A stretch of DNA of 64,000 bases from IMG/VR virus record IMGVR_UViG_3300003332_000015, positions 82,576 through 146,575 of that record; one strand, 5' to 3'. Positions within the stretch are counted from its first letter, which is position 1. Every line of letters begins with the position of its first letter. Positions 1 through 64,000 of this stretch are shown one piece after another. The DNA is from a virus. Lineage: Duplodnaviria; Heunggongvirae; Uroviricota; Caudoviricetes. The notes under the pieces are model-generated. The model was not told the origin of the DNA and did no database searches. It was given only the letters and a program-made list of their open reading frames with translations. Position numbers and translations under genes: made by a program.

Positions 1-1
1 A

Positions 2-433
2 GCGGATCCTGTAGGAGGGTATGGAATACAGAATCCTTTCGATGGGTTTACAGTTGCATTTGATAAGCATATTTATTGGGAAGGAAAAATAGTTAAAGGT
101 GGTTTTTATTCTTTTAATTTTAATCGTATAGAAGATCATCAGTATAATAACTTATTACAGATAAGAGATCAATTACATAGTATATGTATAATCAATTTAG
201 CAATCTGGCAATCAAGAAAATTCTTTTACTTTTTGTTATTTGATATTGAGCTTATAAAATATTTAAAAGATAAAAATAAAAATTCTTTTATTGGAAAGGA
301 ATTAAAACAATTTGTAGATAATAATTTATATTTAGAAGTTAAAAAAAAGGAGATAGTTAATATAGATGATTTTTTAAGTAAAATTATTTCTATAGATAGT
401 TATGAGGATATGGTAACAAAAAATGGAAACTAA
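2..433 (+). CDS. hypothetical protein, 5'-truncated at window edge (same frame as the 233..433 ORF, open to position 2)
   Basis: Frame 2 stays open from the window start into the 233..433 ORF; no stop upstream. Confidence 0.45.
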   Translation, partial: ADPVGGYGIQNPFDGFTVAFDKHIYWEGKIVKGGFYSFNFNRIEDHQYNNLLQIRDQLHSICIINLAIWQSRKFFYFLLFDIELIKYLKDKNKNSFIGKELKQFVDNNLYLEVKKKEIVNIDDFLSKIISIDSYEDMVTKNGN

Positions 434-1268
434 AATTAAAACTGACTTAAGAATTGTTAATAAAAAACATAAGACAGAAAAAGGAGTTGTCTACTCTAGG
501 ACATGTGTTTACTGTGGAAATATTGTATCCTTTCTACATACAAAAAAACCAACTGAGTGTCCTTTCTGTAATCAATCAGACTATGTAAAACCATATACAG
601 AAACACAATTATTTTTATTACAAACAAGATATTTAGAAACTAGGGAACAAGATTTATTAGCTGATATGTATATAATACTTATTGATTATTCTAAATCTAT
701 AATTAAAAAGTTATTACCAAATAGTTTTTCTTATCACTATGATGCTGTTAATGAAAAAGCACAGGATGTAACAAATATAATAATTGAATTGTATCTAACA
801 AAAAATGCTTTTAAGATAGAAAAATCTTTTGCAGGATATCTTGACTGGAAAGCAAAAGAAGTACTATGGAATAAAAAAACTCAACGTGAGGAAGATCATT
901 TAAGTCTTGAGACATTAGTACATGACGGTGAAGGTAACTCTTCAGAGTTAAATGATTTGATAGATACAACAGACGATAATCCATTCTTTAATGATTATAA
1001 TGAGTATGAAAAAAGAGAACTTATTAAGGCTGACCTAGTACAAGGTATTACTAAAATAATAAATAGAATTTTACAAACAGTACAAGTAGAATATACTTAT
1101 AAAGATACACTATTACTTCTAATAGGTGTTTGGATAGAAATAAATAATACATCGAACTTAGAGGATAGAAATAGTTTTTATGAACTGTATCATTCTAATA
1201 TAAAAAAGTTTGTAGATAAATCATTATTATTTATCTATGAATATATAAAGGATAGCCAAAGGCATTAA
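423..1268 (+). CDS. hypothetical protein with N-terminal Cys4 zinc ribbon (CVYCG...CPFC)
   Basis: Long ORF with start overlapping the upstream stop (ATGA); CxxC...CxxC motif near the N-terminus. Confidence 0.5.
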   Translation: METKIKTDLRIVNKKHKTEKGVVYSRTCVYCGNIVSFLHTKKPTECPFCNQSDYVKPYTETQLFLLQTRYLETREQDLLADMYIILIDYSKSIIKKLLPNSFSYHYDAVNEKAQDVTNIIIELYLTKNAFKIEKSFAGYLDWKAKEVLWNKKTQREEDHLSLETLVHDGEGNSSELNDLIDTTDDNPFFNDYNEYEKRELIKADLVQGITKIINRILQTVQVEYTYKDTLLLLIGVWIEINNTSNLEDRNSFYELYHSNIKKFVDKSLLFIYEYIKDSQRH

Positions 1269-1270
1269 TT

Positions 1271-1732
1271 ATGAATTTTGAAAGTGAATACGCAGATGTT
1301 TGGGAACAACGAATAAAAGAAGCATTTAAAAATAAAGGTAATAAACAAAAAACAGTTACAGATGTTCTTTGGAATATTGTAAATTTAATTTTGTTTGAGA
1401 ATGCAGGAGAAACCTTATTAAATGAGGTTTATGAATTGTTTGAAGATAAATCAGATTTTGTTAGACTAATAACTTTACTTGATGGTAGAGTTTTAAAAAG
1501 TCCTACTAAAAAAGAATTAGAGGAAACTCTTCTTTTAGCTCTTTTATATTATGAAAAAGAAATAGAAAAGAAAGAGTGGAGAGACATAGAAAAATCTTAT
1601 GATTTTAAAATACCAACTGTTAAGTATGGTATAAGAATTCGTAATTTAGATAATTGGATTAAACAAAGAACTTATGAAATTTTAAGTAAGCAAGAACAAG
1701 ATAAAAAAAGAAAGGAAGAAGATGATGGGTGA
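1271..1732 (+). CDS. hypothetical protein
   Basis: ORF tightly packed with its neighbours on the + strand. Confidence 0.45.
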   Translation: MNFESEYADVWEQRIKEAFKNKGNKQKTVTDVLWNIVNLILFENAGETLLNEVYELFEDKSDFVRLITLLDGRVLKSPTKKELEETLLLALLYYEKEIEKKEWRDIEKSYDFKIPTVKYGIRIRNLDNWIKQRTYEILSKQEQDKKRKEEDDG

Positions 1733-2192
1733 GAAAGACGAGTTTTTAGACACTGTTAGAGACTTTAAAAATAAAGAGCTTATTGATGGTGTATATAATA
1801 TTAAGGAAGCAAATCCATTAGATAGTTTAAAAGCAACTCTATTTAGTTTTTTTGAAACAAGACTTTCTAATTTACAACAAGAGGAAACTTTTAAGACTAC
1901 TATTAAAAATGCTTTACTAGATAAGATAGAACTAGGTGAAGTAAGTTTTAATCAGTTAATGCAATTGTATAAAGAAATTCAAATGGCTAATACTAAAGCA
2001 GTTGATTCAATATTAGATATTTTAAAACCAGCTCCAGCAGGAACAGTTTCTTTATTGGTTAGTTCTCCTAAGGTTGAAGAGGAACACGATGATCGTTTTA
2101 ATTCTTTAAATCCTGAAGAAAGAGATTTACTTACAAAATTATCAAGTTTTGTAAATAGAATTTCTGAAGAGAAAGTAGTCCCAGATGAATAA
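1722..2192 (+). CDS. hypothetical protein
   Basis: ORF overlapping the previous stop. Confidence 0.45.
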   Translation: MMGEKDEFLDTVRDFKNKELIDGVYNIKEANPLDSLKATLFSFFETRLSNLQQEETFKTTIKNALLDKIELGEVSFNQLMQLYKEIQMANTKAVDSILDILKPAPAGTVSLLVSSPKVEEEHDDRFNSLNPEERDLLTKLSSFVNRISEEKVVPDE

Positions 2193-2703
2193 AGGTAAAT
2201 TAACATTTGATAGTTTTGTTGAATTTTATGAAAAATATGGTAAGACACCTAATCAAATTAATAAACCTAAAAATAAGTTTAATGAACAACAATTACGTTC
2301 TAAGTATGTATCATATTCAAAAACATACGATAAAAAAATAGAAAAATTAAATAAAGTTGATGAAAGGATGGAAGAAGTTTTTTCCTTAGTTGATGTTCGT
2401 GATAATTTTTCTTGTCGTCTTTTAATTAAATTAAGTACACAAGAATTATTTTATATAAGTCGTACAGTAGGAAACTACTTTTTAAAACCTATAGATCATG
2501 CACACATCTTTCCTAGGAGCACTCATCCTCACTTAAAATATGATGTTGATAATATTGTTTTATTATCTCGATTATTCCATTCTCGATTAGATGAATTTAG
2601 AGATCCTATAACAGGAGAGTACATAGGAAAAGTTATGGCAGGAAAATGGTGGTGCTTCATATTGGGTAGTCCTCAATTCAATTCTTTAATTAAAAAAACT
2701 TAA
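2185..2703 (+). CDS. HNH-endonuclease-like protein
   Basis: C-terminal DHAHIFPRS...NIVLLSRLFH pattern resembles the HNH His-Asn-His motif. Confidence 0.45.
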   Translation: MNKGKLTFDSFVEFYEKYGKTPNQINKPKNKFNEQQLRSKYVSYSKTYDKKIEKLNKVDERMEEVFSLVDVRDNFSCRLLIKLSTQELFYISRTVGNYFLKPIDHAHIFPRSTHPHLKYDVDNIVLLSRLFHSRLDEFRDPITGEYIGKVMAGKWWCFILGSPQFNSLIKKT

Positions 2704-2732
2704 ATAAATATTATTATAATAGTATAGAGGTT
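2703..2732 (+). promoter_or_regulatory. phage promoter motif (AT-rich TTATTATTATA box)
   Basis: aatattattataatagtatagagg upstream of recA. Confidence 0.45.
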
Positions 2733-2740
2733 ATAAATAC

Positions 2741-3826
2741 ATGGCGAAAACAAAAGTAAAAAATAATGAAAATGAATATCAAGACGAACTACAAAAATTA
2801 GATGAATTACTTAAAAATATGGGTAAAAAATATGGACAAGGGGCTGCTCTTAGAGCTGATAAAATGGATGAAGCTTCACGTAAGATTTCTCGATGGCCTA
2901 CAAGTTCCCCTCAATTAAATTATGTTTTAGGTGGAGGAATTCCTAAAGGAAGAATTATTGAAGCTTTCGGTCCTGAAAGTGGTGGTAAAACAACTATAGG
3001 AACTTTCATGGGAGCAGAGATTCAAAAGCAAGGTGGTAGAATAGCTATTGTTGATGCTGAGAATTCTTTTGATTTAACTTATGCAGAGACACTAGGATTA
3101 GACATTACAAAAACAGTTTTTTCACAACCATCTTCAGGAGAGGAAGGCTTAGGACTTGTTGAAGATTATTGTCGTTCAGGTTTATTTAGTTTTGTTATTG
3201 TAGACTCAGTAGCAGCTCTTACTCCACAAGCTGAAATAGATGGTGAAATGGGTGATCAGCAAATGGGTTTACAAGCTAGACTAATGGGTAAAGCTCTTCG
3301 TAAGATTACTTCTATATCTGCTAAAACAGAAACAACAGTTTTTTTTATAAATCAATTAAGAATGAAAATTGGGGTTATGTTTGGAAATCCTGAAACTACA
3401 CCAGGCGGAAAAGCATTACCTTTTTATAGTTCTATTAGACTTGATGTTAGAAAGGCTGAATATATTAAAGAGGATGAAGATAATGTTTTAGGTATTATTA
3501 TTAAAGTAAATGCTAAGAAAAATAAAACAGCACCTCCTTTTAGAAAGGCTGAAATAGAAGTTGTTTTTGGTAAAGGTGTACAGTATGAAAAAGAATACTT
3601 AGCTTTTGCAGTCGACTTTGGTTTTGTAATAAAAGCTGGTAGTTGGTATTCTTATAAAGAAGAAAGAATAGGTCAAGGTAAAGTAAATGTTACTTCTTTC
3701 TTTAAATCAAATCCTGAGTTTTTTCAAAAAATAAAAGATAGTGTTGATAAAGCACTATCAGGAGGGATTGTAGTTGAAGATGATGTAGTTGAAGATGTAG
3801 TAACTATTACAGAGACTAAGGAGTAA
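2741..3826 (+). CDS. recA: RecA recombinase (bacterial type)
   Basis: Walker A GPESGGKTT, the RecA-typical KMDEASRKISRWPTSS/ALGGGIPKGRIIE region and an L2-loop-like segment; preceded by a promoter motif and RBS. Confidence 0.9.
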   Translation: MAKTKVKNNENEYQDELQKLDELLKNMGKKYGQGAALRADKMDEASRKISRWPTSSPQLNYVLGGGIPKGRIIEAFGPESGGKTTIGTFMGAEIQKQGGRIAIVDAENSFDLTYAETLGLDITKTVFSQPSSGEEGLGLVEDYCRSGLFSFVIVDSVAALTPQAEIDGEMGDQQMGLQARLMGKALRKITSISAKTETTVFFINQLRMKIGVMFGNPETTPGGKALPFYSSIRLDVRKAEYIKEDEDNVLGIIIKVNAKKNKTAPPFRKAEIEVVFGKGVQYEKEYLAFAVDFGFVIKAGSWYSYKEERIGQGKVNVTSFFKSNPEFFQKIKDSVDKALSGGIVVEDDVVEDVVTITETKE

Positions 3827-3836
3827 ATATTTAATA

Positions 3837-6104
3837 ATGTTAAAATTTAAATTTATACAGAATATAAGTAATGAAATATTTGAACAAAAATACATGGGAC
3901 CAGATGATGAAAGTGTTGATTCAATTTTTAAAGAGGTTTCTACAGAGATAGCATCTGTAGAATCTAAACCTATTAAGGATTCTTTAACAGCACTTTTTCA
4001 TGAAGAGTTATCAACTACTAGGTTTATACCTGGTGGGCGTATATTTGCAAATGCACGTTCTAAAAAAAATGTACATAATTATATTAATTGTTTTACAATT
4101 AACATTGAAGATTCTATTGAAAGTATTGCAGATGCTATAAAAGAGTATATGTTAATATTAAAAAGTGGAGGGGGAGTAGGTTTTAATGCTTCCGCAATAC
4201 GACCTGAAGGAGCTGTTATATCTACTGGTGGTATAACTTCTGGTGTAATGTCTTTCTTAGAAATTTTTAATACTGCAAGTGCCCAAATATCTGTTGCTGG
4301 AAATAGAAGAGGTGCATCTATTGTTGTTCTTAATATTGATCACCCTGAAATAGAAAAATTTATTACTTATAAACAAGGTGATGAAAATGAAGTATTAAAA
4401 CAATTTAATATTAGTGTTGGTGTATCAGATGCTTTTATGGAAGCATTAAAAAATGATGGTGATTGGGATTTAGTATTTAATCAAAAAGTTTATAAAACAG
4501 TTAAAGCAAAATACTTGTATGATTTAATAACTAAAAATGCTTTCGAACATAATGAACCAGGTCTATTTAATTTAGACACTGTTAATAAAAATAGTAATTC
4601 AAGATATTTATATTATATACAAACTGTTAATCCTTGTGGTGAACAACCTTTACCTATATATGGTAGTTGTGATTTAGGTGCATTAAATCTTTCTAAATTT
4701 ATTTTACATCCTTTTACTTCTAAATCAGTAATTAATTGGAAACAGTTAAGAGAATCAATATCGTTAGCTGTTAGATTTTTAGATAATGTATTAGATACTA
4801 CAGAATATCCTTTAAAGAAAATTAAAAAAATTGCATTGTCCGAACGTAGAATTGGATTAGGATTTACTGCATATGGTGATATGCTTAGTATGCTACAAAT
4901 TATTTATGGTAGTGAAGAAGCAAATAAGTTAACTGAAAAGTTAGGTGCTTTCTTTAGAGATGTTAGTTATGAAACATCTATTGAGTTAGCAAAAGAAAAA
5001 GGTTCTTTTAATAAATTTGATTTTAGTGGTTATTCACAAAGTGAGTTTTATAAAAGATTACCAAAAAAGATACAAAAAGATATTGAAAAATATGGTATAA
5101 GAAATATTGCTATTAATACAGTAGCACCAACAGGAACTACAAGTTTTTCTTTAGGTCAAAATTGTAGCTCTGGTATTGAACCTATTTTTTCTTTACAGTA
5201 TGATAGAACAATTCGTTTTGGAAAGGGTGATGAAACTAAGGTAGAGACAGTTTATGATAATGCTTGGTTAGAATATTTAGAGTATTTAAAAAATAATAAT
5301 TTTGAGTTTAGTGGAATACCTCCTTATTTTATAATCTCTAGTGAAGTTGATCCTTATGATCATGTTAAAGTCCAAAGTATATGGCAAACCTATATTGATG
5401 CTAGTATTTCTAAAACAGTTAATTTACCAAAAAAGTATACATTAGAACAGTACCAAGATTTATATAAATATGCTTATGATTTAGGTTTAAAAGGAATAAC
5501 TAGTTTTAACCCTAGTGGATCTATGAAAGGTATATTAGAAGATTCTGAGACAAGTAATAATGAATTAAAAAGAACTTTAGAAGGAGTTATAATTCGCCCT
5601 AAAAAAGTTCCTTGTGATATTCATGAAGTAAAGTTAGATGGTAATAACTATCTTGTTTTAGTTGGTATTTTAGATGGAAGACCTTATGAAGTTTTTGTAA
5701 CAGCAAATATAGATAAGAAAGACTATCCTATGAAGGGGAAGAAAAAAGGAGTTATACACAAAGTAAAAAAAGGGTTATATAATTTAGTTATTCCAAATGG
5801 AGAAAATCAAATTTATATAGAAGATATAACAAATAAATTTGATCCTATATACCTTACCTTAGGTCGTTTTATCTCCATGAGTTTAAGGTCTAACCATCCA
5901 TTACAGTTTATAGCAGAACAACTGCTTAAAGATAAAAATTTTGTTGGATTTGAAAAGACAGTAGGAAGAGTTCTAAAGAAATATATATCACAAGATGAAA
6001 AAGTTAAATCTTCAACAATGTGTGAGAACTGTGGTAGTACTAATTTAGTTTATCGAGATGGATGTGTTACTTGCTTAGATTGTGCAAATTCAATATGTGG
6101 ATAA
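3837..6104 (+). CDS. nrdJ: ribonucleotide reductase, class II (B12-dependent, NrdJ-like) with C-terminal zinc ribbon
   Basis: NPCGEQPLPIYGSCDLGALNLSKF active-site motif typical of class II RNR; C-terminal CxxC...CxxC. Confidence 0.75.
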   Translation: MLKFKFIQNISNEIFEQKYMGPDDESVDSIFKEVSTEIASVESKPIKDSLTALFHEELSTTRFIPGGRIFANARSKKNVHNYINCFTINIEDSIESIADAIKEYMLILKSGGGVGFNASAIRPEGAVISTGGITSGVMSFLEIFNTASAQISVAGNRRGASIVVLNIDHPEIEKFITYKQGDENEVLKQFNISVGVSDAFMEALKNDGDWDLVFNQKVYKTVKAKYLYDLITKNAFEHNEPGLFNLDTVNKNSNSRYLYYIQTVNPCGEQPLPIYGSCDLGALNLSKFILHPFTSKSVINWKQLRESISLAVRFLDNVLDTTEYPLKKIKKIALSERRIGLGFTAYGDMLSMLQIIYGSEEANKLTEKLGAFFRDVSYETSIELAKEKGSFNKFDFSGYSQSEFYKRLPKKIQKDIEKYGIRNIAINTVAPTGTTSFSLGQNCSSGIEPIFSLQYDRTIRFGKGDETKVETVYDNAWLEYLEYLKNNNFEFSGIPPYFIISSEVDPYDHVKVQSIWQTYIDASISKTVNLPKKYTLEQYQDLYKYAYDLGLKGITSFNPSGSMKGILEDSETSNNELKRTLEGVIIRPKKVPCDIHEVKLDGNNYLVLVGILDGRPYEVFVTANIDKKDYPMKGKKKGVIHKVKKGLYNLVIPNGENQIYIEDITNKFDPIYLTLGRFISMSLRSNHPLQFIAEQLLKDKNFVGFEKTVGRVLKKYISQDEKVKSSTMCENCGSTNLVYRDGCVTCLDCANSICG

Positions 6105-6198
6105 TTTTTTAATATTTTTTTTAAAAAATTTAATTTTAATATTATTATGTTTATACGTACTATAAATCTGTCCTAAAAATGAAAAAAATAACTACTAA

Positions 6199-6897
6199 AT
6201 GTATATAGGAGTTTTTATGAATTACAAATTAAAGTATAATTTATCAATAGTAGCATTATTTATTGTTATTACATTATTCCGTATAGGAGTACAGTTTGAT
6301 AATAAAATAAAATTTTTAGAAGGTGAAAATACTATATTAATATCTAGTTTAACACGTACTATAATTACTATGGACTATATGCAACAGTTTAAAGAGTTAT
6401 ATAATAAACCACCTACTATGTTATGGCCTATGATGTTAGAAGACTATAAGTATATGAGTTCTTATAAAGGAATTAGAGATATTCCTAAGACATTATATAC
6501 TGGAGGTTCTTTAACAAGAGAACATGATGGAGTTGATATAGTAGGAGAAAAGATTAAAATTGATGGTATAGAAGGTGCAAGAATTATAAATGTTTATGAT
6601 GGTGTTGTTATAGATCATTATCTTCCTCCAGGTTGGCATAACGGTAAGTTATATACTGGAGATCCTGAGTTAGGTGGAAAAGTAGTAATACTACATGATA
6701 ATGGTTTTACTTCTGTATCAGGACATATGGACTGGACTAATGTACATATAGGACAAAGAATTCCTGCTGGATATGTTATTGGTAGACAAGGAAATAGTGG
6801 GATGAGTACAGGGCCACATTTACATTTTGAATTATATGATGAGAACATGAAATTATTACAACCACTGTTTTATATAAAGGATCCAAACGATGTCTAG
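6199..6897 (+). CDS. M23 family metallopeptidase with N-terminal transmembrane segment
   Basis: HxxxD...GxSxG...HLHFE (M23 HxH) motif; hydrophobic N-terminus. Confidence 0.75.
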   Translation: MYIGVFMNYKLKYNLSIVALFIVITLFRIGVQFDNKIKFLEGENTILISSLTRTIITMDYMQQFKELYNKPPTMLWPMMLEDYKYMSSYKGIRDIPKTLYTGGSLTREHDGVDIVGEKIKIDGIEGARIINVYDGVVIDHYLPPGWHNGKLYTGDPELGGKVVILHDNGFTSVSGHMDWTNVHIGQRIPAGYVIGRQGNSGMSTGPHLHFELYDENMKLLQPLFYIKDPNDV

Positions 6898-7099
6898 TTG
6901 TGTACTAATAGTTAAAGAGAGTTGCTTAAAAGACGTTTTTGACGAGCTACAAGAGCAAATAGTCGAGCATGGTCTACTAGTAAGAATCATGGAAGAAAGT
7001 GAATTTAATAGTATGATGAACATATTAAAAGAAGATGAATATAAGGAAGAAAATGATGGGCAAAAACTTCTCTATGGCAAACAAAGGTCAAAGGAATAA
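6890..7099 (+). CDS. small hypothetical protein
   Basis: 69-aa ORF overlapping neighbours; weak. Confidence 0.25.
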   Translation: MSSCVLIVKESCLKDVFDELQEQIVEHGLLVRIMEESEFNSMMNILKEDEYKEENDGQKLLYGKQRSKE

Positions 7100-7640
7100 A
7101 TCAGATTTTTACCAAACTCCCTATAGCTTAACTAGGGAATTATTAAATCATGAATTGTTTGATTTTAATTTATCTGTATTAGAACCAGCTTGTGGACAAG
7201 ATGCTATAGTAAAAGTATTAAATGAAAGATTTAATATAAATTGTGTAGTTAAAGGGGATATACAAAAAGGTGTAGATTTTCTTAAATTTGATGGTATAAC
7301 TTTTCCTTATTTAATAACAAATCCTCCTTTTTCTTTAGCTTATGAATTTATTGTAAAAGCAAAAGAAGTTACTGAAGATAAAATAGCGATGGTATTACCT
7401 CTAAATTATTTACATGGTCAAAAAAGATATGAAACATTGTGGAAGGATAAAGAATTCCCATTAAAAAAAGTTTATGTATTTAGTCGATATCCTATGTTAA
7501 CAGATAAAGTTAGGGAAGATGGACTGTTTAATACTGGTATGATGGTGTATATGTGGGCAGTCTGGGAAAGAAGTTATACTGGATTACCTTATATAGATTG
7601 GATTGATATTAATAAATATATAATTAAAAAGAAAAAATAA
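7053..7640 (+). CDS. N6-adenine DNA methyltransferase
   Basis: LITNPPF catalytic motif (NPPF/DPPY class); start moved to the ATG after AAGGAAG. Confidence 0.6.
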   Translation: MMGKNFSMANKGQRNKSDFYQTPYSLTRELLNHELFDFNLSVLEPACGQDAIVKVLNERFNINCVVKGDIQKGVDFLKFDGITFPYLITNPPFSLAYEFIVKAKEVTEDKIAMVLPLNYLHGQKRYETLWKDKEFPLKKVYVFSRYPMLTDKVREDGLFNTGMMVYMWAVWERSYTGLPYIDWIDINKYIIKKKK

Positions 7641-7706
7641 GTTTTTTTAAAAAAATGAAAATAAATATTATTGTATTAATACAAAGATACAATAGGAGAA
7701 AAACAA

Positions 7707-8051
7707 ATGAGTGACGAAGAGGTAGTTAACAATGGTGCTTTTTTAGATTCTTTGATTAGATCAAACTCAAAGATTAAGAAAGACAGGGCAACAGCGATTG
7801 GAGAAGATACTCAGGTTCTTTACAAAAGGAATATTGAGGATTTAGAGATTTCTGTTAAGAGAATGAAAAGAGAACAGGAGAATATGATGGATTTATCTCC
7901 TGAGAATGCTACAAGCTTAATGCTTGCAAGCGATTTTGACTCTTCCGCATATGTTGAAAAGGATGTTGATCTTGGTGTCAAGATTCATAATACAACTATT
8001 AAACTGGACATCGCAAAGAAAAGATATAAATATCTTTTTGGAGGTGTGTAA
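7707..8051 (+). CDS. hypothetical protein
   Basis: ORF with RBS (AGGAG) upstream. Confidence 0.45.
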   Translation: MSDEEVVNNGAFLDSLIRSNSKIKKDRATAIGEDTQVLYKRNIEDLEISVKRMKREQENMMDLSPENATSLMLASDFDSSAYVEKDVDLGVKIHNTTIKLDIAKKRYKYLFGGV

Positions 8052-8911
8052 TGGGTAGTGGAAGTTATTCTGTAGCTGATTCAATGATGAGGACAGCGAA
8101 TTTTTATTCTGCTGATGTCTCCCGTGATGAAATATTTGTACAGCGTAAAATCACAAATGATATGGATCCTGCAAATACTATTCGGGAATGTTGTGATTCT
8201 GAAGAACATCCAAATACAATTCCAATCATTGTAGCTCTTGATGTAACAGGTTCAATGGGGAGTATTCCTGACCAATTTATTAGAGAGTCAATGACAAAGA
8301 TGATGGACATTTTATATAGAAGTGGATTAAGAGATACTCAAGTATTGTTCCTTGGAATAGGTGATCACGAGTGTGATATTTCTCCTTTACAGGTTGGTCA
8401 GTTTGAAGCTGATGATGAACTTCTTGATAAGTGGTTGAAAGATATCTATCTTGAAGGTGGAGGAGGAGGTAATGCTGGTGAGAGTTATTTACTTGCTTGG
8501 TATTATGCAGCTCGAAATACTAAAATTGATTCTTTTGATAAAAGGAGTAAGAAAGGTTTTCTATTTACAATAGGAGACGAACCCTGTTTAAAACACTTAC
8601 CCGCTAATGCTCAAAAAAGTATTTTTGGTGATAATGGTATTTATAATGATATAACTGCTGATAAACTTCTTGAAGAAGCAAGTGAAAAATATAATGTATA
8701 TCATTTTAATGTAACCGATACTTATAGAGGTAGTCTTGTTAAAGACACTCAGGAAGGTTGGAAGCAAAGAATGGGAGATCGTTGTATAATTGGTCCTCAG
8801 ATAGAAATTGCTGAAAAGATTGCTAATATTGTAAAAGATAATGGGGTTGGAGTTCCTGCTAAAAAAGTAGACAATCCTATAGAGGACAAAGCTGAAGTTG
8901 AAATGATGTAA
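8051..8911 (+). CDS. von Willebrand factor A (vWA) domain protein
   Basis: MIDAS-like motif IIVALDVTGSMGS (DxSxS). Confidence 0.55.
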   Translation: MGSGSYSVADSMMRTANFYSADVSRDEIFVQRKITNDMDPANTIRECCDSEEHPNTIPIIVALDVTGSMGSIPDQFIRESMTKMMDILYRSGLRDTQVLFLGIGDHECDISPLQVGQFEADDELLDKWLKDIYLEGGGGGNAGESYLLAWYYAARNTKIDSFDKRSKKGFLFTIGDEPCLKHLPANAQKSIFGDNGIYNDITADKLLEEASEKYNVYHFNVTDTYRGSLVKDTQEGWKQRMGDRCIIGPQIEIAEKIANIVKDNGVGVPAKKVDNPIEDKAEVEMM

Positions 8912-8929
8912 AGTATTTAGGGAATTAAA

Positions 8930-9751
8930 ATGAAGAGATATGGTTATGTCTATATAACAATTAATTCAGTTAATAATAAAAAATATATTGGACAACATAT
9001 CTCTTCTGAATTTGATTGTTTATATAGAGGTTCAGGTTCCCTCATAGTAAAAGCAATAAAAAAATATAGAAAAAGAAACTTTAAAGTAACACTTTTGGAA
9101 TGGGCGTACTCTTTAGAAGAGCTTAACTCTTTAGAACAAAAGTATATTAGAAAGTATAATGCAGTACAGTTAGACGAATTCTATAATTTAGAGTCAGGAG
9201 ATAGAAACTGTCCTTGTTCTGAAGAGAGAATTCAAAAATATAAGAATACTGTTTACAATACTATTGAAAGTAATGGGTTAACTATTGCCCAAAATATTGG
9301 TCTTAAAGTTTCTAAATCACAGAATGAAATTCAAGAAAATGGAAAAACTAAAGTACAAAATTCTGGTAAAAAGTTTTCTAAGGCAGTAACAACTACTATA
9401 CAAGAAAATGGTTTAACTATAGCACAGAATATAGGAAGAAAGTCAATAGCATCACGTAAACGAATAGAAGATAATGGTTTAACCGTTGTACAAAATACTA
9501 ATATTAAATCAGCAAAAGTTAAAAAAAATACAATATTACCTAATGGTTTAAGTATTGCTCAAGACGCATCTATAAGAGCAGCTAAAACAATGAAAAAAAT
9601 TGAGAGTAATGGAAAAACAATAAAACAAAATAGATTAGAAAAAAGACAGAAAACAATGGCTAAGATAGGTGAAGATGGATTAAATGGATTCCAAAGATCT
9701 TCACTTAGATGTAAAGAAACAAAACTAAAAAATAAGAGGAATAAAAAATGA
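8930..9751 (+). CDS. GIY-YIG homing endonuclease with NUMOD3-like repeats
   Basis: N-terminal YGYVYITIN...YIGQ (GIY-YIG) and repeated NGLTIAQNIG... units. Confidence 0.75.
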   Translation: MKRYGYVYITINSVNNKKYIGQHISSEFDCLYRGSGSLIVKAIKKYRKRNFKVTLLEWAYSLEELNSLEQKYIRKYNAVQLDEFYNLESGDRNCPCSEERIQKYKNTVYNTIESNGLTIAQNIGLKVSKSQNEIQENGKTKVQNSGKKFSKAVTTTIQENGLTIAQNIGRKSIASRKRIEDNGLTVVQNTNIKSAKVKKNTILPNGLSIAQDASIRAAKTMKKIESNGKTIKQNRLEKRQKTMAKIGEDGLNGFQRSSLRCKETKLKNKRNKK

Positions 9752-10845
9752 GTCAATCAATTGTTTTGGGTTTAGGTTTTGGAGATGAAGGAAAAGGTTT
9801 AGTAACAGATTGGTTATGTTCTAAAGTATTTAAACCTGCTGTTATAAGATATTCAGGTGGACATCAAGTTGGACATTGTGTACGTACTGAAACAGACAAA
9901 CATATTTTTTCTAATTTTGGTTCTGGTACGTTAAGAGGTGTTCCTACATTTTGGAATGCAAAGACTGTTGATCCTGTAGGATTTTGTAAGGAGTATAAAG
10001 TACTTTCTTCTTTTGATCCTATTATACAGATCGATCCCTTGTGTCCAGTTACTACTCCTTATGAAAAAGAATTAAATCAAATAAATGAAATAACAAATAA
10101 TCATGGTAGTATCGGAGTTGGTTTTGGTACTACCATTGAAAGAGAAGAAAAAAATTATCATTTGTATTTTCAAGATTTATTTTATCCACCATTACTGCAA
10201 GCAAAATTAGATAGTATAAAAAAGTATTATAGAACTGAAAAAAATATAATGGTATACCCAAAGGTTATTACACAATTTCTTAATAGTTGTCAAGAAATGA
10301 CTAAATTAGTAAAAACTGATTTAGATGTATCAGATGGATATAATCATATTTATGAAAGTTCACAAGGTCTAATGATAGATATGGACTATGGTATTTTTCC
10401 TAATGTTACACGTTCCAAATTAGGAACACAAGAACTTGAAGTAAATGAATTTACAGACTACTTTTTAGTAACAAGAGCTTATCAAACAAGACATGGAAAT
10501 GGTTATTGTTCTGATAGATCATACACTCCTTCAGGTTTTACTGTAGATGAAACAAATTTTCAAAATAAATATCAAGGTGAGTTTAAAACAAGAATTCTTG
10601 ATTTAGATTTACTAAAGTATGTAATGACTATTGATAAAGGAATAAGAGAATCTAATAGAAAGAATTTAGTTATTACATGTTTAGATCATATGAAGACTTA
10701 TGAATTTATGTATAAAGGGAAAATTGTTGTTTTTGAAAATGAATATTATTTTATACAGGCTATTGGTAATATTTTACCAAAAGTAAATTACATATATTTA
10801 AGTCATGGACCAACAGCAGAAGACATAGATTTATTTATATCATGA
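9748..10845 (+). CDS. purA: adenylosuccinate synthetase-like protein
   Basis: N-terminal GLGFGDEGKGLVTDWL P-loop and GVGFGTT motif are characteristic of PurA; shorter than bacterial PurA. Confidence 0.65.
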   Translation: MSQSIVLGLGFGDEGKGLVTDWLCSKVFKPAVIRYSGGHQVGHCVRTETDKHIFSNFGSGTLRGVPTFWNAKTVDPVGFCKEYKVLSSFDPIIQIDPLCPVTTPYEKELNQINEITNNHGSIGVGFGTTIEREEKNYHLYFQDLFYPPLLQAKLDSIKKYYRTEKNIMVYPKVITQFLNSCQEMTKLVKTDLDVSDGYNHIYESSQGLMIDMDYGIFPNVTRSKLGTQELEVNEFTDYFLVTRAYQTRHGNGYCSDRSYTPSGFTVDETNFQNKYQGEFKTRILDLDLLKYVMTIDKGIRESNRKNLVITCLDHMKTYEFMYKGKIVVFENEYYFIQAIGNILPKVNYIYLSHGPTAEDIDLFIS

Positions 10846-11267
10846 AAAAAGTTGCAGTAGTTGGTTCTCGTACATTTAAAGATTTTAAACTCTTAGAAAA
10901 AGAAATTACTAATATAATTAAAATAAACGATATTAGTGAAATTGTTTCTGGTGGTGCTAAAGGAGCTGATAGAGTAGGTAGATCATTTGCTACTATACAT
11001 AAACTTTCTTTAAAAGAGTTTATTCCTAATTGGAAAGTAAATGGTGTTTATAACTCTCGTGCAGGATTTGAACGTAATAATCTTATTATTGAAAGAGCTG
11101 ATATTGTTTTTGCATTTTGGAATGGAGAAAGTAGAGGTACTAAAAATAGTATTGACTTAGCTAAAAAGTTAGGTAAAGAATTACATGTTATCTACTTTGA
11201 AGAAGTTTCTTATACAAAAGAAGAACTAGAAGTTTTCAAACAAAGAGATAAAATGATTGGTTTGTAA
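10842..11267 (+). CDS. DprA/SLOG-like Rossmann-fold protein
   Basis: VAVVGSRTF...SGGAKGADRVG resembles the DprA/DUF2493 nucleotide-binding motif. Confidence 0.45.
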   Translation: MKKVAVVGSRTFKDFKLLEKEITNIIKINDISEIVSGGAKGADRVGRSFATIHKLSLKEFIPNWKVNGVYNSRAGFERNNLIIERADIVFAFWNGESRGTKNSIDLAKKLGKELHVIYFEEVSYTKEELEVFKQRDKMIGL

Positions 11268-11269
11268 AT

Positions 11270-11310
11270 TTCTTTTAAAAAACTGTAAAAAAATATTATT
11301 ATATTAATAT
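11270..11310 (+). promoter_or_regulatory. phage promoter motif
   Basis: ttttaaaaaactgtaaaaaaatattattatattaat. Confidence 0.5.
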
Positions 11311-11491
11311 GGAAACTGTAACAATAGAGTTAGAAGAAAATATACTATTACAATTATGTTTATTAGCACATGAAAAAGACATTACTCTTAATGTACTTGT
11401 AAATAATATTTTAAGAGAGTATATTGAAAAACATGGGGATGATCAGGTTTCGACTAATGAGGTAAATAAAGACGACGATAATTGCATTTAA
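11309..11491 (+). CDS. small hypothetical protein
   Basis: 60-aa ORF after a promoter motif. Confidence 0.3.
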   Translation: METVTIELEENILLQLCLLAHEKDITLNVLVNNILREYIEKHGDDQVSTNEVNKDDDNCI

Positions 11492-11577
11492 ACCCGAAAG
11501 TCTTTGTAGATTAAAATCTTGTATCAAAAATTAGGACCTGGCTTCGATGCCAGCATCTCCACTAAAAGGATTATAGA

Positions 11578-11955
11578 ATGGACGAACCAAAAGTTTTACT
11601 AACATCAGCAGGAGATAGTTTTGCAATAATTAAGACATCAGCAGAAGATTTTCTTAATTCTTTTGAAACACAAGATTTAAAAGAAACTTATTTGTTTGAT
11701 AATTATTGTGCATTACTTTACTGTTATCAAAAAGATAAAGCTAGAAAATTAATGGGTGAAAAAGTTTCATATTTTGAAGAACTTGAAGAATCTGTTAATT
11801 TTTGGAGAAGTGAATTAAATAAAGCAAAAGGTAAAGTAAGTCTTTATGAAGCTGATGGTAAAGTTAAAATGATGTGGGATGATTTTGAGAAAAGGTTAAA
11901 AGGTAATGAAAGTAAAATCATTACAAAGAATTCTAGTAGTATAATTACAATTTAA
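11578..11955 (+). CDS. hypothetical protein
   Basis: ORF with RBS; ends immediately before a tRNA. Confidence 0.4.
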   Translation: MDEPKVLLTSAGDSFAIIKTSAEDFLNSFETQDLKETYLFDNYCALLYCYQKDKARKLMGEKVSYFEELEESVNFWRSELNKAKGKVSLYEADGKVKMMWDDFEKRLKGNESKIITKNSSSIITI

Positions 11956-12026
11956 GCCGTATTGGTGAAGTGGTATCATAAGAGATTTCCAATCTTCGGT
12001 CGCCAGTTCGATTCTGGCATACGGCT
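11956..12026 (+). tRNA. tRNA-Gly (UCC)
   Basis: Acceptor gccgtat/atacggc, T-arm gccag-TTCGATT-ctggc, anticodon loop uuUCCaa counted back from the T-stem; no encoded CCA. Confidence 0.75.
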
Positions 12027-12050
12027 ATATTTAAAATATAGGAGTACAAA

Positions 12051-12272
12051 ATGACAGAATGGAAAAAATATAAAAGAAGTGCAATTGCAGAAATGAGAAC
12101 ATATGAAGAGGGAGAAGTTTTAGAACATGTTTCTATTTCAGAACCTGATTTAGAGAATGGATCTCCTAAAGTAGGGGATATGATTGCACGTAATCCAAAG
12201 AATCATAATGATCAATGGCTTGTTGCAAAACAATATTTTATGGAGAATTTTGAGGACATTAAAAATGAGTAG
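12051..12272 (+). CDS. hypothetical protein
   Basis: 73-aa ORF. Confidence 0.35.
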   Translation: MTEWKKYKRSAIAEMRTYEEGEVLEHVSISEPDLENGSPKVGDMIARNPKNHNDQWLVAKQYFMENFEDIKNE

Positions 12273-12429
12273 AGCTGGTAAAAGTAAAAGTGAACATAAC
12301 AATAATGGAGAAAGAAGAAAAGGTAAAAATAATATGCCTTTAGCTCCTAGAAGTTTACGTCGAGTTGGCAAAAAGTATATGTCAGAGTGTACTGATGCAC
12401 AACTTAAAAAGGCTCAAGTAGAAAAATAA
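12265..12429 (+). CDS. small basic protein (Lys/Arg-rich)
   Basis: ATG at 12265 within the 12184..12429 ORF; highly basic. Confidence 0.3.
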   Translation: MSRAGKSKSEHNNNGERRKGKNNMPLAPRSLRRVGKKYMSECTDAQLKKAQVEK

Positions 12430-12435
12430 ATTTTA

Positions 12436-12541
12436 GCAGGTTAGTGTAAAGGTAACACGGGAGTCTCATTAATATTATATGGTGAGTAGTATTAATAAGC
12501 TCCTGCCGAAAGGCTTCAAGGTTCGAGTCCTTGGCCTGCTA
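12436..12541 (+). tRNA. type-II (long variable arm) tRNA-like gene with a ~27-nt insertion or extension in the anticodon loop
   Basis: Acceptor gcaggtt/ggcctgc, T-arm caagg-TTCGAGT-ccttg, variable-arm hairpin gccGAAAggc, anticodon stem ggagt/gctcc enclosing a 34-nt loop. Confidence 0.55.
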
Positions 12542-12797
12542 AAGACTCTTGCAGGATAGACTTAGGTTGTGATAAGCTTTTAGGAGTGTAAGCAATAAGT
12601 CCTAATTGTAACTACTGTTCAAGATCTTAATATGCACCCTCCCAGTGCTATCTATTAAGATAGTCTAGAAGAGAGGTAGGTGGATGTCCCAACAAAGTTT
12701 CAATCCACCAAAACCCGAAAGCTACGACAGGGTATAAAAAGTGTGAAAGAGATTAGCATATGACAATGATCTTTAGTAGTTTGACGTAGCACCACAT
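12542..12797 (+). other. 256-nt non-coding segment between two insertion-bearing tRNAs
   Basis: No ORF; several hairpins (ggtggat...atccacc). Contains GTAAGCAATAAGTCCTAATTG, resembling the start box of the 13.9-kb repeat family. Confidence 0.3.
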
Positions 12798-12913
12798 TGG
12801 GAAGTAGCTCAGTGGTAGAGCAGCGGAATAGTTTTACTTTTCGCTTATAGCATAAAAAGTTCCTAACACTTATTAGGATCCGCAGGTCGTTGGTTCGAAT
12901 CCAACTTTCCCAA
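12798..12913 (+). tRNA. type-I tRNA gene interrupted by a 44-nt insertion in the anticodon loop (identity undetermined)
   Basis: Canonical acceptor (tgggaag/tttccca), D-arm tagctcagtggtagagc, anticodon stem gcgga/tccgc, T-arm gttgg-TTCGAAT-ccaac. The loop is 51 nt and contains ACTTTTCGCTT-AT-AGCATAAAAAGTTCCTAA. Confidence 0.65.
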
Positions 12914-13008
12914 AGAGGTATTTATTACATGCCTGTAAAATTTGTTTAACGTAAACAAAAGTAATTATTAAGGTGAAAGTGTCACCGAACACAAGTAGCC
13001 TTTTATAT

Positions 13009-13083
13009 GCCACATTAGCTCAGTTGGTTTAGAGCGACGCACTTGTAATGCGTAGGTCCTCCGTTCGAGTCGGTGATGTGGCT
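13009..13083 (+). tRNA. tRNA-Thr (UGU)
   Basis: Perfect acceptor gccacat/atgtggc, loop cuUGUaa, T-arm ctccg-TTCGAGT-cggtg. Confidence 0.85.
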
Positions 13084-13281
13084 TTTTTAAATTACCTAAG
13101 TAAGTGTTGAGGTGTGTTATGACAAGCACTTACCCATTTATCTTGAGTACCTAAGTGGGATAATAAAGGTAATAATAATAAGAGTTATGGCTGAAGAATT
13201 ACCATTTTTGGATATTGTGTAAGAGGTTTTACCCAGCATTTTTGTTCCAAAAGATAACAATAATAGTTATCAATTCTTATT

Positions 13282-13371
13282 TGGGGGAGTAGCTCAGCGG
13301 GTAGAGTAGCTCTTGTAAGTCATGAAATTTTTGTGATGGAGTTGGTCGGTAGTTCAAATCTATCCTTCCCC
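13282..13371 (+). tRNA. type-I tRNA gene with a ~19-nt insertion in the anticodon loop
   Basis: Acceptor gggggag/cttcccc, D-arm tagctcagcgggtagagt, T-arm ggtag-TTCAAAT-ctatc. Loop ttgtaag...ttgtgat carries canonical heptamers at both ends (GUA at 5', GUG at 3'). Confidence 0.6.
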
Positions 13372-13373
13372 AC

Positions 13374-13445
13374 TGTGGATGTAGCTCAGCGGTAGAGCGG
13401 TGGATTGTGATTCCACATGTCGGGAGTTCAAATCTCCTCATTCAC
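13374..13445 (+). tRNA. tRNA-His (GUG) with extra 5' G(-1)
   Basis: 8-bp acceptor including G-1:C73, loop uuGUGau, T-arm gggag-TTCAAAT-ctcct. Confidence 0.85.
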
Positions 13446-13597
13446 CTTAACAGCGTTCGCCTACACTGTATAAATAAGAAAGGGTCGGGGGGAGCGATAC
13501 GACGAGCGTATGCGAGAGATATTTATAAAGTATGTTCACTTGAAGGGATAACCTTAACAAAGAAAACTTTATCTTTAAATCGTAAAAGGAATATAAA

Positions 13598-13840
13598 ATG
13601 AATTTAGGTAAAAAAGGAACAGATATAATAACTGGTTTTACTGGAACAGTTGTTGGTTATGTTGAATATTTAACAGGTTGTAACCAATATTTAATTGTTC
13701 CTGAATGTCGTAAGGGTGAAACTAATAAAAAACCAAGTGGAGAATGGATAGACGATAATAGAATTAAAATTGAAAAAGGAAAAACAATTGATCTATTTAG
13801 AACTAACTCTACTGGATCAGACATTTCACCACATACATAA
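13598..13840 (+). CDS. hypothetical protein
   Basis: 80-aa ORF with RBS. Confidence 0.4.
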   Translation: MNLGKKGTDIITGFTGTVVGYVEYLTGCNQYLIVPECRKGETNKKPSGEWIDDNRIKIEKGKTIDLFRTNSTGSDISPHT

Positions 13841-13849
13841 AAATAATTT

Positions 13850-13898
13850 ATTTTTTATTTAACAAACTGTAATAATTTATTATTATATTAATGTAAGT
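13850..13898 (+). promoter_or_regulatory. phage promoter motif (full consensus TTATTATTATATTAATGTAAGT)
   Basis: Its +1 region runs directly into repeat unit 1 of the array. Confidence 0.55.
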
Positions 13899-14306
13899 AA
13901 GCAAAGGAAGTTCCTAATAATATTCAATTGGTGGAAAAACTTACTTCCCGCTTACATAATTTATTTAGTGTAAGGAAGCATAGAAGGTTCCTAAACAAAG
14001 AATTTTAATCTAAACTACCTTCCGCTTCGCTTATTATATTGTTTATTAATTGGGCATAAAGGGTTCCTATAAAAAAAATACGGAAAACATTTGATTTACC
14101 CTTCGCCCTTATTTTGTTTATTAAGGCATTGAAAGTTCCTAAATAACCTGACTTAAAATCAGGCTCAGCCGAAAGGCTAAGCTATTTACTTTCCGCCTTT
14201 ATTATATTATATAAAATGGAGCATAGGAAGTTCCTATTAAACAATCCAATCGGGAAGTAACCCTAGTGGTGAAAACCCCGATTATCAGTGTATTACTTCC
14301 CGTTTC
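13897..14306 (+). repeat. tandem array of five structured-RNA-like units
   Basis: Units at ~13897-13955, 13974-14030, 14052-14108, 14123-14199 and 14218-14306. Each has 5' stemA-N3/4-stemB-GTTCCTA, a variable core, then 3' stemB'-(C)G-stemA'. Stems covary between units (gtaagc/gcttac, gaagc/gcttc, gggc/gccc, aaggc/gcctt, ggagc/gtttc with G·U pairs). AT-rich promoter-like linkers separate units. Confidence 0.7.
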
Positions 14307-14326
14307 TAATTTTTAAGGAGATGAAA

Positions 14327-16258
14327 ATGATATCTACATTAAGACTATTCAATGGTGTAATTGTTGACGACAAAACAACTAAAGGTCGAAATGATTATGT
14401 TGAAACTGAATTTCAAAAAGAAACTATGAAGAAAGGGTATATTATAGATGAAAAAATCTATAGTACTATGTCTTTCACCGATATTGATCGACTTCATAAT
14501 GTTATTGAAACAGAAGTATTAACTTCTTATGAAAATTGGAATAATGCTTTTTATAAATCTTGGAGTAAATTAGAAACACTTTCTGATCTTGAATTACGTG
14601 TTGATCAGTTACTACATTACTTTACTACATACGGTTTTGAAGCTCTTGGAATAAATAATTCTTTTGTTTATATACCAGAAGGTACAATTGATCTTCCTGA
14701 ACTTGATAAAGATCTTTCTTTCCTTTATATAAAAGCATTAAGCTGGGAAGAAGTAAAAGGTAGACTTGACAGTCTTATTGGTTCCGGTGTTGCTATGTCT
14801 GAACAAACTCAGTTAGACATTATGGAAGTTTATGAAGAGATTGGTTTTGATGCTTCTATTTTAGAAGTTTGTAAAAATAAAGAATTAAAAACTCGTTTTT
14901 ATGAGAAGTATGACTTAGTACCAAAAAATGCAACAGAGTTTTTAAGATATGTAATTATGAAGTCAACAGGAAATTCTCTTGTAATAAAAGATAAGGCAAC
15001 AATCGAGTCTATCAAAATTGGTGGTGGTAAAAAAGAAGTATTAGACACTTTTACTAAGTATGAAAACAGCTATGGTCTAACAGAACTTGCTTCCTCTTTT
15101 TATAGATATAAACCTTTATGGTTAGCTTTTAAAAGTTACACAGGTTTAAGTCCTATGATAAATAAAATTAGAAGATTAGCAGTTAATTACCATAAACCAA
15201 TGAAGGCTGATTTACTTAATGATTTAACAGGAATGTTAAATAGAAAAGAAAATATAAGTTATCCTGAATTAAATAGGGCTCTTGACAAAGCAAATAGTTT
15301 TAGAAAAATAAGATTACTATATGCTTTACAAAATAGAAAGAGTAAAAATACTGAAGTTGTTTATAGAATAAGAAACGGTAAGTCTTATGCAACAAATAGA
15401 GTTATAAATTCTAATCTTTTAGGTGTTGCTACTGTACGTAAGATTGTATACTCTTCTTTAGTTAAAGACTTAAAAGAAAAAGTGGAGAATAAACTTGTTT
15501 ATTTATCACCTAATATTAATTATGCTCTTCCTGCAACTGAAAAACAATTTGTAGGTAATTTTCCTACAGGAACATCTGTAGCAATAGATAAAGATAAAGA
15601 TGTAATCATGGGAGTACACTGGACTAATCAACAACAGAAAAGAGTTGATCTTGATTTATCACTTATTGATATTTCAGGTAACAAGTATGGTTGGGATGGA
15701 TCTTATAGAAATAGTAATAGATCTGTAATGTTTTCAGGAGATTTTACAAATGCACCATTACCAAAAGGAGCTACAGAATTATATTACTTTAAAGGTATAC
15801 AGGATGGAAGTTACTTAGTTAATATCAATTATTATAATAGTTTATATAGTGGTGATGGAGAAGATGTTCCTTTTGATATTGTAGTAGGTGGAAGTGTTGC
15901 TAATAAATCAAATAGAGGATTTATGATTAGTCCTAATGAAATAGTAGCACAAGTTCCTTCATTTATGGGGAACGACCAACAAGTAATTGGTCTTGTTATA
16001 ATTAAAGAAGGACAAGGAACCTTTTACTTTGCTGAAGCAAAAGTTGGTGTAGGACGTACTTCAAGAGGAACTGATACTGCAATGATACATCAAAAGTTCT
16101 TAGTTAATACATTGGAAGATACTATTGACTTTGAAAAGTTATTACTGGATGCAGGAGCTCTTACTACACGAGGTAAAGAGGATAATCCTCAGGATATAGA
16201 TTTTGATTTTTCAGTTGAGTCTATATCAAAAGACTCTATTTTAGAACTTTTTTATTAA
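14327..16258 (+). CDS. large hypothetical protein (~643 aa)
   Basis: Long ORF; ATG at 14327 six nt after AAGGAG. The track ORF begins upstream at a GTG that overlaps repeat unit 5. Confidence 0.6.
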   Translation: MISTLRLFNGVIVDDKTTKGRNDYVETEFQKETMKKGYIIDEKIYSTMSFTDIDRLHNVIETEVLTSYENWNNAFYKSWSKLETLSDLELRVDQLLHYFTTYGFEALGINNSFVYIPEGTIDLPELDKDLSFLYIKALSWEEVKGRLDSLIGSGVAMSEQTQLDIMEVYEEIGFDASILEVCKNKELKTRFYEKYDLVPKNATEFLRYVIMKSTGNSLVIKDKATIESIKIGGGKKEVLDTFTKYENSYGLTELASSFYRYKPLWLAFKSYTGLSPMINKIRRLAVNYHKPMKADLLNDLTGMLNRKENISYPELNRALDKANSFRKIRLLYALQNRKSKNTEVVYRIRNGKSYATNRVINSNLLGVATVRKIVYSSLVKDLKEKVENKLVYLSPNINYALPATEKQFVGNFPTGTSVAIDKDKDVIMGVHWTNQQQKRVDLDLSLIDISGNKYGWDGSYRNSNRSVMFSGDFTNAPLPKGATELYYFKGIQDGSYLVNINYYNSLYSGDGEDVPFDIVVGGSVANKSNRGFMISPNEIVAQVPSFMGNDQQVIGLVIIKEGQGTFYFAEAKVGVGRTSRGTDTAMIHQKFLVNTLEDTIDFEKLLLDAGALTTRGKEDNPQDIDFDFSVESISKDSILELFY

Positions 16259-16315
16259 ATAATAAAGCGTCCTGGGTAAGACGCCTCAACCCCTTTAAAC
16301 TGCCTGCGGAGGACA

Positions 16316-16426
16316 AATGACTGAGAAAGAAATGTTTGAAAAATCCTTTGAAAGACCAAGTAACTATTTTATATTAAATAGTAGGAAACAGTGGGAAATA
16401 GATTCTAAATTAGGAATACTTGATTA
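16316..16426 (+). CDS. possible 36-aa micro-ORF
   Basis: ATG preceded by GGAGG in a GC-richer intergenic region; speculative. Confidence 0.15.
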
Positions 16427-16496
16427 GGTAGGTGAAAATTTAAACAATGCAGAAAAACAAAGATTTAGAGACTATTATGATTTTCCTGATACTTCT

Positions 16497-16612
16497 TATT
16501 TAATGAGATAATAGTTTACATTAAATACGATAATGTAAATAATAGTTTACATTACGGGCCGGTAACCAAGTCCGGTAAGACATCACTCTTTACATAAACA
16601 GTTACTAATACA
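16497..16612 (+). promoter_or_regulatory. candidate operator/leader: three copies of TTTACAT(T/A)A plus ccgg hairpin, then AAACAGTTACTAATACAATATG at the start codon
   Basis: tagtttacatta / taatgtaaataatagtttacatta / ctctttacataa; the final 22-mer recurs at 50649-50672 fused to another ATG. Confidence 0.4.
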
Positions 16613-16614
16613 AT

Positions 16615-17274
16615 ATGAGTATAAAAATTAAAGAAGAATGGAAGAATCAAGAAGGATTATATATTTGTCCTGTATGTCAAAAAAGATATACTAAAAATGG
16701 AATAAGTACACACATTTGGAGAATGCACGGTGAAGGTAACAATCATAAACCTTTTAAAAATAAAATAACATGGAATAAAGGTTTAACTAAAGAAACCGAT
16801 GATCGTGTTAAACAACAAGGTATTAATTTTAGTAAAGCTTTTAAAGAAGGGAAAATAAAATCTAGAAAAGGAACAAAATTATCTAAAGAAATTTGTAAAA
16901 AAATTTCAATAGGTATGCAAAAAGTAGTTAGAGATAATCCAGAATCTTATAATTCTAAGAATGTATGTGGTAGAGTAAAAAATATAGATTATAATGGATT
17001 TACTCTTAAAGGTAATTGGGAACTTTTAGTTGCTAAGTTTTTAGATTCGAAAGGGATTAAATGGACTAATATAGTTGAACCTTTTACTTATATTTGGAAA
17101 GGTAGTAAACATTTATATTTTCCTGATTTTTATCTTTTAGAAAGAGATGAATATATTGAAGTTAAAGGATATGAAAGGCCTAAAGATGTAGAAAAATGGA
17201 AGGTAGTAAGTAATTTAAGAATTATTAAACTTAAAGAAATTAATAACATTAAAAACAATTTATATTGTATATAA
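16615..17274 (+). CDS. PD-(D/E)xK-nuclease-like protein with N-terminal C2H2-type zinc finger (possible homing endonuclease)
   Basis: CPVCQ...HIWRMH zinc finger; FPDFYLLERDEYIEVKG fits a PD-(D/E)xK motif. Confidence 0.45.
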   Translation: MSIKIKEEWKNQEGLYICPVCQKRYTKNGISTHIWRMHGEGNNHKPFKNKITWNKGLTKETDDRVKQQGINFSKAFKEGKIKSRKGTKLSKEICKKISIGMQKVVRDNPESYNSKNVCGRVKNIDYNGFTLKGNWELLVAKFLDSKGIKWTNIVEPFTYIWKGSKHLYFPDFYLLERDEYIEVKGYERPKDVEKWKVVSNLRIIKLKEINNIKNNLYCI

Positions 17275-17346
17275 GGGTTTATAACTCAGGGGTAGAGTGG
17301 GTTTCTCATAAAAACTTGGTCGGTAGTTCAAATCTATCTAAACCCA
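17275..17346 (+). tRNA. tRNA-Met/Ile2 (CAU), elongator-like
   Basis: Acceptor gggttta/taaaccc, loop cuCAUaa, T-arm ggtag-TTCAAAT-ctatc. Confidence 0.85.
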
Positions 17347-17587
17347 TTTTTAAAACCTTTTAAATAAGGTGTACTAACATAATAAAGGATTATAAAAGAA
17401 ATAATGAATATTTTGAAAAGTCAAAAACAGTTTAATTTATCTCAACTCTTAGCCATCGTTTCACCTGTATGGTTTAATGATTATAGAGTAATGAGGAGAT
17501 TGTATTGACAGTGTGATTCTACATGTTAATTTTGATATACAATCCCTTATAATTTATAAAGGATTTTTTTTATGATTATTTATCATA

Positions 17588-17631
17588 AAATTTAAAAAGT
17601 TTTAAAAAATTATTATTATATAAGTGTAAGG
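17588..17631 (+). promoter_or_regulatory. phage promoter motif upstream of the tRNA cluster
   Basis: tttaaaaagttttaaaaaattattattatataagtgtaagg. Confidence 0.55.
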
Positions 17632-17659
17632 AGTATATTTTGTTTAGTGACTTTAGAAT

Positions 17660-17733
17660 GTGAAGGTAGCGTAACAGGTAACGCGCTGGACTGAAAATCC
17701 AGTAATTAGTGAGTTCAAGTCTCACCCTTCACA
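17660..17733 (+). tRNA. tRNA-Phe (GAA)
   Basis: Acceptor gtgaagg/ccttcac, loop cuGAAaa. Confidence 0.85.
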
Positions 17734-17740
17734 ATAACAT

Positions 17741-17820
17741 GCGATAGGCGCTGTCAGGGAACACAAGGAGTCTGTAAAACTCTTGCTTCGGCTTGGAAGG
17801 TTCGAGTCCTTCATGTCGCA
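17741..17820 (+). tRNA. tRNA-Tyr (GUA), type II
   Basis: Loop cuGUAaa, variable-arm hairpin gcTTCGgc, T-arm gaagg-TTCGAGT-ccttc. Confidence 0.8.
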
Positions 17821-17833
17821 TATATTAAATAAT

Positions 17834-17906
17834 GTGAGTGTACGCAAGCGGCTATGCGACTTCGTTTGGGGCGAAGGAGTCGGGTGTTCGAATCACCCCA
17901 CTCGCA
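17834..17906 (+). tRNA. tRNA-Pro (UGG)
   Basis: Acceptor gtgagtg/cactcgc, stem cttcg/cgaag, loop uuUGGgg. Confidence 0.8.
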
Positions 17907-17910
17907 TCTT

Positions 17911-17992
17911 GCCAGGGTGCTGAAATTGGTAGACAATCGGGTTTTAGAAACCCGAGCCTTCGGGTGTAAGGGTTCGAGTCCCTTTCCTGGTA
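17911..17992 (+). tRNA. tRNA-Leu (UAG), type II
   Basis: D-arm tgaaattggtagac, loop uuUAGaa, long variable arm, T-arm aaggg-TTCGAGT-ccctt. Confidence 0.85.
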
Positions 17993-18077
17993 CTACAAAA
18001 ATTTTAAAAGGAGTAATAGTATGAAGAATATAATTTATGGTCTTTAAGTAATTTAATTTATTAAGGAGACATATTTT

Positions 18078-18668
18078 ATGTATTACATTCACAATTATAT
18101 TGAAGACACTTGGAGATCTACAAAAACTTGGTGGGATTTAGTAGAGTATTTTTATAGACCTAAAGTAGATTATTTTGGATTTAAATATTTCTTTGATGAT
18201 GGTTTTGACAATATTGCTCATAGCAAGAATGATACAAAGCTTAGTTATGTTCCAATATCTGAAGGTTCATATGCTACGAAAGCTGTTTATGTACCAAGAT
18301 CGGAAATCATTTATAATGATGATATGGTAATTGTAAATATTGCTGACATTAAAAGGGCTTTAAAAGTTTTCAAACCAAGAGAAGAATCTTATCCTTATAA
18401 AAGTACATGGATGAGAAGAGGTAGATACTTCCAGTTTGAATTTCGTGTAGACCCTGTTCCTTATGTTGGAACTGGAAGAGGAGGAGGAAGTAGTTACAGA
18501 AAACCTAAAAGGAATAAAAACTACTTTGCTAAATTACAAGAGTTTGAAGAGTTTGATTCAAGAGTTAGAAAAGGTATTTTTGATGTCAGTCTTTGGTGGG
18601 ATGACTTTCCATATAGAGGTACTGTAAAATCTTGGAAGAATAAAAAGAAAAAGAAACAATGGATGTAA
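18078..18668 (+). CDS. hypothetical protein (RGG/basic C-terminal region)
   Basis: 196-aa ORF with RBS GGAG. Confidence 0.5.
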   Translation: MYYIHNYIEDTWRSTKTWWDLVEYFYRPKVDYFGFKYFFDDGFDNIAHSKNDTKLSYVPISEGSYATKAVYVPRSEIIYNDDMVIVNIADIKRALKVFKPREESYPYKSTWMRRGRYFQFEFRVDPVPYVGTGRGGGSSYRKPKRNKNYFAKLQEFEEFDSRVRKGIFDVSLWWDDFPYRGTVKSWKNKKKKKQWM

Positions 18669-18679
18669 ATTCATTACGA

Positions 18680-18752
18680 TCCTCTATAGCTCAATTGGTA
18701 GAGCGTCCGGCTGTTAACCGGAAGGTTGGTGGTTCAAGTCCATCTAGGGGAG
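18680..18752 (+). tRNA. tRNA-Asn (GUU)
   Basis: Loop cuGUUaa, T-arm ggtgg-TTCAAGT-ccatc. Confidence 0.85.
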
Positions 18753-18764
18753 CTAGGAGTTATT

Positions 18765-18920
18765 ATGAAATGTAATGGTAACATTCATGACAGAATTGCT
18801 AAAGAACTTGAAAGAATAAAAAATATGGATATAAAAGAACATCCTATGTCTCCTCCAAAAGATGAGATTTATTATGTGAAATTAGTTGAAAAAGAAAAAG
18901 ATTTAAACTTGCCTCTTTAG
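18765..18920 (+). CDS. small hypothetical protein
   Basis: ATG after AGGAG, downstream of tRNA-Asn. Confidence 0.3.
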   Translation: MKCNGNIHDRIAKELERIKNMDIKEHPMSPPKDEIYYVKLVEKEKDLNLPL

Positions 18921-18983
18921 TACAGTGGATTAGTGCATAGGATTTCGGATCCTAGAACACCGGTTCGAGTCCGGTAGGAGGTT
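18911..18983 (+). tRNA. tRNA-Arg (UCG)
   Basis: Stem tagga/tccta, loop uuUCGga, T-arm accgg-TTCGAGT-ccggt. Confidence 0.75.
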
Positions 18984-18985
18984 TA

Positions 18986-19171
18986 ATGAAAGAAGGAGAT
19001 TTTGTAAAAGTTGTTCACTGTAAAAGATCAAAGTATATGAACAGTGAATTTTTGAAATGGGTAGACGGACATAAAGATATAAAGTATTATGTTCTTTCAG
19101 CAGTAGGTAATAGAGTAAGACTTTCAAAAGTTGGTTTCCTTATTACAACTGAATTTTTAGAAAAAGTTTAA
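18986..19171 (+). CDS. small hypothetical protein
   Basis: 61-aa ORF between tRNAs. Confidence 0.3.
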   Translation: MKEGDFVKVVHCKRSKYMNSEFLKWVDGHKDIKYYVLSAVGNRVRLSKVGFLITTEFLEKV

Positions 19172-19176
19172 ATTAA

Positions 19177-19249
19177 GGGCCATTAGCTCAGTTGGTAGAG
19201 CGCCGGTTTTGCAAATCGGATGTCGAGAGTTCGAGCCTCTCATGTGTCC
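19177..19249 (+). tRNA. tRNA-Ala (UGC)-like gene with a defective acceptor stem (possible pseudogene)
   Basis: Canonical D-arm, stem ccggt/atcgg, loop uuUGCaa, T-arm gagag-TTCGAGC-ctctc. Acceptor gggccat vs atgtgtc pairs at only 5 of 7 positions. Confidence 0.5.
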
Positions 19250-19325
19250 ATCGGGAATAGTCCCTTACAGTAAATCATATACTTAACCGGTCAATGGATA
19301 TATGGTGGATAGTTGGTGGCGATAC

Positions 19326-19378
19326 TGGACAGAGATAAGGCCTTATCTCTTAATGGTGGTTCGATTCCATCTTTCTGA
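19326..19378 (+). ncRNA. tRNA-like minihelix element (acceptor-like stem + GGCC-loop hairpin + canonical T-arm); not a full tRNA
   Basis: cagaga...tttctg stem, hairpin agagataaGGCCttatctct, T-arm ggtgg-TTCGATT-ccatc. Homologous to the 21485-21633 element. Confidence 0.4.
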
Positions 19379-19442
19379 ATTTGAGATTCTTAACTGTTCT
19401 TCCTCTTGTAAGAAACAGTCAGTGAGGTGAAATGCCAAGCCA

Positions 19443-19513
19443 GGCCTTATAGTATAATGGTAGTGCGGGAGATTGTCTATCTTCAAGTCAGGGTTCGACT
19501 CCCTGTAGGGTCG
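19443..19513 (+). tRNA. tRNA-Asp (GUC)
   Basis: Acceptor ggcctta/tagggtc, loop uuGUCua, T-arm caggg-TTCGACT-ccctg. Confidence 0.8.
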
Positions 19514-19637
19514 CTAAGGATAATTAAAAATGGAGAATTGGTTTCAAGACATAGAATTTTTCCTAGATGAGAAAGGGGATATTCAACCTAAAAAAAATAT
19601 TAAAAAGGATACAATTGATATTTTGGAGTTGTATAAG

Positions 19638-19770
19638 TATGAAAGACAAATTTGTTTGCAAGAAATGCAAAAATAAATATCTTTGGGTATTAAAAGCAGA
19701 AGAACATCTTTGTGTTTATTGTAAAGGAGAATATCCTGATGGAACAGAGTGTAAAGGTGGTAAAAAATAA
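19638..19770 (+). CDS. small zinc-ribbon protein
   Basis: CKKCKNK...CVYCKGE motif. Confidence 0.3.
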
Positions 19771-19773
19771 CAT

Positions 19774-19846
19774 GCGGGTATAGTTCAACTGGATAGAGCA
19801 TAGGCCTTCTAAGCCTACAATAGGGGTTCGAGTCCTCTTACCCGTA
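19774..19846 (+). tRNA. tRNA-Arg (UCU)
   Basis: Stem taggc/gccta, loop cuUCUaa. Confidence 0.85.
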
Positions 19847-19980
19847 ATAAGTTCTTGTATCAATTTAATAACGTTTAAGGGATTGGTTGCTAGATATTCG
19901 TGACATGTTCACTGAGGCATTAGTGTCCTAGACGATATCATGGAAGTTGGCTCGAAAGGCTTTCTGAAAGAACTTTTTAT

Positions 19981-20052
19981 AGCTTCTTGGTGTAACGGTT
20001 AGCACAGTGGGATTTGGCCCCGCCAGTGAGGGTTCGAATCCTTCAGGAGCTG
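19981..20052 (+). tRNA. tRNA-Gln (UUG)
   Basis: Stem gtggg/cccgc, loop auUUGgc (G37 unusual), T-arm gaggg-TTCGAAT-ccttc. Confidence 0.65.
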
Positions 20053-20066
20053 ATAGGAGATAAAAA

Positions 20067-20252
20067 ATGAGTATTAAAGAACAAAAATTAGTTGATATTT
20101 GTTTTCAAATTGGTTTAGTAATACATAATCAATCGGATTACTTTAAAGATTTATCTTCAGATGAAACAGCTGATTGGATTGCTAACCAATTAAGATGGTG
20201 TGGTTTTCCTACAGAACCAGTAGGTTGTTCACATGGAGTTTTGATTAAATAA
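20067..20252 (+). CDS. small hypothetical protein
   Basis: 61-aa ORF with RBS. Confidence 0.3.
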   Translation: MSIKEQKLVDICFQIGLVIHNQSDYFKDLSSDETADWIANQLRWCGFPTEPVGCSHGVLIK

Positions 20253-20258
20253 AATTTA

Positions 20259-20332
20259 GAACCATTAGCTCAACCTGGTAGAGCATCCGGCTTTTAACCG
20301 GAATGTTAAAGGTTCAAATCCTTTATGGTTCA
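20259..20332 (+). tRNA. tRNA-Lys (UUU)
   Basis: Perfect acceptor gaaccat/atggttc, loop cuUUUaa. Confidence 0.9.
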
Positions 20333-20344
20333 TAATATATGATT

Positions 20345-20431
20345 GGAGGGGCAAGCCAATAGGTGGTGGCCGCAGTTTTGAAAACTGTTAGGAGTGAAAG
20401 TCTCGTGTGGGTTCGATTCCCACTCCCTCCG
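20345..20431 (+). tRNA. tRNA-Ser (UGA), type II
   Basis: Acceptor ggagggg/tccctcc, loop uuUGAaa, long variable arm. Confidence 0.8.
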
Positions 20432-20436
20432 TACTT

Positions 20437-20520
20437 GGAAGGGTGCCCGAATGGTAAGGGAGCAGATTGCTAATCTGTGGCCGAGTAATCGGTCTGGAGG
20501 TTCGAGTCCTCTCCCTTCCG
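20437..20520 (+). tRNA. tRNA-Ser (GCU), type II
   Basis: Acceptor ggaaggg/cccttcc, loop uuGCUaa, long variable arm. Confidence 0.8.
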
Positions 20521-20529
20521 TAAAAGTTT

Positions 20530-20580
20530 TTAAAATTTATTTAAAAAAACTTAAATTTTTATTATTATATTAATGTAAGT
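20530..20580 (+). promoter_or_regulatory. phage promoter motif
   Basis: ttaaaaaaacttaaatttttattattatattaatgtaagt. Confidence 0.55.
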
Positions 20581-20592
20581 AAAAGAAATTAA

Positions 20593-20904
20593 ATGGAGAA
20601 TAAAATGGATGTTCCAAAAGAATTAAAAGCGGAAGTACTTGCTGAACTATATAATAATAGTCAACCATTGGGTATGGGTTTTTTACATTTTACACCTGCA
20701 CCAATGTCAGTAGACCAAGCTGATGAATTATTAATACATGTTGATCATAATGGAGATGTTTATTTTGATTATCTTCAAGGACGTGTAATGAAAATAAATT
20801 TTCGTTCTGATACTGATGAAGTTGAAACGTGGTTATATAATAGAGATAACGGTGATAATGCAGCTGAAAGATGTCTTGAAACTGTATTAGACCGTCACAA
20901 ATAA
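20593..20904 (+). CDS. hypothetical protein
   Basis: ORF after a promoter motif. Confidence 0.5.
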   Translation: MENKMDVPKELKAEVLAELYNNSQPLGMGFLHFTPAPMSVDQADELLIHVDHNGDVYFDYLQGRVMKINFRSDTDEVETWLYNRDNGDNAAERCLETVLDRHK

Positions 20905-20918
20905 AAGCATAGAAGGAG

Positions 20919-21218
20919 ATGATTATTATGCTGATTAAGTATGTGAGAAATGGAGAGGGTAACAGAGTGGGAGTCGTAGTGGCTACTGGTGCTTCTAAGG
21001 TTGGTTGGAGTCTTTGTAATAAGAAAGATAAATGGGACCGAAAGAAAGGACTTATGATAGCTAGTAATCGAGCAGAAAGAGGATTTCATTCTGTAATTCC
21101 AACAATGTATGTTAAGGAACATGATTGTGAAACTGGAAAAGTTATTCAGAGAGAAGTAATGGTAAGTGCTTTCAACCACATGGAAGAAAGAGCTTTAAGT
21201 TATTACAAAGAAGTATAA
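20919..21218 (+). CDS. hypothetical protein
   Basis: ORF with RBS GGAG. Confidence 0.5.
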   Translation: MIIMLIKYVRNGEGNRVGVVVATGASKVGWSLCNKKDKWDRKKGLMIASNRAERGFHSVIPTMYVKEHDCETGKVIQREVMVSAFNHMEERALSYYKEV

Positions 21219-21237
21219 TACCCCAAAAATTAAAAAG

Positions 21238-21270
21238 CGGGACAGGATAAAAACTGTCTCGATTTTATTT
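21238..21270 (+). terminator. rho-independent terminator
   Basis: cgggacag-gataaaaa-ctgtctcg stem followed by attttattt. Confidence 0.5.
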
Positions 21271-21273
21271 CAT

Positions 21274-21347
21274 GCTTCTTTAACTCAGTTGGTTAGAGTG
21301 TCGGTTTTACATACCGGAAGTCCTTGGTTCAAATCCAAGAAGAAGTA
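21274..21347 (+). tRNA. tRNA-Val (UAC)
   Basis: Loop uuUACau, T-arm cttgg-TTCAAAT-ccaag. Confidence 0.85.
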
Positions 21348-21356
21348 TATTATTTT

Positions 21357-21477
21357 GGCCGAATGGCGGAACTGGTAGACGCGCCGGACTTAGAGCAGCT
21401 TCGGATTGGAAACAATGGAGCTCCTCTAAAATCCGGTTCCTGTAATGGGAGTGAGGGTTCGAGTCCCTCTTCGGCTA
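21357..21477 (+). tRNA. type-II tRNA-Leu-like gene with a ~36-nt insertion in the anticodon loop
   Basis: Acceptor ggccgaa/ttcggct, Leu-type D-arm ggaactggtagac, stem ccgga/tccgg around a 43-nt loop beginning cuUAGag (UAG at canonical position, A37), long variable arm, T-arm gaggg-TTCGAGT-ccctc. Confidence 0.6.
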
Positions 21478-21484
21478 ATATTAT

Positions 21485-21633
21485 GGCAGAATAAGCCTTA
21501 TTTTTGAGATGTTATAACGAAAAGTACTTAGTAGTTATAGTGTGTTAATTATACTGTACTGATATTGGAAAGATGATTTATTTGTTGCAACATTTAGAAA
21601 GTCTTAATGGAGGTTCGATTCCTTCTTCTGTCC
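21485..21633 (+). ncRNA. tRNA-like element: 7-bp acceptor-like stem + canonical T-arm with ~100-nt internal insertion
   Basis: ggcagaa...ttctgtc pairing; T-arm ggagg-TTCGATT-ccttc; flanks taagcctta and cttaatgg collinear with the 19326-19378 element. Confidence 0.4.
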
Positions 21634-21660
21634 CTATAAATTTTAAAAGGAGAAAAAAAA

Positions 21661-21933
21661 ATGAATGATGATATGGGTAAGGAACCTGTTAAAAGTACAA
21701 TGACAAGTAATATATTAAATCATATGTATAATCTAATGGAGATGTCTTTAGATTTAGAGTTAGTAACTAATCAAGTAACTAGAACATTTTTTGGTGATCA
21801 ACCTCCATCAGATGAAAAAGATAGTGTAAGAGTTGAAAATAATGAGCCTGGTTTTGAAACTTCTATAAATAGAGCAATAGATGTTTTATACTATAGAATA
21901 CAGGAAGCAATTCTTTTACTAAAAAAATTATAA
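21661..21933 (+). CDS. hypothetical protein
   Basis: 90-aa ORF with strong RBS. Confidence 0.45.
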   Translation: MNDDMGKEPVKSTMTSNILNHMYNLMEMSLDLELVTNQVTRTFFGDQPPSDEKDSVRVENNEPGFETSINRAIDVLYYRIQEAILLLKKL

Positions 21934-21958
21934 ATATGTTACTAATACAGTAACTATT

Positions 21959-22032
21959 TTGGTTCTATAGTCTAATCGGTTAGGACACCAGGTTTTCATC
22001 CTGGCAACCGTGGGTTCGAATCCCCGTAGAAC
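21959..22032 (+). tRNA. tRNA-Glu (UUC)
   Basis: Acceptor ggttcta/tagaact, stem ccagg/cctgg, loop uuUUCau; T-stem has one bulge. Confidence 0.75.
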
Positions 22033-22156
22033 TATTTTAAATTTACACCAAAAAGGAGTCCTATTATGAGAAAATAGATACATCCACCTTAACCTTTATA
22101 TTGTCATATTAAAAGTTGAAAACTAATAATTACATACAATATACAAGGGAAAAATA

Positions 22157-22471
22157 ATGAAATATATAAAGAATGATTTAACAGAATTAAGAAAGAAAAT
22201 TAAGGAAACGAGAGAAATAAGTAAGACAGCAAAAGATATGTGGGATAGATCATCCGCACAATGTAAGTTACATAGTTTAAAACAACAATACAGAAATAAA
22301 CATGTATTGTATTGTTTATGTAAAGGTCGTACTTATAAAGAAATTGAAGCTAAAGTACGTGAAGATAATGAATTACATATTCCAAGTTTAAAAAGATTAT
22401 GTATAGGATATGAAACATTATCTTTTAATGAAATTAGTGAGGAACAGTTAGAAGGATTATTAAAATGGTAA
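22157..22471 (+). CDS. hypothetical protein
   Basis: 104-aa ORF. Confidence 0.45.
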   Translation: MKYIKNDLTELRKKIKETREISKTAKDMWDRSSAQCKLHSLKQQYRNKHVLYCLCKGRTYKEIEAKVREDNELHIPSLKRLCIGYETLSFNEISEEQLEGLLKW

Positions 22472-22833
22472 AGCAAGTAATAATTGTTAGAACTGATTTG
22501 GATATGCCTCTTGGAAGAATTTCGGCACAAGCAGCACATGCTTCAATTGCAGTTTTTCTTGATATGGGAAAATGGAACAAAGATAGTTTTACATTAAATA
22601 ATGTTCCAGAGGATATTCAGTATTGGATGAAAGAATCTTTTACTAAAGTAATATTAAAAGTTCATAGTGAAGAAGAATTAAATGCTTTAGCAGAATATGC
22701 TGAATTAACAAACTTACCTTACGCAATGATATCTGACGATATTAAAAAGAAAATGCACAAGATGGCTTTAGCCATTGGTCCTGCAACAAACGATAAATTA
22801 GATGTTATTACAAAAGGTTTAAAACTTTTATGA
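22465..22833 (+). CDS. peptidyl-tRNA hydrolase, PTH2 family
   Basis: N-terminal VIIVRTDLDMPLGRISAQAAHA matches the PTH2 signature. Confidence 0.65.
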   Translation: MVKQVIIVRTDLDMPLGRISAQAAHASIAVFLDMGKWNKDSFTLNNVPEDIQYWMKESFTKVILKVHSEEELNALAEYAELTNLPYAMISDDIKKKMHKMALAIGPATNDKLDVITKGLKLL

Positions 22834-22881
22834 TTTAGAAATTACATAGTGGTGAGGGTACCAAGTAACTTCACCACACTT

Positions 22882-22954
22882 GCCCTTATCGTATAATGGT
22901 TAGTACAACACCCTCTAAAAGTGTTTGGTTTGGGTTCGACTCCCAATAAGCGGC
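22882..22954 (+). tRNA. tRNA-like gene with anticodon CUA (putative amber suppressor); acceptor stem imperfect
   Basis: D-arm gtataatggttagtac, stem acacc/agtgt (C31·A39), loop cuCUAaa, T-arm ttggg-TTCGACT-cccaa. Acceptor gccctta vs taagcgg pairs at 5 of 7. Confidence 0.45.
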
Positions 22955-22958
22955 ATTT

Positions 22959-23031
22959 GGGAGAGTAACTCAGTGGTTAGAGTTCGGAGCTGATATCTCC
23001 GCGGTCGATGGTTCGACTCCATCTTTTCCCA
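22959..23031 (+). tRNA. tRNA-Ile (GAU)
   Basis: Stem cggag/ctccg, loop cuGAUau, T-arm gatgg-TTCGACT-ccatc. Confidence 0.85.
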
Positions 23032-23120
23032 TATTTATGTAGGTGTCGAAAGACTTTAAGGATACGCAGAAGGGCAACGTTTGTTCACCCTTTACCTATT
23101 ATTAAATAAGGAGACTTAAA

Positions 23121-23687
23121 ATGAATGAAGAAATAGAAGTTAGTGAATTATTATCTATTATTGGTAATTGGTTAAAAAGAAATAAGAAAATTGTTTTAAT
23201 TACCTTTGGTATAATACTTAGTGTATTAGCAATTGTAATGTTTTTTGTAAAAGTTATTGAACTACCCATTAAAGAAGGAAGAGTAGTTGAAAGAACATAT
23301 GATGAAGAACATGTTGCTTATTTAGAAGATAGAAAATCTGTAAAACGTACAGAAGTTTATACCACAACTAATTCGAAAGGTAATATAGTTGTAAGGATTA
23401 GACAAGTACATGACTATTATATGTATTGTGTTGATAAGCATTTAGATAGAGAAGACTATATTGTAAGAATAGAACAACCATCTAAGAAACATGAAGGAAA
23501 AATTCTTGGACGTTATATATATGTTTCTAAAGAAATATATGATAAGTTAGAAATTAAAGATTATTTTGTAGCAGATTTTAAAGAAAGAAAAGAATCTACT
23601 AGAGATAAAAATAATAGTATAAGTCAAGTTACTGATTGGTCACGATTACATGTTAATATGGAACCTTGGCTTACTAAACAGTATTAA
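23121..23687 (+). CDS. membrane-anchored hypothetical protein
   Basis: N-terminal hydrophobic helix after a short charged segment. Confidence 0.5.
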   Translation: MNEEIEVSELLSIIGNWLKRNKKIVLITFGIILSVLAIVMFFVKVIELPIKEGRVVERTYDEEHVAYLEDRKSVKRTEVYTTTNSKGNIVVRIRQVHDYYMYCVDKHLDREDYIVRIEQPSKKHEGKILGRYIYVSKEIYDKLEIKDYFVADFKERKESTRDKNNSISQVTDWSRLHVNMEPWLTKQY

Positions 23688-23692
23688 AAAAT

Positions 23693-23767
23693 GTCCTCTT
23701 AGCCAAGTGGTCAAAGGCGGGGGATTGCAAATCCCCTAGTTCCTCAGTTCGAATCTGAGAGAGGACT
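23693..23767 (+). tRNA. tRNA-Cys (GCA)
   Basis: Perfect acceptor gtcctct/agaggac, loop uuGCAaa. Confidence 0.85.
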
Positions 23768-23783
23768 TATAATTTTTAGGAGT

Positions 23784-24098
23784 ATGAAAATGAAAGATGC
23801 TTTAGGTTTTGAAATGGAAATTGGAAAATTATATGGTTATTCTAATAGGACTAATGGTTGGGTTAAAGTTGTAATAGGAATTTGTACTAAAATAAACGAA
23901 TCTAGTGTTACATTACAAGTTATAAAACGTGGTTCAACAATTTACAATGATAATATTAAACAAGAAGATTTAAAAAGAAGAAGTACTATTAGTCCAAATA
24001 GTAATTCTTTATTTCCATTACCAAATTCAGATACTGATTGGGATTATGATGTTGTATCAAAACCTAAAGGATTAAGAAATCATAGGGAGATTAATTAA
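23784..24098 (+). CDS. hypothetical protein
   Basis: ORF with RBS AGGAG. Confidence 0.45.
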   Translation: MKMKDALGFEMEIGKLYGYSNRTNGWVKVVIGICTKINESSVTLQVIKRGSTIYNDNIKQEDLKRRSTISPNSNSLFPLPNSDTDWDYDVVSKPKGLRNHREIN

Positions 24099-24099
24099 A

Positions 24100-24348
24100 A
24101 TGCATGAAAAATTACACTCTATAAAATTTATGTTAATGGCAATTGGAAAAGTACTATTACCAATATTTATTGTTTTACTTGTTTTGATAATGTTATCAAC
24201 TGCTATTACTGTTAATATAACAAAATGTACAATTGAAGTATTTAAGGAATTACAAGAACAAAATTCTTCAATTTCACAGGAATTTGGTAAAGCTATTGGT
24301 GCAATAGTTAACGAATTTGAAAAAGGATTAGATGAAAGTAGAAAATGA
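24100..24348 (+). CDS. small membrane protein
   Basis: Single strong TM helix. Confidence 0.4.
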   Translation: MHEKLHSIKFMLMAIGKVLLPIFIVLLVLIMLSTAITVNITKCTIEVFKELQEQNSSISQEFGKAIGAIVNEFEKGLDESRK

Positions 24349-24516
24349 AAACACATGAAATTTCTATTTTTATAGACGATAAAAATTATGTAGATAGTTT
24401 AATTATCAGTCTTGTACGAATGGGGTATGAAGCTTATTTATCTTATGATAAAGATGCTGTATGTTTTACTACTTGTGGAGATGAAGTAAAAGAAATAACT
24501 AAAGGAAATAAACAAA

Positions 24517-25233
24517 GTGAGTAGAATATTTGTAACAGGCGATACACATGGTGGAGCTGTTGGTGATTTGGATAAATTAACATCAGACAGCTTTAAAGAA
24601 GGAAAAACACTTACTAAAGATGATTATGTCATTATATGTGGTGATTTCGGTTTGATTTGGGATGTTAAAAAAAGTAGTAAAAGAGAACAGTATTATTTAG
24701 ACTGGTTAGACGAAAAACCTTGGACCACTTTATTCCTTGATGGTAACCATGAAAATCATAAAAGATTAGATGCTTTACCAACTGAAATTAAGTTTAATAA
24801 TCCTGTAGGTAAAGTAAATAATTCAATTTACCATTTAAGAAGAGGATACATTTATACTATAAATAAACAATATTTTTTTGTTTTTGGTGGTGGATTTTCT
24901 ATAGACAAAGCAAGACGAACTACTGATATCTCTTGGTGGGAAAGAGAAATGCCTAATCAAGAAGAATACCAAAGAGGTTTTGATCAATTAGCTTTTCATG
25001 ATAATAAAGTAGACTATATACTAACTCATTCTTGTAGTAATAAAATGTTTAAAGAACTATCTTATCATCAAAACATGGATCATAAAATATCTGGAGAAGA
25101 TGATTTAAGAAATTATTTTGATACAGTTGAGGAAACAGTTAAGTACAAAAGATGGTATTATGGCCACTTTCATTATGATTATCTTTTTGATAAATCACAA
25201 ATATTATATAATTTAGTTGTAGAATTGATTTAA
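24517..25233 (+). CDS. sbcD: SbcD/Mre11-like nuclease (T4 gp47-like metallophosphoesterase)
   Basis: GDTHGG and GDF...GNHE phosphoesterase motifs; immediately upstream of the SbcC-like gene, as in T4 47-46. Confidence 0.7.
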   Translation: MSRIFVTGDTHGGAVGDLDKLTSDSFKEGKTLTKDDYVIICGDFGLIWDVKKSSKREQYYLDWLDEKPWTTLFLDGNHENHKRLDALPTEIKFNNPVGKVNNSIYHLRRGYIYTINKQYFFVFGGGFSIDKARRTTDISWWEREMPNQEEYQRGFDQLAFHDNKVDYILTHSCSNKMFKELSYHQNMDHKISGEDDLRNYFDTVEETVKYKRWYYGHFHYDYLFDKSQILYNLVVELI

Positions 25234-25269
25234 AAAATGTAAATAATTTATTATTATAGTAGTATAAGG
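25232..25269 (+). promoter_or_regulatory. phage promoter motif upstream of sbcC
   Basis: taaaaaatgtaaataatttattattatagtagtataagg. Confidence 0.45.
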
Positions 25270-25282
25270 AAAATAAAAATAA

Positions 25283-27304
25283 ATGATTATACACTCACTA
25301 GATTTAGAAAACTATGGAATTATTAAAAAAGCAAACTTAATTTTTAATGAAAAAGGGTTTAATGTATTCTCTGGTAGTACAGGACAAGGTAAATCACATA
25401 CTATTAGAGCTTTAAATTATTTACTATTTAATTATACATATGGTAAAATTGAAGATGATTGTAATTGGGATTCCAATTTCTTTTCTGCTGAAGTTAAGTT
25501 AAGTCACAATTCAAATAATTTTAAAATCTCTACTTTTTATGATAGGGATAATGGTGCAAGTAAAGAACTTGTTATTAATAATAAGAGTATAACAGGAAAT
25601 AATGAAGTTAAGGATACTCTTGCTAAATATTTTGATCCGTCTATAACAAAAGCATCTATGGTATCTTTGCAAGGTAGTATGGACATTGTTGAAGCAGGTG
25701 ATGCTGAAAGACGTGAATATTTAAAAAAAATATATGACTTAGATTTTAAAACACAAATTGATTCTATAAAAGAAGACATAGAAAATGTTAGTGATAAAAT
25801 TATTAAAATTGAAAAAGATATTTATCTGTATGAAAATAAAGAATATATACCTACTGATGAAAAAGATTCTAATGTAACAGAAGAAGAATATATTAAATGT
25901 GGACTTGAGAGAGAAGTATTAATAGTTAAAAAAGATAATTTACAACAATTACTTGATAAGGTAGATGATCTTTTACTACGAATTACAAAAGAAGAAAATA
26001 ATATTAAAACTTTACAAGAAAAAAAAGAAACTCTAGAAAATAGAACAACAGAAGTACAGAGTTCCTTAGACAAGGTAACAAAGGAAAGTAAAAATTCTCT
26101 TATTAAATATTATGCTGATCTTTTAAAACTTAATAAAGAGAAAGATGATATTGTATTAAAAAGAGTTCCTGCTTTTGATGAAGATAACTTAAACATAAAA
26201 GAAAAAGAATATGCTGATAATTTAATTTCTTTTCATAGTGCTAAAAAAGAATATGAATTAACTCAATTAGGATTATGTCCTACTTGTAAAAAACCTTTTG
26301 AAGTAACTGAAATTGAAACATATAAAAACGAATATGAAACTTCTTTAGAAAGGAAAGAAAGTAGTCTTACTGTAGTAAACAGTTTACGAAATCAAAAAAA
26401 AGATATCGATAATTTACAAAAAAAACAAAATGAACTCAAAGAAAAAAAGAATAGTCTAATAAAAGATATTAACTCATTAGACCTATTACAAAAGTCTTCA
26501 GTTACATACTCCGATGCACAAGTGTTAGATAAAACGACTATACTACAAGAAAAATTTAAAGAGATACAATTAATTTCTCTTGAAATAATATCTAAAGAAA
26601 AAGATAAAGAATTATTAATTTCTGAAAAAACCTCTATAGTAAATAAAACTACCGACCAAACTGATAACACAGATAGAATTAATGAGTTAAGATTGGTTAC
26701 TGATACTTATGAATCAATACAAATAGAAAATGATTTAATAATAAAAGCTAATATTAAATTAGCACAACAACAAATAGATGATGTTAAAAAATTACAAGAG
26801 TATACAAAAGAAAAAGTTAAATTAATAAAGACAAAAGATGAGTATGAAGTTATTAAAGAAATATTAAGAGTTGACTTTCCAAAGTTTGTTATTAACTCAA
26901 TGGTTTCAGATATTGAAAATGGTATGAATAAACTTTTAGATTTATCATACGATGGAAGATACAACTGTAGTATATCAGAATCAAAAAAAGGTTTACAAAT
27001 ACTATATGGAGATAAACAAAAAGATATTAAATTAAGCTCAGGTGGTGAACAAAATCTTTTTAATTTAGGATTTAAAAATGCTCTTACACAAATTGCAAAA
27101 CTTAAGATTTTAATACTTGATGAAGCTGATAACTTTTTAAGTGGTGACATTGCAAAAAGAGCTTTTGAAAGTTTAAACCAACTAATTGAGAACGGTGATA
27201 TCGATCAGATATTTTTAATATCACATAAAGAAGAAATTCGTGATATGATTGAAACAGATTTTAATGGAAAAATTTTCCATTTTGAAGAAGGAGAAGTATA
27301 TTAA
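25283..27304 (+). CDS. sbcC: SbcC/Rad50-like ATPase (T4 gp46-like)
   Basis: Walker A FSGSTGQGKSHT, long coiled coil with CPTC zinc hook, C-terminal ILILDEADNFL Walker B/D-loop. Confidence 0.8.
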   Translation: MIIHSLDLENYGIIKKANLIFNEKGFNVFSGSTGQGKSHTIRALNYLLFNYTYGKIEDDCNWDSNFFSAEVKLSHNSNNFKISTFYDRDNGASKELVINNKSITGNNEVKDTLAKYFDPSITKASMVSLQGSMDIVEAGDAERREYLKKIYDLDFKTQIDSIKEDIENVSDKIIKIEKDIYLYENKEYIPTDEKDSNVTEEEYIKCGLEREVLIVKKDNLQQLLDKVDDLLLRITKEENNIKTLQEKKETLENRTTEVQSSLDKVTKESKNSLIKYYADLLKLNKEKDDIVLKRVPAFDEDNLNIKEKEYADNLISFHSAKKEYELTQLGLCPTCKKPFEVTEIETYKNEYETSLERKESSLTVVNSLRNQKKDIDNLQKKQNELKEKKNSLIKDINSLDLLQKSSVTYSDAQVLDKTTILQEKFKEIQLISLEIISKEKDKELLISEKTSIVNKTTDQTDNTDRINELRLVTDTYESIQIENDLIIKANIKLAQQQIDDVKKLQEYTKEKVKLIKTKDEYEVIKEILRVDFPKFVINSMVSDIENGMNKLLDLSYDGRYNCSISESKKGLQILYGDKQKDIKLSSGGEQNLFNLGFKNALTQIAKLKILILDEADNFLSGDIAKRAFESLNQLIENGDIDQIFLISHKEEIRDMIETDFNGKIFHFEEGEVY

Positions 27305-27669
27305 TGACATTAGATGATTATCAAAAAAAGACTGCTGAAACAGCAATCTACTTAAATAAAGCAAAGGCTTTAAAACCAACACCAGAACAAATGTTTAAAA
27401 TGATTGAATTAGGTTACTTAGGAAATGGACTTGGAGAAGCAGGTGAAATACAAGGTAAACTAAAGAAAATAATTAGAGACAAGGGTGGTAATTTTGATTC
27501 AACCGATGCTAAAGAAATTGAAAAAGAAATTGGTGATGTACTTTGGTATTTAGCTCGTCTTTGTGATGTACTTGGTATTAGTTTACAAAGTGCTATGGAA
27601 GGAAATATTGAAAAACTTTTCAGTCGTAAAGAAAGAGGAGTTTTAGAAGGTAACGGTGATAACAGATGA
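27304..27669 (+). CDS. mazG: MazG-like nucleoside triphosphate pyrophosphohydrolase
   Basis: EAGEIQGKLKK...EIGDVLWYLARL motif. Confidence 0.75.
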   Translation: MTLDDYQKKTAETAIYLNKAKALKPTPEQMFKMIELGYLGNGLGEAGEIQGKLKKIIRDKGGNFDSTDAKEIEKEIGDVLWYLARLCDVLGISLQSAMEGNIEKLFSRKERGVLEGNGDNR

Positions 27670-28268
27670 TTATAATAATTTCAGGGCATAAACAAACAGG
27701 AAAAAATACAGTAACAGATTTTATTATAAGTGAATTTAATTTTACTGAGTATGCTTTTGCAGGTCCTATAAAACAAATTTGTAAAGTTGCATTTGGGTGG
27801 GATGAATCTTATTTTAAAAGTACAGATAAAAAAGAAACTATTGACCTTGAATGGGGTATTTCACCTCGTCAAGCATTACAATGGATTGGAACAGAAGGTT
27901 TTCAATTTGGATTATGTAAAGCTTTTCCTACTTTTGAAAAGAAAACAGGAAGACATATTTGGGTTGATAAATTTATACAAGATTTTAAAAATGGTGAATT
28001 TAATTGGAATCAGAATAATGTAATTATTTCAGATAATAGATTTCCTCATGAATCAAAAGTAATTAAAGACAAGTTAATCCATATACCAATATTACTTGTA
28101 AAAATAGTTAAGAAAGATACTGTAAAAAATGATATGCACTTTTCAGAAATTGCAATTGATGATTTACCTTATGATGTTATAATTAATAATGATGGTACTT
28201 TAGATGACTTACTACAAGAAACTATTACTAAAATATCACCTTATATAAACGGAAGGAGCAGTAAATGA
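27666..28268 (+). CDS. deoxynucleoside monophosphate kinase (T4 gp1-like)
   Basis: N-terminus IIIISGHKQTGKNTVTDFII, FAGPIKQICKVAFGW and C-terminal VIINNDGTLDDL parallel T4 gp1. Confidence 0.85.
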   Translation: MIIIISGHKQTGKNTVTDFIISEFNFTEYAFAGPIKQICKVAFGWDESYFKSTDKKETIDLEWGISPRQALQWIGTEGFQFGLCKAFPTFEKKTGRHIWVDKFIQDFKNGEFNWNQNNVIISDNRFPHESKVIKDKLIHIPILLVKIVKKDTVKNDMHFSEIAIDDLPYDVIINNDGTLDDLLQETITKISPYINGRSSK

Positions 28269-29200
28269 TTATTGTACAACCAACATTTGTAGATATGCTA
28301 AAAGATGTTGATACTCATATCTATAAAGTTATTGAAAGGGCAGGAAGAACTGCTTATAAGTCAGAAGATAAAATTACAGATAATTCATCAGAAAGTTTTA
28401 TTAAAAAGATAATTAAATTAGAGCATGAAGCTGTACTTGAGCATGGTACTATATATCTACATGTAAGTAGTGAAATATTTAATTTAATATTTGAACACGA
28501 ATCTTTTATATTTTTTAATTGGGTGAAAGAGGACAGAGAAAAGCATAATTATATTATATCAGCTAGTGTAAGATCATGGAGAAATTTATTAAGGGAACTA
28601 TACAGTAATTATTCAAAGTATGCTGGTCAGATAATCTATTCAAAATTAAATGGTGAATATCCTTTATTGTTTTCAGATATAACTAATTATGATGATATAC
28701 CTAATATAGATAAATACTGTGAAATAATGGATCCTATTACTATATTAGATTTTTTTCCACAGTTATATAGATTTTCAATTAAATTTATTACTGATAGAGG
28801 TGTTAGTCATGAATTAGTTAGACATCGTAGATGTTCTTATTTACAAGAAAGTACCAGATACTGTAACTATAGTAAAGATAAATTTAATAATCAAATATCA
28901 GTTATTGAACCACTTGCATTTAAAGATAATAATGTTTTATTACAAACTTGGAAAGAAAGTGTTGAATGTGCAGAAAAAAGTTATTTTAAATTACTTGAGC
29001 AAGGAGCTTTACCACAAGAAGCTAGGGCAGTTTTACCTATTGACTTAAAAACAGAAATTATTGTAACTACTTCTTTAAAAGAATGGGAATACATTTTTTC
29101 TTTAAGAACTTCACCAAAAGCACATCCTCATATAAGATCTTTAATGTTACAAGTTAATAAATACTTTCATGAACAGTACGGAGACCTAATAGATGATTAA
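28265..29200 (+). CDS. thyX: flavin-dependent thymidylate synthase ThyX
   Basis: ThyX signature RHRRCSYLQES (RHRx7S). Confidence 0.85.
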   Translation: MIIVQPTFVDMLKDVDTHIYKVIERAGRTAYKSEDKITDNSSESFIKKIIKLEHEAVLEHGTIYLHVSSEIFNLIFEHESFIFFNWVKEDREKHNYIISASVRSWRNLLRELYSNYSKYAGQIIYSKLNGEYPLLFSDITNYDDIPNIDKYCEIMDPITILDFFPQLYRFSIKFITDRGVSHELVRHRRCSYLQESTRYCNYSKDKFNNQISVIEPLAFKDNNVLLQTWKESVECAEKSYFKLLEQGALPQEARAVLPIDLKTEIIVTTSLKEWEYIFSLRTSPKAHPHIRSLMLQVNKYFHEQYGDLIDD

Positions 29201-30008
29201 TACACTTGATACAAAAGTTTTAACTCTTCCTCTTGTTAGAGAATTAATAGAAGAATGTAAAAGTGAAGATGATAACTATATTAAAATAAACTCTAAATAT
29301 GATGTTGACCTACATATAAAGTATGTAAAAGATCAAAAAAGATTATTTATAATTTTTCAAGGTAGTTCCTCATGGAAAGACTGGTTATTAGATTTTAGTT
29401 TTATTAAAAAACCTTATAAAAGAATGGATAAACTATTTTTTGCACATTCAGGATTTTTAAATGCTTATCATTCTATTAGACAATTTATACATAGTCAATT
29501 ACCAAGATACGAAGATGTTCAATATATAAGTATTAGAGGACATAGTTTAGGTGGTGCTTTAGCTGAGTTATGCTATGAAGATTTAAAATGGCATAAAGAA
29601 CATAATAGTGATGTATACAATTTTGAGATAGACGGAGCTACTACTGGAGCACCAAGAGTATGGTCTATACTTTGGGGTTATAAAGAAATAAAAAATAGAA
29701 TGAAAAATTTTATTAGAATCGAAAATAAAAATGATATAGTAACTCGTTTACCTTTTTCTTTTTTACTATTTAAACATATAGGTAGAAAGTTTCGTTTAGG
29801 TAAAAGATTTTGGTATCCTTTACTAGCTAGTGCAATTTATAATCACTCACATTCCTCTTACGTAGGAAGAGCGGGTGACATAGAGAATTATGTAGATACC
29901 GAAGATAATAATCCATACTATACAACTTCTGTTTTAAGTGTATATGTATATTTTTATCCAATTCTGTTTTGCATAATCTTTTTACTTTTCACTTTAAAAA
30001 TTACATAA
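29193..30008 (+). CDS. class-3-lipase-like alpha/beta hydrolase with C-terminal TM segment
   Basis: GHSLGGA nucleophile-elbow motif; hydrophobic C-terminus. Confidence 0.45.
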   Translation: MINTLDTKVLTLPLVRELIEECKSEDDNYIKINSKYDVDLHIKYVKDQKRLFIIFQGSSSWKDWLLDFSFIKKPYKRMDKLFFAHSGFLNAYHSIRQFIHSQLPRYEDVQYISIRGHSLGGALAELCYEDLKWHKEHNSDVYNFEIDGATTGAPRVWSILWGYKEIKNRMKNFIRIENKNDIVTRLPFSFLLFKHIGRKFRLGKRFWYPLLASAIYNHSHSSYVGRAGDIENYVDTEDNNPYYTTSVLSVYVYFYPILFCIIFLLFTLKIT

Positions 30009-30060
30009 TAAATATTATTATAATAGTAACAAATAAATTTAATAAGGAGAATAATATTCA

Positions 30061-30381
30061 GTGTTTGTAGAATTAAAAGATGGTATTGAAATAGACAATA
30101 TAACATGGACAGGGTCTTTCACTCCAATATGCACTATTGGTAAATTGCCTTTTATGGCTGATATAACAATTGAGTTTTCACCAAAGACACAATTGTTAGA
30201 GTACATTGCTTTTGAGAAAGCTATGAAAGAAAGACTAAATGGAAAAGATATGATTATAGAAGAGATTCCTTCTATAATACTCAATGATGTAATAAAAGAT
30301 TTTGATGTATATGAAATCTCAATTACAGTAAAAGCGGAAACTACTGTCCATAATAAGATAGAAGTTTCTTTATTAAGATAA
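30061..30381 (+). CDS. QueF-like (T-fold, 7-cyano-7-deazaguanine reductase-like) protein
   Basis: FTPICTIGKLPFMADITIEF parallels the QueF catalytic-Cys region; placed directly upstream of a YhhQ-family transporter. Confidence 0.45.
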   Translation: MFVELKDGIEIDNITWTGSFTPICTIGKLPFMADITIEFSPKTQLLEYIAFEKAMKERLNGKDMIIEEIPSIILNDVIKDFDVYEISITVKAETTVHNKIEVSLLR

Positions 30382-30390
30382 GGGAAAAGG

Positions 30391-31011
30391 ATGACTTTAA
30401 ATTTTAAGAAAACATTTTTAATTGCATTGTTTATGACATCACTTGTTATAGCAAATGTAATTTCAAGTAAGATTGTACAATTAGGAAGCTTTATTGTACC
30501 AGGAGCATTTATACTATATGCTATCACATTTTTAGCGACCGATTTAATAAGTGAGCTTTACGGTAAAGCCTCAGCAAAGATGGTTGTTAATGTTGGATTT
30601 TTTGTTTCACTGTATGCGGTAGGGATGATTTATTTAACTAAATTGATGCCAGTACCAATATTTGGTATTGATGTATCAAATGCTTATGACATACTACTTG
30701 GTAATAGTTGGAGAATTGTACTTGGTTCAATGATTGCATACTATGTATCACAAACATTAGATGTATGGTTGTTTCATAAGATTCGTACTAAAACAAAAGG
30801 TAAGTATAAATGGCTTAGAAATAACTTATCAACTATGACAAGTCAAATGGTTGATACAGTAATTTTTATTACTATTGCTTTTGCAGGTGTTATACCAGGT
30901 ATCGGTTGGATGATTGTATCACAGTATATAGTTAAGATTATAGTAGCGGCTTTTGATACACCAATTTTTTACTTATTGACACACAATAACAAAATTATTT
31001 TAGAACAGTAG
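30391..31011 (+). CDS. yhhQ: YhhQ/QueT-family (DUF165) queuosine-precursor transporter
   Basis: Multi-pass membrane protein with the IANVISSKIV...ATDLISELYG start typical of the family. Confidence 0.7.
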   Translation: MTLNFKKTFLIALFMTSLVIANVISSKIVQLGSFIVPGAFILYAITFLATDLISELYGKASAKMVVNVGFFVSLYAVGMIYLTKLMPVPIFGIDVSNAYDILLGNSWRIVLGSMIAYYVSQTLDVWLFHKIRTKTKGKYKWLRNNLSTMTSQMVDTVIFITIAFAGVIPGIGWMIVSQYIVKIIVAAFDTPIFYLLTHNNKIILEQ

Positions 31012-31020
31012 ATATATTAA

Positions 31021-31053
31021 AACCGTCTTTCTTTATGTTAGACGGTTTTTTTA
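31021..31053 (+). terminator. rho-independent terminator after the transporter gene
   Basis: aaccgtct...agacggtt stem followed by T7. Confidence 0.7.
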
Positions 31054-31059
31054 TGATTT

Positions 31060-31113
31060 TTTTTAAATTCTTTTTAAAAAGTTTTAAAAAAATATTATTA
31101 TATAAGTGTAAGG
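31060..31113 (+). promoter_or_regulatory. phage promoter motif upstream of pnk
   Basis: tttaaaaagttttaaaaaaatattattatataagtgtaagg. Confidence 0.55.
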
Positions 31114-31121
31114 AGATTGGA

Positions 31122-32003
31122 ATGCAAACAGTTTATATAATGAAAGGACTTCCTGCATCAGGTAAGTCAACAAAAGCAAAACAGATGGTAGAAATGTCTA
31201 GTGGTAATCTTAAAAGAATTAATAAAGATGATTTAAGAGCTATGATGGATACTAAGTGGAGTAGAGAAAGAGAGAAACTTGTAATTGCTACAAGAGATTC
31301 TATTATTAGAACTTGGCTTTTTGAAGGGTTTGATGTAGTTGTTGATGATACAAATCTGGCAAAAAAACATATTACAAGAATTGAATCAATTGTGAACGAA
31401 TATAATAAAAAGTATAACAAAGAAGCAATAACAAAAATTATTGATTTCTCTTATACTGTAAGTGTTCACGAGTGTTTACGTCGAGATCGTAAAAGAGAAA
31501 ATCCTGTTGGTGATGATACTATATGGAGAATGTATAGTCAATTTATTGAATGGACAAAACCTGAAGTAAAAAAAGATAATAGTAAAGAAGATGTTTATCT
31601 TTGTGACTTAGATGGAACTATTGCTTTACATAATGGTAGAAATCCTTACTTATATGAAGAGTGTATACATGACTTACCTAATATGCCGGTTGTTAATGTT
31701 ATAAGGGCACTTATTAAATCTGATTTTAAAGTTGTATTTGTTACAGCAAGAGAAGATATTGGTAACTCAAAATCATTAACAATACAGTGGATTGAAGAAT
31801 ATATTGGTTTAAAAGATCCTATAGTTATTACAAGGGAATTAGGTGATAACAGAAATGATGGTATTACTAAAAGAGAAATGTATAACAAATATATTTTTCC
31901 TAAGTATAATGTTATTGGTGTATTTGATGATCGTAAAAGAGTTATTGATATGTGGCGTGATATGGACATCATGGTTTTTGATGTTGCAGGTCATACGTTT
32001 TAA
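31122..32003 (+). CDS. pnk: polynucleotide 5'-kinase/3'-phosphatase (T4 Pnk-like)
   Basis: N-terminal P-loop GLPASGKST plus C-terminal HAD motif LCDLDGTIA; start at ATG 31122 after AGGAG. Confidence 0.85.
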   Translation: MQTVYIMKGLPASGKSTKAKQMVEMSSGNLKRINKDDLRAMMDTKWSREREKLVIATRDSIIRTWLFEGFDVVVDDTNLAKKHITRIESIVNEYNKKYNKEAITKIIDFSYTVSVHECLRRDRKRENPVGDDTIWRMYSQFIEWTKPEVKKDNSKEDVYLCDLDGTIALHNGRNPYLYEECIHDLPNMPVVNVIRALIKSDFKVVFVTAREDIGNSKSLTIQWIEEYIGLKDPIVITRELGDNRNDGITKREMYNKYIFPKYNVIGVFDDRKRVIDMWRDMDIMVFDVAGHTF

Positions 32004-32014
32004 AGGAGATATAC

Positions 32015-33013
32015 ATGTTAGAAAAAACTATGAAACAAATTATAACAAAAAAAATAAATAAATGGACAGATACTATAACTGATGACACAGTTATAAAAGC
32101 TATTCAAAAAGATTTAATTATAACTGGAGGTTGTTTTACAAGTTTTATTCAAAATGAAGAACCAAAAGATTATGATTGCTATTTTCGTACTAAAGAGACA
32201 GTTTTAAAAGTAGCTGACTACTATGTTAATATATGGAATGAAAATCATAAAGGACAAAAAAATAAGATTGGTGAGACCACTAAAGTATTTGTTTTAGAAG
32301 GTGGTAAACCTTCAGCTGATTTTTTAAAGTACTATCAAATTGATAAGTTGGAAGAATCAGCTTCACGTATGATAGCAAACACACCATCTGACAGAGTTAA
32401 AATAATTTTTCCTTCTGATGGTATTGTTGGAGACCCTGCAGAAGTTAGGGCAAATGAGGAATTAGGAACTGTTATAGCAAATATTGAAGAAATAGATGAA
32501 GTAAAAGCTGATGAAATTCTTGATAAAGAAAGAACATCTTATTTTCCAGTGTTTATGTCTACTAATGCAGTTACTCTAAGTGACGGTATTCAACTTATTG
32601 TACGATTTTATGGTGAGCCTGATGAAATACATTCTACTTACGATTTTGAACATACAAAAGCGTATTATGATATTAAAGATAAAGAAATAGTAATACCAAG
32701 AATAGTATACGAAATGGTAGTTAATAAAACATTAAGATATACTGGTAGTAAATATCCTGTAGCTTCTTTATTCCGTCTTCGAAAATTTATTAATAGAGGG
32801 TGGACAATAAACGCTGGACAAATATTAAAGATTTCAATGCAAGTTTCTGATTTAGATCTTATGGACATTGATGTTTTAGAAGATCAATTAGTAGGTGTTG
32901 ATAGTGTATACTTTATGAATTTAATAGAACAGTTTCGGAAACAAAAAGAAAGTGACGGTAACTTTGAATTAAGTACCGGTTATGTAATGTCGATTGTTGA
33001 TAAAATATTTTAA
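32015..33013 (+). CDS. putative Pol-beta-superfamily nucleotidyltransferase
   Basis: ITGGCFTSF...DYDCYF fits a G[GS]x9-13DxD pattern; weak. Confidence 0.35.
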   Translation: MLEKTMKQIITKKINKWTDTITDDTVIKAIQKDLIITGGCFTSFIQNEEPKDYDCYFRTKETVLKVADYYVNIWNENHKGQKNKIGETTKVFVLEGGKPSADFLKYYQIDKLEESASRMIANTPSDRVKIIFPSDGIVGDPAEVRANEELGTVIANIEEIDEVKADEILDKERTSYFPVFMSTNAVTLSDGIQLIVRFYGEPDEIHSTYDFEHTKAYYDIKDKEIVIPRIVYEMVVNKTLRYTGSKYPVASLFRLRKFINRGWTINAGQILKISMQVSDLDLMDIDVLEDQLVGVDSVYFMNLIEQFRKQKESDGNFELSTGYVMSIVDKIF

Positions 33014-33022
33014 GGAGTTTAA

Positions 33023-33544
33023 ATGCTTGATTATAATACTGTAGATGTTTTAAATGGTCAATTGATGAATAAAGTAATAAGTGAAAGACCTAATATACTT
33101 AATACTGAATGTCTTACTTATCCTATTAAAGGACAAGAAATACAAATTAAAGTTACACATGGTCAAATTACATTTTTTAACATGGAAGAATATGATAAGG
33201 ATATTTTAAAAGTTTCCAAATTATTTTCTGAAGATGCTTTTACTTTATTTCGTTATCTTCCAGTAGATGTTTTATACATTATTGGTTTTTATAAAGATAA
33301 TAAATATTATATAGTAGACATCGCCGGTGATAGTAAAAGACTTGGTTTTAGATATTATCTACCTACAATGATTAGTAAAGTTTTTAATATAATACATATT
33401 AAGAATCATGTTCCTATATCAGATAAACCTAAACTACTTTCTAATATTATTAACTCAGATAAATTTACTAACTGTATTATAAAACCATGTGACTATAACA
33501 TTATGTTAGATGAAGAAGAAAAATTAACATTTCGAAAGGGGTAG
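33023..33544 (+). CDS. hypothetical protein
   Basis: ORF with RBS GGAG. Confidence 0.45.
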   Translation: MLDYNTVDVLNGQLMNKVISERPNILNTECLTYPIKGQEIQIKVTHGQITFFNMEEYDKDILKVSKLFSEDAFTLFRYLPVDVLYIIGFYKDNKYYIVDIAGDSKRLGFRYYLPTMISKVFNIIHIKNHVPISDKPKLLSNIINSDKFTNCIIKPCDYNIMLDEEEKLTFRKG

Positions 33545-33547
33545 AAA

Positions 33548-34681
33548 ATGCTTAAGCTACAAGAGTTTATTAAAGAACATCCTCTTAATTTTCAAGAGTT
33601 TCTTTCAGAGAAACCTTATTGTATTAAGATGCAGGAAGACAAACATTTTATGTTATTTAAATATTCCCAAATCGATAGTGATTTCACTAATCAGCTTGTA
33701 AGAGAATGTCGAGGTATTATACTTGATAAAAATGATTGGTCTATTGCTTGTCACCCCTTTCACAAGTTTGGTAATTATGGTGAATCGTATGTTCCTGAAA
33801 TTGATTGGGATTCAGCTAAAGTACAGGAAAAACTTGATGGTTCTTTAATTAAATGTTGGTATAATAAATATGAAGATAATTTTCAATGGTCCACTAATGG
33901 AACTATTTATGCAAGCTCAGCAAATTTACAAGTACCATTAAATGGATTTGACAATTTTGATCAACTCATAAGTTATACATTAATGTCTATAGGGAAGACA
34001 ACAGTTACATCTATGATGATGAAAGAGTATACTTATTTATTTGAACTATGTACTCCTCATAATAGAGTAGTAGTACCACATAAAGATTTTGAATTATATC
34101 ATTTATCAACTAAACATAATGAAACAGGAAAAGAAATAATTCAAATATTAATGATGCCTGTCCCTAAAGTTTACTCTTTATTAACATTGGAAGAATGTAT
34201 TGAAACAGCAAATGAGTTACCTTTTAATGAAGAAGGTTATGTAGTAGTTGATGATAAATTAAATAGAGTTAAAATTAAGTCACCAGCTTATTTAGCTATA
34301 CACCATTTAAAAGGTGAAGGTATTGTTTCTGAAAAAAGAGCATTAGATTTAATAAGAATGAACGAGCATAAAGAATTTCTTTACTACTATGATGAGTATA
34401 CAGATTTTTTTGATGATTTAGAAAAAAGATATAATCAATTTATGGAAATTATAGACTATGATTTAGATGAAGCAAAGAGTTTTATACATACAAAAAGAAA
34501 AGTATTTGCACATTGGGCAAATACTTATTCTGTATTACCTTCTGCATGTTTTCAGTTTTATGATGGTAAAATTAAAACAGCAAAAGAGGCTATAACTAAT
34601 ATGACTAGTGAAAGGATGCTACCTCATTTAAAGAATGTACTCATTTTAAATATGGAAGGTGAGATTGGTAAAGGGTTATAA
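33548..34681 (+). CDS. rnl: RNA ligase (T4 Rnl1-like)
   Basis: Motif I EKLDGSLIK (KxDGS) at ~residue 95; co-located with pnk. Confidence 0.6.
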   Translation: MLKLQEFIKEHPLNFQEFLSEKPYCIKMQEDKHFMLFKYSQIDSDFTNQLVRECRGIILDKNDWSIACHPFHKFGNYGESYVPEIDWDSAKVQEKLDGSLIKCWYNKYEDNFQWSTNGTIYASSANLQVPLNGFDNFDQLISYTLMSIGKTTVTSMMMKEYTYLFELCTPHNRVVVPHKDFELYHLSTKHNETGKEIIQILMMPVPKVYSLLTLEECIETANELPFNEEGYVVVDDKLNRVKIKSPAYLAIHHLKGEGIVSEKRALDLIRMNEHKEFLYYYDEYTDFFDDLEKRYNQFMEIIDYDLDEAKSFIHTKRKVFAHWANTYSVLPSACFQFYDGKIKTAKEAITNMTSERMLPHLKNVLILNMEGEIGKGL

Positions 34682-34838
34682 GTGTTAGATAAAAGAATAG
34701 GAACAAAAATGATACATCCTATGTTTGGTAATATAGAAATAAAAGATGTTCGTCAAATTGAAGGTTATACTTTAGCATATTTTAATAAGACGCTATGTAA
34801 TATGAATATACTAAAGGAAATATCAAAAGAGGTAGAAA

Positions 34839-35660
34839 ATGCACAAAATAATTCATAGTGAAGAAGAACTTAAATGGTTTTTTGATAATATCATTGTTAA
34901 TTTAAAACAGAGTGAATCACACTTTTTAAGTCTCTCAGCAAGAAATAAATATTTAAATGAATCTGAACGTAAAGAATTTGGTTTAGGTAGAACAGAAATG
35001 TTTTCACTATCCTTAGTAAGATATAATAGTTGGGAAAAATTTTTAAGTACAGTTAAAAAATATGAAACAAATGAAGGATCTTATTTAACTAAAAATGGAA
35101 GTAATATTCCTAGTAAAGCAATGGTTTGTTATTTTAATATAAATCCTAGTGATTGTTTAAAAGCCTATAGAGATTTTTCAAAAGTTATGAATGAATATTT
35201 TTATGAATTAGCTCAGTGTTCAGTTACAGGACATAGTACAGAAAATATTATGAAGAGAATAAATAAACAACCTACTTTATTAATGAACTGCTATCAAAAA
35301 GCTACTGGGACAAGACATTGGTTGGATTTTGATTTTGATGTTGATAAGGATTTTTTACCTTATGTTGAAAAGATTGTTGAACAAGTAGAGGCATTTAGTG
35401 GAACAGCTTTTATAATAGATACAAAATCAGGATTTCATTTACTTGTAAGTAAAAATACAGAGTTTTATAGTAAATTTAATCCAAAGACTATTGTTGATGT
35501 TGCTATGGAAGATTTATTCGAATTTTATGTAAAGGTCTATCAAGGGGAAGAAATAACTAAAAGACTTGCAGAGTCAGAAATCATCCATAATAAAAATCAG
35601 ATGTGCCCACTCCCTGGTACTTATCAAGGAAATTACCCAGTAACGGTTTTAAATAAATGA
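34839..35660 (+). CDS. hypothetical protein
   Basis: 273-aa ORF. Confidence 0.45.
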   Translation: MHKIIHSEEELKWFFDNIIVNLKQSESHFLSLSARNKYLNESERKEFGLGRTEMFSLSLVRYNSWEKFLSTVKKYETNEGSYLTKNGSNIPSKAMVCYFNINPSDCLKAYRDFSKVMNEYFYELAQCSVTGHSTENIMKRINKQPTLLMNCYQKATGTRHWLDFDFDVDKDFLPYVEKIVEQVEAFSGTAFIIDTKSGFHLLVSKNTEFYSKFNPKTIVDVAMEDLFEFYVKVYQGEEITKRLAESEIIHNKNQMCPLPGTYQGNYPVTVLNK

Positions 35661-35719
35661 TTACTCATATAATTGATAAGGACAGTCAATTGTCGTTGAT
35701 TGAAAATAGGAGAATAAAA

Positions 35720-36385
35720 ATGAATTGTCCAATATGTGATAGTGGTTTAGAGAAAGGTGAAATGTTAAGATTTGAAACTTTATGTGATCATATTGAAGAC
35801 CCTAATAATGAAAGAGGATTACCTTTAAGACCTACTTATATATGTAAAAAAAGGACTTGTCCTCTTTCAGGTCAGATGCTTTTTTGGGATGAGTTTGGTG
35901 AAGTTTATATTAATAAATATGAAATATATATGGAACTTGAAAAACAGTTTAAGCATATAAGTAGTCAAAATATTTTAGAAGCACAAAACTCACCTGGAAG
36001 AAAATGGGCAATGGAAGGAACATACAGTGGTACTAAGTATAAGTTGTTTAGAATAGGAAATTATAAATGGGAAATACATAGACAACATACTTGTAATGAA
36101 AAAGGTCAAGTTGTAAAGTATAAATTTTTTATACAAACTTTTAAACATGATAGTCCTGGTTGGATTTATTATTCTGGTTTTTGGCATATACTTATACTCT
36201 GTATTAAACAGTTTAATAGAACTTTAAAAAATTGGAAAGAAGATCATAATGATCATGAGAAAAGAGAATTACTTTCAAACTTTAAAGATCTAACCGAAAG
36301 AGATAAAGAAGATAATTATAGAATAGTTTTTCATTGGTATGTAAATACATTTTATGAAGAACTAAAAGAGGAACTTTCAAAATGA
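35720..36385 (+). CDS. zinc-ribbon protein (hypothetical)
   Basis: Start MNCPICDSG...CDH after GGAG; track ORF begins further upstream. Confidence 0.45.
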   Translation: MNCPICDSGLEKGEMLRFETLCDHIEDPNNERGLPLRPTYICKKRTCPLSGQMLFWDEFGEVYINKYEIYMELEKQFKHISSQNILEAQNSPGRKWAMEGTYSGTKYKLFRIGNYKWEIHRQHTCNEKGQVVKYKFFIQTFKHDSPGWIYYSGFWHILILCIKQFNRTLKNWKEDHNDHEKRELLSNFKDLTERDKEDNYRIVFHWYVNTFYEELKEELSK

Positions 36386-37182
36386 TGACTAATATAATTG
36401 AGAAGGACAGTTGGTTGCCACCAATTGAGGATATCAATAACTCCGGTATTTTTCTAACTTCTCAATTTCTTTCTACTAATATAATACACAGACTTGGCAA
36501 AGTCTTAAAAGTTAAAACACTTCAGGAGTACAAAATGGAAAAGTATACATACCCTAATTTCCCTAAAGATTTAATAAAATCTCAATTACATTTAGATCGA
36601 TATATAAATTTTATTGATTCAAGACCAATAAGAATAAAAAAGTCAAAAGATCTTTATACAGAAAACCACCATAAAGTTCCAAGAGCTTTAAGAGGTTCAA
36701 ATTTAAAAGAAAATATGGTTTTACTTACTGGAAGAGAATACTTCATAGCTCATTTAATTCTATGGAAGGCTTATGGTGGTAAGATGGCTAATGCTTTTTG
36801 GATGATGAGTATTAGCCAAAACTATAATAAATTAACCTCAAAACAATATGCTTCTATAAAATATATAGTATCAGAAAAAATGCGAAAAATGAATCTAAAG
36901 AGAGATCATTCTCCAATGTTGGGAAGAAAACATTCAAAAGAAACTATTAAAAAATTATCTGAGTCTCACATTGGACAATCTCCAGGAAATAAAGGTCTAA
37001 AGTGTTCACAAGAGACTAAAAATAAAATATCAATTGCTCAAACAGGAAAAAAGTATTCAGAAGAAACTAAATTAAAAAAATCTAAATCAATGACTGGTAA
37101 AAAATGGACAGAGAAACAAAAGGAAGCACAAAGTAAAAGATTTAAAATTTGGTACGAAAAGAGGAAATTAAATGAACAATAA
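36382..37182 (+). CDS. HNH homing endonuclease with NUMOD3-like repeats
   Basis: ENHHKVPRAL...NMVLLTGREYFIAH HNH core followed by repeated GxKHSxETxxK units. Confidence 0.65.
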   Translation: MMTNIIEKDSWLPPIEDINNSGIFLTSQFLSTNIIHRLGKVLKVKTLQEYKMEKYTYPNFPKDLIKSQLHLDRYINFIDSRPIRIKKSKDLYTENHHKVPRALRGSNLKENMVLLTGREYFIAHLILWKAYGGKMANAFWMMSISQNYNKLTSKQYASIKYIVSEKMRKMNLKRDHSPMLGRKHSKETIKKLSESHIGQSPGNKGLKCSQETKNKISIAQTGKKYSEETKLKKSKSMTGKKWTEKQKEAQSKRFKIWYEKRKLNEQ

Positions 37183-37756
37183 TTGGTGGTTTTGTAGTGA
37201 TTTACATTTATCACATACATCTATTCTTAGAGGGTTTAGAGGAACAATTTTTAAAACTGTAGAAGATCATAATGAAACTATAGTAAATAATTTATTATCC
37301 ATTCCCAAAGGAAGTAATTTAGTCATAGCAGGTGACTTATTTTGGAAGTTTAATTCTAAACAAGTTGAAGAATTTTTTACTAAGTTCAAAAAAGCTGGTA
37401 TATCTATTTTTATAGTCTACGGAAATCATGATAAATTATCTTGGTTTAAATACTCAATAATTCGTTCACATGGTCATAGAAAAATTATGGCAGTGGAAGG
37501 TCAAAGCATTACTGTTGATCATTATCCTTTAGTAGTATATAATCAATCACATTACAATGCTTGGAATTTGTATGGTCATATTCATTATGAAGATGCTACT
37601 TGGACAAAAGCAAAAAAAGATCCATTAGGATTACGATTCTCTGGAAAGAAATTAAATATAAATATTGAGTTACATGATTTTAAACCTTTAAGTTTCGAAG
37701 AGATAAAAACTTATATGGATTCCAGAGAAAATAATTGGGATTTTATAAAAAAATAA
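37172..37756 (+). CDS. calcineurin-like metallophosphoesterase
   Basis: CSDLHLSH...GDLF...GNHD motifs. Confidence 0.65.
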   Translation: MNNNWWFCSDLHLSHTSILRGFRGTIFKTVEDHNETIVNNLLSIPKGSNLVIAGDLFWKFNSKQVEEFFTKFKKAGISIFIVYGNHDKLSWFKYSIIRSHGHRKIMAVEGQSITVDHYPLVVYNQSHYNAWNLYGHIHYEDATWTKAKKDPLGLRFSGKKLNINIELHDFKPLSFEEIKTYMDSRENNWDFIKK

Positions 37757-37768
37757 GGAAGGAAAAAG

Positions 37769-37984
37769 ATGACGGAAAAGAAAGAAGAAGAGAAAGGTAT
37801 GGTTGCTTCTATAGTAGAAGTGTTTAGAGATCAAATGAAAGAACTGGAACCTAAAGAGGCAACTGTTGCATTTGTAGTATTATCTATTATAGGAACTTTT
37901 GGTCTTATTGGATTTACTTCAGCAATTGCCAGTGGACTAGTAAAATTAGTTCAAGTAATCGGTACAGTAGCTTCTTCTATGTAG
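37769..37984 (+). CDS. small membrane protein
   Basis: 71 aa with a hydrophobic C-terminal half. Confidence 0.4.
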   Translation: MTEKKEEEKGMVASIVEVFRDQMKELEPKEATVAFVVLSIIGTFGLIGFTSAIASGLVKLVQVIGTVASSM

Positions 37985-37999
37985 AAATTTAAAATATTT

Positions 38000-38050
38000 T
38001 AAAAAATTATTTAAAAAAAGTTAAAAAGATATTATTATATTAATAAGTAA
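38000..38050 (+). promoter_or_regulatory. phage promoter motif
   Basis: ttttaaaaaattatttaaaaaaagttaaaaagatattattatattaataagtaa. Confidence 0.5.
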
Positions 38051-38194
38051 ACAGAAGGAGTCTAAAATGGGACTTGAAATGATTGTATTTATTATAGTTT
38101 TTGGTAGCATTACTTTAGGTAGTTTAATATCTATAGTATATATTATTATTAATAGTATTAGACAAAAGATAATATTTAAAAAAGGGGTTTTTAA

Positions 38195-38749
38195 ATGAGT
38201 GTATACCCTATATATTCTATAGATGAAAAAGAAACTCTAAGCACTATGTTTAACCTTTTTCCTAAAGTAGGAAAAGAATTTACTGTCCCTGAAACTAAAG
38301 AAAAATATATCATTAGAGAAAATAATATAAATGAAGTTACTGTTAATATAAGATCTTGGGTTGGTAATGGTGGTGATCATTTAAACTGTTCTATAGATTA
38401 CTCCCCAGTTTATGTAAGTAGTGCAGATAACAAATATAGTAGAATTTCTGGTTATCTTGGGGGTCTTGATATAAATACTTCTTTACAAATAAATTTAGAA
38501 AGATTAGTTACACAAAAAGATTTAGATAATAGATATCAAAATTGGGGTAGTTATCATATAGGGAGTACAACTACTAGATATAATTCTATTGATGATTTAG
38601 CTTATGATCTAGAGGTTGTATTAATAAAATATTTTCCTAAAAATATAATAATTAATTATAGAGGTAATGAAACTCATACTGTTAAGTCTGTTTTAAAATT
38701 AAGAAATATAATATTAAAAGATTGGGAGCCTTATGATGAAGAAGAATAA
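38195..38749 (+). CDS. hypothetical protein
   Basis: ORF after a promoter motif. Confidence 0.45.
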   Translation: MSVYPIYSIDEKETLSTMFNLFPKVGKEFTVPETKEKYIIRENNINEVTVNIRSWVGNGGDHLNCSIDYSPVYVSSADNKYSRISGYLGGLDINTSLQINLERLVTQKDLDNRYQNWGSYHIGSTTTRYNSIDDLAYDLEVVLIKYFPKNIIINYRGNETHTVKSVLKLRNIILKDWEPYDEEE

Positions 38750-39206
38750 AAAACCCATTGAACTAGATCGTTGGGAATCACAATTAATATGGTATGCTAA
38801 AGGTTGGTTGGAGGATGATGAAAAAAATCCAATTGATATAACAATGGAAAAAGCTCTTAAAAATCTTTGGGGTAATCGTTGTGGTTTACTTTCAGAACAT
38901 GTACATATAAGTTATGTAGCTCGCCCTCTTTTAAAATTGTTAATAAAATTAAACTTATTTAGTAATTTAGATCATGCTTTATCAGAAATGATAGAAGGAA
39001 TGGACCCTCAAAATAAATGGAGTAGAGATCCTAATTATACAGATAGTGATAGTTACTATCTTCGTATATGTTGGGTTTGTTTATATACTTTTTTAAGTAA
39101 TATACAAGTATATAATAGTACTGATCAAACAGATCCAAGATTCATTATGTTACCTTTTGAACCACACCTTTTTATGAAAGCTGAATATGATAAAGAAGAA
39201 AATTAA
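38733..39206 (+). CDS. hypothetical protein
   Basis: ORF overlapping the previous stop. Confidence 0.45.
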   Translation: MMKKNKKPIELDRWESQLIWYAKGWLEDDEKNPIDITMEKALKNLWGNRCGLLSEHVHISYVARPLLKLLIKLNLFSNLDHALSEMIEGMDPQNKWSRDPNYTDSDSYYLRICWVCLYTFLSNIQVYNSTDQTDPRFIMLPFEPHLFMKAEYDKEEN

Positions 39207-39257
39207 AATAAAAAAATTTAAAAAAACTTAAATTTTTATTATTATATTAATGTAAGT
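39205..39257 (+). promoter_or_regulatory. phage promoter motif
   Basis: aaaaaaatttaaaaaaacttaaatttttattattatattaatgtaagt; near-identical to the 20530 copy. Confidence 0.55.
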
Positions 39258-39275
39258 TGAACGGGAGGAAATAAA

Positions 39276-39494
39276 ATGACTTGGAAGTTCATAGCAATAG
39301 TCGCCTTTATTATTATAGCTTGGAAAGTAGTAAGATGGGGTATTCGAGAATGGAGAAAGGAGGATCAAAAAGAATTAGATGAGAAGCTAAAAGATTTTGA
39401 TACAGAAAGTGAAATGGTAATAAAGTCATCGTATGTTGACTTAGACGAGGTTAAAGAAAACAAAGAACGCCTAGAAAAAATAAAAAATAGCTAA
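39276..39494 (+). CDS. small membrane protein
   Basis: N-terminal TM helix. Confidence 0.4.
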   Translation: MTWKFIAIVAFIIIAWKVVRWGIREWRKEDQKELDEKLKDFDTESEMVIKSSYVDLDEVKENKERLEKIKNS

Positions 39495-39506
39495 TAGGAG
39501 AAATGA

Positions 39507-40736
39507 ATGAAGATTCGTAAAATGGGAATCATTATATTTGTTGGGCTGATACTTATTGTATTGGCGATGATGATGGGAAACATTGTAGAAACTGTTGATG
39601 GTGGTGAAATACATGTTAAGCAGGGTGCTGTTTCTGGAGACTTTACAGTAATTGTAGATGAAGGTTTATATATGCAGATGTTTGGTAAGATAACTACTTA
39701 TCAAAGAATGTATAGAACATATTTATCTGATGACGATCTTGACGGTGGTAAAGGTGCTGAAACCAGTAGTATTAATGTAAGATTTGGTGATGGTGGAACA
39801 GCAGATATATCTTCAGTAACAGAATGGAGACTTCCTTTAACAACTGAGGCTATGGTTAAAATTAAAAGAAATTATACTTCTTCAGCAATGATAGCTGATC
39901 AAGCTAGACAGTGGGTTATTGAAGTTGAAAAGCAAGTTGCTTCAACGTTTAAAGCTGATGAAACTTATAGCACAAGACGTGGAGAATTTTCACAGTTAAT
40001 AACTGAACAGATTATTAATGGTTTATATAAAACTGAAGCTGTACAAATTGAAATGCCAACCAATGAAGTTGATGATGATGGTAATCCTATTATGGGAACG
40101 TCTACTATTGTAAGAGTAAAACTTGATGATGATGGAGAACCAATTATTGTAAAAATTGGAACATTCCGTGAGTATGGTTTAACACTTGTAGATCATAAGT
40201 TAAAAGACATTGATTATGATGATACTATTGATAAGTTAATATCTCAGAAAAAAGAAGCTGAACAGCAAAGAGTTGTAGCTATTACAAATGCTGAAAAAGC
40301 AAAACAGGATGCTATAACAGCTGAAGAAACTGGAAAGGCAAGAGTTGCACAAGCACGTGCTGATGAAGAAGTTGCAAAGATTACTGCTGTAACAAGAGCT
40401 GAAAAAGATAAAGCTGTAGCTGAACTTAAAGGTAATCAGGAACTTGAAGTTGCAAGACTTGATAAGTTAGCAGCAGGGGAAGCTGCTTCTGCTAGGCTTA
40501 TTACTGAGAAAGCTGAAGCAGACGCAAATAAGTTAAAAGTATCTGCTGGTCTTACACCACAGCAAGCAGCTGAATGGGACTATAAGATTGCAGATGTTGT
40601 ATCAAAGAACCTTGCAAGTGTTGATCTTCCTGACATGATGATATTTGGTGGAGGAGAAGGGTCTCCTATGAATCCTTGGGATGCAGTTGGACTTGAGTCT
40701 TTTATGAATATTGCAGATCAAATTACAAATAAATAA
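39507..40736 (+). CDS. SPFH/band-7-like membrane protein with Ala/Glu/Lys-rich coiled-coil tail
   Basis: N-terminal TM then a VDGGEIHVKQG...GLY region like SPFH domains; long charged coiled coil. Confidence 0.5.
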   Translation: MKIRKMGIIIFVGLILIVLAMMMGNIVETVDGGEIHVKQGAVSGDFTVIVDEGLYMQMFGKITTYQRMYRTYLSDDDLDGGKGAETSSINVRFGDGGTADISSVTEWRLPLTTEAMVKIKRNYTSSAMIADQARQWVIEVEKQVASTFKADETYSTRRGEFSQLITEQIINGLYKTEAVQIEMPTNEVDDDGNPIMGTSTIVRVKLDDDGEPIIVKIGTFREYGLTLVDHKLKDIDYDDTIDKLISQKKEAEQQRVVAITNAEKAKQDAITAEETGKARVAQARADEEVAKITAVTRAEKDKAVAELKGNQELEVARLDKLAAGEAASARLITEKAEADANKLKVSAGLTPQQAAEWDYKIADVVSKNLASVDLPDMMIFGGGEGSPMNPWDAVGLESFMNIADQITNK

Positions 40737-40752
40737 GTATATATAGAACATA

Positions 40753-40787
40753 AAGGCAGGAGGATTGTCTTCCTGCCTCTTTTTTAA
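40753..40787 (+). terminator. rho-independent terminator after the SPFH gene
   Basis: aggcagga...tcctgcct stem followed by cttttttaa. Confidence 0.7.
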
Positions 40788-40869
40788 TACTGTTTTTATT
40801 AAGGACAGTAGTAATGAAGAAGTTACTAATTTTATAACAGACATTATTTTTTAAAGGAGTTTTTTATCA

Positions 40870-41604
40870 ATGGGTAGAGAAGAAAAAAAAGCTTTTAGAA
40901 ATGAGTACGACAAAAATCTTATAGCAAAATATAATAGACTACAAGAAGTTAGAAGTCTAATTTATGCTTTAGGGTGGGAAACATTAGATGTTCCTATACG
41001 TTATGGGTATGAAAGTTATTTTGTTTTAAGAGCTGATTTTCAAAAAAGTAAAAAAGCTAAATTTTATCAATCTTTACTTGATACAGTTAATAAAACAATT
41101 ACATGTCGTAATAGTTCTTTTACTTATGTTCCTTGTACTAATAAACATGTTAATCTACCTATGGAACATGAATTAGGTTACTGTAGTATAAAAACTTTTG
41201 AGACATTAAATGAAGACCAACAAAAATACTATTATACTTATTACAGAAGAACATGGAAAGGACTTCTTTACATTGCTGGGTATAGACTTATTGATACTTA
41301 TATGTTTGTTCCTAAAGTCTTCCCACATTATATATATAAGGTAAAAATTACAGACGAAACATTAGAAAAGGAAAGAGATGAAATAGATCATTACATTGAA
41401 AGTAATAATCTTTGGCCACGTATTTGGAGATATTTTGGTACAAAAGCAGGTTATAAACACGATCCTTGGTATCGAGAATCAAAAGCACAAAGAATAAAAG
41501 GTGTTATAGAGGAATACGAAAAAGAAAAACAAGAAGAAAATGAATATTGGGAAATTTATTTTTCTATGTTTGACGATGATTACGATTGTAATTGGGAGAT
41601 ATAA
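40870..41604 (+). CDS. hypothetical protein
   Basis: 244-aa ORF. Confidence 0.45.
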   Translation: MGREEKKAFRNEYDKNLIAKYNRLQEVRSLIYALGWETLDVPIRYGYESYFVLRADFQKSKKAKFYQSLLDTVNKTITCRNSSFTYVPCTNKHVNLPMEHELGYCSIKTFETLNEDQQKYYYTYYRRTWKGLLYIAGYRLIDTYMFVPKVFPHYIYKVKITDETLEKERDEIDHYIESNNLWPRIWRYFGTKAGYKHDPWYRESKAQRIKGVIEEYEKEKQEENEYWEIYFSMFDDDYDCNWEI

Positions 41605-41797
41605 TATGTTTGTATGTTCAAATTGTTCAAATTCAGAAAATCTTTTTTTAGTTATTGATGAAGAAAAAAGAATTGAGACTACAATTGTAGAAGAAATATT
41701 ACTTTGTCCTAAGTGTCTTGAAGAAATGAATAATAATGTACAGGATATGTATGAAAATAATCAGGATATGTATGAAAATAATCAGGAGATGTTATAA
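41605..41797 (+). CDS. small zinc-ribbon protein
   Basis: CSNC...CPKC. Confidence 0.35.
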
Positions 41798-42388
41798 ATG
41801 AAAATTACACAAGAGATGACAGAACATTTTAATACTAGAACTAACTTACATATTAATTTAGTTAAGAAATGGTATGAAAAAATATATCAATATTACAAGA
41901 ATACATTGTATAAAGATGGTACTTTAAAACGTATTCATATAAATAATCATGATTTCTGTAAATTTGAGTTACCTGAATATACACCTTATGTTTATCTTAC
42001 ATGGAAATATTATTGCAAAGATAATAATATAGAGTTAAACTTATCTGAAGAAATAGAAAATTCTATACATAAAGCAACATTACACCATATACAAAATAAT
42101 GCACATCATCCTGAATATTGGGATTTAGAATTTGATAATAATAAATTAAGTAAAAAGGATAGAGACGAAATACCTGAAGTAATGGTTAATGCAACAGAGA
42201 TGTCATTAAGTCATTTAGCAGAAATGCTAGCTGACTGGCTTGCAATGTCTGAGGAAAAAGAAACAGATGTTATTGAATGGGCTGATAAAAATGTTAATAA
42301 AAGATGGAAGTTTACTCAGGGACAAGTGGACTTTATATATAAAACTCTAAACAAAGTAAGTAAGGGACCAACACTATGGTCAAGATAA
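41798..42388 (+). CDS. hypothetical protein (His-rich, possible HD-like)
   Basis: ATLHHIQNNAHHPEY; weak. Confidence 0.4.
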   Translation: MKITQEMTEHFNTRTNLHINLVKKWYEKIYQYYKNTLYKDGTLKRIHINNHDFCKFELPEYTPYVYLTWKYYCKDNNIELNLSEEIENSIHKATLHHIQNNAHHPEYWDLEFDNNKLSKKDRDEIPEVMVNATEMSLSHLAEMLADWLAMSEEKETDVIEWADKNVNKRWKFTQGQVDFIYKTLNKVSKGPTLWSR

Positions 42389-42924
42389 TATTTTTAGACA
42401 TTGATGGTGTTCTTAATTCAGAAGAGTTTCATAAATCTGAAATAGGAGATCATATAAGAATGGTTGCTCATGCAAACTATATTAATAAAGAGTCACAAGG
42501 GAATGTATTATCCGATAAAGACATTTATATTGACCATATTGACCCAAGAGCGGTAAAACATTTACAGGAGATTATAGATAAAACAGATGCTAAAATAGTT
42601 TTATCTTCTACTTGGAGAAAAGGTCGAACATATACAGCATTACTTGAAATATTAAAAGAGTTAAATTTTACAGGTAAAATAATAGATGTAACAGGTACAG
42701 GGTGTAATGAATGTTACAGAGGAAATGAAATATATACTTGGATTAAAAATAATGAAAAACTTCTTGGTTATAATTATTCAGATTATAAAAACTATGTAAT
42801 TATTGATGGTGATGGTGATATGCTATGGTGGCAAAGAAATAATTTTATAAAAACAAGTTGGAAAACTGGTTTGGAAAGGAAACATATAGTTCAGTCAATT
42901 AAGATTCTTAATCAAGGAGACTAA
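42376..42924 (+). CDS. HAD-superfamily hydrolase-like protein
   Basis: N-terminal IIFLDIDGVLNS (DxDG motif I). Confidence 0.5.
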   Translation: MVKIIFLDIDGVLNSEEFHKSEIGDHIRMVAHANYINKESQGNVLSDKDIYIDHIDPRAVKHLQEIIDKTDAKIVLSSTWRKGRTYTALLEILKELNFTGKIIDVTGTGCNECYRGNEIYTWIKNNEKLLGYNYSDYKNYVIIDGDGDMLWWQRNNFIKTSWKTGLERKHIVQSIKILNQGD

Positions 42925-42925
42925 A

Positions 42926-43108
42926 ATGGGAGACATTTATAATCCATACTATGCTGATGATGAAACAGGTTATTTTTCTTCAGTAACAGATTATATAAGA
43001 ATACCTATACATAAACCTAGAAAAATAAAGGTGGGTTCACGTATTCTACTACATAAGAAACGGTCTAAGAAGAAATATTATTGTAATTGTAACTCAACAA
43101 TATTATGA
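42926..43108 (+). CDS. small hypothetical protein
   Basis: 60 aa. Confidence 0.3.
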   Translation: MGDIYNPYYADDETGYFSSVTDYIRIPIHKPRKIKVGSRILLHKKRSKKKYYCNCNSTIL

Positions 43109-43347
43109 GATGCCCGTGGTTAAATGGAAAGGAAAAAATAAAGATGACAAAAGAACAAATTGATTTAATAGTAGCAAATGCTGAGTATAACAGAATACAG
43201 TATCCTCATTGGAGACAAGGCCAAGCTATTTTTAATTCAGCATTTAACCTTTTTCCTTATGAAGCAAATCAATTACGTGCAACTCCTCATGATTGTTTTT
43301 ATGATAATGATTTAATAGATGAGTTTTTAAGTAACTTAGGGAGATAA
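43105..43347 (+). CDS. small hypothetical protein
   Basis: 80 aa. Confidence 0.35.
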   Translation: MRCPWLNGKEKIKMTKEQIDLIVANAEYNRIQYPHWRQGQAIFNSAFNLFPYEANQLRATPHDCFYDNDLIDEFLSNLGR

Positions 43348-43351
43348 AATA

Positions 43352-43675
43352 ATGAATAAGGAAAATTTTGTTAAAATAATAAATGCTATAAAAGAACAAA
43401 GAGAAATTGATCGTAAAGCTACTGAAGCTTTAGACTCCATATTTATAGATGTGATTGGAGGTTTCTACGATAATGAAACTTTATTTTCAGTTATTGAAAA
43501 TTATTTAGTAGAGCATTTTAAAGATGAGAGTGGTTGGATAGAATATTTTATTTATGATCTTGATTTCGGGAAAGATTGGAAAGAGGATAGTTGTTCTGAA
43601 GAGGATGGAACAATAATTGATATATCAACAATAGAAAAACTGTATGATTTTTTGGTATTAAACAATGGAAGATAA
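43352..43675 (+). CDS. hypothetical protein
   Basis: 107 aa. Confidence 0.4.
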   Translation: MNKENFVKIINAIKEQREIDRKATEALDSIFIDVIGGFYDNETLFSVIENYLVEHFKDESGWIEYFIYDLDFGKDWKEDSCSEEDGTIIDISTIEKLYDFLVLNNGR

Positions 43676-43892
43676 AATAATTGAATTACAAACAGAAAGG
43701 TTAATAGGAGAAAACTTATCTTCTATAGCTGTTGAATATTTACATGAGATTGATAAACCAAGTAAACCAATGCTTGCATATGGTGTTATAGAAGAAACTA
43801 CAGAAACATTAATTGTAGTAGTTAAAAAACCAGCTATTCCAATTGTTATGCAATTTATAAATACATTAAACCAACAAGGAATTCCAACATGA
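43665..43892 (+). CDS. small hypothetical protein
   Basis: 75 aa. Confidence 0.35.
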   Translation: MEDKIIELQTERLIGENLSSIAVEYLHEIDKPSKPMLAYGVIEETTETLIVVVKKPAIPIVMQFINTLNQQGIPT

Positions 43893-44140
43893 TGACAGAA
43901 ATAACTTGGGAAGAATTTAGGAAATCAGGATTACTTTTATTAGTAAATCAATTCTTACATATTTTTGGATTAGCGATTGTAGTTTATATGGAGTATGACA
44001 AAGTTATTCGTACATACCCCGCTAGAGTGAAATTCAGAGGATTTGCTGGGAAATCTTTAGATAAGGCTTATATAAATATTTCTAAATATATGAAAGAACA
44101 TGGTAAAGAACTGTATGATGAGGTGATAGAAAATGAGTGA
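43889..44140 (+). CDS. small membrane protein
   Basis: 83 aa with a hydrophobic segment. Confidence 0.35.
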   Translation: MMTEITWEEFRKSGLLLLVNQFLHIFGLAIVVYMEYDKVIRTYPARVKFRGFAGKSLDKAYINISKYMKEHGKELYDEVIENE

Positions 44141-45269
44141 TAGAAAATTAGCAAGCATTGAAAAAATAATATCTTTAGAACCAATTAAAGGTAAAGATAG
44201 GATTGAATTGGCAACAATATTAGGTTGGCACTGTATAGTAGGTAAAGAGGAATTTAAAGTAGGAGATTATGTTGTTTATTGTCAATATGACACCTTACTT
44301 CCAATCAAACCTGAGTTTGAGTTTCTTAGAAATAGGTGTTATAGTAAGAAATTTGATGGAATGAGAATTCGGAATATGAAAATGGCTGGAGTTTATTCGG
44401 AAGGAATTGTATTTAAAGTTAAAGATATTAAAGATTTAGATGCTTTAAGCGAAAAACAGTTATATGAAGGAAAAGATGTATCTGAAATCATAGGTGTACA
44501 AAAATATGACATCGAATCTCTAGAGGAAGTGGAAAAAGCTAAGGTAAGTAGGAATCCTATAATTAAGTATCTAATGAGATATAAATGGTTTAGAAAATGG
44601 ATAGGTAATAGAAAACCAAAATATGGATATCCTGAAGGTGTTCATAAAGCTAATGAAACAAATATTCAAGTAATATTTAATCGTTTAAAGGATAAAGATT
44701 TACTTTATTATAAATCCGAAAAACTTGAAGGTCAAGCTTGTACTTATCTTGTAACGAATAAAGGTAGATTTATGGTGTTTTCCCATAATGTAGGACTACC
44801 CAAATCAAATAATAATTGGTGGAGAATAGCTGAAAAGTTCAATATTGAAAGAAAAATTAAAAACTTTATGAAACTATATGATGTAAATGAAATGTATATA
44901 GGTGGTGAGATTATAGGACCAGGAATTCAAAGAAATATTTATGGTTTAAATGACTTAGATATGTATATTTATAATATTATATCTTTAGATAATAATAGAG
45001 TAGAAAATAAAATATTTGGTTTAAATGATATGAGATTATTCTGTAATGTTACAGGATTAAAAATGGTTCCTGTACTTGAAGAAAATGTTAAATTACTTGA
45101 ATCATCAGACGCTATACTAGAGGATTGTGAAGGTGAATCTATTTTTAATTCTTCTGTTAAAGGTTTAAGAGAAGGAATTATCTGGCGATCAAATTGTGGT
45201 AAATATGGTTTTAAAGCAAAATCTAAAAAATATCAAGATTTGTGGAATAAAAAGGAGAAAACAGAATGA
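44133..45269 (+). CDS. ATP-dependent polynucleotide ligase-like protein (KxDGxR motif)
   Basis: SKKFDGMRIR (KxDGxR) and SEGIVFK (EGxVxK-like); family assignment uncertain. Confidence 0.4.
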   Translation: MSDRKLASIEKIISLEPIKGKDRIELATILGWHCIVGKEEFKVGDYVVYCQYDTLLPIKPEFEFLRNRCYSKKFDGMRIRNMKMAGVYSEGIVFKVKDIKDLDALSEKQLYEGKDVSEIIGVQKYDIESLEEVEKAKVSRNPIIKYLMRYKWFRKWIGNRKPKYGYPEGVHKANETNIQVIFNRLKDKDLLYYKSEKLEGQACTYLVTNKGRFMVFSHNVGLPKSNNNWWRIAEKFNIERKIKNFMKLYDVNEMYIGGEIIGPGIQRNIYGLNDLDMYIYNIISLDNNRVENKIFGLNDMRLFCNVTGLKMVPVLEENVKLLESSDAILEDCEGESIFNSSVKGLREGIIWRSNCGKYGFKAKSKKYQDLWNKKEKTE

Positions 45270-45430
45270 GTAATGTTTATTGTACAGTATGTGGAAGTGA
45301 CTTTGTAAGATATAGATCAGATGGAAAAGTAGTATGTATGGATTGTCACTTTCACGGAAAACCGTCAAGATTTAAATGGATTGCTGAATTATTCTTTATG
45401 TTAAAGATTGGTAAGAAGAATGAAAATTAA
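45266..45430 (+). CDS. small zinc-ribbon protein (54 aa)
   Basis: CTVCGS...CMDCHFHG; ATGA overlap with the upstream stop; not in the track (<60 aa). Confidence 0.3.
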   Translation: MSNVYCTVCGSDFVRYRSDGKVVCMDCHFHGKPSRFKWIAELFFMLKIGKKNEN

Positions 45431-45596
45431 AATATTGGAATCTCAATCTTTTTATAATACTACGAATGCTTCCTCTGTATTGGAAACCGATATAAATAAA
45501 TGGTTATAGTATCATAGTGAAATTACTGTCTTTAAGATTGAGTCGACAACAATAAATAGTCATATTATAACAAGAGTTTGGTATGAGGAGTAAATT

Positions 45597-45857
45597 ATGA
45601 ATGTTAAAATTAAAGTTAGAATTGAAACAGATAAAATTAATGTTGAGTTAACTGAAGAGGAAGCACGATCATTATATAATCAATTGAAAGAATTCTTTGA
45701 ACAGGAGAAAACAGTTTATGTTCCCTATCAAATTCCTCTTTTCCCACTTGAACATATAATTAATCCTCCTTTATATATAAATGATTCTCCACCATATAAA
45801 ACAGGACATATTCCTAATGTAGTAATTACCTGTTCTTCAAGTAAAGAGGGTGAATAA
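45597..45857 (+). CDS. hypothetical protein
   Basis: 86 aa with RBS GGAG. Confidence 0.4.
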   Translation: MNVKIKVRIETDKINVELTEEEARSLYNQLKEFFEQEKTVYVPYQIPLFPLEHIINPPLYINDSPPYKTGHIPNVVITCSSSKEGE

Positions 45858-45862
45858 ACAAA

Positions 45863-46186
45863 ATGAAAGAACTACTATTTTCAATTACCAAAAAAGACTT
45901 TACTGTAACCTGGTTCTCAGGGACTGGGGCAGGAGGTCAACATAGAAATAAGCACCAAAACTGTTGCAGAATTAAACATAATGAATCAGGTGTTATCGGA
46001 ACAGGGCAGTCTAATCGAACAAGAATAGCAAATCAAAAAGAAGCTTTCAACAGTTTAACAAAGAATTTTAAATTTAAGTTATGGCTTAATAAGAAAATAT
46101 TTGAAATAGACTTAGATGTACAAGCAATTCAGGACAGAGTTGACAAGCAAATGCAACCAGAAAACATAAAAATCGAATATTTTTAA
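45863..46186 (+). CDS. GGQ-domain peptidyl-tRNA hydrolase (ArfB/RF-1-domain-like)
   Basis: FSGTGAGGQHRNKHQN...IGTGQSNRTRIANQKEA matches the release-factor/ArfB GGQ catalytic domain. Confidence 0.7.
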   Translation: MKELLFSITKKDFTVTWFSGTGAGGQHRNKHQNCCRIKHNESGVIGTGQSNRTRIANQKEAFNSLTKNFKFKLWLNKKIFEIDLDVQAIQDRVDKQMQPENIKIEYF

Positions 46187-46265
46187 AAAAATTTAAAAAA
46201 AACCTTGTGTTTCTATTCTTTCGGTACTATAATATAAGTATAAACAATTAGAAAGGAGAAACAGA

Positions 46266-46571
46266 ATGGAAAAATACATGTTAATGGAACACAATAATTT
46301 AACAGAACTTATACAAGTATACAAAGGTGATATTACTAAAAAAGAAGATTTAATTGTTGGTGTTTATAGTTATAGTGTTTTATATGGACATACTGACTTT
46401 AATGAGATGGATGTTGATCAGGACCTAATAAAAGAACACAATATTAAGTTTAAACCAATTACTACTATCTTAGCAAATTTAATATTAGAAAAAATGAAAA
46501 AATTAACTATTTCTAATACTGCTGTAATTGATGTAACTGATCTTAATAATCCAGTAGTAAAGGAACTTTAA
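46266..46571 (+). CDS. hypothetical protein
   Basis: 101 aa. Confidence 0.4.
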   Translation: MEKYMLMEHNNLTELIQVYKGDITKKEDLIVGVYSYSVLYGHTDFNEMDVDQDLIKEHNIKFKPITTILANLILEKMKKLTISNTAVIDVTDLNNPVVKEL

Positions 46572-46572
46572 A

Positions 46573-46839
46573 ATGACAAAAATTGAAGAACTTCGTAAAC
46601 AGTTATTAATACTTACTAATCCTGCTGAACGTAAAATAGTTATAATGGCAATACAAAAAGAGCATAATCGTTCAGTTGTTGAACGTGGTAACAAACAAGC
46701 TTTTATTGAAAATGAAGTTCGTAAAACACGTAAAAAAGAATTAGTACAGTTTAATCAAAAAGTAATAAAAAGTATAGTTGAATTTATAGACGAAGAATAC
46801 TATAAAAGACAAGCATTAATTTTAAAGGAGATAATATGA
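46573..46839 (+). CDS. hypothetical protein
   Basis: 88 aa. Confidence 0.4.
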   Translation: MTKIEELRKQLLILTNPAERKIVIMAIQKEHNRSVVERGNKQAFIENEVRKTRKKELVQFNQKVIKSIVEFIDEEYYKRQALILKEII

Positions 46840-47222
46840 AACAGAAAATTACATGGAAAATGTTAAAAGAACAGAAAGAATTTGCTAAGCAATACCCTAA
46901 ATGGAAGCATTTCTATTTAGACACACGTAAAAGGTTTTTGAATCAACTTACAGTTGTTCGTGCTTATAAAAAAACAAAATGGTTTTTATCAGAGTTGATT
47001 GGTATATGTTCAGCTGGTGGTGATGGTGATTGTGATGGACATTCTGAACGATATGTACTTAGATTTTTATTTGTAGAGTGTTATCTTGGAAGTACTTTTT
47101 CAAGATCCTTTACAGCACCTTCTAATGTATCATATAACTGTTCACATGGACTGGAATGGAAATTAAAAGATCTTCTCCAAAGTTGGAGATGGGGATTTAA
47201 CTCAATGTGGAAGGTAATATAA
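46836..47222 (+). CDS. hypothetical Cys-rich protein
   Basis: 128 aa, CSAGGDGDCDGH. Confidence 0.4.
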   Translation: MKQKITWKMLKEQKEFAKQYPKWKHFYLDTRKRFLNQLTVVRAYKKTKWFLSELIGICSAGGDGDCDGHSERYVLRFLFVECYLGSTFSRSFTAPSNVSYNCSHGLEWKLKDLLQSWRWGFNSMWKVI

Positions 47223-47295
47223 ATGAACTATTTATCATCTTTGTACTTACTGTTACTAGTAATAGTTATGTTTACCATCGGTTGTATAAAAGACG

Positions 47296-47532
47296 GTGGT
47301 ATTAAACATTTTACAAGAAACTTTTTTGGAGATAATGATGAAAAAGAAAATAGTTCTTGGTAGTATGGTTTTACAATCTTTTGTTGTACACTTGAAAAAC
47401 AATAAAGATTTAAAAGTCTCCAGAAGTAAAACTTGGAAAAGTTATGTAGATGGAAAGTCTGTTAGTGAAGATATGGATGCACATAAATATATGATGGATC
47501 TTTGGGATGAATTTATAAAAGGAAGGAGTTAG
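47296..47532 (+). CDS. small hypothetical protein
   Basis: 78 aa; start uncertain (internal MMKKK). Confidence 0.3.
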   Translation: MVLNILQETFLEIMMKKKIVLGSMVLQSFVVHLKNNKDLKVSRSKTWKSYVDGKSVSEDMDAHKYMMDLWDEFIKGRS

Positions 47533-47535
47533 AAA

Positions 47536-48066
47536 ATGAATGATTTTGAACTATTGAAAAAGAGGATTAAAGATTTTGAAAATACTCAAAGGTATTATTC
47601 AGATACAGGGGCATTTGATACAGAGCCTTGTTATTTATTTCATATCAAGTTACATGACATTTTTACTAATGAAGTTTATACAGATTCGACAGTAGAAGAA
47701 TGGGATTTATATAAACCCAATTATAAACATGAAAAGATAAAAGTTTCTTTTGCTGTTAATAAAATGAATGCCATTATAAGAGATATATTTCTAATAATGG
47801 GTCGTATTAACGATAGAGAAAAACTTCGTTTATACCTTAAAGATTTTGCTTGGAGAGTTTCATGGGAAACAGAAGAACTTGATAAAGAAGAGCAAGCTAT
47901 AGAAGTTCTTGAAAATAGAGTTGAGGAGTTAACTTGTTACATGAGAACATTAGACTCTTATGCAAATATAACTAAACAATGTCCTAACTGTAAAAAGTAT
48001 ATGATGCTTGAAGGTTATGTTTGTTTCGGTTGTGGTTATGATGATTCAGATAATGAAGGAGAATAA
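47536..48066 (+). CDS. hypothetical protein with C-terminal zinc ribbon
   Basis: CPNC...CFGC. Confidence 0.45.
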   Translation: MNDFELLKKRIKDFENTQRYYSDTGAFDTEPCYLFHIKLHDIFTNEVYTDSTVEEWDLYKPNYKHEKIKVSFAVNKMNAIIRDIFLIMGRINDREKLRLYLKDFAWRVSWETEELDKEEQAIEVLENRVEELTCYMRTLDSYANITKQCPNCKKYMMLEGYVCFGCGYDDSDNEGE

Positions 48067-48067
48067 A

Positions 48068-48328
48068 ATGAAAGTATTTGGTTATAGTGTAATAATTACA
48101 AAAACACCTCCAAATGGAGATGGTAGTACAATGTTAATAAATAAAAAGTTTGCAAAAGAATATTGCAGACGGTTTAAAAAAGAACAGTATACACAAAACC
48201 GTTTACCTTACATTAAACAACTCATAACAGCTCATAGGTCAGCTTTTGGTAGACCAAGTGGTTTACAGTCAACAAAGAGGTTTTTAGACGAATATTTCAA
48301 TTATGACCATATAATGACCTCAGTATAA
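48068..48328 (+). CDS. hypothetical protein
   Basis: ATG at 48068 after GGAG; the track ORF starts earlier in an overlapping frame. Confidence 0.4.
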   Translation: MKVFGYSVIITKTPPNGDGSTMLINKKFAKEYCRRFKKEQYTQNRLPYIKQLITAHRSAFGRPSGLQSTKRFLDEYFNYDHIMTSV

Positions 48329-48329
48329 A

Positions 48330-48372
48330 ATTATTTAAAAAAGTTTAAAAAATTATTATTATATTAATGAGG
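48330..48372 (+). promoter_or_regulatory. phage promoter motif upstream of the SLT lysozyme
   Basis: ttatttaaaaaagtttaaaaaattattattatattaatgagg. Confidence 0.5.
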
Positions 48373-48882
48373 AAAAAAATGAAAAACGAAACTAAAATTG
48401 GAATAGTATTTATATTAACAATAATATTCTTTTTTATTGTACCGTCTTTAATGAATTCAGAAATAATCGACTCACCTTATCTTAATTGGTTTATTGATAG
48501 ATGTGCTGTTCATGATGTTGATTTAGAGGTAGTACTTGCAGTTGCCATTGTTGAATCTAATATAGAAATGGTAATTTCACATCCTAATAGTAATAACAGT
48601 TTTGATATTGGAATAATGCAGTTAAACAGTAAATATTTAAATTATCATACTGAACAATTTTGGTATAAAAATAGAATTTTTGATGTTAATGATCCTGAAG
48701 ATAATATTGAGATGGGAATACTTATACTGAAGAATCTTTATATTCAAACAGGTAGTTGGGATTTAGCAGTACAAGCATATAATATTGGTTGCTCAAAACT
48801 TAAACAAGATCCTGATTCGGGAAAATCTTATTTAGTTAAAGTTATAAATGTATTAAATACACTTGAATTAAGGAAAATGTAG
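48367..48882 (+). CDS. lytic transglycosylase (SLT-domain) with N-terminal signal/TM
   Basis: AIVESN...FDIGIMQLN SLT catalytic region. Confidence 0.7.
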   Translation: MRKKMKNETKIGIVFILTIIFFFIVPSLMNSEIIDSPYLNWFIDRCAVHDVDLEVVLAVAIVESNIEMVISHPNSNNSFDIGIMQLNSKYLNYHTEQFWYKNRIFDVNDPEDNIEMGILILKNLYIQTGSWDLAVQAYNIGCSKLKQDPDSGKSYLVKVINVLNTLELRKM

Positions 48883-49206
48883 ATGAAAGATACAGAAGAG
48901 ATAATAGATGATATGAGTATTTTAGAAGAATTCAATAATATTCCTTTAAATTTAGAAATACTCGCTGAAGAATGTGCTGAGATTATTAAAATAAAATCGA
49001 AGATTATAAGGTTCGGTTTAGAGGAAACTCATCCTAATGATGATACAGTAACAAATAAAGATAAATTAGAAAAAGAAATTGGTCATTTTCTTTTAATAAT
49101 GGAAATACTTATTAGTAATGGGGTAGTAACAAAAAAAGGAATTGATGCTGGAATGGATCATAAATTAGATAAACTACCTAAATGGTATACATACAAAGGA
49201 GAATAA
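48883..49206 (+). CDS. hypothetical protein (possible MazG-like all-alpha NTP-PPase fold)
   Basis: EECAEII...EIGHFLLIME; weak. Confidence 0.35.
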   Translation: MKDTEEIIDDMSILEEFNNIPLNLEILAEECAEIIKIKSKIIRFGLEETHPNDDTVTNKDKLEKEIGHFLLIMEILISNGVVTKKGIDAGMDHKLDKLPKWYTYKGE

Positions 49207-49207
49207 G

Positions 49208-49399
49208 ATGAAGAAAATGTTAATCATATTAGTTATATTTTTATTATTGGGTTCTTGTACTACTGTTCAGTGGGACAATATGTCACAAAACGATAAGAGA
49301 GCAACTATCATCTATACTGCTGTAGGTGTTCTTTATGCTGGTGGAATGACTTATTGGGTAATGAATCCTATGGAAACACAGGTAGATTGGCCACAATAA
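49208..49399 (+). CDS. small lipoprotein (lipobox LLGSC)
   Basis: Signal peptide with LGSC lipobox; possibly lysis-associated (o-spanin-like position near the lysozyme). Confidence 0.45.
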   Translation: MKKMLIILVIFLLLGSCTTVQWDNMSQNDKRATIIYTAVGVLYAGGMTYWVMNPMETQVDWPQ

Positions 49400-49632
49400 A
49401 AATAAATAAATCACATGTAAGGAGAAATAAAAAATGGGTATGCAGGAAACAGGAATTACTAACACAGAGGAAGAGAAAATTTTAGATTTTGATACATTTG
49501 TTGCTGAAGTAATTATGAAAGATGACGAAAAGAAAAAGTACTTTCAGTGGTATCTCGATAAGTGGAATGGTTTAGTAAAGAAGAATTAAATGGTGGAGTA
49601 ATGAAGAGAAGAAAGAGAACGTAAAGTGATGA

Positions 49633-49869
49633 ATGAAGAAATGTATGGAGGATGGTAAAGTGTACTACTATACAAATATACATTTTTATATTGACCCTAA
49701 AAGAATACCTAAAAATGTAGTAGTAATTATTTCTGATGCTCGGTCTAATGGGTTAGCTTTATATGCTGATAATAAAAAATGTTTTGATAAGTTAAGTAAA
49801 TGTCCTGTACAGTTACCTTTACCAAAACAGGAATGTGAACAGTATTTTTTATATGAAAAACTTAAATGA
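49633..49869 (+). CDS. small hypothetical protein
   Basis: 78 aa. Confidence 0.3.
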   Translation: MKKCMEDGKVYYYTNIHFYIDPKRIPKNVVVIISDARSNGLALYADNKKCFDKLSKCPVQLPLPKQECEQYFLYEKLK

Positions 49870-50194
49870 TTATCGTCTAAGGATGGTTATAAAAAATCAA
49901 ACAGTTATGAATTTGATTATTGGGTAGAAGAATACCCAAAGGAGATGTATATAGATGAATGTTGAAACAGGTGAGATAAAAAGGTATACTAATGAAGAAC
50001 TAAAAGAATCTTTGAAGTCTGAACCTTTAGTTTCAGTTGAGGAAAAGGATATGACTAAGAAGTAAAAGATAACTGGGGTAGTCAGTAAATTTGATAATAA
50101 GTCAAAGCTTGGTAAAAAATTTACAACTGCAAGAGCAGAAAGAAAGTGGAAAGCAAAACAAATAAGGAATCAAAATAAAAAAAATTAAAACTCT

Positions 50195-50236
50195 TCTTAA
50201 AAAAATTTAAAAAAGTGTCATTATATAAATGTAAGT
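50195..50236 (+). promoter_or_regulatory. phage promoter motif (variant)
   Basis: ttaaaaaaatttaaaaaagtgtcattatataaatgtaagt. Confidence 0.45.
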
Positions 50237-50257
50237 AAATAATAAGTAGGAGGAAAA

Positions 50258-50569
50258 ATGAGAAATAGAAGACAGATACGACACTTAGATGATAAGAAGA
50301 ATGCTCAGTCAGCTCATTTCAAAAAAAGAGTTAGAGAAAGATATAATATATTTTTTAATAATGAAGATAAAAGAATAGCTCTAGAGGACATAAGATCGAG
50401 TAGACAGAATGCTAGTTTTATATCAGCAGAAAGTAGAACTAGAGAAACTTGGGTGATTGTACTTAAAGGAGTAAAACTTCCAGTAGTGTACGATCGTAAA
50501 AGACATAATCTAGTTACTTGCTTAGATTGGGAATGGGTAACACCAGAAGAAATTGAAAAAAGGAGATAA
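50258..50569 (+). CDS. hypothetical protein
   Basis: 103 aa after a promoter motif. Confidence 0.45.
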   Translation: MRNRRQIRHLDDKKNAQSAHFKKRVRERYNIFFNNEDKRIALEDIRSSRQNASFISAESRTRETWVIVLKGVKLPVVYDRKRHNLVTCLDWEWVTPEEIEKRR

Positions 50570-50603
50570 TCAGTAATTTAAAATATTTATTTTTTATTCT
50601 TAA

Positions 50604-50638
50604 ACCCTCTATTAAACAGTAGTAGAGGGTTTTTTTTA
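50604..50638 (+). terminator. rho-independent terminator
   Basis: ccctcta...tagaggg stem followed by T8. Confidence 0.75.
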
Positions 50639-50648
50639 ATTTTTATTA

Positions 50649-50672
50649 AAAAACAGTTACTAATATAATATG
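50649..50672 (+). promoter_or_regulatory. AAACAGTTACTAATATAATATG start-codon-fused motif (second copy)
   Basis: Near-identical to 16592-16617; sits between a rho-independent terminator and the terminase-like gene. Confidence 0.4.
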
Positions 50673-52736
50673 AATGAAATTGAAAACACTAAATATATAC
50701 TTAAAGATATGTTGTATGGAAATACAAATACTCAAAAAAAAGATGATATAAGTTTAACAGGACAAGAACTACAAGAAGCGTTAAAATTAATTCTTAATAA
50801 TGAAAAACTTAATGATTCAGAAAAAAAATATTTTATAGAAAATACTTGGAGAATACATTATAATGTTCGTCCACCAACAGTAGACGAATTTTTAACACCT
50901 AAATGGATAGGTGCTATAGCAGATGGTTTATATCCACAAGTAAGAGAAACATTTAAAGCATTCTTTCATCCATACTCTGGTAAAAGGGTTCTTGCTTTAT
51001 CAACAGCCATAGGTTGGGGCAAGAGCAGTTTGGCGACTTTAATAGTTGTCTACATAATAGTACATTTACAGTACATGAAGAATCCTAAAGAATTTTTTAA
51101 TTTAAATGAAATGGGTTCTATAGTAATTGCATTATTATCTTTTACAATGAAAAAAGTTAATCAAATTTTATTAACACCGTTTACTAATGTACTAAGATCA
51201 TCTCCTATGTTTGAAAGAGTGAGACATGAAGATAGACTACTTCTAAAACAGGAAGAAATTGGTAAATATAAAATTGCATATACTTCAGCAGGGAGAATGG
51301 GAGCTTTTCAATTCTCTAAAGATATACATATTGCAGTTATGTCTGATAGATCAGCTCTACTTGGTATGAATATAATTGCAGGAGTTGCTAGTGAGATTTC
51401 TTTTTGGATTGAAAAAGGAGTAAGTGTAGAAGAAATATGGGGAACATTCAGTGATTTAAGAGAACGTATAAACTCAAGATTTCATCATAGATATTTAACA
51501 GCAACAATACTTGATTCATCTCCTTTAGATTTATCTTTATCACCTATAGATAAATGGTTGTATACTCCTGGTGAAGCTGATGCTGATCCTGAAGTAATGT
51601 TTGTTAATGAAAAGCATTGGGAAGTATTCCCAGAAAAATACCCTATATGGAGTAAAACAAAAGAAACATTTCCAGTATACAGAGGATCGGCAGCAAAGCC
51701 TCCTAAAGTAATTAGTAAAAAAGAAATAAACAATTATGGAAAAGAGGAAGTATTTGCTGTTCCTATAGATCTTGAATTAGCTTTTCAAAATAATACTAAA
51801 AAAATGGTTGCTGATTATGCCGCTTGGCCTGCAGGTGGAATAGCAAAATTAATTGATAACTTTGATTATATAGATGGTATATTTGATGATAGACTACAAA
51901 ATATTTATACTTATATAACTGCTTCTTCGATAAAGGATCCTGAAAGACTTATATGGGATCAAATAAAAGATTTATTCTTTATTAAAGCAGGTGAAACTTA
52001 TAATTTTTATAGAGCACCTAAAGCTAGGAGAGCAATACATATTGACCTTGCAGAGAGTGGAGATATGGCATCACTTTCCATGACGCATTTAGAAACAGGA
52101 GTACCTTCCGGTAAATTATTTTTAGTTAATGACTTTACTTTAGCGATATCACCAGAAAAGTCAAAAATTAATTTAGATGCAGTAGCTTCATTTATAACAG
52201 ATTTAAAAGTTCTTGGTAGAATAACACTTTATAAAGTAACTGCTGATCAATATCAGAGTTCAGCAATGTTACAAAGGTTAGATAGACTAGGTATTAATGT
52301 TGGTAAATTGTCTGTTGACAGAGAGACTTCACCATATAGAACAGTATCATCTTGGATGTTCAGTGAGAAAGTTAAAGTTGGTAGAAATATATTTTTAAAG
52401 AATAATTTTAAAAGTTTAGTTGAAACACGTACTGATTCAGGAAAGACTAAAATAGATCATAGTAAAGGTAAAATTGTTTATGAAGATGGTGCAGACTGGG
52501 TAAAATCTTTTATGGGAGTTAATGCAAAGGATATATCAGATTCTTTTACAGGGTCTGCTTATACACTTATAACTGAACTAAATAAAAAGATTCCTTTTTA
52601 TACATGGGATGAACTGTATGATCCTAACGATTTTAAAGATGTTAGCTATCAAACAAAGAAACATATAAAGAAGAAATTTATTGGAGCAACACTAAACAAA
52701 GATGAATCATCAAATTTACAAGATATAATGTTTTAA
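50670..52736 (+). CDS. large terminase-like ATPase-nuclease (tentative)
   Basis: Walker-A-like ALSTAIGWGKSS near the N-terminal third and a C-terminal acidic IDLAESGD nuclease-like motif; size fits TerL. Confidence 0.45.
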   Translation: MNEIENTKYILKDMLYGNTNTQKKDDISLTGQELQEALKLILNNEKLNDSEKKYFIENTWRIHYNVRPPTVDEFLTPKWIGAIADGLYPQVRETFKAFFHPYSGKRVLALSTAIGWGKSSLATLIVVYIIVHLQYMKNPKEFFNLNEMGSIVIALLSFTMKKVNQILLTPFTNVLRSSPMFERVRHEDRLLLKQEEIGKYKIAYTSAGRMGAFQFSKDIHIAVMSDRSALLGMNIIAGVASEISFWIEKGVSVEEIWGTFSDLRERINSRFHHRYLTATILDSSPLDLSLSPIDKWLYTPGEADADPEVMFVNEKHWEVFPEKYPIWSKTKETFPVYRGSAAKPPKVISKKEINNYGKEEVFAVPIDLELAFQNNTKKMVADYAAWPAGGIAKLIDNFDYIDGIFDDRLQNIYTYITASSIKDPERLIWDQIKDLFFIKAGETYNFYRAPKARRAIHIDLAESGDMASLSMTHLETGVPSGKLFLVNDFTLAISPEKSKINLDAVASFITDLKVLGRITLYKVTADQYQSSAMLQRLDRLGINVGKLSVDRETSPYRTVSSWMFSEKVKVGRNIFLKNNFKSLVETRTDSGKTKIDHSKGKIVYEDGADWVKSFMGVNAKDISDSFTGSAYTLITELNKKIPFYTWDELYDPNDFKDVSYQTKKHIKKKFIGATLNKDESSNLQDIMF

Positions 52737-52739
52737 TTA

Positions 52740-52776
52740 AAAAAGATGATTTTTTTATTATTATAATAGTATAGGA
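52740..52776 (+). promoter_or_regulatory. phage promoter motif
   Basis: aaaaagatgatttttttattattataatagtatagg. Confidence 0.45.
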
Positions 52777-52946
52777 GAACAACAATGAGTAAGGAAACAG
52801 AAAAATTAGTTGAAGTAAATGGTAAAAAAGTAAACAACGAAGAACTTAAAAAGAAAAAAGAAGAAGTTAAAGAAATGCCACAAGCAGACTTAGTAGAGAC
52901 TCAACCAAATGTGTATAAAACTAGACTTCGAGATTAGGAGAACTGT

Positions 52947-53291
52947 TTGAAACTAACTAATAAAGGTCGTGAGACTATAGAGAAAATGCACTTGATAAGT
53001 GGTTTAAAAAAAGCTGACATACGTACTTTCTTTGAGTCAATGTTTACTTTGTCAGTATTAGATTATTTAGAAAAAGAAAATACTCATTTACCGTTTATAG
53101 GATCTTTAAGTATTGAGTATATAAAAGAAAAATATGATAACAATTTAAAATCTGCTCAATTAAAAGTAATAGTAGAACCTGATGATGACCTTGAAAGAAA
53201 CATAGGTCAAATAGTAGATGGAGATACAACGGATATTGAACAGATATTCGAAAAGAGAATTCAAGCATCATTAGATTTATACTTAGAATAA
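52947..53291 (+). CDS. hypothetical protein
   Basis: 114 aa. Confidence 0.35.
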   Translation: MKLTNKGRETIEKMHLISGLKKADIRTFFESMFTLSVLDYLEKENTHLPFIGSLSIEYIKEKYDNNLKSAQLKVIVEPDDDLERNIGQIVDGDTTDIEQIFEKRIQASLDLYLE

Positions 53292-53303
53292 AGGCTTAAT
53301 AAA

Positions 53304-54032
53304 ATGGATAAATATATACCTTGTAGTAAATGTGATAATGGTTGGATAATAATATTAAATGAATATGGAGTAGATGAAGCTAAAAAATGTTCTTGTTTAG
53401 AGAAATATCAAAAAGATAATACTCTTGAGATTAGTTTAAAAAAAAGTAATATACCTATGGAAGCTTTAGACTATACTATAAGAAGTTATATAGGAAAGCA
53501 ATCTTTATCTTCTGTAAAGAAATTACAAAAATATATCAAAAAATATAAACAAACTTTTTATAATAAACATATATATTTATATGGTAGTAAAGGAACTCAA
53601 AAAACTACTTTGTCATGGTGGGTTGGTAGAGAGCTACTTAAAAAAGGTGTGACAGTTAAATATATTTTAATGAATGATTTAATTAAGGAATTACAGGATG
53701 ATAATTTTAAAGATGAATCATCTATTGATCAATACTATAACGTTGACTGTTTAATTATTGACAGATCTTTTTCTAAAGAACAAATAACACTATATAAAAG
53801 TGGTTATCAATTACCGTTTTTAGATAACTTTTTAAGAAAAAGAATTGATCAATTACAAAAGTCAATAATATTTATAAGTAATATAAACATTTATGAAATA
53901 GCTGAAAATGGTTTTACTAAAGATATTGAAGATTTAATAGTTAGAAAGATAAAAGTTTTTAATTCTGATTTTCTGTTTGAAGATCATTACTCAATCAAAG
54001 ATGACTTTGATACTATAGATTTATGGAGCTAG
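53304..54032 (+). CDS. DnaC/IstB-like AAA+ helicase loader with N-terminal Cys cluster
   Basis: Walker A LYGSKGTQKTT and Walker-B-like LIIDRSF. Confidence 0.5.
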   Translation: MDKYIPCSKCDNGWIIILNEYGVDEAKKCSCLEKYQKDNTLEISLKKSNIPMEALDYTIRSYIGKQSLSSVKKLQKYIKKYKQTFYNKHIYLYGSKGTQKTTLSWWVGRELLKKGVTVKYILMNDLIKELQDDNFKDESSIDQYYNVDCLIIDRSFSKEQITLYKSGYQLPFLDNFLRKRIDQLQKSIIFISNINIYEIAENGFTKDIEDLIVRKIKVFNSDFLFEDHYSIKDDFDTIDLWS

Positions 54033-54033
54033 A

Positions 54034-55434
54034 ATGTCGATTGAAAATAATTTTATTATTCAGGAACAGAATCTTATAAGATTAATTATATCACAACCTT
54101 CTTTTTTAGGGATACTAAATACAGATTATTTAATAACTGATTCAGCAAAAAATATAGTTAAAGGTATGAAGGACTGTATACACGAAAGTCAAACTATTAG
54201 TGTTCGTAATGTGACAGCTAGATCTAACAATTATATGGACATTAGTGAAGGTCAAATACAAACATTATTTGATATCACTTTACCAGAAGACTCTTTTGAC
54301 ATACTATATAATACAGTTAAAAAAGAATGGGCAAAGGAAAATTTAAGAATAGAAGTTTTTGGTAAACTACTAAATGAAGTTTCTTCAAAAGGTCCATTTG
54401 ATCTTGAAACATTTGAAAATATTAGAAATGAAATAAATAATAACATTCAAATAATACAAGGAGTGGACGACCGTGTATATAATTTATCACAGATGTTGGA
54501 TACTTATGAGGAAGAGCTACATAGACGTAATTCTGGTTCTTCTTTTTATGATACAGGATGTAGTCATTTAAATAAACATTTAGTAGAAGGGTTTGCTCCT
54601 CAAAAAATAACTATTATATTTGGTGCTTCAGGTGTTGGTAAAAGTACATATGCTTTATACTTAATAAATAAACATATTAACAAACAAATACCTTGTATTT
54701 ATTTTTCTCCTGAAATGCCATTGATCTCAACAATGGATAGACTAATAGCACAAAGAAATAAAATACCTATATCAGAATTTTATCCTCATTTACGAGAAGA
54801 TAATAACAATGTTATTGAAGATTATGTTTTTCAAGTATTACAGAAGGAAAAAGAAAAATTAAGTAGTAATGAATTGTTTCAATTTGTTGAGCAAGAATCT
54901 ATTACTCTTGCTTATATAGAAAAAGTTATTAAAGAGTTTCTTCAAAAACAGGGTTTAAATTATGCTGTTATATTTGTTGACTTACTAACAATGATTAAAG
55001 AATTTAATATAGGTAATAAAAGTAAAGCAGACAAGTATGAAGATGCTATGAATATACTACATGAAATTGCAAGAAGACTTAATATACATATAGTAGGAGT
55101 CGTTCAAGCAAAGAGACCTCAAAATAAAGTACACATAACATCTATAGAAGATTTAGATAGATTAAGACCTGGTCCTGAAGAAATTAAAAATGCTGGAGCT
55201 ATTGAAGAAAGAGCACGTATTATAATAGGTACATTTAGAAAGAAGTTCTTTGCTGATAAATATTTACGTGATGATCCTGAAGTTGAACTTATGGATGACA
55301 TTATGGATATAAGTATACTTAAACAAAACATGGGAAAGCTCCCTATGCTACATTATTTATATAGAGGAGACATAGCTCATCTTATAAAGTACGAGTCTGT
55401 ACCGGACGAAGAAGGACAGGACACACTAGAATAA
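54034..55434 (+). CDS. dnaB: DnaB-family replicative helicase
   Basis: RecA-like C-terminal domain with Walker A IIFGASGVGKST and Walker-B-like VIFVDLLTM. Confidence 0.7.
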   Translation: MSIENNFIIQEQNLIRLIISQPSFLGILNTDYLITDSAKNIVKGMKDCIHESQTISVRNVTARSNNYMDISEGQIQTLFDITLPEDSFDILYNTVKKEWAKENLRIEVFGKLLNEVSSKGPFDLETFENIRNEINNNIQIIQGVDDRVYNLSQMLDTYEEELHRRNSGSSFYDTGCSHLNKHLVEGFAPQKITIIFGASGVGKSTYALYLINKHINKQIPCIYFSPEMPLISTMDRLIAQRNKIPISEFYPHLREDNNNVIEDYVFQVLQKEKEKLSSNELFQFVEQESITLAYIEKVIKEFLQKQGLNYAVIFVDLLTMIKEFNIGNKSKADKYEDAMNILHEIARRLNIHIVGVVQAKRPQNKVHITSIEDLDRLRPGPEEIKNAGAIEERARIIIGTFRKKFFADKYLRDDPEVELMDDIMDISILKQNMGKLPMLHYLYRGDIAHLIKYESVPDEEGQDTLE

Positions 55435-55440
55435 ACTAAA

Positions 55441-55499
55441 TTTAAAAAAATTTAAAAAAACTCTTTACAAATATTATTATATTAATGTATAATTAATGT
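55441..55499 (+). promoter_or_regulatory. phage promoter motif (duplicated core) upstream of the GHKL ATPase
   Basis: tttaaaaaaatttaaaaaaactctttacaaatattattatattaatgtataattaatgtaag. Confidence 0.5.
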
Positions 55500-55524
55500 A
55501 AGAACTAATAAATAAGGAGCGAAA

Positions 55525-57780
55525 ATGATACTAACACAAACCAAAAAAAAGATAACATCTAACTTACCTGGAGAAAAGAGTTTTCAAATATCCACTACTG
55601 CAAAAGCTTTTGAAATACTTTCCAGTGGACTATACAATAATAAGGAAGCGGCTGTTATACGAGAGTTAGCTTGTAATGCTTATGATGCACATCTTGATGC
55701 AAGTAACCCAGAACCTTTTGAAGTATTTTTCCCAACAGAATTAGATCCTACTCTTGTCGTAAAAGATTATGGAACTGGCATGTCTGAAAAGAATATATAT
55801 GAACTGTACACTACATATTTCGGAAGTGATAAAACAGAAAGTAACATATTCACAGGAGCTTTAGGCCTTGGGTCAAAAAGTCCTTTTGCTATTGCTGATC
55901 AATTTACAGTTAAAAATAGATACAAAGGTACCAAAAGTACATTTATCTGTTTTATATCAGAAGATGGTGTTCCAACAATAAGTAAACTAAACGAAGAAAA
56001 AACAGATGAAAAAAATGGAATGTCAATTGTTGTTCCTGTACCAGAAAAAAGAGTTATTAACCTCCTTAAACAAGAAGCTCCAAAATTACTTTCAGTTTTT
56101 AAACGTCCTCCTATATGTCATAACATAAGTGAGATTAAATCTGTATTTAATAAAACTGTTATAAAAGGAAAAGGTTGGACACTTATAAGTAGTAATAGTT
56201 ATAACAAAACTAGTTTTCTTCAAGCGAATGTTCGTTATCAAATAGAAAACGATAAAATATTAGAACTTGTTAAAGAAGTATACACTGAAGATTCTCCTGA
56301 ATTTTATAAAGTATACTTAATGAAAGATGCTTTGTATAATGCAGATACTGAATTCTTAATTGAAACATCCAATGGTGATTTAAACTTTACAGCATCTAGA
56401 GAAGAACTTGCTCTTAATGCTAAAACTAAAAAAGTTATAGTAGATAGACTTCTTGCTTCTATTAATGATTATATAGAAGTAACACAAAAAGAGATTGATT
56501 CAAAAACGACAATACAAGAAGTACTTGACATTGCACAAGATAAACAATTCTTTATACTGAAATTACATATTAATAAAATAAAACAAAATTATTATTATAA
56601 TTATGTAAGTGGTTCATATAATCCTGATTGTGAAAAAATGAGTAAATTTTTACAAGTTCTATTTACATTCAAAAATAAAAATATAGTTAACTACATTATG
56701 TTTGATATCCCTTCTGAGGAATGTAGTAAAATATATAAATATGAAATTGCTAAAATACATGTAAAAAAAATTAAGTATACTTATGGAGTAAAAAAGTATA
56801 TTAACAATTATATGAAATTCTTTTTTGTTCGACCTGATGATAACTTCAATAAAAACAATTCAATACTTCGAGCACATGTACTTAAACACGATTGGAAAGC
56901 TTATGTAATAATAGACAGGACAATGAAACAATATTTTCCTGATACTGTTATATTTGAAGATATAAGTAAACTTGAAGATATAAGGGAAAAGAGAATAAGG
57001 GGATCAGCTAAATATTTTACAAGGGAAATGTCCTTAGTTGCTAATACCCATATTGACATTCCAAGTAAATTTTCTTACAATACACTGTATGACCTACAAG
57101 AAGAGTATGAGGGTCGTTCAATTGTATATACTATTCGAGACAGTAGTGATAGAAAAAGTGTTTTAGTAAACAACTATTCTATAACTAGAAATGAAATATA
57201 TAGCAATGAGATAATTAGAAAATTAAGGAACAGTCCTGCATTTTCTAAGTATGTAAACACTAACTTTTTCCCATGTGTAATATCAGTTAATAAAGCAGAA
57301 TCAAAAAGTAAAAAGTTTCTTGCTCTTAAAAATATGATTTCTTTAGAAACTGTATTACAATATATTGCTAATAAATCAAAACATAAATTGGAAGAAGCAA
57401 TGTATAATAAAAGTGTATATAAAAAAATGGAGGCAAGTGTAGATAGCAATAATTTTACTTATAAGGTTTCAACATACCTTGAAAATAATAATATTGCTGA
57501 TTTCATAACAAAGCATTACCCTTTAATAAATGACTTTGTAGAAATAATGTCTAATCATAGTGATACAAGAAATGATTTAGACAATTTTTCATTATTCATT
57601 ACATATAAGTTTTTAGTAAGTCCTACAGTTACATCAAAAGTAGATACTAAGGTAAAAGGTATTGTTGATGAAATGAATAAGATAGTAACTGATTATCCAT
57701 TACTTCCAATGTTAGAAACATACGGTCATAATAATAAGGTAAAGGAGGCAATTTTAGATTATTTTGAAAATAAAATTTAA
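55525..57780 (+). CDS. GHKL-superfamily ATPase (Hsp90/MORC-like N-terminal Bergerat fold) with long C-terminal extension
   Basis: N-box RELACNAYDA, G1 box DYGTGMS, G2 box GALGLGSKS. Confidence 0.55.
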   Translation: MILTQTKKKITSNLPGEKSFQISTTAKAFEILSSGLYNNKEAAVIRELACNAYDAHLDASNPEPFEVFFPTELDPTLVVKDYGTGMSEKNIYELYTTYFGSDKTESNIFTGALGLGSKSPFAIADQFTVKNRYKGTKSTFICFISEDGVPTISKLNEEKTDEKNGMSIVVPVPEKRVINLLKQEAPKLLSVFKRPPICHNISEIKSVFNKTVIKGKGWTLISSNSYNKTSFLQANVRYQIENDKILELVKEVYTEDSPEFYKVYLMKDALYNADTEFLIETSNGDLNFTASREELALNAKTKKVIVDRLLASINDYIEVTQKEIDSKTTIQEVLDIAQDKQFFILKLHINKIKQNYYYNYVSGSYNPDCEKMSKFLQVLFTFKNKNIVNYIMFDIPSEECSKIYKYEIAKIHVKKIKYTYGVKKYINNYMKFFFVRPDDNFNKNNSILRAHVLKHDWKAYVIIDRTMKQYFPDTVIFEDISKLEDIREKRIRGSAKYFTREMSLVANTHIDIPSKFSYNTLYDLQEEYEGRSIVYTIRDSSDRKSVLVNNYSITRNEIYSNEIIRKLRNSPAFSKYVNTNFFPCVISVNKAESKSKKFLALKNMISLETVLQYIANKSKHKLEEAMYNKSVYKKMEASVDSNNFTYKVSTYLENNNIADFITKHYPLINDFVEIMSNHSDTRNDLDNFSLFITYKFLVSPTVTSKVDTKVKGIVDEMNKIVTDYPLLPMLETYGHNNKVKEAILDYFENKI

Positions 57781-57813
57781 AAAGTTTTAAAAATTTATTA
57801 TTATATTAATAGG
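57780..57813 (+). promoter_or_regulatory. phage promoter motif
   Basis: aaaagttttaaaaatttattattatattaatagg. Confidence 0.5.
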
Positions 57814-57826
57814 AAGGAGAAAGAAA

Positions 57827-59155
57827 ATGAGATATTTTTTAATTACTAATTCAGGAATAACAGTATGTAAGGATTCTGGGGATACACTTGTTATTCCAAC
57901 ATCACATATTAATTACGATAAGATAAAAGAACTTGTCATGGATACTGATAATGAGATAGATGATGAGACTATCTTTAAACTCGCTCAGGTTATGAAAAAC
58001 ATAATAAAGTTTTCAAAAGGGTTTATTACTATTGGAGAAAATGGTAATGGATTAAACATTGCTTATAAAGGGAATCCTATTGCAGGAGCTTTATCAACAC
58101 GTATCTTAGAACTGTATAAGAAGGATGGAAAGTTTGAACACTTTTTGGACTTTTATACAAACATGATGTCCAACCCCAGACCGGAAGCTGTTGAAGAATT
58201 GTATGACTTTCTTAATACAAGTGACTTACCTATTACTGAAGACGGTTGCTTTCTTGCATATAAGTTGGTTGACAAAGACTTTAAGGACATTTATACACAC
58301 AAGATGGATAACTCAGTTGGGTCACTTGTTAAAATGGAAAGAAAAGATGTTGACAATAATCGTAGAAATCAATGTTCACAGGGTTTACACTTTGCCGCTT
58401 ATGGTTATTTAACATCTTATGGATCTGGTAATACAGAAAATAATGTAATTATTGTTAAAATTAATCCAAGAGATGTTGTTGCAATACCAGAAGATTATAA
58501 TCATATGAAAGGTCGCTGTTGTGAATACACTGTAATAGGTGCAATTGAAAATCATGGACAGTTTATAAAACCAAATTATGTTAACACAAAAGATGAAGAT
58601 ATCACCACAAGTGTTAATTCTTGGGATGAACTAGAAATGGATGAAAATGAAGAATTTAGTGAACCTGACATTTACGAAGACATGGAGGATATGGGAGATT
58701 TTGTAGACCATCAAGAAAATGTTTTTGAAAATGAAGATGAAGATTTTGATAACGACATTTTTGAAGAAGATGAGAAAGAGGAAGAACTTTCTTTAGATTC
58801 CAAAATTGATGTTATACTTGATGAAGCAAAAGAAAACAATTACCATGAATTCAAAGCAGTTCTTATTGAAAGTAACGGAGCTATTAAAGCTGGTATAAGA
58901 ATTGATGATGTAACTCCTGGTTCATCTGTTACAGATGTTGTACAGTCTTATATTTTCCGAAGAGGTTCAATATCAGAAACACTTGGTGCTGAACTTTATG
59001 AAAATGGTTTTTCACTTAAACCAATTCGTCCTACTCGAAGAATTAATACTTCAGATAAGAATAGACCTTGTGTACTTGTTTCCTCAATAGATGGAATACA
59101 ATTAAACAAGCTTACCGTTTATACACCAAAAGAAAATACTATAGAGGTTGTTTAA
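57827..59155 (+). CDS. hypothetical protein with acidic D/E-rich central region
   Basis: 442 aa. Confidence 0.5.
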   Translation: MRYFLITNSGITVCKDSGDTLVIPTSHINYDKIKELVMDTDNEIDDETIFKLAQVMKNIIKFSKGFITIGENGNGLNIAYKGNPIAGALSTRILELYKKDGKFEHFLDFYTNMMSNPRPEAVEELYDFLNTSDLPITEDGCFLAYKLVDKDFKDIYTHKMDNSVGSLVKMERKDVDNNRRNQCSQGLHFAAYGYLTSYGSGNTENNVIIVKINPRDVVAIPEDYNHMKGRCCEYTVIGAIENHGQFIKPNYVNTKDEDITTSVNSWDELEMDENEEFSEPDIYEDMEDMGDFVDHQENVFENEDEDFDNDIFEEDEKEEELSLDSKIDVILDEAKENNYHEFKAVLIESNGAIKAGIRIDDVTPGSSVTDVVQSYIFRRGSISETLGAELYENGFSLKPIRPTRRINTSDKNRPCVLVSSIDGIQLNKLTVYTPKENTIEVV

Positions 59156-59707
59156 TTGAAGTGGTTACAAATTATAAAAAGTAATGGAAAGAAAGATTAT
59201 ATCCTGATCGAGTCAGTCAAATGGTTCGGTCAGGAAGTAAAAGAAGTACTAGATAAGAAGGGTAATTTTAAAACTTTTCAAAAAAAGTTATGGGTTAAAA
59301 ATGATAAGAAACATTATTTGGATTCCAAATATCTTCTTAAAGATATAAGAAAATTGTTTCCTAATTATGATGTGCAGATAAGAGAACATCGTAAATCAAG
59401 AAATGGAAAATTGAGAAAGGCTATTAGTAGAGTATATGAAGTTTTAATTGAAGGTGTAACTAAAGTATATAGTGATGATCATGATATGATTGTTACAAGT
59501 ATAGACAAAAAAACATTGTTCACTTTAAAAGGTGAAACATACTATTGTATATTTGATTGTTTTTTTAGACAAACTGATAGTGATGAATATGTATACTATC
59601 AAGCAGAAAAACAATTTTTGTATAATACAGGAATACTAATAAGTCCTGATACAAAGAAAGAACATTTAATAGACTTTAAAAATAAAGTCGTAGGAGAAAT
59701 AAAATGA
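59156..59707 (+). CDS. hypothetical protein
   Basis: 183 aa; start may be the TTG/ATG near 59156. Confidence 0.4.
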   Translation: MKWLQIIKSNGKKDYILIESVKWFGQEVKEVLDKKGNFKTFQKKLWVKNDKKHYLDSKYLLKDIRKLFPNYDVQIREHRKSRNGKLRKAISRVYEVLIEGVTKVYSDDHDMIVTSIDKKTLFTLKGETYYCIFDCFFRQTDSDEYVYYQAEKQFLYNTGILISPDTKKEHLIDFKNKVVGEIK

Positions 59708-60558
59708 TTACTTTTCAAGATGTAGAAGCATTAGATTATGATGTAGTACAAAATCTAATTGACTATCCAGTAAGGAGAGTTGAATTAGTTAGAGAAGATG
59801 ATGTAACAAAACACGTTAATCGTGAAGCAGTATTAGAATTTCATACTGACAGAAGACTTGGTATTGTAAACTCTAATAGAATGAATATTGAATACCCTGA
59901 ACTGATGAACTGGACATGGGGTGAAATGCAGAAAACAGGAGTTCCTTTTAAACTAAAAGATTCTTTGATAACTCAATCAGGTGATTTATATCAGGAGTAT
60001 ATTTTTGATTATGTAATTGACACACCTGATAATGAAGGAATGGCTCCTCTTGTAATTCTTAAAGGATCACATGTAAGAAAACCTTTGGAACTTTTCTTTG
60101 GTACTTATCGGTTTGTTTGTAGTAATGGTGTTATGGTAGGTGAAACAATTCGCAAGATAAGTATTAATTCAAACATTAAAGATTTAATTAAAACATCTAT
60201 TACAGATGATATAAGAATTAAGTTTGGTGAGTTTGCAAAAGTGTCACAGTTATATACAGGACTTGAAGCAAGACCATTTACAGACTACTTATATACAATG
60301 ATTGCTGATCAGTATCTTGGTACAAAGATTAAAAAAGAAGTATTGAATCTACTTGTAAGTGATGGAGACATTACAGTAACAAAAGAAAAGATTCGTTCAA
60401 GTGATCTTGCAAGACCAGATCATCTTATTAATATTGTAAATGAAATAAATGCTTGGGCATTTTACAATGTAGTTACAAGTGTAGCAACATTTCAAAGTAA
60501 GTCAGTTCATACACGTACAAAGAACTTTGAAAGAGTATCAAATATTTTCGGAGTATAA
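59704..60558 (+). CDS. hypothetical protein
   Basis: 284 aa. Confidence 0.5.
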   Translation: MITFQDVEALDYDVVQNLIDYPVRRVELVREDDVTKHVNREAVLEFHTDRRLGIVNSNRMNIEYPELMNWTWGEMQKTGVPFKLKDSLITQSGDLYQEYIFDYVIDTPDNEGMAPLVILKGSHVRKPLELFFGTYRFVCSNGVMVGETIRKISINSNIKDLIKTSITDDIRIKFGEFAKVSQLYTGLEARPFTDYLYTMIADQYLGTKIKKEVLNLLVSDGDITVTKEKIRSSDLARPDHLINIVNEINAWAFYNVVTSVATFQSKSVHTRTKNFERVSNIFGV

Positions 60559-60559
60559 A

Positions 60560-60961
60560 ATGATTAAATGTATATTATGTAAATACTATTTTGAAACAAC
60601 AATTGAAAAAACTAAAATGGAGTATAGTAGTCTAGCAAAAAAAGAAGTTAGTGTTCCATATAAAGTTAAAAGTCATCGTTGTGGTTTTAATCCTCAGTCT
60701 GTACAGTTAGAAGAAGGTCAACCACAATGTCACCATTATGAAAGTATTCGTACAGACGAAGGTACTATAATAAATTCTGGTGTTAAAAATATAAATGGAA
60801 ATTCCTATCTTATATTTGATGGTAATGAAGGCCCTGGTTGTTGGAATAAAGGAGACTTCCATTTTAGTAATATAGGTAATTTTGAACAAGTTGATGACAG
60901 TTGGGATATGGAAGATTTAAGACAAGGTGAAATTATATATCGCCCTATAGAAGAAAGATAG
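60560..60961 (+). CDS. hypothetical Cys-containing protein
   Basis: ATG after the previous stop. Confidence 0.4.
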   Translation: MIKCILCKYYFETTIEKTKMEYSSLAKKEVSVPYKVKSHRCGFNPQSVQLEEGQPQCHHYESIRTDEGTIINSGVKNINGNSYLIFDGNEGPGCWNKGDFHFSNIGNFEQVDDSWDMEDLRQGEIIYRPIEER

Positions 60962-61106
60962 TATGTTAAGTTTAAAAGAATGGCTTAAAGAAAATAATTA
61001 TCCTGAATGTGTTGATGCTCAGTTTATACAGAGTTATCAAATAAGTTATTTAGCGTATTGTGTTAAATATTTAAATGAAGAATTAATTAAAATAAAGGAA
61101 TAAATA

Positions 61107-61475
61107 ATGAGAGTATCAAGTAAAGATTTAAAAGAATTTAAAGAAGATCCTCCAGGTATTAACTATGACAGGATGCAAGTATTATACTTGGAAAAGAAGT
61201 TAACAAACTTCGTAAAAATCATACAAGCTCGTGAAGGCTCTATGGCATCACTCTATGTATGGAAACAACTAATGAAGTTCTACGCAAAGCTAGTACGTCA
61301 AATTCAGGACATAGAAGAGGAAATACTTTCTGAGCATACGCCTACTACAAAACCTTTTCTATTCCCTAAGGATAATGAAAAGATTATTATCACAAAGGAT
61401 AAAGAGATTGTATTTATAGACTCTTTAACAGAACGTGAATGGAGAAGAGCTTACAGGGAAAATGTTAAGGAGTAA
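61107..61475 (+). CDS. hypothetical protein
   Basis: 122 aa. Confidence 0.45.
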   Translation: MRVSSKDLKEFKEDPPGINYDRMQVLYLEKKLTNFVKIIQAREGSMASLYVWKQLMKFYAKLVRQIQDIEEEILSEHTPTTKPFLFPKDNEKIIITKDKEIVFIDSLTEREWRRAYRENVKE

Positions 61476-61673
61476 ATGATGTGGGGAATTAGTTATGTTA
61501 TTAAAGGTTTTTTTGGTTTATTGTTTGCTTTTTCAGCAATAATAATTTTTACTGTAGGTCCTATTATTGTTTCTATAGTATTACAAAATCCATTTTATCT
61601 TTTTACTTATTTAATATCCTGGATTCCAACATTACTCTTTTGGTTAATTGCATACCTTATAATGGAGTTTTGA
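61476..61673 (+). CDS. small membrane protein (two TM helices)
   Basis: Highly hydrophobic 65 aa. Confidence 0.4.
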   Translation: MMWGISYVIKGFFGLLFAFSAIIIFTVGPIIVSIVLQNPFYLFTYLISWIPTLLFWLIAYLIMEF

Positions 61674-61674
61674 A

Positions 61675-61869
61675 ATGAAGATTATACAGGCTAATGAAAT
61701 AAATACTAAAGAAAAGCTTCTTATAGAATTACCCTTAATTTCTTTAGATTATTTAGACCTTGCTATTTTTGAAGCAGCTCTTTATAATTATTCACATAGT
61801 TCTTGTCTTGTTACAAAAAAAATAGAAAGAATAAATAAAATATTAAATCAATTAAGTGAGTTAACATAA
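61675..61869 (+). CDS. small hypothetical protein
   Basis: 64 aa. Confidence 0.3.
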   Translation: MKIIQANEINTKEKLLIELPLISLDYLDLAIFEAALYNYSHSSCLVTKKIERINKILNQLSELT

Positions 61870-61964
61870 TGGAAATAGAATTTGTTAAATGGATGGTAGG
61901 ATATGCGTATGGATTTGAAGTAAAAAATGATAATTCTATTACTATACCAATAAAAAATACATGA

Positions 61965-62189
61965 TTGGAATGGAAATATAAACATTTTGAAACGGATAAT
62001 TGGAAGCAAGCATACTATCCATTACTTTTACAAAGAACTATAGAAGGAATAAATACTTTAAAAGATTTTGAAATAATTCAAACAAGATCTAATGTTGTTG
62101 TCTATTCAGAATATCCTGTACAGGAATTTGAGATAGAACCTAAAAATGAGGATGAAGCTAAAGAACAAGCTTTAAAATATATTTATTAA
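61965..62189 (+). CDS. small hypothetical protein
   Basis: 74 aa. Confidence 0.3.
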   Translation: MEWKYKHFETDNWKQAYYPLLLQRTIEGINTLKDFEIIQTRSNVVVYSEYPVQEFEIEPKNEDEAKEQALKYIY

Positions 62190-62984
62190 ATGTGTAAAGG
62201 AGCCTAAAAATGGATGGATGGAAATGCGGTTCTAAATTTGGAAAATTTATAAAAAATTTAAACTCTAAAATATATTGGTCATCTTACAAATTACGCAAAA
62301 GAAAATATTATAATCAGTATATTAAAGATACACATCAAAGATTCCAATTTATTCAAGAATTTATTAATTACTGGCTTTAGGGCTCATAGTAAACTAAATT
62401 TTGTTAAATGTGATTCTTGTATGGATGCAATTGGTATTGATTACCAATCTGAAAAGCATGGATGGAACTATGAAGGATATCATTATTGGGCATGTCCTGA
62501 CTGTTTAAAAAAAAAGAAAAATAATGTTTGATGATATACCTGAAGATAAAGAAGAAAGTTATCCATGGCCTAATTGTGAAAATGGAAATGTTACATTAGA
62601 TGAATCTAGTGGAATATGGAGATGTGATATTTGTGAGTTTGGAGAACTTAATTAATAAATGGAGTAAAATATGCTTGAAAAAATAAAAGAAAAAATAAGA
62701 ATTAAAAGACTTGTTAATCAAAAGTGTGTTACCTATAATTATATTAAACATTTTGTCGGACCCGAACTACTATCAGAAATGGTTATGGTTATGGATTTGT
62801 ATCAGATGAGTTTATTTATGACAATGGATATTTAGAATTAGGTTTTGGTAAAATAAGAAGTGGTTATGGAGATTAGGGTGGAGGATTCTCACACTCACTC
62901 ACTTAACCTCTAAAAGTTATTATTGATAAAGATTTTAATATTATTGAATGTAAAACTGACTCTTTCTATAATGTTAAACACCAA

Positions 62985-63197
62985 GTGGAACATGAAGCTA
63001 AACGAATTATAGAAATGTTAGGTTGTAAACTCGATTTAAATAATGATTTTTTATACTGTATAATAGTTCGAACATTTACAATACAAAAATTAAAATCACC
63101 TTTATCTATAAATTTTATTGATACAGATGATATAGATGAAGTTCTAAGAATACTTGGGTTTGCTGAACTTAATTTTGTAAGAGTAAAGAATGATTAA
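62985..63197 (+). CDS. small hypothetical protein
   Basis: 70 aa. Confidence 0.3.
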   Translation: MEHEAKRIIEMLGCKLDLNNDFLYCIIVRTFTIQKLKSPLSINFIDTDDIDEVLRILGFAELNFVRVKND

Positions 63198-63436
63198 AAA
63201 AAGGTTCAAATTAGAAATAAATTATATTGTATACTATGGTTAATAAGTCATGGATTTGTTCCTATGAAATATTTTTGGATTTAACATCATAATTTATTAA
63301 AGACTTCACATAAATATTTTTCATATGATAAATTTAAGATGTGTGGTAATAGTTATAAAGGTGAAAACTTTTTAAATAGGGAAACTTGGATAGTGAATGA
63401 AGTATGGGATTTCCCAAAAGGACTTTTAAAAATTAA

Positions 63437-63916
63437 ATGAAAACAAAAAATGAAAAAAATTGGAAGTTTAAAAAAGAACCACCTATTACAAGACATACTC
63501 ATCCTAATGATTGGTCTTCATATATGAATGCAAAAAGAAGATGCTATTATAAAAGTCATGATAGTTACCCATGGTATGGAGCAAAAGGTATTAAGTTATC
63601 ATATAGATGGTATAAAAGTTTTCCTCGATTTGTACTTGACATGGGACCTAAACCAAGTAAGGAGCATGTACTACATCGTAAAAATAGTAAGAAAAACTAT
63701 TCACTAAGAAATTGTGTCTATATGGAAAAGCATGAACATACTCTTTTTCATATACTTGAGAAAAAAGAAATTATGAATAAAAAATTAGCAAAGAATTTAA
63801 GAAAATATGTTTTGTGTAATAATAAAACTGTAAATGAATTATGTACAGAATTTCTTTTTTCTTATTCAGTTATGTATAAAATATTAAAAGATTTAACATG
63901 GAAAGAAACTATTTAA
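63437..63916 (+). CDS. HNH-endonuclease-like protein
   Basis: HVLHRKNSKKNYSLRNCVYMEKHEH (H-N-H spacing). Confidence 0.45.
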   Translation: MKTKNEKNWKFKKEPPITRHTHPNDWSSYMNAKRRCYYKSHDSYPWYGAKGIKLSYRWYKSFPRFVLDMGPKPSKEHVLHRKNSKKNYSLRNCVYMEKHEHTLFHILEKKEIMNKKLAKNLRKYVLCNNKTVNELCTEFLFSYSVMYKILKDLTWKETI

Positions 63917-63924
63917 AAAACTCC

Positions 63925-63970
63925 CAAAAAATATTATTATATTAATAACAGAAGGATTTACTTTAGTAAG
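63925..63970 (+). promoter_or_regulatory. phage promoter motif
   Basis: tttaaaaaactcccaaaaaatattattatattaataacag. Confidence 0.5.
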
Positions 63971-64000
63971 AGTAAATAAAAACTAAAGGAGTGTATAGTG

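Follow-up and report, generated by a model that had tools for sequence, protein, structure and literature searches.

The window, i.e., the whole 64,000-nucleotide stretch that was analysed, belongs to a phage of ~146 kb with 28% GC, whose host appears bacterial from a type II tRNA-Tyr, a bacterial RecA and a tmRNA-like gene in the window. Among the 26 tRNA genes, four carry an insert (hairpins in genes A, C and D, plus gene B), always in the anticodon arm and nowhere else (Table 1). The criterion for a tRNA was the gathering score of Rfam RF00005 (29), above which lie both gene A (body 12435-12541, 36.5 bits, E=8.8e-6 in a 1-kb scan) and gene C (body 13283-13371, 48.0 bits, E=5.8e-9), each within one base of the position given in the initial annotation of this DNA. 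In the RF00005 alignments of these two genes a long unaligned stretch takes the place of the anticodon loop and of nothing else; the four arms are intact, together with the bases of tertiary interactions (U8, G18G19 and the T loop TTCRANT). As encoded, the anticodon loop is 34 nt long in A and 24 nt in C, and in neither gene does it have the 7-nt form that combines U33 with a purine at position 37; once the hairpin is taken out, A, C and D are each left with exactly 7 nt, including U33 and A37.

Table 1. Coordinates of the tRNA genes, inserts and RNA-repair genes discussed in the text
Feature	Position	Strand	Description	Basis
Gene A	12435..12542	+	Type II tRNA, long variable arm, anticodon CAU, anticodon-loop interruption; discriminator A = 12542	
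Insert of gene A	12469..12495	+	27 nt, TTAATATTATATGGTGAGTAGTATTAA	MFE structures; join = loop of L005 ortholog
Gene B	12798..12913	+	tRNA-like, 51-nt "loop"; class apart from A, C and D	Rfam 56.2 bits
Gene C	13283..13372	+	Type I tRNA, 24-nt anticodon loop; discriminator A = 13372	Rfam, ARAGORN
Insert of gene C	13319..13337	+	19-nt hairpin GTCATGAAATTTTTGTGAT, 8 pairs, 3 G-U	MFE, ARAGORN intron call
tRNA-His(GUG)	13375..13446	+	Canonical, encoded G-1 and C73	ARAGORN; Rfam 66.7 bits
Gene D	21357..21477	+	Type II tRNA-Leu, 36-nt hairpin insert, same kind as gene A	Rfam 47 bits, MFE
Polynucleotide kinase-phosphatase (PNKP)	31035..32003	+	T4 Pnk type	PF13671 + PF25109, E=9e-35
Rnl1-type RNA ligase	33548..34681	+		PF09511 RNA_lig_T4_1, E=1.4e-13
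"Swiss Army Knife" (SAK) HAD phosphatase	42376-42924		RNA repair; upstream of second RNA ligase	
Second RNA ligase	44133..45269	+		PF09414 with PHA02142 OB domain

Gene A combines an acceptor stem AGCAGGT/GCCTGCT, a D arm GTGT/ACAC with G18G19, a variable arm GCC-GAAA-GGC and a T arm CAAGG-TTCGAGT-CCTTG with an anticodon stem GGAGT/GCTCC that encloses 34 nt (12465-12498) instead of the normal 7. The initial annotation had described such a type II gene with canonical arms and a partly self-complementary loop, and the self-complementarity is that of an 11-bp hairpin (12468-12496) which, in the MFE structure, takes in the anticodon bases A35 and U36. Removal of the hairpin leaves the 7-nt loop CUCAUAA; the insert can be placed in three registers (starting at 12468, 12469 or 12470), each giving the joined loop CTCATAA. 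The MFE structure of the whole gene is a cloverleaf, with a z of -4.3 relative to shuffled sequences. Full-length gene A with its insert measures 108 nt; the predicted spliced form would measure 81 nt, with the exon-exon junction GGGAGTCTCATAAGCTCC.

The anticodon stem of gene C (GCTCT/GGAGT) surrounds 24 nt (13314-13337) vs. the normal 7. As noted in the initial annotation, this type I gene holds two complete anticodon heptamers, TTGTAAG with GUA (13313-13319) and TTGTGAT with GUG (13331-13337), the latter being identical to the anticodon loop of the tRNA-His that starts 2 nt downstream and that alone has G-1; this neighbour is also the sole tRNA here with His identity elements. Removal of the 19-nt insert, which holds the copy of the His loop, leaves TTGTAAG closed by the stem AGCTC/GAGTT, while an alternative 17-nt insert (13314-13330) leaves TTGTGAT. 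Because gene C has A73, and neither the G-1 nor the C73 of a tRNA-His, its discriminator favours the 5' GUA reading, whereby the GUG copy falls inside the excised hairpin. The predicted exon-exon junctions are AGCTCTTGTAAGGAGTT for the GUA reading and GCTCTTTGTGATGGAGT for the GUG reading, and the length would pass from 90 nt with the insert to 71 nt in the predicted spliced form. After excision, gene C would lack nucleotide 26 and its anticodon stem would be displaced by one base. The whole-gene fold, again a cloverleaf, has a z of -2.8 relative to shuffles, and the hairpin forms on the sense strand only (-7.6 vs. 0.0 kcal/mol for the other strand). Besides, gene C has a mosaic make-up, joining a generic D arm common to tRNA-His and gene B to the T arm of a tRNA-Met and the copied His loop. 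Indeed, its variable loop and T arm (13342-13364, 23 nt) are identical to those of the tRNA-Met at 17275-17346 (repeat family D11), and its best body match is the Met-CAT tRNA of the window.

In A and C the inserts are hairpins that stack on the anticodon stem. G-U pairs occur in the hairpins and, together with the sense-only hairpin of C, fit a structure formed at the RNA level and not a DNA palindrome. Between A, C and D the inserts are unrelated, with no common signal in sequence or structure and with ambiguous splice registers; hairpins of this kind, along with the mosaic nature of gene C, weigh against an intron reading. No promoter or terminator was found inside the inserts. A MITE or repeat origin was rejected, since the inserts are single-copy in the window and no mobile-element family is evident there.

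Gene D has a joined loop that depends on the register, being either CTTAAAA (UAA) or CTTAGAA (UAG). Its insert position is compatible with 34/35, the site of the classical Leu(UAA) intron, and over 30 nt its body matches the uninterrupted tRNA-Leu(TAG) of L063 at 97% identity. Gene B carries a two-helix motif, TTT-ACTTTT-C-GCT-TAT-AGC-ATA-AAAAGT-TCCTAA, defined as P1 (3 bp), an AWA/C internal loop, P2 (6 bp ending in G-C, U-A) and then TCCTA. This motif covaries across dozens of contigs and occurs in three settings, namely the tRNA-like gene (also in L008, L016, L042 and L048, from independent samples), circularly permuted tRNA halves (L013, L041 and L046) and, in tandem, the leader of the gene of a conserved 650-aa protein. 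None of the inserts of A, C and D contains it. The initial annotation had counted four cases of one phenomenon in this genome segment, a grouping that does not hold, since gene B has a conserved recurrent motif and A, C and D have unrelated simple hairpins. Gene B was rejected as a simple intron, as joining its exons gives loops of 8-15 nt and permuted versions of the gene exist.

With default ARAGORN, gene A was missed and gene C was reported as "tRNA-???". Both were recovered in intron mode, with C called as Tyr(gta) with a 19-nt intron and D as Leu(taa) with a 36-nt intron. Default annotation of the window misses three of the 26 tRNA genes and leaves one more unassigned.

Counterparts in related phages

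A comparison with orthologs in related phages, proposed in the initial annotation, found gene A uninterrupted in L005, a phage of 147 kb, where the same long-variable-arm tRNA(CAU) lies at 16768-16852 with no insert and the loop CTCATAA. Between exon-joined gene A and this ortholog, 21 of 21 stem pairs are kept, 7 of which are changed on both sides. This indicates that the long-variable-arm tRNA(CAU) is under selection and that the insert of gene A is a clean addition. Given such an uninterrupted counterpart, the inserts look like small introns. The comparison covers one related genome for gene A and none for gene C. Interrupted tRNAs were found neither among the 18 of L005 nor in L121. At the position of gene C, contig L008 has a truncated His-like gene (1018-1083) without the 3' anticodon strand, so that tRNA decay does occur at this place.

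The wider searches returned few counterparts. No close relative was found among the INPHARED phages by DNA, where only generic tRNA matches appeared. Protein anchors searched in IMG/VR and JGI metagenomes gave homologs of at most ~43% identity, mostly at tRNA-free loci, and no ortholog of A or C; of the contigs that carry the five homologs nearest to the 656-aa protein, L008 alone extends into the tRNA region. Exact or degenerate DNA patterns searched in IMG/VR yielded only L005 again for gene A and nothing for gene C. When searched against phage genomes, exon-joined gene A had no match and exon-joined gene C had weak matches to cyanophage tRNA-Arg.

RNA-repair genes and candidate nucleases

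The window also encodes the set of RNA-repair enzymes listed in Table 1. PNKP is a candidate for the healing of ends and the Rnl1-type ligase a candidate for the sealing of breaks in the anticodon loop, and both may be tied to the inserts. Neither was seen in a 22-kb stretch of L005. This phage has an RNA ligase of the PF09414 family, to which the second ligase of the window belongs, and the presence of that ligase in a genome with no interrupted tRNA among 18 speaks against an intron reading. In the equivalent island of a relative, RtcB is found together with a ligase. The RNA-repair genes adjoin an anti-defence gene (Gad2, PF26128). This neighbour is likewise an argument against introns, as counter-defence against host anticodon nucleases explains the repair genes without them.

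No endonuclease candidate for the removal of the inserts was found in the window, which represents 64 of the 146 kb, and no EndA-like protein was found in about 50 of its 68 ORFs of at least 100 aa (Pfam, with PHROGs for ten). A 219-aa endonuclease (16615-17274) was rejected as a tRNA cutter, being a DNA junction resolvase like T7 endonuclease I, and so was a 332-aa ORF between PNKP and the Rnl1-type ligase, which is the Gad2 homolog. The 656-aa ORF gave no sequence match, and its AlphaFold model (pLDDT 83) shows only a TerD-like C-terminal beta-sandwich. Cutting in the style of RNase III is one possibility: with 2-nt 3' overhangs, it would suit a single register of A and, given the symmetric ambiguity, a single one of D. 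Such a cut would lie ~9-10 bp from the loop in A and ~14 bp in D, and owing to these different distances no single RNase III ruler fits both genes.

Origin and fate of the inserts

We tentatively hold that the inserts of A, C and D are short protein-dependent introns, cut out by a nuclease and resealed by the repair enzymes of the phage, a reading that is quite plausible if still short of probable. Excision itself, the exact cut sites, the enzymes and the amino-acid identities are what we infer here. In the precursor, the hairpin of the insert would stack on the anticodon stem and pair with part of the anticodon, precluding decoding. An endonuclease, for which a host RNase specific for double strands or anticodon loops or a phage protein that the 64-kb window does not reveal may be considered, would then cut at the base of the hairpin, and the two halves would resemble a tRNA broken in its anticodon loop. 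PNKP would heal the ends and the Rnl1-type ligase would seal them, as T4 Pnk and Rnl1 do on nuclease-cut tRNA-Lys. The expected product of A would be a long-variable-arm tRNA with the loop CUCAUAA (anticodon CAU), and that of C a type I tRNA with the loop UUGUAAG (anticodon GUA, discriminator A73). A broader and rather doubtful proposal is that this group of phages runs its own protein-dependent cutting and joining of RNA on tRNAs, in which the hairpins of A, C and D would be taken out, PNKP and Rnl1 would reseal the halves, and the motif of gene B could play the role of the archaeal bulge-helix-bulge.

Two other explanations are each, in our estimation, on the unlikely side while deserving serious weight. 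The inserts may never be removed, A and C being stable tRNA-like RNAs with an elongated anticodon arm and a non-decoding role. Maturation would proceed through RNase P and RNase Z, perhaps with CCA tailing, and the products would serve, e.g., to decoy or soak up host anticodon nucleases or tRNA-modifying enzymes. This would suit the heavy investment of the phage in anti-nuclease RNA repair and anti-defence, the two Q-family anticodon heptamers of gene C (GUA and GUG), and the conserved neighbour gene B, whose extra arm looks integral and which exists in normal and circularly permuted gene order; moreover, the tRNA cluster of T4 has the stable RNAs rnaC and rnaD, the former with a T arm and an acceptor-like stem. 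However, the L005 counterpart of A is an ordinary tRNA with a 7-nt loop, which makes decoding the ancestral role of gene A. A, C and D have single-copy inserts, that of A being missing from the one comparable relative, whereas the motif of B covaries; a perfect 7-nt loop also results from excision in all three, which a decoy does not need. Alternatively, A and C could be pseudogenes awaiting purge, made from tRNA genes that small insertions, or recombination between tRNAs, have recently put out of action; this explanation is most plausible for gene C in view of its mosaic structure (D arm of His and gene B, T arm of Met, duplicated His loop) and of the truncated His-like gene of L008 at the same position. 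The relatives L005 and L121 are free of interrupted tRNAs, and the boundaries of the inserts, AT/AT in A and TA/TA in D, can be read as target duplications of 2 bp. Against inactivation stand the stems and invariant bases, all intact in A and C, the dependence of the hairpins on RNA-specific G-U pairs, and inserts that are single-copy in the window with no evident mobile-element family. Phage genomes lose dead DNA fast, which also counts against pseudogenes, as does the chance of four independent inserts all falling in the anticodon arm, inferred as ~(7/75)^4 for uniform sites with a detection that is biased toward loops.

Introns of the archaeal or eukaryal type, with a bulge-helix-bulge cut by an EndA-like endonuclease and joined by RtcB, appear highly improbable. 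Like such introns, the inserts are located in the anticodon loop, with whose anticodon they pair; C (TTGTAA|G, with a shifted stem) and D (CTTAGA|A) would allow a 37/38 register, and RtcB is encoded by a relative. Nevertheless, in a scripted scan (run with no positive control) for a helix, a 4-bp helix, a 3-nt bulge and a helix on both strands, strict matches numbered 1-4 per gene vs. 2.4 in shuffles, and none was anchored on the anticodon stem or left a 7-nt loop. In addition, a 37/38 register in A would give U37 where the L005 ortholog has A37, no EndA-like protein appeared in the ORFs scanned, and the host is bacterial. Finally, the genome is derived from a metagenome, so that assembly or chimera artefacts could be suspected; these are scarcely credible. 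The Logan assembly of SRR3223410, produced with different software, contains a 22.5-kb contig (L123) that is 100% identical to positions 1578-15400 of the window (13.8 kb), including genes A, B and C, which shows that the inserts do not stem from the peculiarities of a single assembler. It is also unlike misassembly that four inserts are placed so precisely and that the removal of each restores a 7-nt loop, and inserts of the B type were found again in independent samples. Rfam and the second assembly uphold the view of the initial annotation that the inserts are real and lie inside the anticodon loop of otherwise canonical tRNA genes.

Known systems and implications

The protein-dependent introns proposed here can be set beside several known systems. 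The tRNA introns of archaea and eukaryotes are likewise short, located in the anticodon loop and paired with the anticodon, and they require an endonuclease, EndA or Sen, and a ligase, RtcB or Trl1. They differ in having at the exon-intron borders a bulge-helix-bulge, in which a 4-bp helix separates two bulges of 3 nt and of which no fit was found here. In addition, the register of A is not 37/38, no EndA homolog was seen in the ORFs scanned in the window, and the present host is bacterial. The chemistry of PNKP and an ATP-dependent ligase is that of the healing-and-sealing route of yeast and plant Trl1. In T4, Pnk and Rnl1 mend tRNA-Lys after the host nuclease PrrC has cut its anticodon loop. 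The phage studied here encodes enzymes of these families and the proposed sealing would be the same reaction on a like substrate, but in T4 the break results from a host attack on a mature host tRNA and not from the removal of an intervening sequence. The rnaC and rnaD of T4 (species 1 and 2 RNAs) are also oversized RNAs among phage tRNA genes, rnaC being tRNA-like; however, they are not cloverleaves with a single insert, and ARAGORN and Rfam-style parsing give no complete tRNA for them.

In bacteria, group I introns interrupt tRNA-Leu(UAA), tRNA-fMet(CAU) and tRNA-Ile(CAU) in cyanobacteria and Azoarcus, and tRNA-Asn and tRNA-Asp in Patescibacteria (PMC13011429). They too lie in the anticodon loop, even with the same anticodons as here (CAU in A, UAA in D), but they exceed 200 nt and have a conserved catalytic core (P3-P9), whereas the inserts described here are of 17-36 nt and, with no group I core, would be unable to self-splice. 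A scan of 10000-26000 with Rfam gave no intron family at E<=1, Intron_gpI included, which bears out the earlier assignment of the inserts of A and C (17-27 nt) as not group I. On the other hand, short inserts of this type in phage tRNA genes, held in the initial annotation to be no established feature, have an unexplained precedent in the Lak megaphages, where "enigmatic" non-group-I tRNA introns with no Rfam match were described (Devoto et al., 2019; PMC6784885). In these phages, tRNA genes exist as intron-plus and intron-minus alleles, a type I tRNA-Tyr(GTA) is among those interrupted, and the introns, of 79-114 nt, are conserved at their 5' start and include a T-arm-like element, described as "a tRNA within the intron" (PMC6784885). 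Both cases involve phage tRNA genes whose anticodon loop is interrupted by sequences that are not group I and have no Rfam match; compared with Table S6 of that study (PMC6784885), the present inserts are simple hairpins of 17-36 nt with no T arm and no common sequence. The Lak megaphages are unrelated at the DNA level to this ~146 kb phage, and these gut phages are the only place where small introns of this kind had been noted before, as an unexplained feature.

To our knowledge, bacteria and their viruses have been thought to carry only self-splicing (group I) tRNA introns, and protein-dependent tRNA splicing is viewed as a hallmark of archaea and eukaryotes. As default ARAGORN and tRNAscan in bacterial mode miss genes of this kind, phage tRNA repertoires are undercounted. 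If hairpins of 17-36 nt are removed and the halves rejoined by T4-type enzymes, phage tRNA repair would gain a second, housekeeping role, and the supply of phage tRNAs could be timed, or shielded from host anticodon nucleases. Should the phage group run such a system of its own, the maturation of selected phage tRNAs would depend on phage enzymes, or their anticodon loops would be hidden from host nucleases until needed; if the role of the gene B motif is included, bacterial viruses would thereby have their first system of tRNA splicing and permuted tRNAs.

Interrupted tRNA genes and their inserts

The dispersed tRNA cluster of this phage (GC about 28%, source contig of 146.5 kb) occupies 11.9-23.8 kb of the window, where all genes lie on the + strand. 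Default ARAGORN returned 22 canonical tRNAs (19 amino acids, Trp missing, plus a CUA-anticodon amber suppressor), to which the Rfam tRNA model added four genes, A to D, whose alignments are whole save for the 7-nt anticodon loop, replaced by a long unaligned stretch. The interruptions described in the initial annotation are thus confirmed by Rfam alignments and by the sequences themselves. As described there, gene A is type II, with a GGAGT/GCTCC stem around 34 nt and a GCC-GAAA-GGC variable arm, and gene C is type I, with the heptamers TTGTAAG on the 5' side and TTGTGAT on the 3' side, the latter being the loop of the adjoining tRNA-His. The anticodon stem of gene C (GCTCT/GGAGT) encloses 24 nt. 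In both genes U8, G18G19 and the T-loop consensus are kept, and each gene folds more stably than its shuffled versions (z = -4.3 for A, -2.8 for C). Over 13.8 kb spanning A, B and C, the window and the Logan assembly of run SRR3223410 show 100% identity; this second assembly, compared at assembly level, argues against an assembler artefact as the source of the inserts.

Features of the tRNA cluster, the RNA-repair island and related contigs (window coordinates unless a contig is named)
Feature	Position	Strand	Details
Gene A	12435-12541	+	Rfam tRNA, 36.5 bits
Gene B	12798-12913	+	Rfam tRNA, 56.2 bits
Gene C	13283-13372	+	Rfam tRNA, 48.0 bits
Gene D	21357-21477	+	Rfam tRNA, 47 bits
656-aa protein gene	14288-16258	+	
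Amber-suppressor tRNA	22882-22954	+	Anticodon CUA; ARAGORN
Miniature tmRNA-like gene	11435-11564; L005:9124-9231		~110-130 nt; matches ends of 374-position tmRNA model
Orphan T-arm-like elements (CTTAATGGNGGTTCGATTCCNTC)	19340-19380, 21598-21630; L008:270-320		No recognisable remainder of tRNA
Promoter-like repeat (…AAACTGTAA…TTATTATTATATTAATGTAAGTAA)	11256, 13840, 17573, 20522		~60 nt; repeat family D1
Short adenylosuccinate-synthetase homolog	9748-10845	+	365 aa
PNKP (polynucleotide kinase-phosphatase)	31035-32003	+	T4 type
RNA ligase	33548-34681	+	Rnl1 type
HAD phosphatase	42376-42924	+	SAK type
Second RNA ligase	44133-45269	+	
Long-variable-arm tRNA	L005:16768-16852		85 nt; loop CTCATAA
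Permuted tRNA-like genes	L013:1184-1290; L041:430-590; L046:4850-5010	L046: -	Directly upstream of 650-aa protein gene

In gene A, an 11-bp hairpin (12468-12496), whose loop measures 7 nt, sits on the anticodon stem with a small internal loop in between; in the predicted fold the anticodon bases A35 and U36 belong to the hairpin stem. Removal of 27 nt leaves CTCATAA in each of three registers. In gene C, an 8-bp hairpin (13319-13337, three of its eight pairs G-U) abuts the 3' strand of the anticodon stem and is stable on the sense strand only (-7.6 versus 0.0 kcal/mol); without it the loop is TTGTAAG, closed by AGCTC/GAGTT. Gene D, with a 36-nt hairpin, behaves likewise, yielding CTTAAAA or, in another register, CTTAGAA. 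Hence, in all three genes the loop left after excision is again 7 nt long and has U33 and A37. The three inserts share no sequence, each is single-copy in the window, and no promoter or terminator was found within them.

A bacterial-type RecA, ribonucleotide reductase, a PurZ-like adenylosuccinate-synthetase homolog, SbcCD and the thymidylate synthase ThyX are among the window proteins, and no close cultured phage was found at the DNA level. The host is bacterial, as tRNA-Tyr has a long variable arm, tRNA-His encodes G-1 and a tmRNA-like gene is present. In the window the latter reaches 44.9 bits, slightly short of the model's threshold (47), and overlaps a 60-aa ORF; the copy in the related phage L005 scores 59.9 bits. 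Three of the four promoter-like repeats head tRNA sub-clusters, the copy at 13840 preceding the hairpin array discussed below, and the orphan T-arm-like elements recur inside the cluster (repeat families D9 and D12). Besides, the amber suppressor suggests TAG recoding in some genome parts, while window genes still read as standard-code ORFs. The closest annotated phage relatives of the 365-aa synthetase homolog (30-37% identity) are labelled 2-aminoadenine (Z-genome) PurZ-type. In another relative, the anticodon that ARAGORN assigned to one tRNA (L122:5827-5899) has four bases (gaca), implying an 8-nt loop.

Counterparts in related phages

Homologs of the 656-aa protein led to the nearest genomes. 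Among these genomes, L005 is a syntenic 147-kb phage (45% identity for this protein) with 18 tRNAs, none interrupted. The comparison across related phages suggested in the initial annotation thus found the counterpart of gene A uninterrupted, with the loop CTCATAA. When gene A with its insert removed in silico was aligned to this tRNA, all 21 predicted pairs were kept, seven of them changed on both sides, which marks this odd tRNA(CAU) as a maintained species. Judged from the alignment, gene A is an L005-type tRNA(CAU) gene carrying a clean insert. Both gene A (12435-12542) and its counterpart combine the anticodon CAU with A73 as discriminator and a variable arm of the long type; to our knowledge no canonical bacterial tRNA does so, Met and Ile2 being type I. 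Unrelated phage contigs also hold unusual type II tRNAs (Cys-GCA, Ile-GAT).

No ortholog of gene C was found among the relatives compared; in L008, its place is taken by a truncated, His-like gene (1018-1083) with the loop CTGTGAA. Gene C is a mosaic of a generic GTAGCTCAG-GG-TAGAG D arm, common to tRNA-His and gene B, a 23-nt variable loop and T arm identical to tRNA-Met at 17275 (repeat family D11), and a copy of the tRNA-His loop. By established identity rules, His calls for G-1 and C73. Since both are absent and A73 is present, the discriminator appears to fit a GUA/Tyr-like reading better than His.

Gene B and a tandem hairpin motif

The initial annotation grouped gene B with A, C and D, a grouping that does not hold: gene B has a conserved motif, permuted orthologs and no 7-nt join. 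Its insert reads TTT-ACTTTT-C-GCT-TAT-AGC-ATA-AAAAGT-TCCTAA. In the leader of the 656-aa protein gene (13900-14300), five tandem hairpins are built from the same two helices, taken in the other circular order, and in many phage contigs such arrays stand directly before the homologous gene (L001, L002, L005, L008, L010, L013, L015, L019-L021, L027, L040, L048, L052, L058, L062 and others). The array always precedes the gene; in L005, an RNA ligase comes after. The motif has the form [RRC]-AWA-[NNNNGT]-TCCTAWA-(16-60 nt)-WTT-[ACNNNN]-C-[GYY]. Its variable 6-mer has an exact downstream complement at 75 of the 102 sites matching the 5' half, versus 5.8 when the 6-mers are swapped as a control; the outer 3-bp helix pairs in 74 of these 75, with several pair types. 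Both helices thus covary strongly. No Rfam match was obtained for the array or the gene B motif, a structured RNA motif that we take to be undescribed. In the fourth leader hairpin, the loop (14147-14177) resembles the central part of a type II tRNA-Leu, with an anticodon arm CCTGA-CTTAAAA-TCAGG (UAA loop) followed by GCC-GAAA-GGC, the variable-arm hairpin of gene A.

Three contigs (L013, L041 and L046) have a circularly permuted gene B ortholog inside one hairpin loop: the 3' half comes first, followed by a 4-44-nt spacer and the 5' half. Gene B contains these parts in normal order, and the rejoined halves fold like it. The literature searched yielded no account of permuted tRNA genes in phages. 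Because joined exons of gene B never yield a 7-nt loop, a simple intron is less likely than a tRNA-like RNA whose extra arm is integral, or than a new kind of processing signal. The 656-aa protein is itself conserved (>1100 homologs at E<=1e-20). Its sequence matches nothing in Pfam, PHROG or PDB, and none of its relatives at this level has a known function. Its AlphaFold model (pLDDT 83) has an alpha-helical N-terminal part and a TerD-like C-terminal beta-sandwich, and reveals nothing further.

Possible fates of the hairpin inserts

Known intron classes did not account for the inserts. As initially claimed, they are not group I introns, being ten times too short and without an Rfam intron match. 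For archaeal-type introns, a scripted bulge-helix-bulge scan stayed at chance level, with no match anchored on the anticodon stem, and no EndA-like protein was seen in ~50 window ORFs scanned. The introns of Lak megaphages, 79-114 nt long with a T-arm-like element inside (PMC6784885), are of another type, the present inserts being far shorter and structurally simpler.

The window encodes a PNKP and RNA ligases. They belong to an RNA-repair and anti-defence island: PNKP, a homolog of the anti-defence protein Gad2 (PF26128), a 173-aa ORF and Rnl1 lie at 31035-34681, and further on (41798-45269) are DUF5662, the SAK-HAD phosphatase and the second RNA ligase. In a relative (L121, 7616-10999), the equivalent island instead holds RtcB, an RNA ligase and Gad2. 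In T4, tRNA that has been cut in its anticodon loop is resealed by Pnk and Rnl1, and a pre-tRNA with its hairpin cut out would be the same kind of substrate. From this likeness and the presence of these genes, the best-supported model, which we favor tentatively, is that an endonuclease would cut the hairpin out of the pre-tRNA and that phage enzymes would then heal and seal the two halves. The repair genes lie beside the Gad2 homolog and would be accounted for equally well by ordinary counter-defence. There are two main rival readings. Genes A and C might yield unspliced tRNA-like RNAs, as gene B and T4 rnaC and rnaD encourage one to think, which seems unlikely to us; that they are recently disrupted pseudogenes we likewise doubt, this reading being strongest for the mosaic gene C.

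The interpretation offered in the initial annotation is therefore supported in part only: the inserts are not group I introns, and gene B is a different thing. Most of the weight of the finding hangs on splicing being shown. 'Enigmatic' introns were described in Lak megaphage tRNAs, phage tRNA introns being stated as unreported before (Devoto et al., 2019; PMC6784885), and no later mechanistic work was found in the literature searched. Phage tRNA introns are thus already known but unexplained, whereas the short hairpin form is new, in a phage unrelated to Lak that has a complete set of RNA-repair genes and for which an ortholog lacking the insert exists.

What the first reader, a model, noticed from the sequence alone, without database searches (positions are those of the whole stretch)
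12798..12913. tRNA gene whose anticodon loop carries a 44-nt insert made of the array's end box plus start box
The exons form a textbook type-I tRNA: acceptor tgggaag/tttccca, D-arm tagctcagtggtagagc, anticodon stem gcgga/tccgc, T-arm gttgg-TTCGAAT-ccaac. The loop, however, is 51 nt. Its content, ...ACTTTTCGCTT-at-AGCATAAAAAGTTCCTAAca..., reads as the 3' end box of the 13.9-kb repeat family (cf. CTTCCGCTT / CCTTCGCCCTT) followed directly by the family's 5' start box (cf. GCATAAAGGGTTCCTA / GCATAGGAAGTTCCTA). The tRNA 5' half therefore sits where a unit 'core' plus end box would be, and the 3' half where a start box plus 'core' would be. That is the arrangement expected if the boxes pair (here intramolecularly: acttttcgc/gcataaaaagt) to define a processing site, as complementary leader/trailer sequences do in archaeal split or intron-containing tRNAs. 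The phage encodes Pnk and RNA ligase(s), the healing and sealing activities such a pathway needs.
Basis: partly seen in the sequence, partly recalled or inferred. Interest (0 to 1): 0.9.

Follow-up and report, generated by a model that had tools for sequence, protein, structure and literature searches.

The report
tRNA-shaped Y-like RNA, not intron
What looks like a phage tRNA gene split by a 44-base insert is most likely a small non-coding RNA that uses a tRNA body to display a conserved hairpin, one that in many phages, bacteria and archaeal genome bins sits next to the gene of one uncharacterised ~640-residue protein, much as Y RNAs sit next to Ro60.

Summary
Positions 12798-12913 form a complete tRNA cloverleaf whose anticodon loop is 51 nt, and the insert is the end box plus the start box of the 13.9-kb repeat units, which pair. 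The splicing interpretation is not supported.

The boxes form a covarying 6-bp helix with a GC clamp and an invariant GUUCCU. This module lies just upstream of homologues of ORF 14321-16258 in 74 of 77 viral loci, and also in bacterial and archaeal genome bins. It comes in three forms:
- short stand-alone units;
- YrlA-like units, with the helix open at the RNA ends and a tRNA-like core with a closed acceptor stem;
- the circular permutation seen here, a real tRNA body with the helix closed by a loop.

Thirty-one members of the third form were found. Their tRNA arms and the helix covary, some encode CCA, and removing the insert restores no consistent anticodon.

The partner protein has an α-helical part and a TerD-like fold and shows no detectable homology to Ro60.

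Best reading: a non-decoding, tRNA-scaffolded partner RNA of that protein, analogous to Ro60/Y RNA. Protein binding and function are inferred, not shown.

The parts
12798..12913 (+). Whole tRNA-shaped RNA gene: a tRNA body with the partner-protein module in place of the anticodon loop.
   Evidence: RF00005 at 56.2 bits. The class-specific model R1 scores it 112.8 bits, against at most 59 bits for ordinary tRNAs.
12798..12827 (+). 5' part of the tRNA body: acceptor 5' strand 12798-12804, D arm 12807-12821, anticodon-stem 5' strand 12823-12827.
   Evidence: The acceptor, D and anticodon stems show compensatory changes in 31 homologues.
12828..12835 (+). AU-rich single-stranded linker (AUAGUUUU) between the anticodon stem and helix H1.
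   Evidence: The homologues have 5-8 AU-rich nt here, with no conserved anticodon-like triplet.
12836..12844 (+). The 'end box': H1 3' strand ACUUUU (12836-12841), a C, then the GC clamp (12843-12844).
   Evidence: UAC and CGC are invariant in the class. H1 and the clamp covary.
12845..12849 (+). Closing loop UUAUA. It sits where the stand-alone units have their 5' and 3' ends.
   Evidence: Homologues have 5-7 nt of variable sequence here.
12850..12860 (+). The 'start box': GC clamp (12850-12851), 3-nt bulge AUA (12852-12854), H1 5' strand AAAAGU (12855-12860).
12861..12878 (+). Invariant UCCU(A) followed by a local hairpin UCCUAA-CACUUA-UUAGGA (H2) that abuts the anticodon stem.
   Evidence: GUUCCU is invariant or nearly so across the class. 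H2 forms in the minimum-free-energy fold. Its UCC/GGA core pairs in only 64.5% of cells and shows no covariation, so H2 is unproven.
12879..12913 (+). 3' part of the tRNA body: anticodon-stem 3' strand 12879-12883, variable loop, T arm 12889-12905, acceptor 3' strand 12906-12912, discriminator A 12913. No CCA is encoded.
   Evidence: CCA is encoded at positions 74-76 in 8 of 29 homologues.
13901..13953 (+). Stand-alone unit 1, directly after a phage promoter-like repeat (13840-13900).
13978..14027 (+). Stand-alone unit 2.
14054..14108 (+). Stand-alone unit 3.
14126..14199 (+). Stand-alone unit 4, with a structured core.
14221..14305 (+). Stand-alone unit 5. It ends about 10 nt before the AAGGAG (ribosome-binding-like) sequence of the partner gene.
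14321..16258 (+). Gene of the presumed partner protein (643-645 aa): an α-helical N-terminal part and a TerD-like C-terminal domain. No Pfam family matches.

Best explanation
12798-12913 encodes a stable, non-decoding RNA of about 116 nt that keeps its insert.

Its tRNA body (acceptor, D, T and anticodon stems) probably gives it tRNA-like folding, end processing and CCA addition. In place of the anticodon loop it displays a conserved module:
- a 2-bp GC clamp;
- a 3-nt bulge;
- a 6-bp purine/pyrimidine helix (H1);
- the invariant GUUCCU.

This module is the shared signature of the small RNAs encoded next to the ~640-aa protein of ORF 14321-16258, and it is most likely that protein's binding site.

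The RNA is the circular permutation of the YrlA-like units of the same family. In those, the helix is open at the RNA ends and the acceptor stem is closed. Here the acceptor stem is open and the helix is closed.

By analogy with Ro60/Y RNA, the tRNA module would couple the protein to tRNA-handling enzymes or substrates, or act as a gate or decoy, inside a phage tRNA and RNA-repair gene region.

**Shown:** the structure, its conservation, the permutation, and the genomic linkage.

**Inferred:** that the insert is retained, that the protein binds it, and any biological role.
For: 1. **Linkage.** The module lies within -700 to +100 nt of the start of the homologous ORF in 74 of 77 viral loci. Its density there is 3.5 per kb against 0.07 per kb elsewhere, usually as 2-3 copies. 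The same holds in bacterial and archaeal genome bins and in cultured cyanophages S-CRM01 and S-CBWM1. No other gene is a conserved neighbour.
2. **H1 is a real helix.** Anchoring only on the invariant flanks, the four variable positions are fully complementary in 258 of 458 candidates. Shuffled pairings give a mean of 36 and a maximum of 52.
3. **The tRNA-embedded form is a family.** There are 31 members at 83 bits or more with model R1. In them 95.2% of cells pair, 23 of 32 pairs show compensatory changes, and 0 of 500 shuffles reach any of the five measures. The slid-register controls collapse to 40-52% paired.
4. **tRNA-like ends.** CCA is encoded at positions 74-76 in 8 of 29 members, where about 0.5 is expected by chance.
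5. **Sibling units are Y-RNA-like.** Units in other loci match Rfam YrlA over its full length at 35-49.5 bits, E 1e-5 to 1e-10. Segment by segment they are the circular permutation of the window RNA.
6. **Precedent for the setting.** A true Ro60 gene sits beside the tRNA array of Gordonia phage Boopy. Y RNAs are encoded next to Ro60 in bacteria and phages (PMC4201824, PMC12135203).
Against: - There is no RNA or binding data. Protein binding rests on co-occurrence alone.
- The last unit abuts the ribosome-binding site, so a cis-regulatory role for some units is possible.
- H2 is not supported by covariation.
- The alignment used for the pair counts was fitted to the model, which favours the structure.
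Confidence: 0.7

Rival explanations
1. Intron-bearing or split-type tRNA. Pairing of the boxes defines a cleavage site, and Pnkp plus RNA ligase heal and seal the ends to give a mature decoding tRNA.
For: - The tRNA body is perfect.
- The window encodes Pnkp, an Rnl1-like ligase, a second RNA ligase and a HAD domain of the RNA-repair type.
- Three other tRNA-like genes in the window also carry anticodon-arm inserts.
Against: - No consistent anticodon or 7-nt loop is restored across 31 orthologues.
- There is no bulge-helix-bulge at the exon borders.
- The identical module sits in about 200 non-tRNA units and in cores with a closed acceptor stem.
- GUUCCU is an invariant motif inside the insert, which is unlike a spacer-type intron.
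- No EndA or RtcB was found in the 50 ORFs scanned.
- The module is linked to the 640-aa protein, not to the ligase genes.
Confidence: 0.07
2. The module is mainly a cis-acting operator in the leader of the protein's mRNA, for translational autoregulation. The tRNA-embedded copy would be a titrating decoy or have no independent role.
For: The units lie immediately 5' of the ORF. The last one ends about 10-30 nt before the ribosome-binding site in most loci.
Against: - Arrays hold up to 8 units.
- In the window each unit is preceded by its own promoter-like AT-rich box.
- Some copies lie downstream of the gene (L017, L031) or 1.4 kb away behind other tRNA genes, as in the window.
- Elaborate tRNA-like cores in both permutations, and encoded CCA ends, are not expected of an operator.
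Confidence: 0.1
3. The helix is a processing signal. An endonuclease cuts at its base or loop, releasing units from a precursor and cutting the tRNA-shaped RNA into two halves that stay paired (a nicked, split tRNA-like RNA).
For: The closing loop of the window RNA occupies exactly the place of the 5' and 3' ends of the stand-alone units. The loop sequence is not conserved.
Against: No candidate nuclease is linked to the module. Unit 5' ends coincide with promoter-like boxes in the window. This also does not explain the invariant GUUCCU or the linkage to the protein.
Confidence: 0.05
4. A dead tRNA gene disrupted by insertion of a small mobile or palindromic element derived from the array.
For: The insert duplicates array sequence. 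Homing-type endonuclease genes lie nearby (8930-9751, 16615-17274).
Against: The same architecture is found in 31 loci from phages and bacteria whose partner proteins are only 30-45% identical. All stems show compensatory changes, and the position next to the protein gene is fixed.
Confidence: 0.03

Closest known systems
Bacterial and phage Y RNAs of the YrlA type with Ro60/Rsr (Rfam RF02553; Chen et al. 2014, PMC4201824; Thermus phage phiLo Ro60, PMC12135203)
   Same: - Small RNAs are encoded next to the gene of their partner, often several per locus.
- They are modular: a bulged helix plus a tRNA-like domain.
- Sibling units of this family match the YrlA model over its full length.
- The genomic setting is similar: a true Ro60 gene lies beside a phage tRNA array.
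   Different: - The partner protein has no detectable TROVE or vWA homology. It carries a TerD-like domain instead.
- The module sequence differs: GCAUA-R4GU-UCCUA here, against an AUGCu internal loop plus an extra 7-bp helix in the YrlA consensus.
- All scores are below the Rfam gathering threshold of 69 bits.
- The window RNA is the opposite permutation: true tRNA ends, with the helix closed by a loop.
tRNA introns: archaeal/eukaryal bulge-helix-bulge introns, and bacterial group I introns in tRNA anticodon loops
   Same: Extra sequence interrupts the anticodon loop of an otherwise canonical tRNA gene.
   Different: There is no bulge-helix-bulge and no group I core (44 nt only). No conserved anticodon is restored. 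The insert is itself the conserved, protein-linked element.
Engineered 'tRNA scaffold' RNAs, in which an RNA of interest replaces the anticodon loop to gain stability and processing (Ponchon & Dardel 2007; from my own knowledge, not checked here)
   Same: The architecture is identical: a functional RNA module grafted onto the anticodon stem of a tRNA body.
   Different: This one is natural, conserved, and paired with a dedicated protein gene.
Circularly permuted tRNA-like RNAs: permuted or split tRNA genes and two-piece tmRNA (from my own knowledge), and the YrlA-versus-tRNA 3D permutation (PMC11472068)
   Same: Two forms are related by circular permutation around a tRNA-like core.
   Different: Here both permutations coexist as paralogous classes of one RNA family next to the same protein gene. 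Neither is expected to mature into a decoding tRNA.

Membership tests
Decoding tRNA | Cloverleaf with the conserved tertiary nucleotides. | tested here: met
   RF00005 at 56.2 bits. All four stems covary in 31 homologues.
Decoding tRNA | A 7-nt anticodon loop (U33, purine 37), with the anticodon conserved among orthologues. | tested here: not met
   The loop is 51 nt. After notional removal of the insert, orthologues give unrelated 'anticodons' and AU-rich linkers.
Archaeal/eukaryal-type tRNA intron | A bulge-helix-bulge (3-nt bulge, 4 bp, 3-nt bulge) at the exon-intron junctions. | tested here: not met
   Neither the minimum-free-energy fold nor the covariation-supported structure has such a motif at the borders.
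Archaeal/eukaryal-type tRNA intron | A splicing endonuclease (EndA) and a ligase (RtcB) are available. | tested here: inconclusive
   Pfam found no EndA or RtcB in 50 ORFs of at least 120 aa. Pnkp and two RNA ligases are present. Only 64 kb of a contig of about 146.6 kb was visible.
Group I intron in a tRNA | A catalytic core (P3-P9) of at least about 200 nt. | tested here: not met
   The insert is 44 nt, and Rfam gave no group I hit.
YrlA / Y RNA (RF02553) | The score reaches the Rfam gathering threshold. | tested here: not met
   The window RNA gives no YrlA hit. Sibling units in other loci score 35-49.5 bits, against a threshold of 69.
YrlA / Y RNA (RF02553) | A tRNA-like domain joined to a bulged protein-binding helix. 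| tested here: met
YrlA / Y RNA (RF02553) | The binding helix is formed by the 5' and 3' ends, and the acceptor stem is closed by a loop. | tested here: not met
   The window RNA has the opposite permutation. Sibling units do meet this feature.
YrlA / Y RNA (RF02553) | Encoded next to a Ro60 (TROVE + vWA) gene and bound by that protein. | tested here: not met
   The neighbouring protein has no TROVE or vWA hit in 30 members. Profile-profile probability against a Ro60 alignment is 0.1. The structural match to Ro60 is weak. Binding cannot be tested with these tools.
The family defined here (model R1: a tRNA body with the module in the anticodon loop) | A full-length match well above ordinary tRNAs, with the invariant UAC...CGC...GC...GUUCCU. 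| tested here: met
   The window RNA scores 112.8 bits, against at most 59 bits for ordinary tRNAs. It was part of the seed alignment, so this match is partly by construction. Members not in the seed (L016, L138, L156, and the second copies in L118 and L152) score 83-96 bits.

The most novel reading that the evidence does not exclude
The ~640-aa protein (α-helical part plus TerD-like domain) and its array of small RNAs form a Ro60-independent, convergently evolved 'Y-RNP'.

- It is widespread in tRNA-rich phages, bacteria and archaeal genome bins.
- One of its RNA classes is a genuine tRNA body with CCA ends that carries the protein's binding site instead of an anticodon.
- It would work in tRNA surveillance, repair or decoy functions during the contest with host anticodon nucleases.
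- To my knowledge, and in the paper library searched, it has not been described.
Probability: 0.35. Interest if true: 0.85.

Novelty: new variant of a known kind. Interest (0 to 1): 0.75.

Why it matters
- **A second protein family with tRNA-mimicking partner RNAs.** If the protein binds these RNAs, this would sit beside Ro60/Y RNA and would be just as widespread. The family occurs in cultured cyanophages S-CRM01 and S-CBWM1 and in cellular genomes such as Ktedonobacter racemifer.
- **Both permutations in nature.** The same module is used with either circular permutation of a tRNA body. This is also a natural counterpart of the engineered 'tRNA scaffold'.
- **Annotation.** These genes are silently missed, or called 'tRNA with intron' or 'pseudo-tRNA'. 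At least one annotated ORF (S-CRM01 g173c) lies antisense over the RNA units.
- **Biology.** The module sits inside phage tRNA arrays next to RNA-repair genes, which points to a role in the tRNA-centred arms race between phages and hosts. That role is now testable in cultured systems.

Tried and rejected
- **Known RNA family for the array.** Rfam gave nothing better than E 1.5, all far below the gathering scores.
- **Close GenBank phage.** blastn found only tRNA-sized matches.
- **Partner protein is Ro60.**
  - No Pfam or PHROG family for the window protein, and no TROVE, vWA or TerD hit in 30 members.
  - No PDB sequence hit.
  - hhalign probability 0.1 against Ro60, both with a single sequence and with a 24-sequence profile.
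- **Unit cores as guides.** The longest sense or antisense matches elsewhere in the window are no better than for shuffled cores.
- **A conserved third gene.** All-against-all clustering of neighbouring ORFs in 161 loci found only spurious antisense ORFs and generic phage genes.
- **Bulge-helix-bulge or group I intron.** Absent.
- **A major-groove triplex between the U-rich linker and the purine strand of H1.** I looked at this by eye. One locus (L031) fits and the others do not, so I dropped it.
- **H2 (UCC/GGA).** It forms in the window RNA but is not supported by covariation.
- **Literature.** Six full-text searches found nothing on a TerD-like partner or an unpermuted tRNA-embedded Y-like RNA. 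The library does not include most subscription journals.
- **AFDB search.** The afdb50 library was not available.

Full report
**1.

Rfam's tRNA model matches 12798-12913 over its whole length at 56.2 bits (E 2e-9 for the window). It places 51 nt where the 7-nt anticodon loop belongs. ARAGORN skips the gene by default and, with introns allowed, calls a 44-nt intron. All four arms and the usual tertiary nucleotides are present.

The insert reads AUAGUUUU-ACUUUU-C-GC-UUAUA-GC-AUA-AAAAGU-UCCUAA-CACUUA-UUAGGA. The five tandem units at 13901-14305 read GCAUA-[6 nt]-UCCUA...core...[complement]-CGCUU. So the insert is indeed their end box followed by their start box.

The full motif occurs six times in the window, in these two places only. 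The 6-mers differ between copies but remain complementary. The minimum-free-energy fold of the gene is a cloverleaf carrying the box helix.

**2. The boxes belong to a protein-linked RNA module.**

The array ends at the ribosome-binding site of ORF 14321-16258 (643-645 aa). This ORF has no Pfam or PHROG family. The protein has more than 1,300 database homologues, all unnamed.

I fetched 80 IMG/VR loci around homologues that are 34-45% identical.
- In 74 of the 77 with upstream sequence, the module lies within -700 to +100 nt of the ORF start, usually as 2-3 copies and up to 8.
- Its density there is 3.5 per kb, against 0.07 per kb elsewhere.
- The three exceptions carry it slightly further away or in a variant form.

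The same holds for 80 loci from bacterial and archaeal genome bins and isolates. It also holds for the cultured cyanophages S-CRM01 (gp174, five units) and S-CBWM1 (gp22). No other gene is a conserved neighbour.

I then searched using only the invariant flanks as anchors. The four variable helix positions are fully complementary in 258 of 458 candidates. Shuffled pairings give a mean of 36 and a maximum of 52.

The consensus is a terminal stem of variable length ending in GC/GC, a 3-nt bulge, a 6-bp purine/pyrimidine helix (H1), and the invariant GUUCCU.

**3. The module has three architectures, and two are circular permutations of each other.**
- **(i) Short units.** These have an unstructured or hairpin core. 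Window units 1-5 are of this kind.
- **(ii) YrlA-like units.** The order is H1 5' strand, UCCU, anticodon-stem 3' strand, T arm, an acceptor stem closed by a loop, D arm, anticodon-stem 5' strand, AU-rich linker, H1 3' strand. Several match Rfam YrlA over all 114 positions at 35-49.5 bits. These scores are significant but below the gathering threshold of 69.
- **(iii) The window type.** The same elements are rotated, so the acceptor stem is open and H1 is closed by a 5-7 nt loop.

That the YrlA tRNA-like domain is a circular permutation of tRNA is already known at the 3D level (PMC11472068). Here both permutations occur next to the same gene family.

**4. The tRNA-embedded class is a conserved family.**

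A covariance model built from 26 copies (R1) scores 31 loci at 83-119 bits. The window copy scores 112.8 bits, while ordinary tRNAs score at most 59 bits.

On the 31-member alignment:
- 95.2% of cells pair;
- 23 of 32 pairs show changes on both sides;
- none of 500 shuffles reaches any of the five measures;
- sliding the register drops pairing to 40-52%;
- the acceptor, D, anticodon and T stems, H1 and the GC clamp are each supported;
- the UCC/GGA hairpin (H2) is not supported (64.5% paired, no covariation).

The alignment was fitted to the model, which favours the structure. However, an unconstrained RNAalifold run on a MAFFT alignment recovered the acceptor, D and T stems, H1 and the clamp, with covariation in the acceptor, T and H1 stems.

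CCA is encoded at positions 74-76 in 8 of 29 members. This argues for genuine tRNA-type 3' ends.

ARAGORN's notional anticodons for these near-identical bodies are unrelated to one another, and the 5' linker is simply AU-rich. No decoding identity is conserved.

**5. The partner protein.**

AlphaFold2 with 30 sequences gives mean pLDDT 80. The model has an α-helical N-terminal part of about 400 residues and a β-rich C-terminal domain.
- At sequence level, 30 members show no TROVE, vWA or TerD hit.
- Profile-profile comparison with a Ro60 alignment, seeded from the Ro-like protein of Gordonia phage Boopy, gives probability 0.1.
- NCBIfam finds only a partial match of residues 411-484 to the SCO0854 family.
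- Full-length structural relatives exist in Campylobacter virus IBB35 and Lactobacillus phage LpeD.

I therefore treat the protein as an analogue of Ro60, not as a member of that family.

**6. Genomic context.**

In the window, in S-CRM01 and in S-CBWM1, the gene sits inside the phage's tRNA array.

The window also encodes:
- Pnkp;
- an Rnl1-like RNA ligase and a second RNA ligase;
- a HAD domain of the 'Swiss Army Knife' RNA-repair type;
- a Band-7 protein;
- a PTH2 peptidyl-tRNA hydrolase.

Pfam found no EndA or RtcB in the 50 ORFs of at least 120 aa that were scanned.

**7. Interpretation.**

The best-supported reading is a non-decoding, tRNA-scaffolded partner RNA of the 640-aa protein, analogous to Ro60/Y RNA. 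The structure, conservation, permutation and linkage are shown. Retention of the insert, protein binding and the biological role are inferred.

The rivals are less likely, for the reasons given under each:
- a spliced intron;
- a cis-acting operator;
- a processing site that yields paired halves;
- a dead tRNA gene disrupted by an insertion.

None of them is excluded without RNA data.

**8. Novelty and limits.**

Neither Rfam 15 nor six full-text searches turned up this module, its TerD-like partner, or an unpermuted tRNA-embedded Y-like RNA. Chen et al. (PMC4201824) searched only next to TROVE genes.

The library lacks most subscription-journal papers, so prior description cannot be ruled out. 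All the evidence here is comparative, and nothing shows expression.

Noticed in passing
window 12435-12541, 13283-13372, 21357-21477: Three more tRNA-like genes carry inserts in the anticodon arm (Rfam tRNA 36.5, 48 and 47 bits). None has the GUUCCU module. Each insert extends the anticodon stem into a long hairpin. The flanking loop nucleotides could give CAU, GUA and UAA anticodons. UAA and a second CAU are otherwise missing from the phage's tRNA set. These are better candidates for real short introns, or for another tRNA-like RNA class, than the finding itself.
   Followed up: partly
window 22882-22954: A tRNA with a CUA anticodon (an amber suppressor, which ARAGORN labels 'Pyl') lies in the tRNA array. 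It may indicate TAG recoding or suppression. TAG usage in the ORFs was not examined.
   Followed up: no
window 9748-10845: An adenylosuccinate-synthetase homologue has as its only PHROG match the PurZ-type family ('2-aminooxy adenylosuccinate synthetase', phrog_1211). A MazG-like gene lies at 27304-27669. Together they suggest a possible 2-aminoadenine (Z) genome.
   Followed up: no
window 11256-11316, 13840-13900, 17573-17633, 20522-20582, 25211-25271: A repeated AT-rich box of about 60 nt (…TTATTATTATATTAATGTAAGTAA) precedes gene and RNA blocks. It is probably the phage's own promoter type. Shorter versions precede units 2-5 of the array.
   Followed up: partly
window 19348-19373 and 21602-21627: Two nearly identical (92%) isolated T-arm-like segments (TCTTAATGGNGGTTCGATTCCNTCTT) lie outside any called tRNA. 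The second sits just upstream of ORF 21661. They may be tRNA fragments or minimal tRNA-like elements.
   Followed up: no
window 31035-32003, 33548-34681, 42376-42924, 44133-45269, 39507-40736, 22465-22833: The window has a rich set of RNA-repair and tRNA-related genes: Pnkp, an Rnl1-like ligase, a HAD_SAK_2 domain, a second RNA ligase with a PHA02142 OB domain, a Band-7/SPFH protein and a PTH2 peptidyl-tRNA hydrolase.
   Followed up: partly
L166 2791-2937 (Synechococcus phage S-CRM01, HQ615693 132391-132537): The annotated ORF g173c lies antisense across three of the five RNA units upstream of gp174. It is probably a mis-annotation. In S-CBWM1, two 'pseudo-tRNAs' are annotated just downstream of the homologous gene.
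   Followed up: partly
L085-L164: Homologues of the protein, with the RNA module upstream, occur on multi-megabase contigs of bacteria (Ktedonobacter racemifer, Desulfobacterales, Bythopirellula, Melioribacteraceae). They also occur in many Asgard and DPANN archaeal genome bins. The module is therefore not confined to phages. Whether those copies lie in prophages was not checked.
   Followed up: partly
window 8930-9751 and 16615-17274: A GIY-YIG homing-type endonuclease gene and a second endonuclease gene (phrog_15137) flank or interrupt the tRNA and RNA region.
   Followed up: no

What the first reader, a model, noticed from the sequence alone, without database searches (positions are those of the whole stretch)
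13897..14306. Tandem array of five covarying stem-framed RNA-like units with a conserved GTTCCTA box
Five consecutive 57–89-nt units share one architecture: 5' stemA, a 3–4 nt gap, stemB, GTTCCTA, a 30–60 nt variable core, then stemB', (C)G and stemA'. The stem sequences differ between units but always stay complementary: A = gtaagc/gcttac, gaagc/gcttc, gggc/gccc, aaggc/gcctt, ggagc/gtttc; B = ggaag/cttcc, gaagg/ccttc, aaggg/ccctt, gaaag/ctttc, ggaag/cttcc. The last unit uses G·U pairs, which only work in RNA. That covariation argues for a folded RNA rather than a DNA binding site or a CRISPR array. Units are separated by AT-rich linkers resembling degenerate copies of the genome-wide promoter motif, and unit 1 begins exactly at the +1 of a full-consensus promoter. 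The core of unit 4 is a complete tRNA anticodon stem-loop (cctga-cuUAAaa-tcagg, U33/A37) plus a type-II variable arm ctcaGCCGAAAGGCtaag, identical to the variable arm of the tRNA at 12436. No ORF lies inside the array. I know of no described element family with this layout, and cannot check databases from here. Candidates are a family of small RNAs (possibly tRNA-derived or armless tRNAs), substrates of an RNA-processing system, or a mobile mini-element.
Basis: seen in the sequence. Interest (0 to 1): 0.9.

Follow-up and report, generated by a model that had tools for sequence, protein, structure and literature searches.

The report
Tandem tRNA-mimicking handle RNAs, Y-RNA-like
The five repeats are real genes for small folded RNAs of a widespread, apparently undescribed family that sits in front of one conserved unknown protein in phages and bacteria, carries pieces of tRNA as cargo, and looks like a second, independent version of the Ro60/Y-RNA RNA-repair particle.

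Summary
Window 13897-14306 holds five tandem units with one architecture: helix A, AUA-type bulge, 5-bp helix B, invariant UUCC, UA, variable core, UA, B', bulged C, A'. A covariance model finds exactly these five in the 64 kb. The same module occurs 211 times in 80 viral loci and 122 times in 80 independent genome loci. Every hit is on the strand of, and almost always just upstream of, homologues of the 643-aa gene at 14327-16258. Both helices covary strongly. Cores are cargo: mini anticodon-like hairpins, T-arm/acceptor minihelices, or whole circularly permuted tRNA-like domains with capped acceptor stems. The permuted domains hit Rfam YrlA (Y RNA-like) below threshold. The same handle is inserted in the anticodon loop of a tRNA body at 12797-12914. 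The partner protein is alpha-solenoid plus TerD-like, not Ro60. In Flavobacteriia chromosomes the cassette is handle RNAs + protein + RtcB, like Salmonella rsr-yrlBA-rtcBA. Best reading: Y-RNA-like handle-and-cargo RNAs for a non-Ro protein, tied to tRNA repair. Protein binding and function are inferred, not shown. The main rival is a splicing motif for permuted or interrupted tRNAs.

The parts
13859..13886 (+). promoter-like site (TTAACA-16-TATTAT) about 10 nt upstream of unit 1
   Evidence: 10 of 12 matches. Such sites are not enriched over shuffles in this AT-rich stretch, so this is a candidate only. Similar -10-like hexamers precede the first unit in L009, L007 and L005.
13897..13955 (+). 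unit 1: A 13897-13902, AAA bulge, B 13906-13910, TTCCTAA 13911-13917, core with CAATTGGTGG ('TTGG class'), TTA, B' 13944-13948, C 13949, A' 13950-13955
   Evidence: 53.4 bits, E 6e-14; MFE gives A and B, z -3.2. An orthologous unit occurs in L007 1131-1186.
13975..14028 (+). unit 2: A GAAGC, ATA, B GAAGG 13983-13987, TTCCTAA, core with mini hairpin AGA-AUUUUAA-UCU (anticodon-loop-like), CTA, B' 14018-14022, C, A' 14024-14028
   Evidence: (55.6 bits, E 1e-14). Same B as L009 unit 1.
14052..14108 (+). unit 3: A GGGC, ATA, B AAGGG 14059-14063, TTCCTAT, A-rich core, TTA, B' 14099-14103, C, A' 14105-14108
   Evidence: (49.4 bits, E 1e-12; not in the training set). Same B as L009 unit 2.
14123..14199 (+). 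unit 4: A AAGGC, ATT, B GAAAG 14131-14135, TTCCTAA, helix C UAAAU/AUUUA, cargo = 5-bp stem + CUUAAAA loop (tRNA-Leu(UAA)-like anticodon arm) + GCC-GAAA-GGC hairpin, TTA, B' 14189-14193, C, A' 14195-14199
   Evidence: 40.4 bits, E 9e-10; not in the training set; three-way junction in the MFE, z -3.1
14218..14306 (+). unit 5: A GGAGC (G.U pairs with GUUUC), ATA, B GGAAG 14226-14230, TTCCTAT, 55-nt cargo hairpin, TTA, B' 14296-14300, C, A' 14302-14306. It ends 20 nt before the start codon, with AAGGAG in between.
   Evidence: 42.2 bits, E 2e-10; not in the training set; the MFE prefers the alternative pairing 14251-14260 with 14293-14302.
14327..16258 (+). gene for the 643-aa protein genetically linked to the RNA family: all-alpha N-terminal part (about 1-340) plus TerD-like beta sandwich (about 390-575). 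Proposed protein partner of the handle.
12797..12914 (+). tRNA-shaped gene whose anticodon loop is replaced by the same handle in closed topology (12834-12866: TTA CTTTT C GCT-TAT-AGC ATA AAAAG TTCCTAA). TCCTAA can pair with TTAGGA next to the 3' anticodon-stem strand.
   Evidence: Rfam tRNA 56.2 bits with 51 nt between the anticodon-stem strands.. The same chimera occurs in L022, L030, L036, L055, L070, L074, L084, L170 and L172.

Best explanation
The array is five tandem genes for small non-coding RNAs of one modular family. Each RNA closes its 5' and 3' ends into a conserved 'handle'. The handle is helix A (inner base pairs GGC/GCC), a 3-nt AUA-type bulge opposite a single C, a 5-bp helix B ending in G-C, an invariant unpaired UUCC, and a short UA/UA helix. 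The handle holds out a variable 'cargo'. Across the family the cargo is frequently a piece of tRNA: a mini anticodon-like hairpin, a T-arm plus capped acceptor-like hairpin, or a whole circularly permuted tRNA-like domain. In an alternative wiring the handle is a hairpin planted in the anticodon loop of a tRNA body (window 12797-12914). I infer that the handle is the binding site for the alpha-solenoid + TerD-like protein encoded directly downstream. On that reading the RNAs and protein form a particle that works like bacterial Ro60(Rsr)/Y RNA: a protein ring or solenoid carrying tRNA-mimicking RNAs that recruit, occupy or decoy tRNA-recognising enzymes during RNA damage and repair. In this phage that would serve the fight over tRNAs, given its roughly 26 tRNA genes, Pnkp, Rnl1-type ligase and a second ligase. 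Different stem sequences in neighbouring units keep tandem copies from mispairing. The gene-proximal unit sits a median of 27 nt from the start codon, so protein binding there may also feed back on the protein's own translation. Shown: the structure, its covariation, strand specificity, family-wide linkage to the gene, the tRNA-like cargo, and co-location with RtcB. Inferred: transcription as discrete RNAs, protein binding, and the repair or decoy role.
For: Structure and covariation:
- 182 of 227 sites picked by the 5' sequence motif alone have a fully complementary B' flanked by TA and CG. Shuffled B gives 31.4, and 0 of 27 sites on the opposite strand qualify.
- 9 of 10 helix pairs change on both sides. 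The covariation score is 0.70, against 0.17 or less for slid partners and 0 of 500 shuffles.

Specificity:
- The model R1 finds only the five units in the window.

Linkage to the gene:
- 211 hits in 80 viral loci and 122 hits in 80 independent genome loci are all on the gene strand.
- 93% lie within 700 nt upstream of the gene.
- Linked loci include cultured phages S-CRM01, S-CBWM1 and Phass-1.

tRNA-like cargo:
- 17 of 39 long cores are permuted tRNA-like domains.
- They match Rfam YrlA over the full model at 36-48 bits, E 1e-7 to 4e-4.
- Their acceptor stems are capped by UUCG, UGCG or GAAA loops, as in YrlA.
- Anticodon-loop-like mini hairpins occur in 35 of 137 small cores, against 6.8 +/- 2.7 in shuffles.

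Operon analogy:
- Winogradskyella, Chryseobacterium, Aquimarina and Algibacter chromosomes carry tRNA-with-handle + units + protein + RtcB. In Chryseobacterium the cassette sits among cobalamin genes.
- This is the layout of rsr-yrlBA-rtcBA (PMC4201824, PMC7790460).
- Rhodococcus phage Weasels2 has RtcB 3 kb away, and L005 has an RNA ligase adjacent.
- The window encodes Pnkp and two RNA ligases.

Units away from the 5' UTR:
- Some units lie just downstream of the gene or among tRNA genes: S-CBWM1 L011 2449-2503, S-CRM01 L010 7829-7880, Phass-1 6988-7452. This fits trans-acting RNAs.
Against: - There is no expression data, so discrete transcripts and their ends are unknown.
- Protein binding rests on gene adjacency only.
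- The handle does not align with the YrlA stems or with the GNCGAA motif.
- The five window units themselves carry no full tRNA-like domain.
- Adjacency to RNA ligase genes is not general: 4 of 92 loci for Rnl and 5 of 174 for RtcB, although the flanks searched were only 2.5-3 kb.
- The tight spacing of the last unit to the start codon fits a purely cis-regulatory leader just as well.
Confidence: 0.55

Rival explanations
1. The module is a splicing or processing motif, a bacterial and phage analogue of the archaeal bulge-helix-bulge. An endonuclease, possibly the downstream protein, cuts at the base of the handle. The phage Pnkp and RNA ligase, or RtcB, then join the ends. This would turn permuted tRNA genes (through circular intermediates) and the interrupted tRNA 12797-12914 into working tRNAs. 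Units with small cores would yield tiny circles or be spent cassettes.
For: The handle flanks permuted tRNA-like sequences and interrupts tRNA bodies exactly at the anticodon loop. Most bodies keep N-U after the 5' stem strand and NNN-R-A before the 3' strand, as if the loop were opened between positions 33 and 34. That is the site sealed by T4 Rnl1, from my own knowledge. Heal-and-seal enzymes are present: Pnkp, an Rnl1-type ligase and a second ligase in the window, and RtcB in bacterial cassettes. Three other tRNA genes in the window carry 19-36-nt inserts, and tRNA-Leu(UAA) exists only in interrupted form.
Against: No single cut rule restores a 7-nt loop, because distances from helix B differ between loci. 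Some bodies carry a complete loop on the 5' side and others do not. Near-identical tRNA bodies would obtain different anticodons (UAG, UCG, UUG, ACG). The trinucleotide that follows is a constant GGA that can pair with UCC of the box. Acceptor stems of the permuted bodies are closed by stable UUCG, UGCG or GAAA caps, in two cases with 1-2 extra base pairs (L020, S-CRM01 unit 2). That is a poor substrate for RNase P and Z (inference). About 90% of units have cores too small to be tRNAs. The motif is not a BHB: it has a 5-bp helix with 3-nt/1-nt and 4-nt asymmetric loops. No nuclease fold was recognised in the protein.
Confidence: 0.17
2. The units are cis-acting leader elements of the downstream mRNA. 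They would be repeated operator sites for autoregulation by the encoded protein, or structures that set mRNA stability, processing or translation, with no trans function.
For: 93% of units lie within 700 nt upstream of the gene on the same strand. The last unit ends a median of 27 nt from the start codon. No terminator was found between the array and the gene.
Against: Units also occur just after the gene or kilobases away among tRNA genes. Copy number varies from 1 to 8. Cargo includes elaborate tRNA-like domains, and the same handle sits inside separate tRNA-shaped genes. None of this is expected of a simple operator.
Confidence: 0.15
3. The units act at the DNA level, as hairpin recombination sites or as a miniature mobile element that spreads into tRNA genes. 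The downstream protein would be its recombinase.
For: Units are tandem and vary in copy number. One copy lies inside tRNA genes. There are inverted-repeat ends.
Against: Strand asymmetry is absolute: 333 of 333 model hits are on the gene strand. G.U pairs are tolerated on that strand: about 22 G.U cells against 3 non-pairs in the alignment, though the scanner was lenient to G.U. The asymmetric bulges and single-stranded box are conserved. No recombinase or nuclease fold was found. The order of units with the same B sequence is conserved between the window and L009.
Confidence: 0.03

Closest known systems
Bacterial and phage Y RNAs, especially YrlA/YrlB with Ro60 (Rsr) in the rsr-yrlBA-rtcBA RNA repair operon (Rfam RF02553; Chen et al. 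2014, PMC4201824; Hughes et al. 2020, PMC7790460)
   Same: Both are small RNAs whose 5' and 3' ends pair into a bulged stem with a short conserved pyrimidine-rich motif on the 5' strand. The vertebrate Ro site is GGUCCGA and the motif here is GUUCCUA. The distal module is a tRNA-like domain in the same permuted order (T arm, capped acceptor-like hairpin, D arm). One to several RNA genes lie next to the gene of a large alpha-solenoid-type protein. Both are found in bacteria and phages and are co-located with RtcB. Cargo-bearing relatives hit the YrlA model full length at E 1e-7 to 4e-4.
   Different: The partner protein has no TROVE or vWA domain and carries a TerD-like beta sandwich. The handle stems and box do not align with YrlA, and scores stay below the gathering threshold. 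Most units, including all five here, have minimal cargo rather than a full tRNA-like domain. Arrays reach 8 copies. A closed-handle version sits in the anticodon loop of tRNA bodies with open acceptor ends.
Circularly permuted and intron-containing tRNA genes processed through the bulge-helix-bulge motif (Cyanidioschyzon merolae, some green algae, Thermofilum; from my own knowledge of Soma et al. 2007 and Chan et al. 2011)
   Same: The gene order is 3' half then 5' half. The transcript ends are brought together by a helix next to the anticodon-loop position. The same motif serves as an 'intron' in unpermuted genes.
   Different: There is no BHB geometry and no EndA-type endonuclease. Acceptor ends are capped by tetraloops. 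No consistent splice rule emerges, and orthologous bodies would get different anticodons. Permuted tRNA genes are not known from bacteria or phages.
T4-type tRNA repair (Pnkp + Rnl1 against the PrrC anticodon nuclease; from my own knowledge) and phage tRNA arrays as counter-defence
   Same: The genomic setting is the same: a large tRNA cluster, Pnkp and an Rnl1-type ligase in one phage. The cargo mimics anticodon arms.
   Different: T4 has no known handle RNAs or TerD-solenoid protein. A decoy or scaffold role for the units is only inferred.

Membership tests
YrlA / bacterial Y RNA (RF02553) | Reaches the Rfam gathering score (69 bits) | tested here: not met
   No YrlA hit on the five window units even at E <= 10. 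Cargo-bearing relatives score 36-48 bits.
YrlA / bacterial Y RNA (RF02553) | Encoded next to a Ro60/Rsr (TROVE + vWA) gene | tested here: not met
YrlA / bacterial Y RNA (RF02553) | 5' and 3' ends form a stem carrying the GNCGAAN0-1G (or GGUCCGA) Ro-binding motif | tested here: not met
   The terminal stem is present and covaries, but the conserved motif is G-UUCC-UA. The YrlA outer stems do not align.
YrlA / bacterial Y RNA (RF02553) | Distal tRNA-like domain (T arm, closed acceptor-like hairpin, D arm) | tested here: inconclusive
   Present in 17 of 39 long-core units of relatives. Absent from the five window units: U4 has only an anticodon arm plus a hairpin. The window's tRNA-with-handle (12797-12914) supplies a tRNA body in another topology.
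YrlA / bacterial Y RNA (RF02553) | Association with RtcB-type RNA repair genes | tested here: met
   RtcB is adjacent in four Flavobacteriia chromosomes and one viral contig and nearby in Weasels2. In the window, Pnkp and two ligases lie 17-30 kb away.
BHB-dependent tRNA introns / permuted tRNA genes | Bulge-helix-bulge: two 3-nt bulges on opposite strands separated by a 4-bp helix | tested here: not met
   The central helix is 5 bp. It is flanked by a 3-nt bulge opposite one C on one side and a 4-nt UUCC on the other.
BHB-dependent tRNA introns / permuted tRNA genes | Removal of the motif by one rule restores a 7-nt anticodon loop and a decoding tRNA | tested here: not met
   Cut distances differ between loci. 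Orthologous bodies would get UAG, UCG, UUG or ACG. Acceptor ends are capped.
BHB-dependent tRNA introns / permuted tRNA genes | Spliced or circular RNA products exist | not testable with these tools
   Needs RNA-seq or RT-PCR across the junction.
tRNA (RF00005), including armless tRNAs | Cloverleaf or reduced tRNA with a free acceptor end and a 7-nt anticodon loop | tested here: not met
   There are no tRNA hits on the units. A' is followed by AT-rich linker with no discriminator or CCA pattern.
CRISPR array | Near-identical direct repeats with unique spacers and cas genes | tested here: not met
   The repeated part differs between units by compensatory changes. There is no CRISPR repeat hit on the array, and no cas gene appeared among the ORFs scanned.

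The most novel reading that the evidence does not exclude
This may be a previously unrecognised ribonucleoprotein system, found in hundreds of phages and in bacterial chromosomes. A TerD-domain alpha-solenoid protein would be armed with arrays of exchangeable 'handle-and-cargo' RNAs that display tRNA parts (anticodon arms, elbows, whole tRNA bodies). It would be a second, independently evolved Ro/Y-RNA-like machine that phages use in the tRNA-cleavage arms race. The alternative novel reading is the first protein-dependent tRNA splicing and permuted-tRNA pathway outside archaea and eukaryotes. Either would be new biology.
Probability: 0.6. Interest if true: 0.9.

Novelty: new variant of a known kind. 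Interest (0 to 1): 0.82.

Why it matters
If the reading holds, the Ro60/Y-RNA principle has arisen at least twice. That principle is a protein carrying small RNAs whose free end imitates tRNA, encoded beside an RNA ligase. Here it would use an unrelated protein and an unrelated RNA handle, and it would be common in phages that carry large tRNA sets. Several things would follow.

- A family of more than 1300 'hypothetical' phage and bacterial proteins would get a function.
- A new, strongly covarying RNA family could be added to the curated libraries.
- tRNA genes that annotation tools report as intron-containing or pseudo in these phages would be explained.
- There would be a concrete handle for studying how phages counter anticodon nucleases and other tRNA-targeting defences.
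- The modular handle could be useful as an RNA display scaffold.

Cultured systems exist for testing: cyanophages S-CRM01 and S-CBWM1, Winogradskyella marina, Chryseobacterium rhizosphaerae and Ktedonobacter racemifer.

Tried and rejected
1. **Close relatives among deposited phages.** Megablast of 6 kb found only a tRNA-Thr match.
2. **Curated families.** Rfam gave no relevant hit on the array at either the gathering or the permissive threshold. Pfam, PHROGs, NCBIfam and PDB sequence searches did not place the protein.
3. **UUCCUAA as an anticodon loop (CCU), making the units armless tRNAs.** Rejected: B' lies 30-65 nt away and the box is invariant while the cargo varies.
4. **B as decoy Shine-Dalgarno sites with UUCCU as an anti-SD mimic.** Rejected: B is not purine-only across the family (AGCAG, GGTAG, AGTGG), and some loci lack an SD.
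5. **Pairing of each B' with the next unit's B (intron-like units spanning linkers).** Rejected, because partners within a unit pair better.
6. **General UUCC:GGA pairing.** GGA is not significantly enriched in cores (52 against 43.6 +/- 4.9), so this pairing is limited to tRNA-type units.
7. **RNA ligase adjacency as a general rule.** The Rnl homologue is adjacent in one phage only. RtcB adjacency is confined to Flavobacteriia plus one contig.
8. **Position-specific promoter in the linkers.** None was found.
9. **MFE-based search for hairpins in small cores.** It was uninformative and was replaced by an explicit motif count.
10. **AFDB fold search.** The library was unavailable.
11. **Literature.** Seven full-text searches and the Y RNA paper gave no description of this RNA or protein. 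Burroughs and Aravind 2016 (NAR gkw722) is not held and could not be checked.
12. **FRT resemblance.** GAAGTTCCTATT resembles the yeast Flp FRT half-site (from memory). I regard this as coincidence, because the flanking helix covaries.
Full report
**What is in the window**

Positions 13897-14306 hold five head-to-tail units of 54-89 nt. Each reads 5' to 3' as follows:
- helix A, 4-6 bp here, always ending in C
- a 3-nt bulge (AAA, ATA or ATT)
- a 5-nt strand B ending in G
- TTCC, then TA plus one more base
- a variable core of 20-55 nt
- YTA, then B' starting with C
- a single C
- A' starting with G

It missed the conserved YTA before B', and it took the C as optional although all five units have it.

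The complete module occurs six times in the 64 kb. Five are the units. The sixth is a rearranged copy inside the tRNA gene at 12797-12914. The window has 28.9% G+C. It carries about 26 tRNA genes, including a CUA suppressor, plus RecA, ribonucleotide reductase and ThyX, so it is a large phage. The identical protein P0001 comes from a 146.6-kb contig.

**Is it more than chance?**

I built a covariance model (R1) from 83 short units, 81 of them from other loci, with helices A and B and the UA/UA pairs as structure.
- In the window it finds exactly the five units (40-56 bits, E 1e-14 to 9e-10) and nothing else on either strand up to E = 10. Units 3-5 were not in the training set.
- MFE folding of units 1-4 reproduces A and B with z-scores of -2.0 to -3.2. 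Unit 5 prefers a competing internal pairing.

**The family**

The ORF just downstream (14327-16258, 643 aa) has more than 1333 homologues and no Pfam or PHROG family. I fetched loci around its homologues, and the same module appeared upstream in nearly every one.
- The first ten loci had 1-5 units each.
- 80 IMG/VR loci gave 211 model hits at E <= 1e-3.
- 80 loci from the GTDB genome collection gave 122 hits at E <= 0.01. None of these was used to build the model.
- All 333 hits are on the strand of the gene.
- 93% of units lie within 700 nt upstream of it. The last unit ends a median of 27 nt from the start codon.

Cultured phages with the pair are cyanophages S-CRM01 (five units before g174) and S-CBWM1, and the gut phage Phass-1. 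In S-CRM01, S-CBWM1 and Rhodococcus phage Weasels2 the gene sits inside the big tRNA cluster.

**Covariation**

My structural scanner required pairing, so I also ran a test that picks sites by the 5' sequence motif alone (C-ANA-N5-TTCCT).
- 182 of 227 distinct sites on the gene strand have TA plus a fully complementary B' plus CG within 170 nt.
- Shuffled B gives 31.4, and 0 of 27 sites on the other strand qualify.

On the 83-sequence alignment, 9 of the 10 pairs of helices A and B show changes on both sides, in 256 cells. Fifty-six different B sequences are all compensated. The covariation score is 0.70, against 0.17 or less when partners are slid, and 0 of 500 shuffles reach it.

The invariant or near-invariant positions are all unpaired or helix-closing: GGC/GCC at the inner end of A, the A-N-A bulge, the G-C closing B, UUCC, UA...UA, and the bulged C. 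That is the signature of a protein-recognised RNA structure. Neighbouring units differ in their stems, which would also keep tandem copies from mispairing (inference).

**The cores are cargo, often tRNA parts**

Core length peaks at 20-22 nt and tails out to 130 nt.
- *Long cores.* Of 39 cores of 40 nt or more, 17 are circularly permuted tRNA-like domains. Their order is anticodon-stem 3' strand, variable region, T arm, acceptor 3' strand, a cap loop, acceptor 5' strand, D arm, anticodon-stem 5' strand. These units match Rfam YrlA ('Y RNA-like') over the whole model at 36-48 bits (E 1e-7 to 4e-4). That is below the 69-bit gathering score, and the score comes from the T-arm/hairpin/D-arm part. 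The acceptor stems are closed by UUCG, UGCG or GAAA-type caps. In L020 and S-CRM01 unit 2 one or two extra base pairs sit beneath the cap.
- *T-arm cores.* Other cores are a T arm plus a capped acceptor-like hairpin (S-CRM01 unit 5, L052, L053, L172 unit b).
- *Small cores.* 35 of 137 contain a stem of 3 bp or more with a 7-nt Y-U-NNN-R-N loop such as CUGUUAA, CUUGAAA or UUUGGAU. Shuffles give 6.8 +/- 2.7. TTGG is enriched 7.9-fold, giving D-loop-like AUUGG loops.
- *The window's units.* Unit 1 is TTGG class. Unit 2 has AGA-AUUUUAA-UCU. Unit 4 has a complete 5-bp anticodon arm (CUUAAAA) plus a GNRA hairpin on a three-way junction. Unit 5 has a long hairpin.

**The handle inside tRNA bodies**

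In tRNA 12797-12914 the 51 nt between the anticodon-stem strands are TTA-B'-C-A'-loop-A-ATA-B-TTCCTAA. This is the same handle with helix A closed by a triloop and the tRNA body standing where the cargo would be. The same chimera recurs next to the arrays in L022, L030, L036, L055, L070, L074 and L084, and in the Winogradskyella and Chryseobacterium chromosomes. It is therefore a conserved component of the system.

**The protein**

The AlphaFold model (pLDDT 86, pTM 0.83) has an all-alpha N-terminal half and a beta sandwich at about 390-575.
- BFVD shows the same two-domain architecture in uncharacterised proteins of Campylobacter virus IBB35 and Lactobacillus phage LpeD.

**Genomic company**

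The window encodes a T4-type Pnkp (31035-32003), an Rnl1-type ligase (33548-34681) and a DraRnl-type ligase (44133-45269).

In four Flavobacteriia isolate genomes the cassette is tRNA-with-handle + 2-5 units + protein + RtcB. In Chryseobacterium it lies beside ordinary cobalamin genes, so the system is not confined to phages. This is the layout of the Salmonella rsr-yrlB-yrlA-rtcB-rtcA operon. There a Ro60 orthologue, its Y RNAs (one with a tRNA-like domain) and RtcB are co-encoded (PMC4201824, PMC7790460).

**Interpretation**

The best-supported reading is that the units are handle-and-cargo small RNAs that work like Y RNAs. A terminal bulged stem is bound by the neighbouring protein, and a distal module imitates tRNA. 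The particle is tied to tRNA damage and repair.
- *Shown:* the structure, covariation, strand specificity, linkage to the gene, tRNA-like cargo, and the RtcB cassettes.
- *Inferred:* discrete transcripts, protein binding, and the scaffold or decoy role.

Membership in YrlA fails on three defining features: the score, the Ro60 partner and the binding motif. I therefore file the element as working like a Y RNA, not as one.

**The splicing rival**

The splicing rival is attractive. The handle flanks permuted tRNA sequences and opens anticodon loops near position 33/34, and heal-and-seal enzymes are present. Several observations count against it.
- No single cut rule restores a 7-nt loop.
- Near-identical tRNA bodies would acquire UAG, UCG, UUG or ACG. 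These are followed by a constant GGA that can pair with the box.
- The acceptor ends are capped.
- About 90% of units have no tRNA to make.

**The cis-leader and DNA-level rivals**

A purely cis-regulatory leader fits the tight spacing to the start codon. It does not fit units found downstream of the gene or among tRNA genes, nor the elaborate cargo. Feedback on translation may still be a side function of the last unit. DNA-level explanations are excluded in practice by the absolute strand bias and the asymmetric conserved loops.

**Novelty**

There is no Rfam family and no Pfam family. Seven full-text searches and the Y RNA paper gave no description of this RNA or protein. One relevant survey, Burroughs and Aravind 2016, could not be read. 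I rate the finding as a new variant of a known kind, the Ro/Y-RNA-type particle. There is a real chance that it is a categorically new system.

Noticed in passing
window 12434-12542, 13283-13373, 21356-21478: Three more tRNA genes carry 27-, 19- and 36-nt inserts in or beside the anticodon loop. These inserts are hairpins, not the handle. tRNA-Leu(UAA), the anticodon for the commonest Leu codon in a 29% G+C genome, exists only in this interrupted form. Inserts this short are far too small for group I introns and are unexplained.
   Followed up: partly
window 22882-22954: A tRNA with anticodon CUA (amber suppressor, called 'Pyl' by ARAGORN) sits in the tRNA cluster. The relative Phass-1 is classified in the 'code 15' phage clade. 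TAG recoding in this phage is therefore possible.
   Followed up: no
window 31035-32003, 33548-34681, 44133-45269: The window encodes a complete T4-style tRNA heal-and-seal set: Pnkp (kinase + HAD phosphatase), an Rnl1-type RNA ligase, and a second DraRnl/Rnl2-like ligase.
   Followed up: partly
window 14251-14260 and 14293-14302: Inside unit 5, CGGGAAGTAA is perfectly complementary to TTACTTCCCG (pre-B', B', C, G). The MFE fold therefore prefers this pairing over helix B. This could be an alternative conformation or a relic of duplication.
   Followed up: no
window 21612-21622: A T-arm-like GGTTCGATTCC lies in the 180-nt non-coding stretch after tRNA 21356-21478, without any called tRNA. It may be a tRNA fragment or another tRNA-like RNA.
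   Followed up: no
window 12543-12796 and 13084-13282: These are long non-coding gaps between tRNA genes with no ORF of note and no Rfam match beyond chance. They could hold further small RNAs.
   Followed up: no
window 16615-17274: An endonuclease-like ORF (PHROG 15137; weak Phage_endo_I match and zinc finger) lies between the 643-aa gene and the next tRNA block. S-CBWM1 also has endonuclease genes inside its tRNA cluster.
   Followed up: no
L172 2100-6362, L170 463-4102, L144, L165: Flavobacteriia isolate chromosomes carry the whole cassette (tRNA-with-handle, 2-5 units, protein, RtcB). In Chryseobacterium it lies beside cobalamin genes. Ktedonobacter racemifer has one unit and the gene next to a transposase.
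   Followed up: partly
L018 2556-2717, L026 2800-2966, L047 2807-2963: In three permuted tRNA-like cargos the acceptor cap is replaced by a conserved hairpin of about 45 nt (…GCTGTACGCGGTGCCCACCCCCTCGTGCAGC…). This is an extra domain of unknown role.
   Followed up: no
genome-collection loci L094-L110: Many of the best protein matches lie on contigs binned as Asgard (Promethearchaeota), DPANN archaea or Planctomycetota MAGs. These are probably phage contigs mis-binned into MAGs, but an archaeal-virus host range was not excluded.
   Followed up: no
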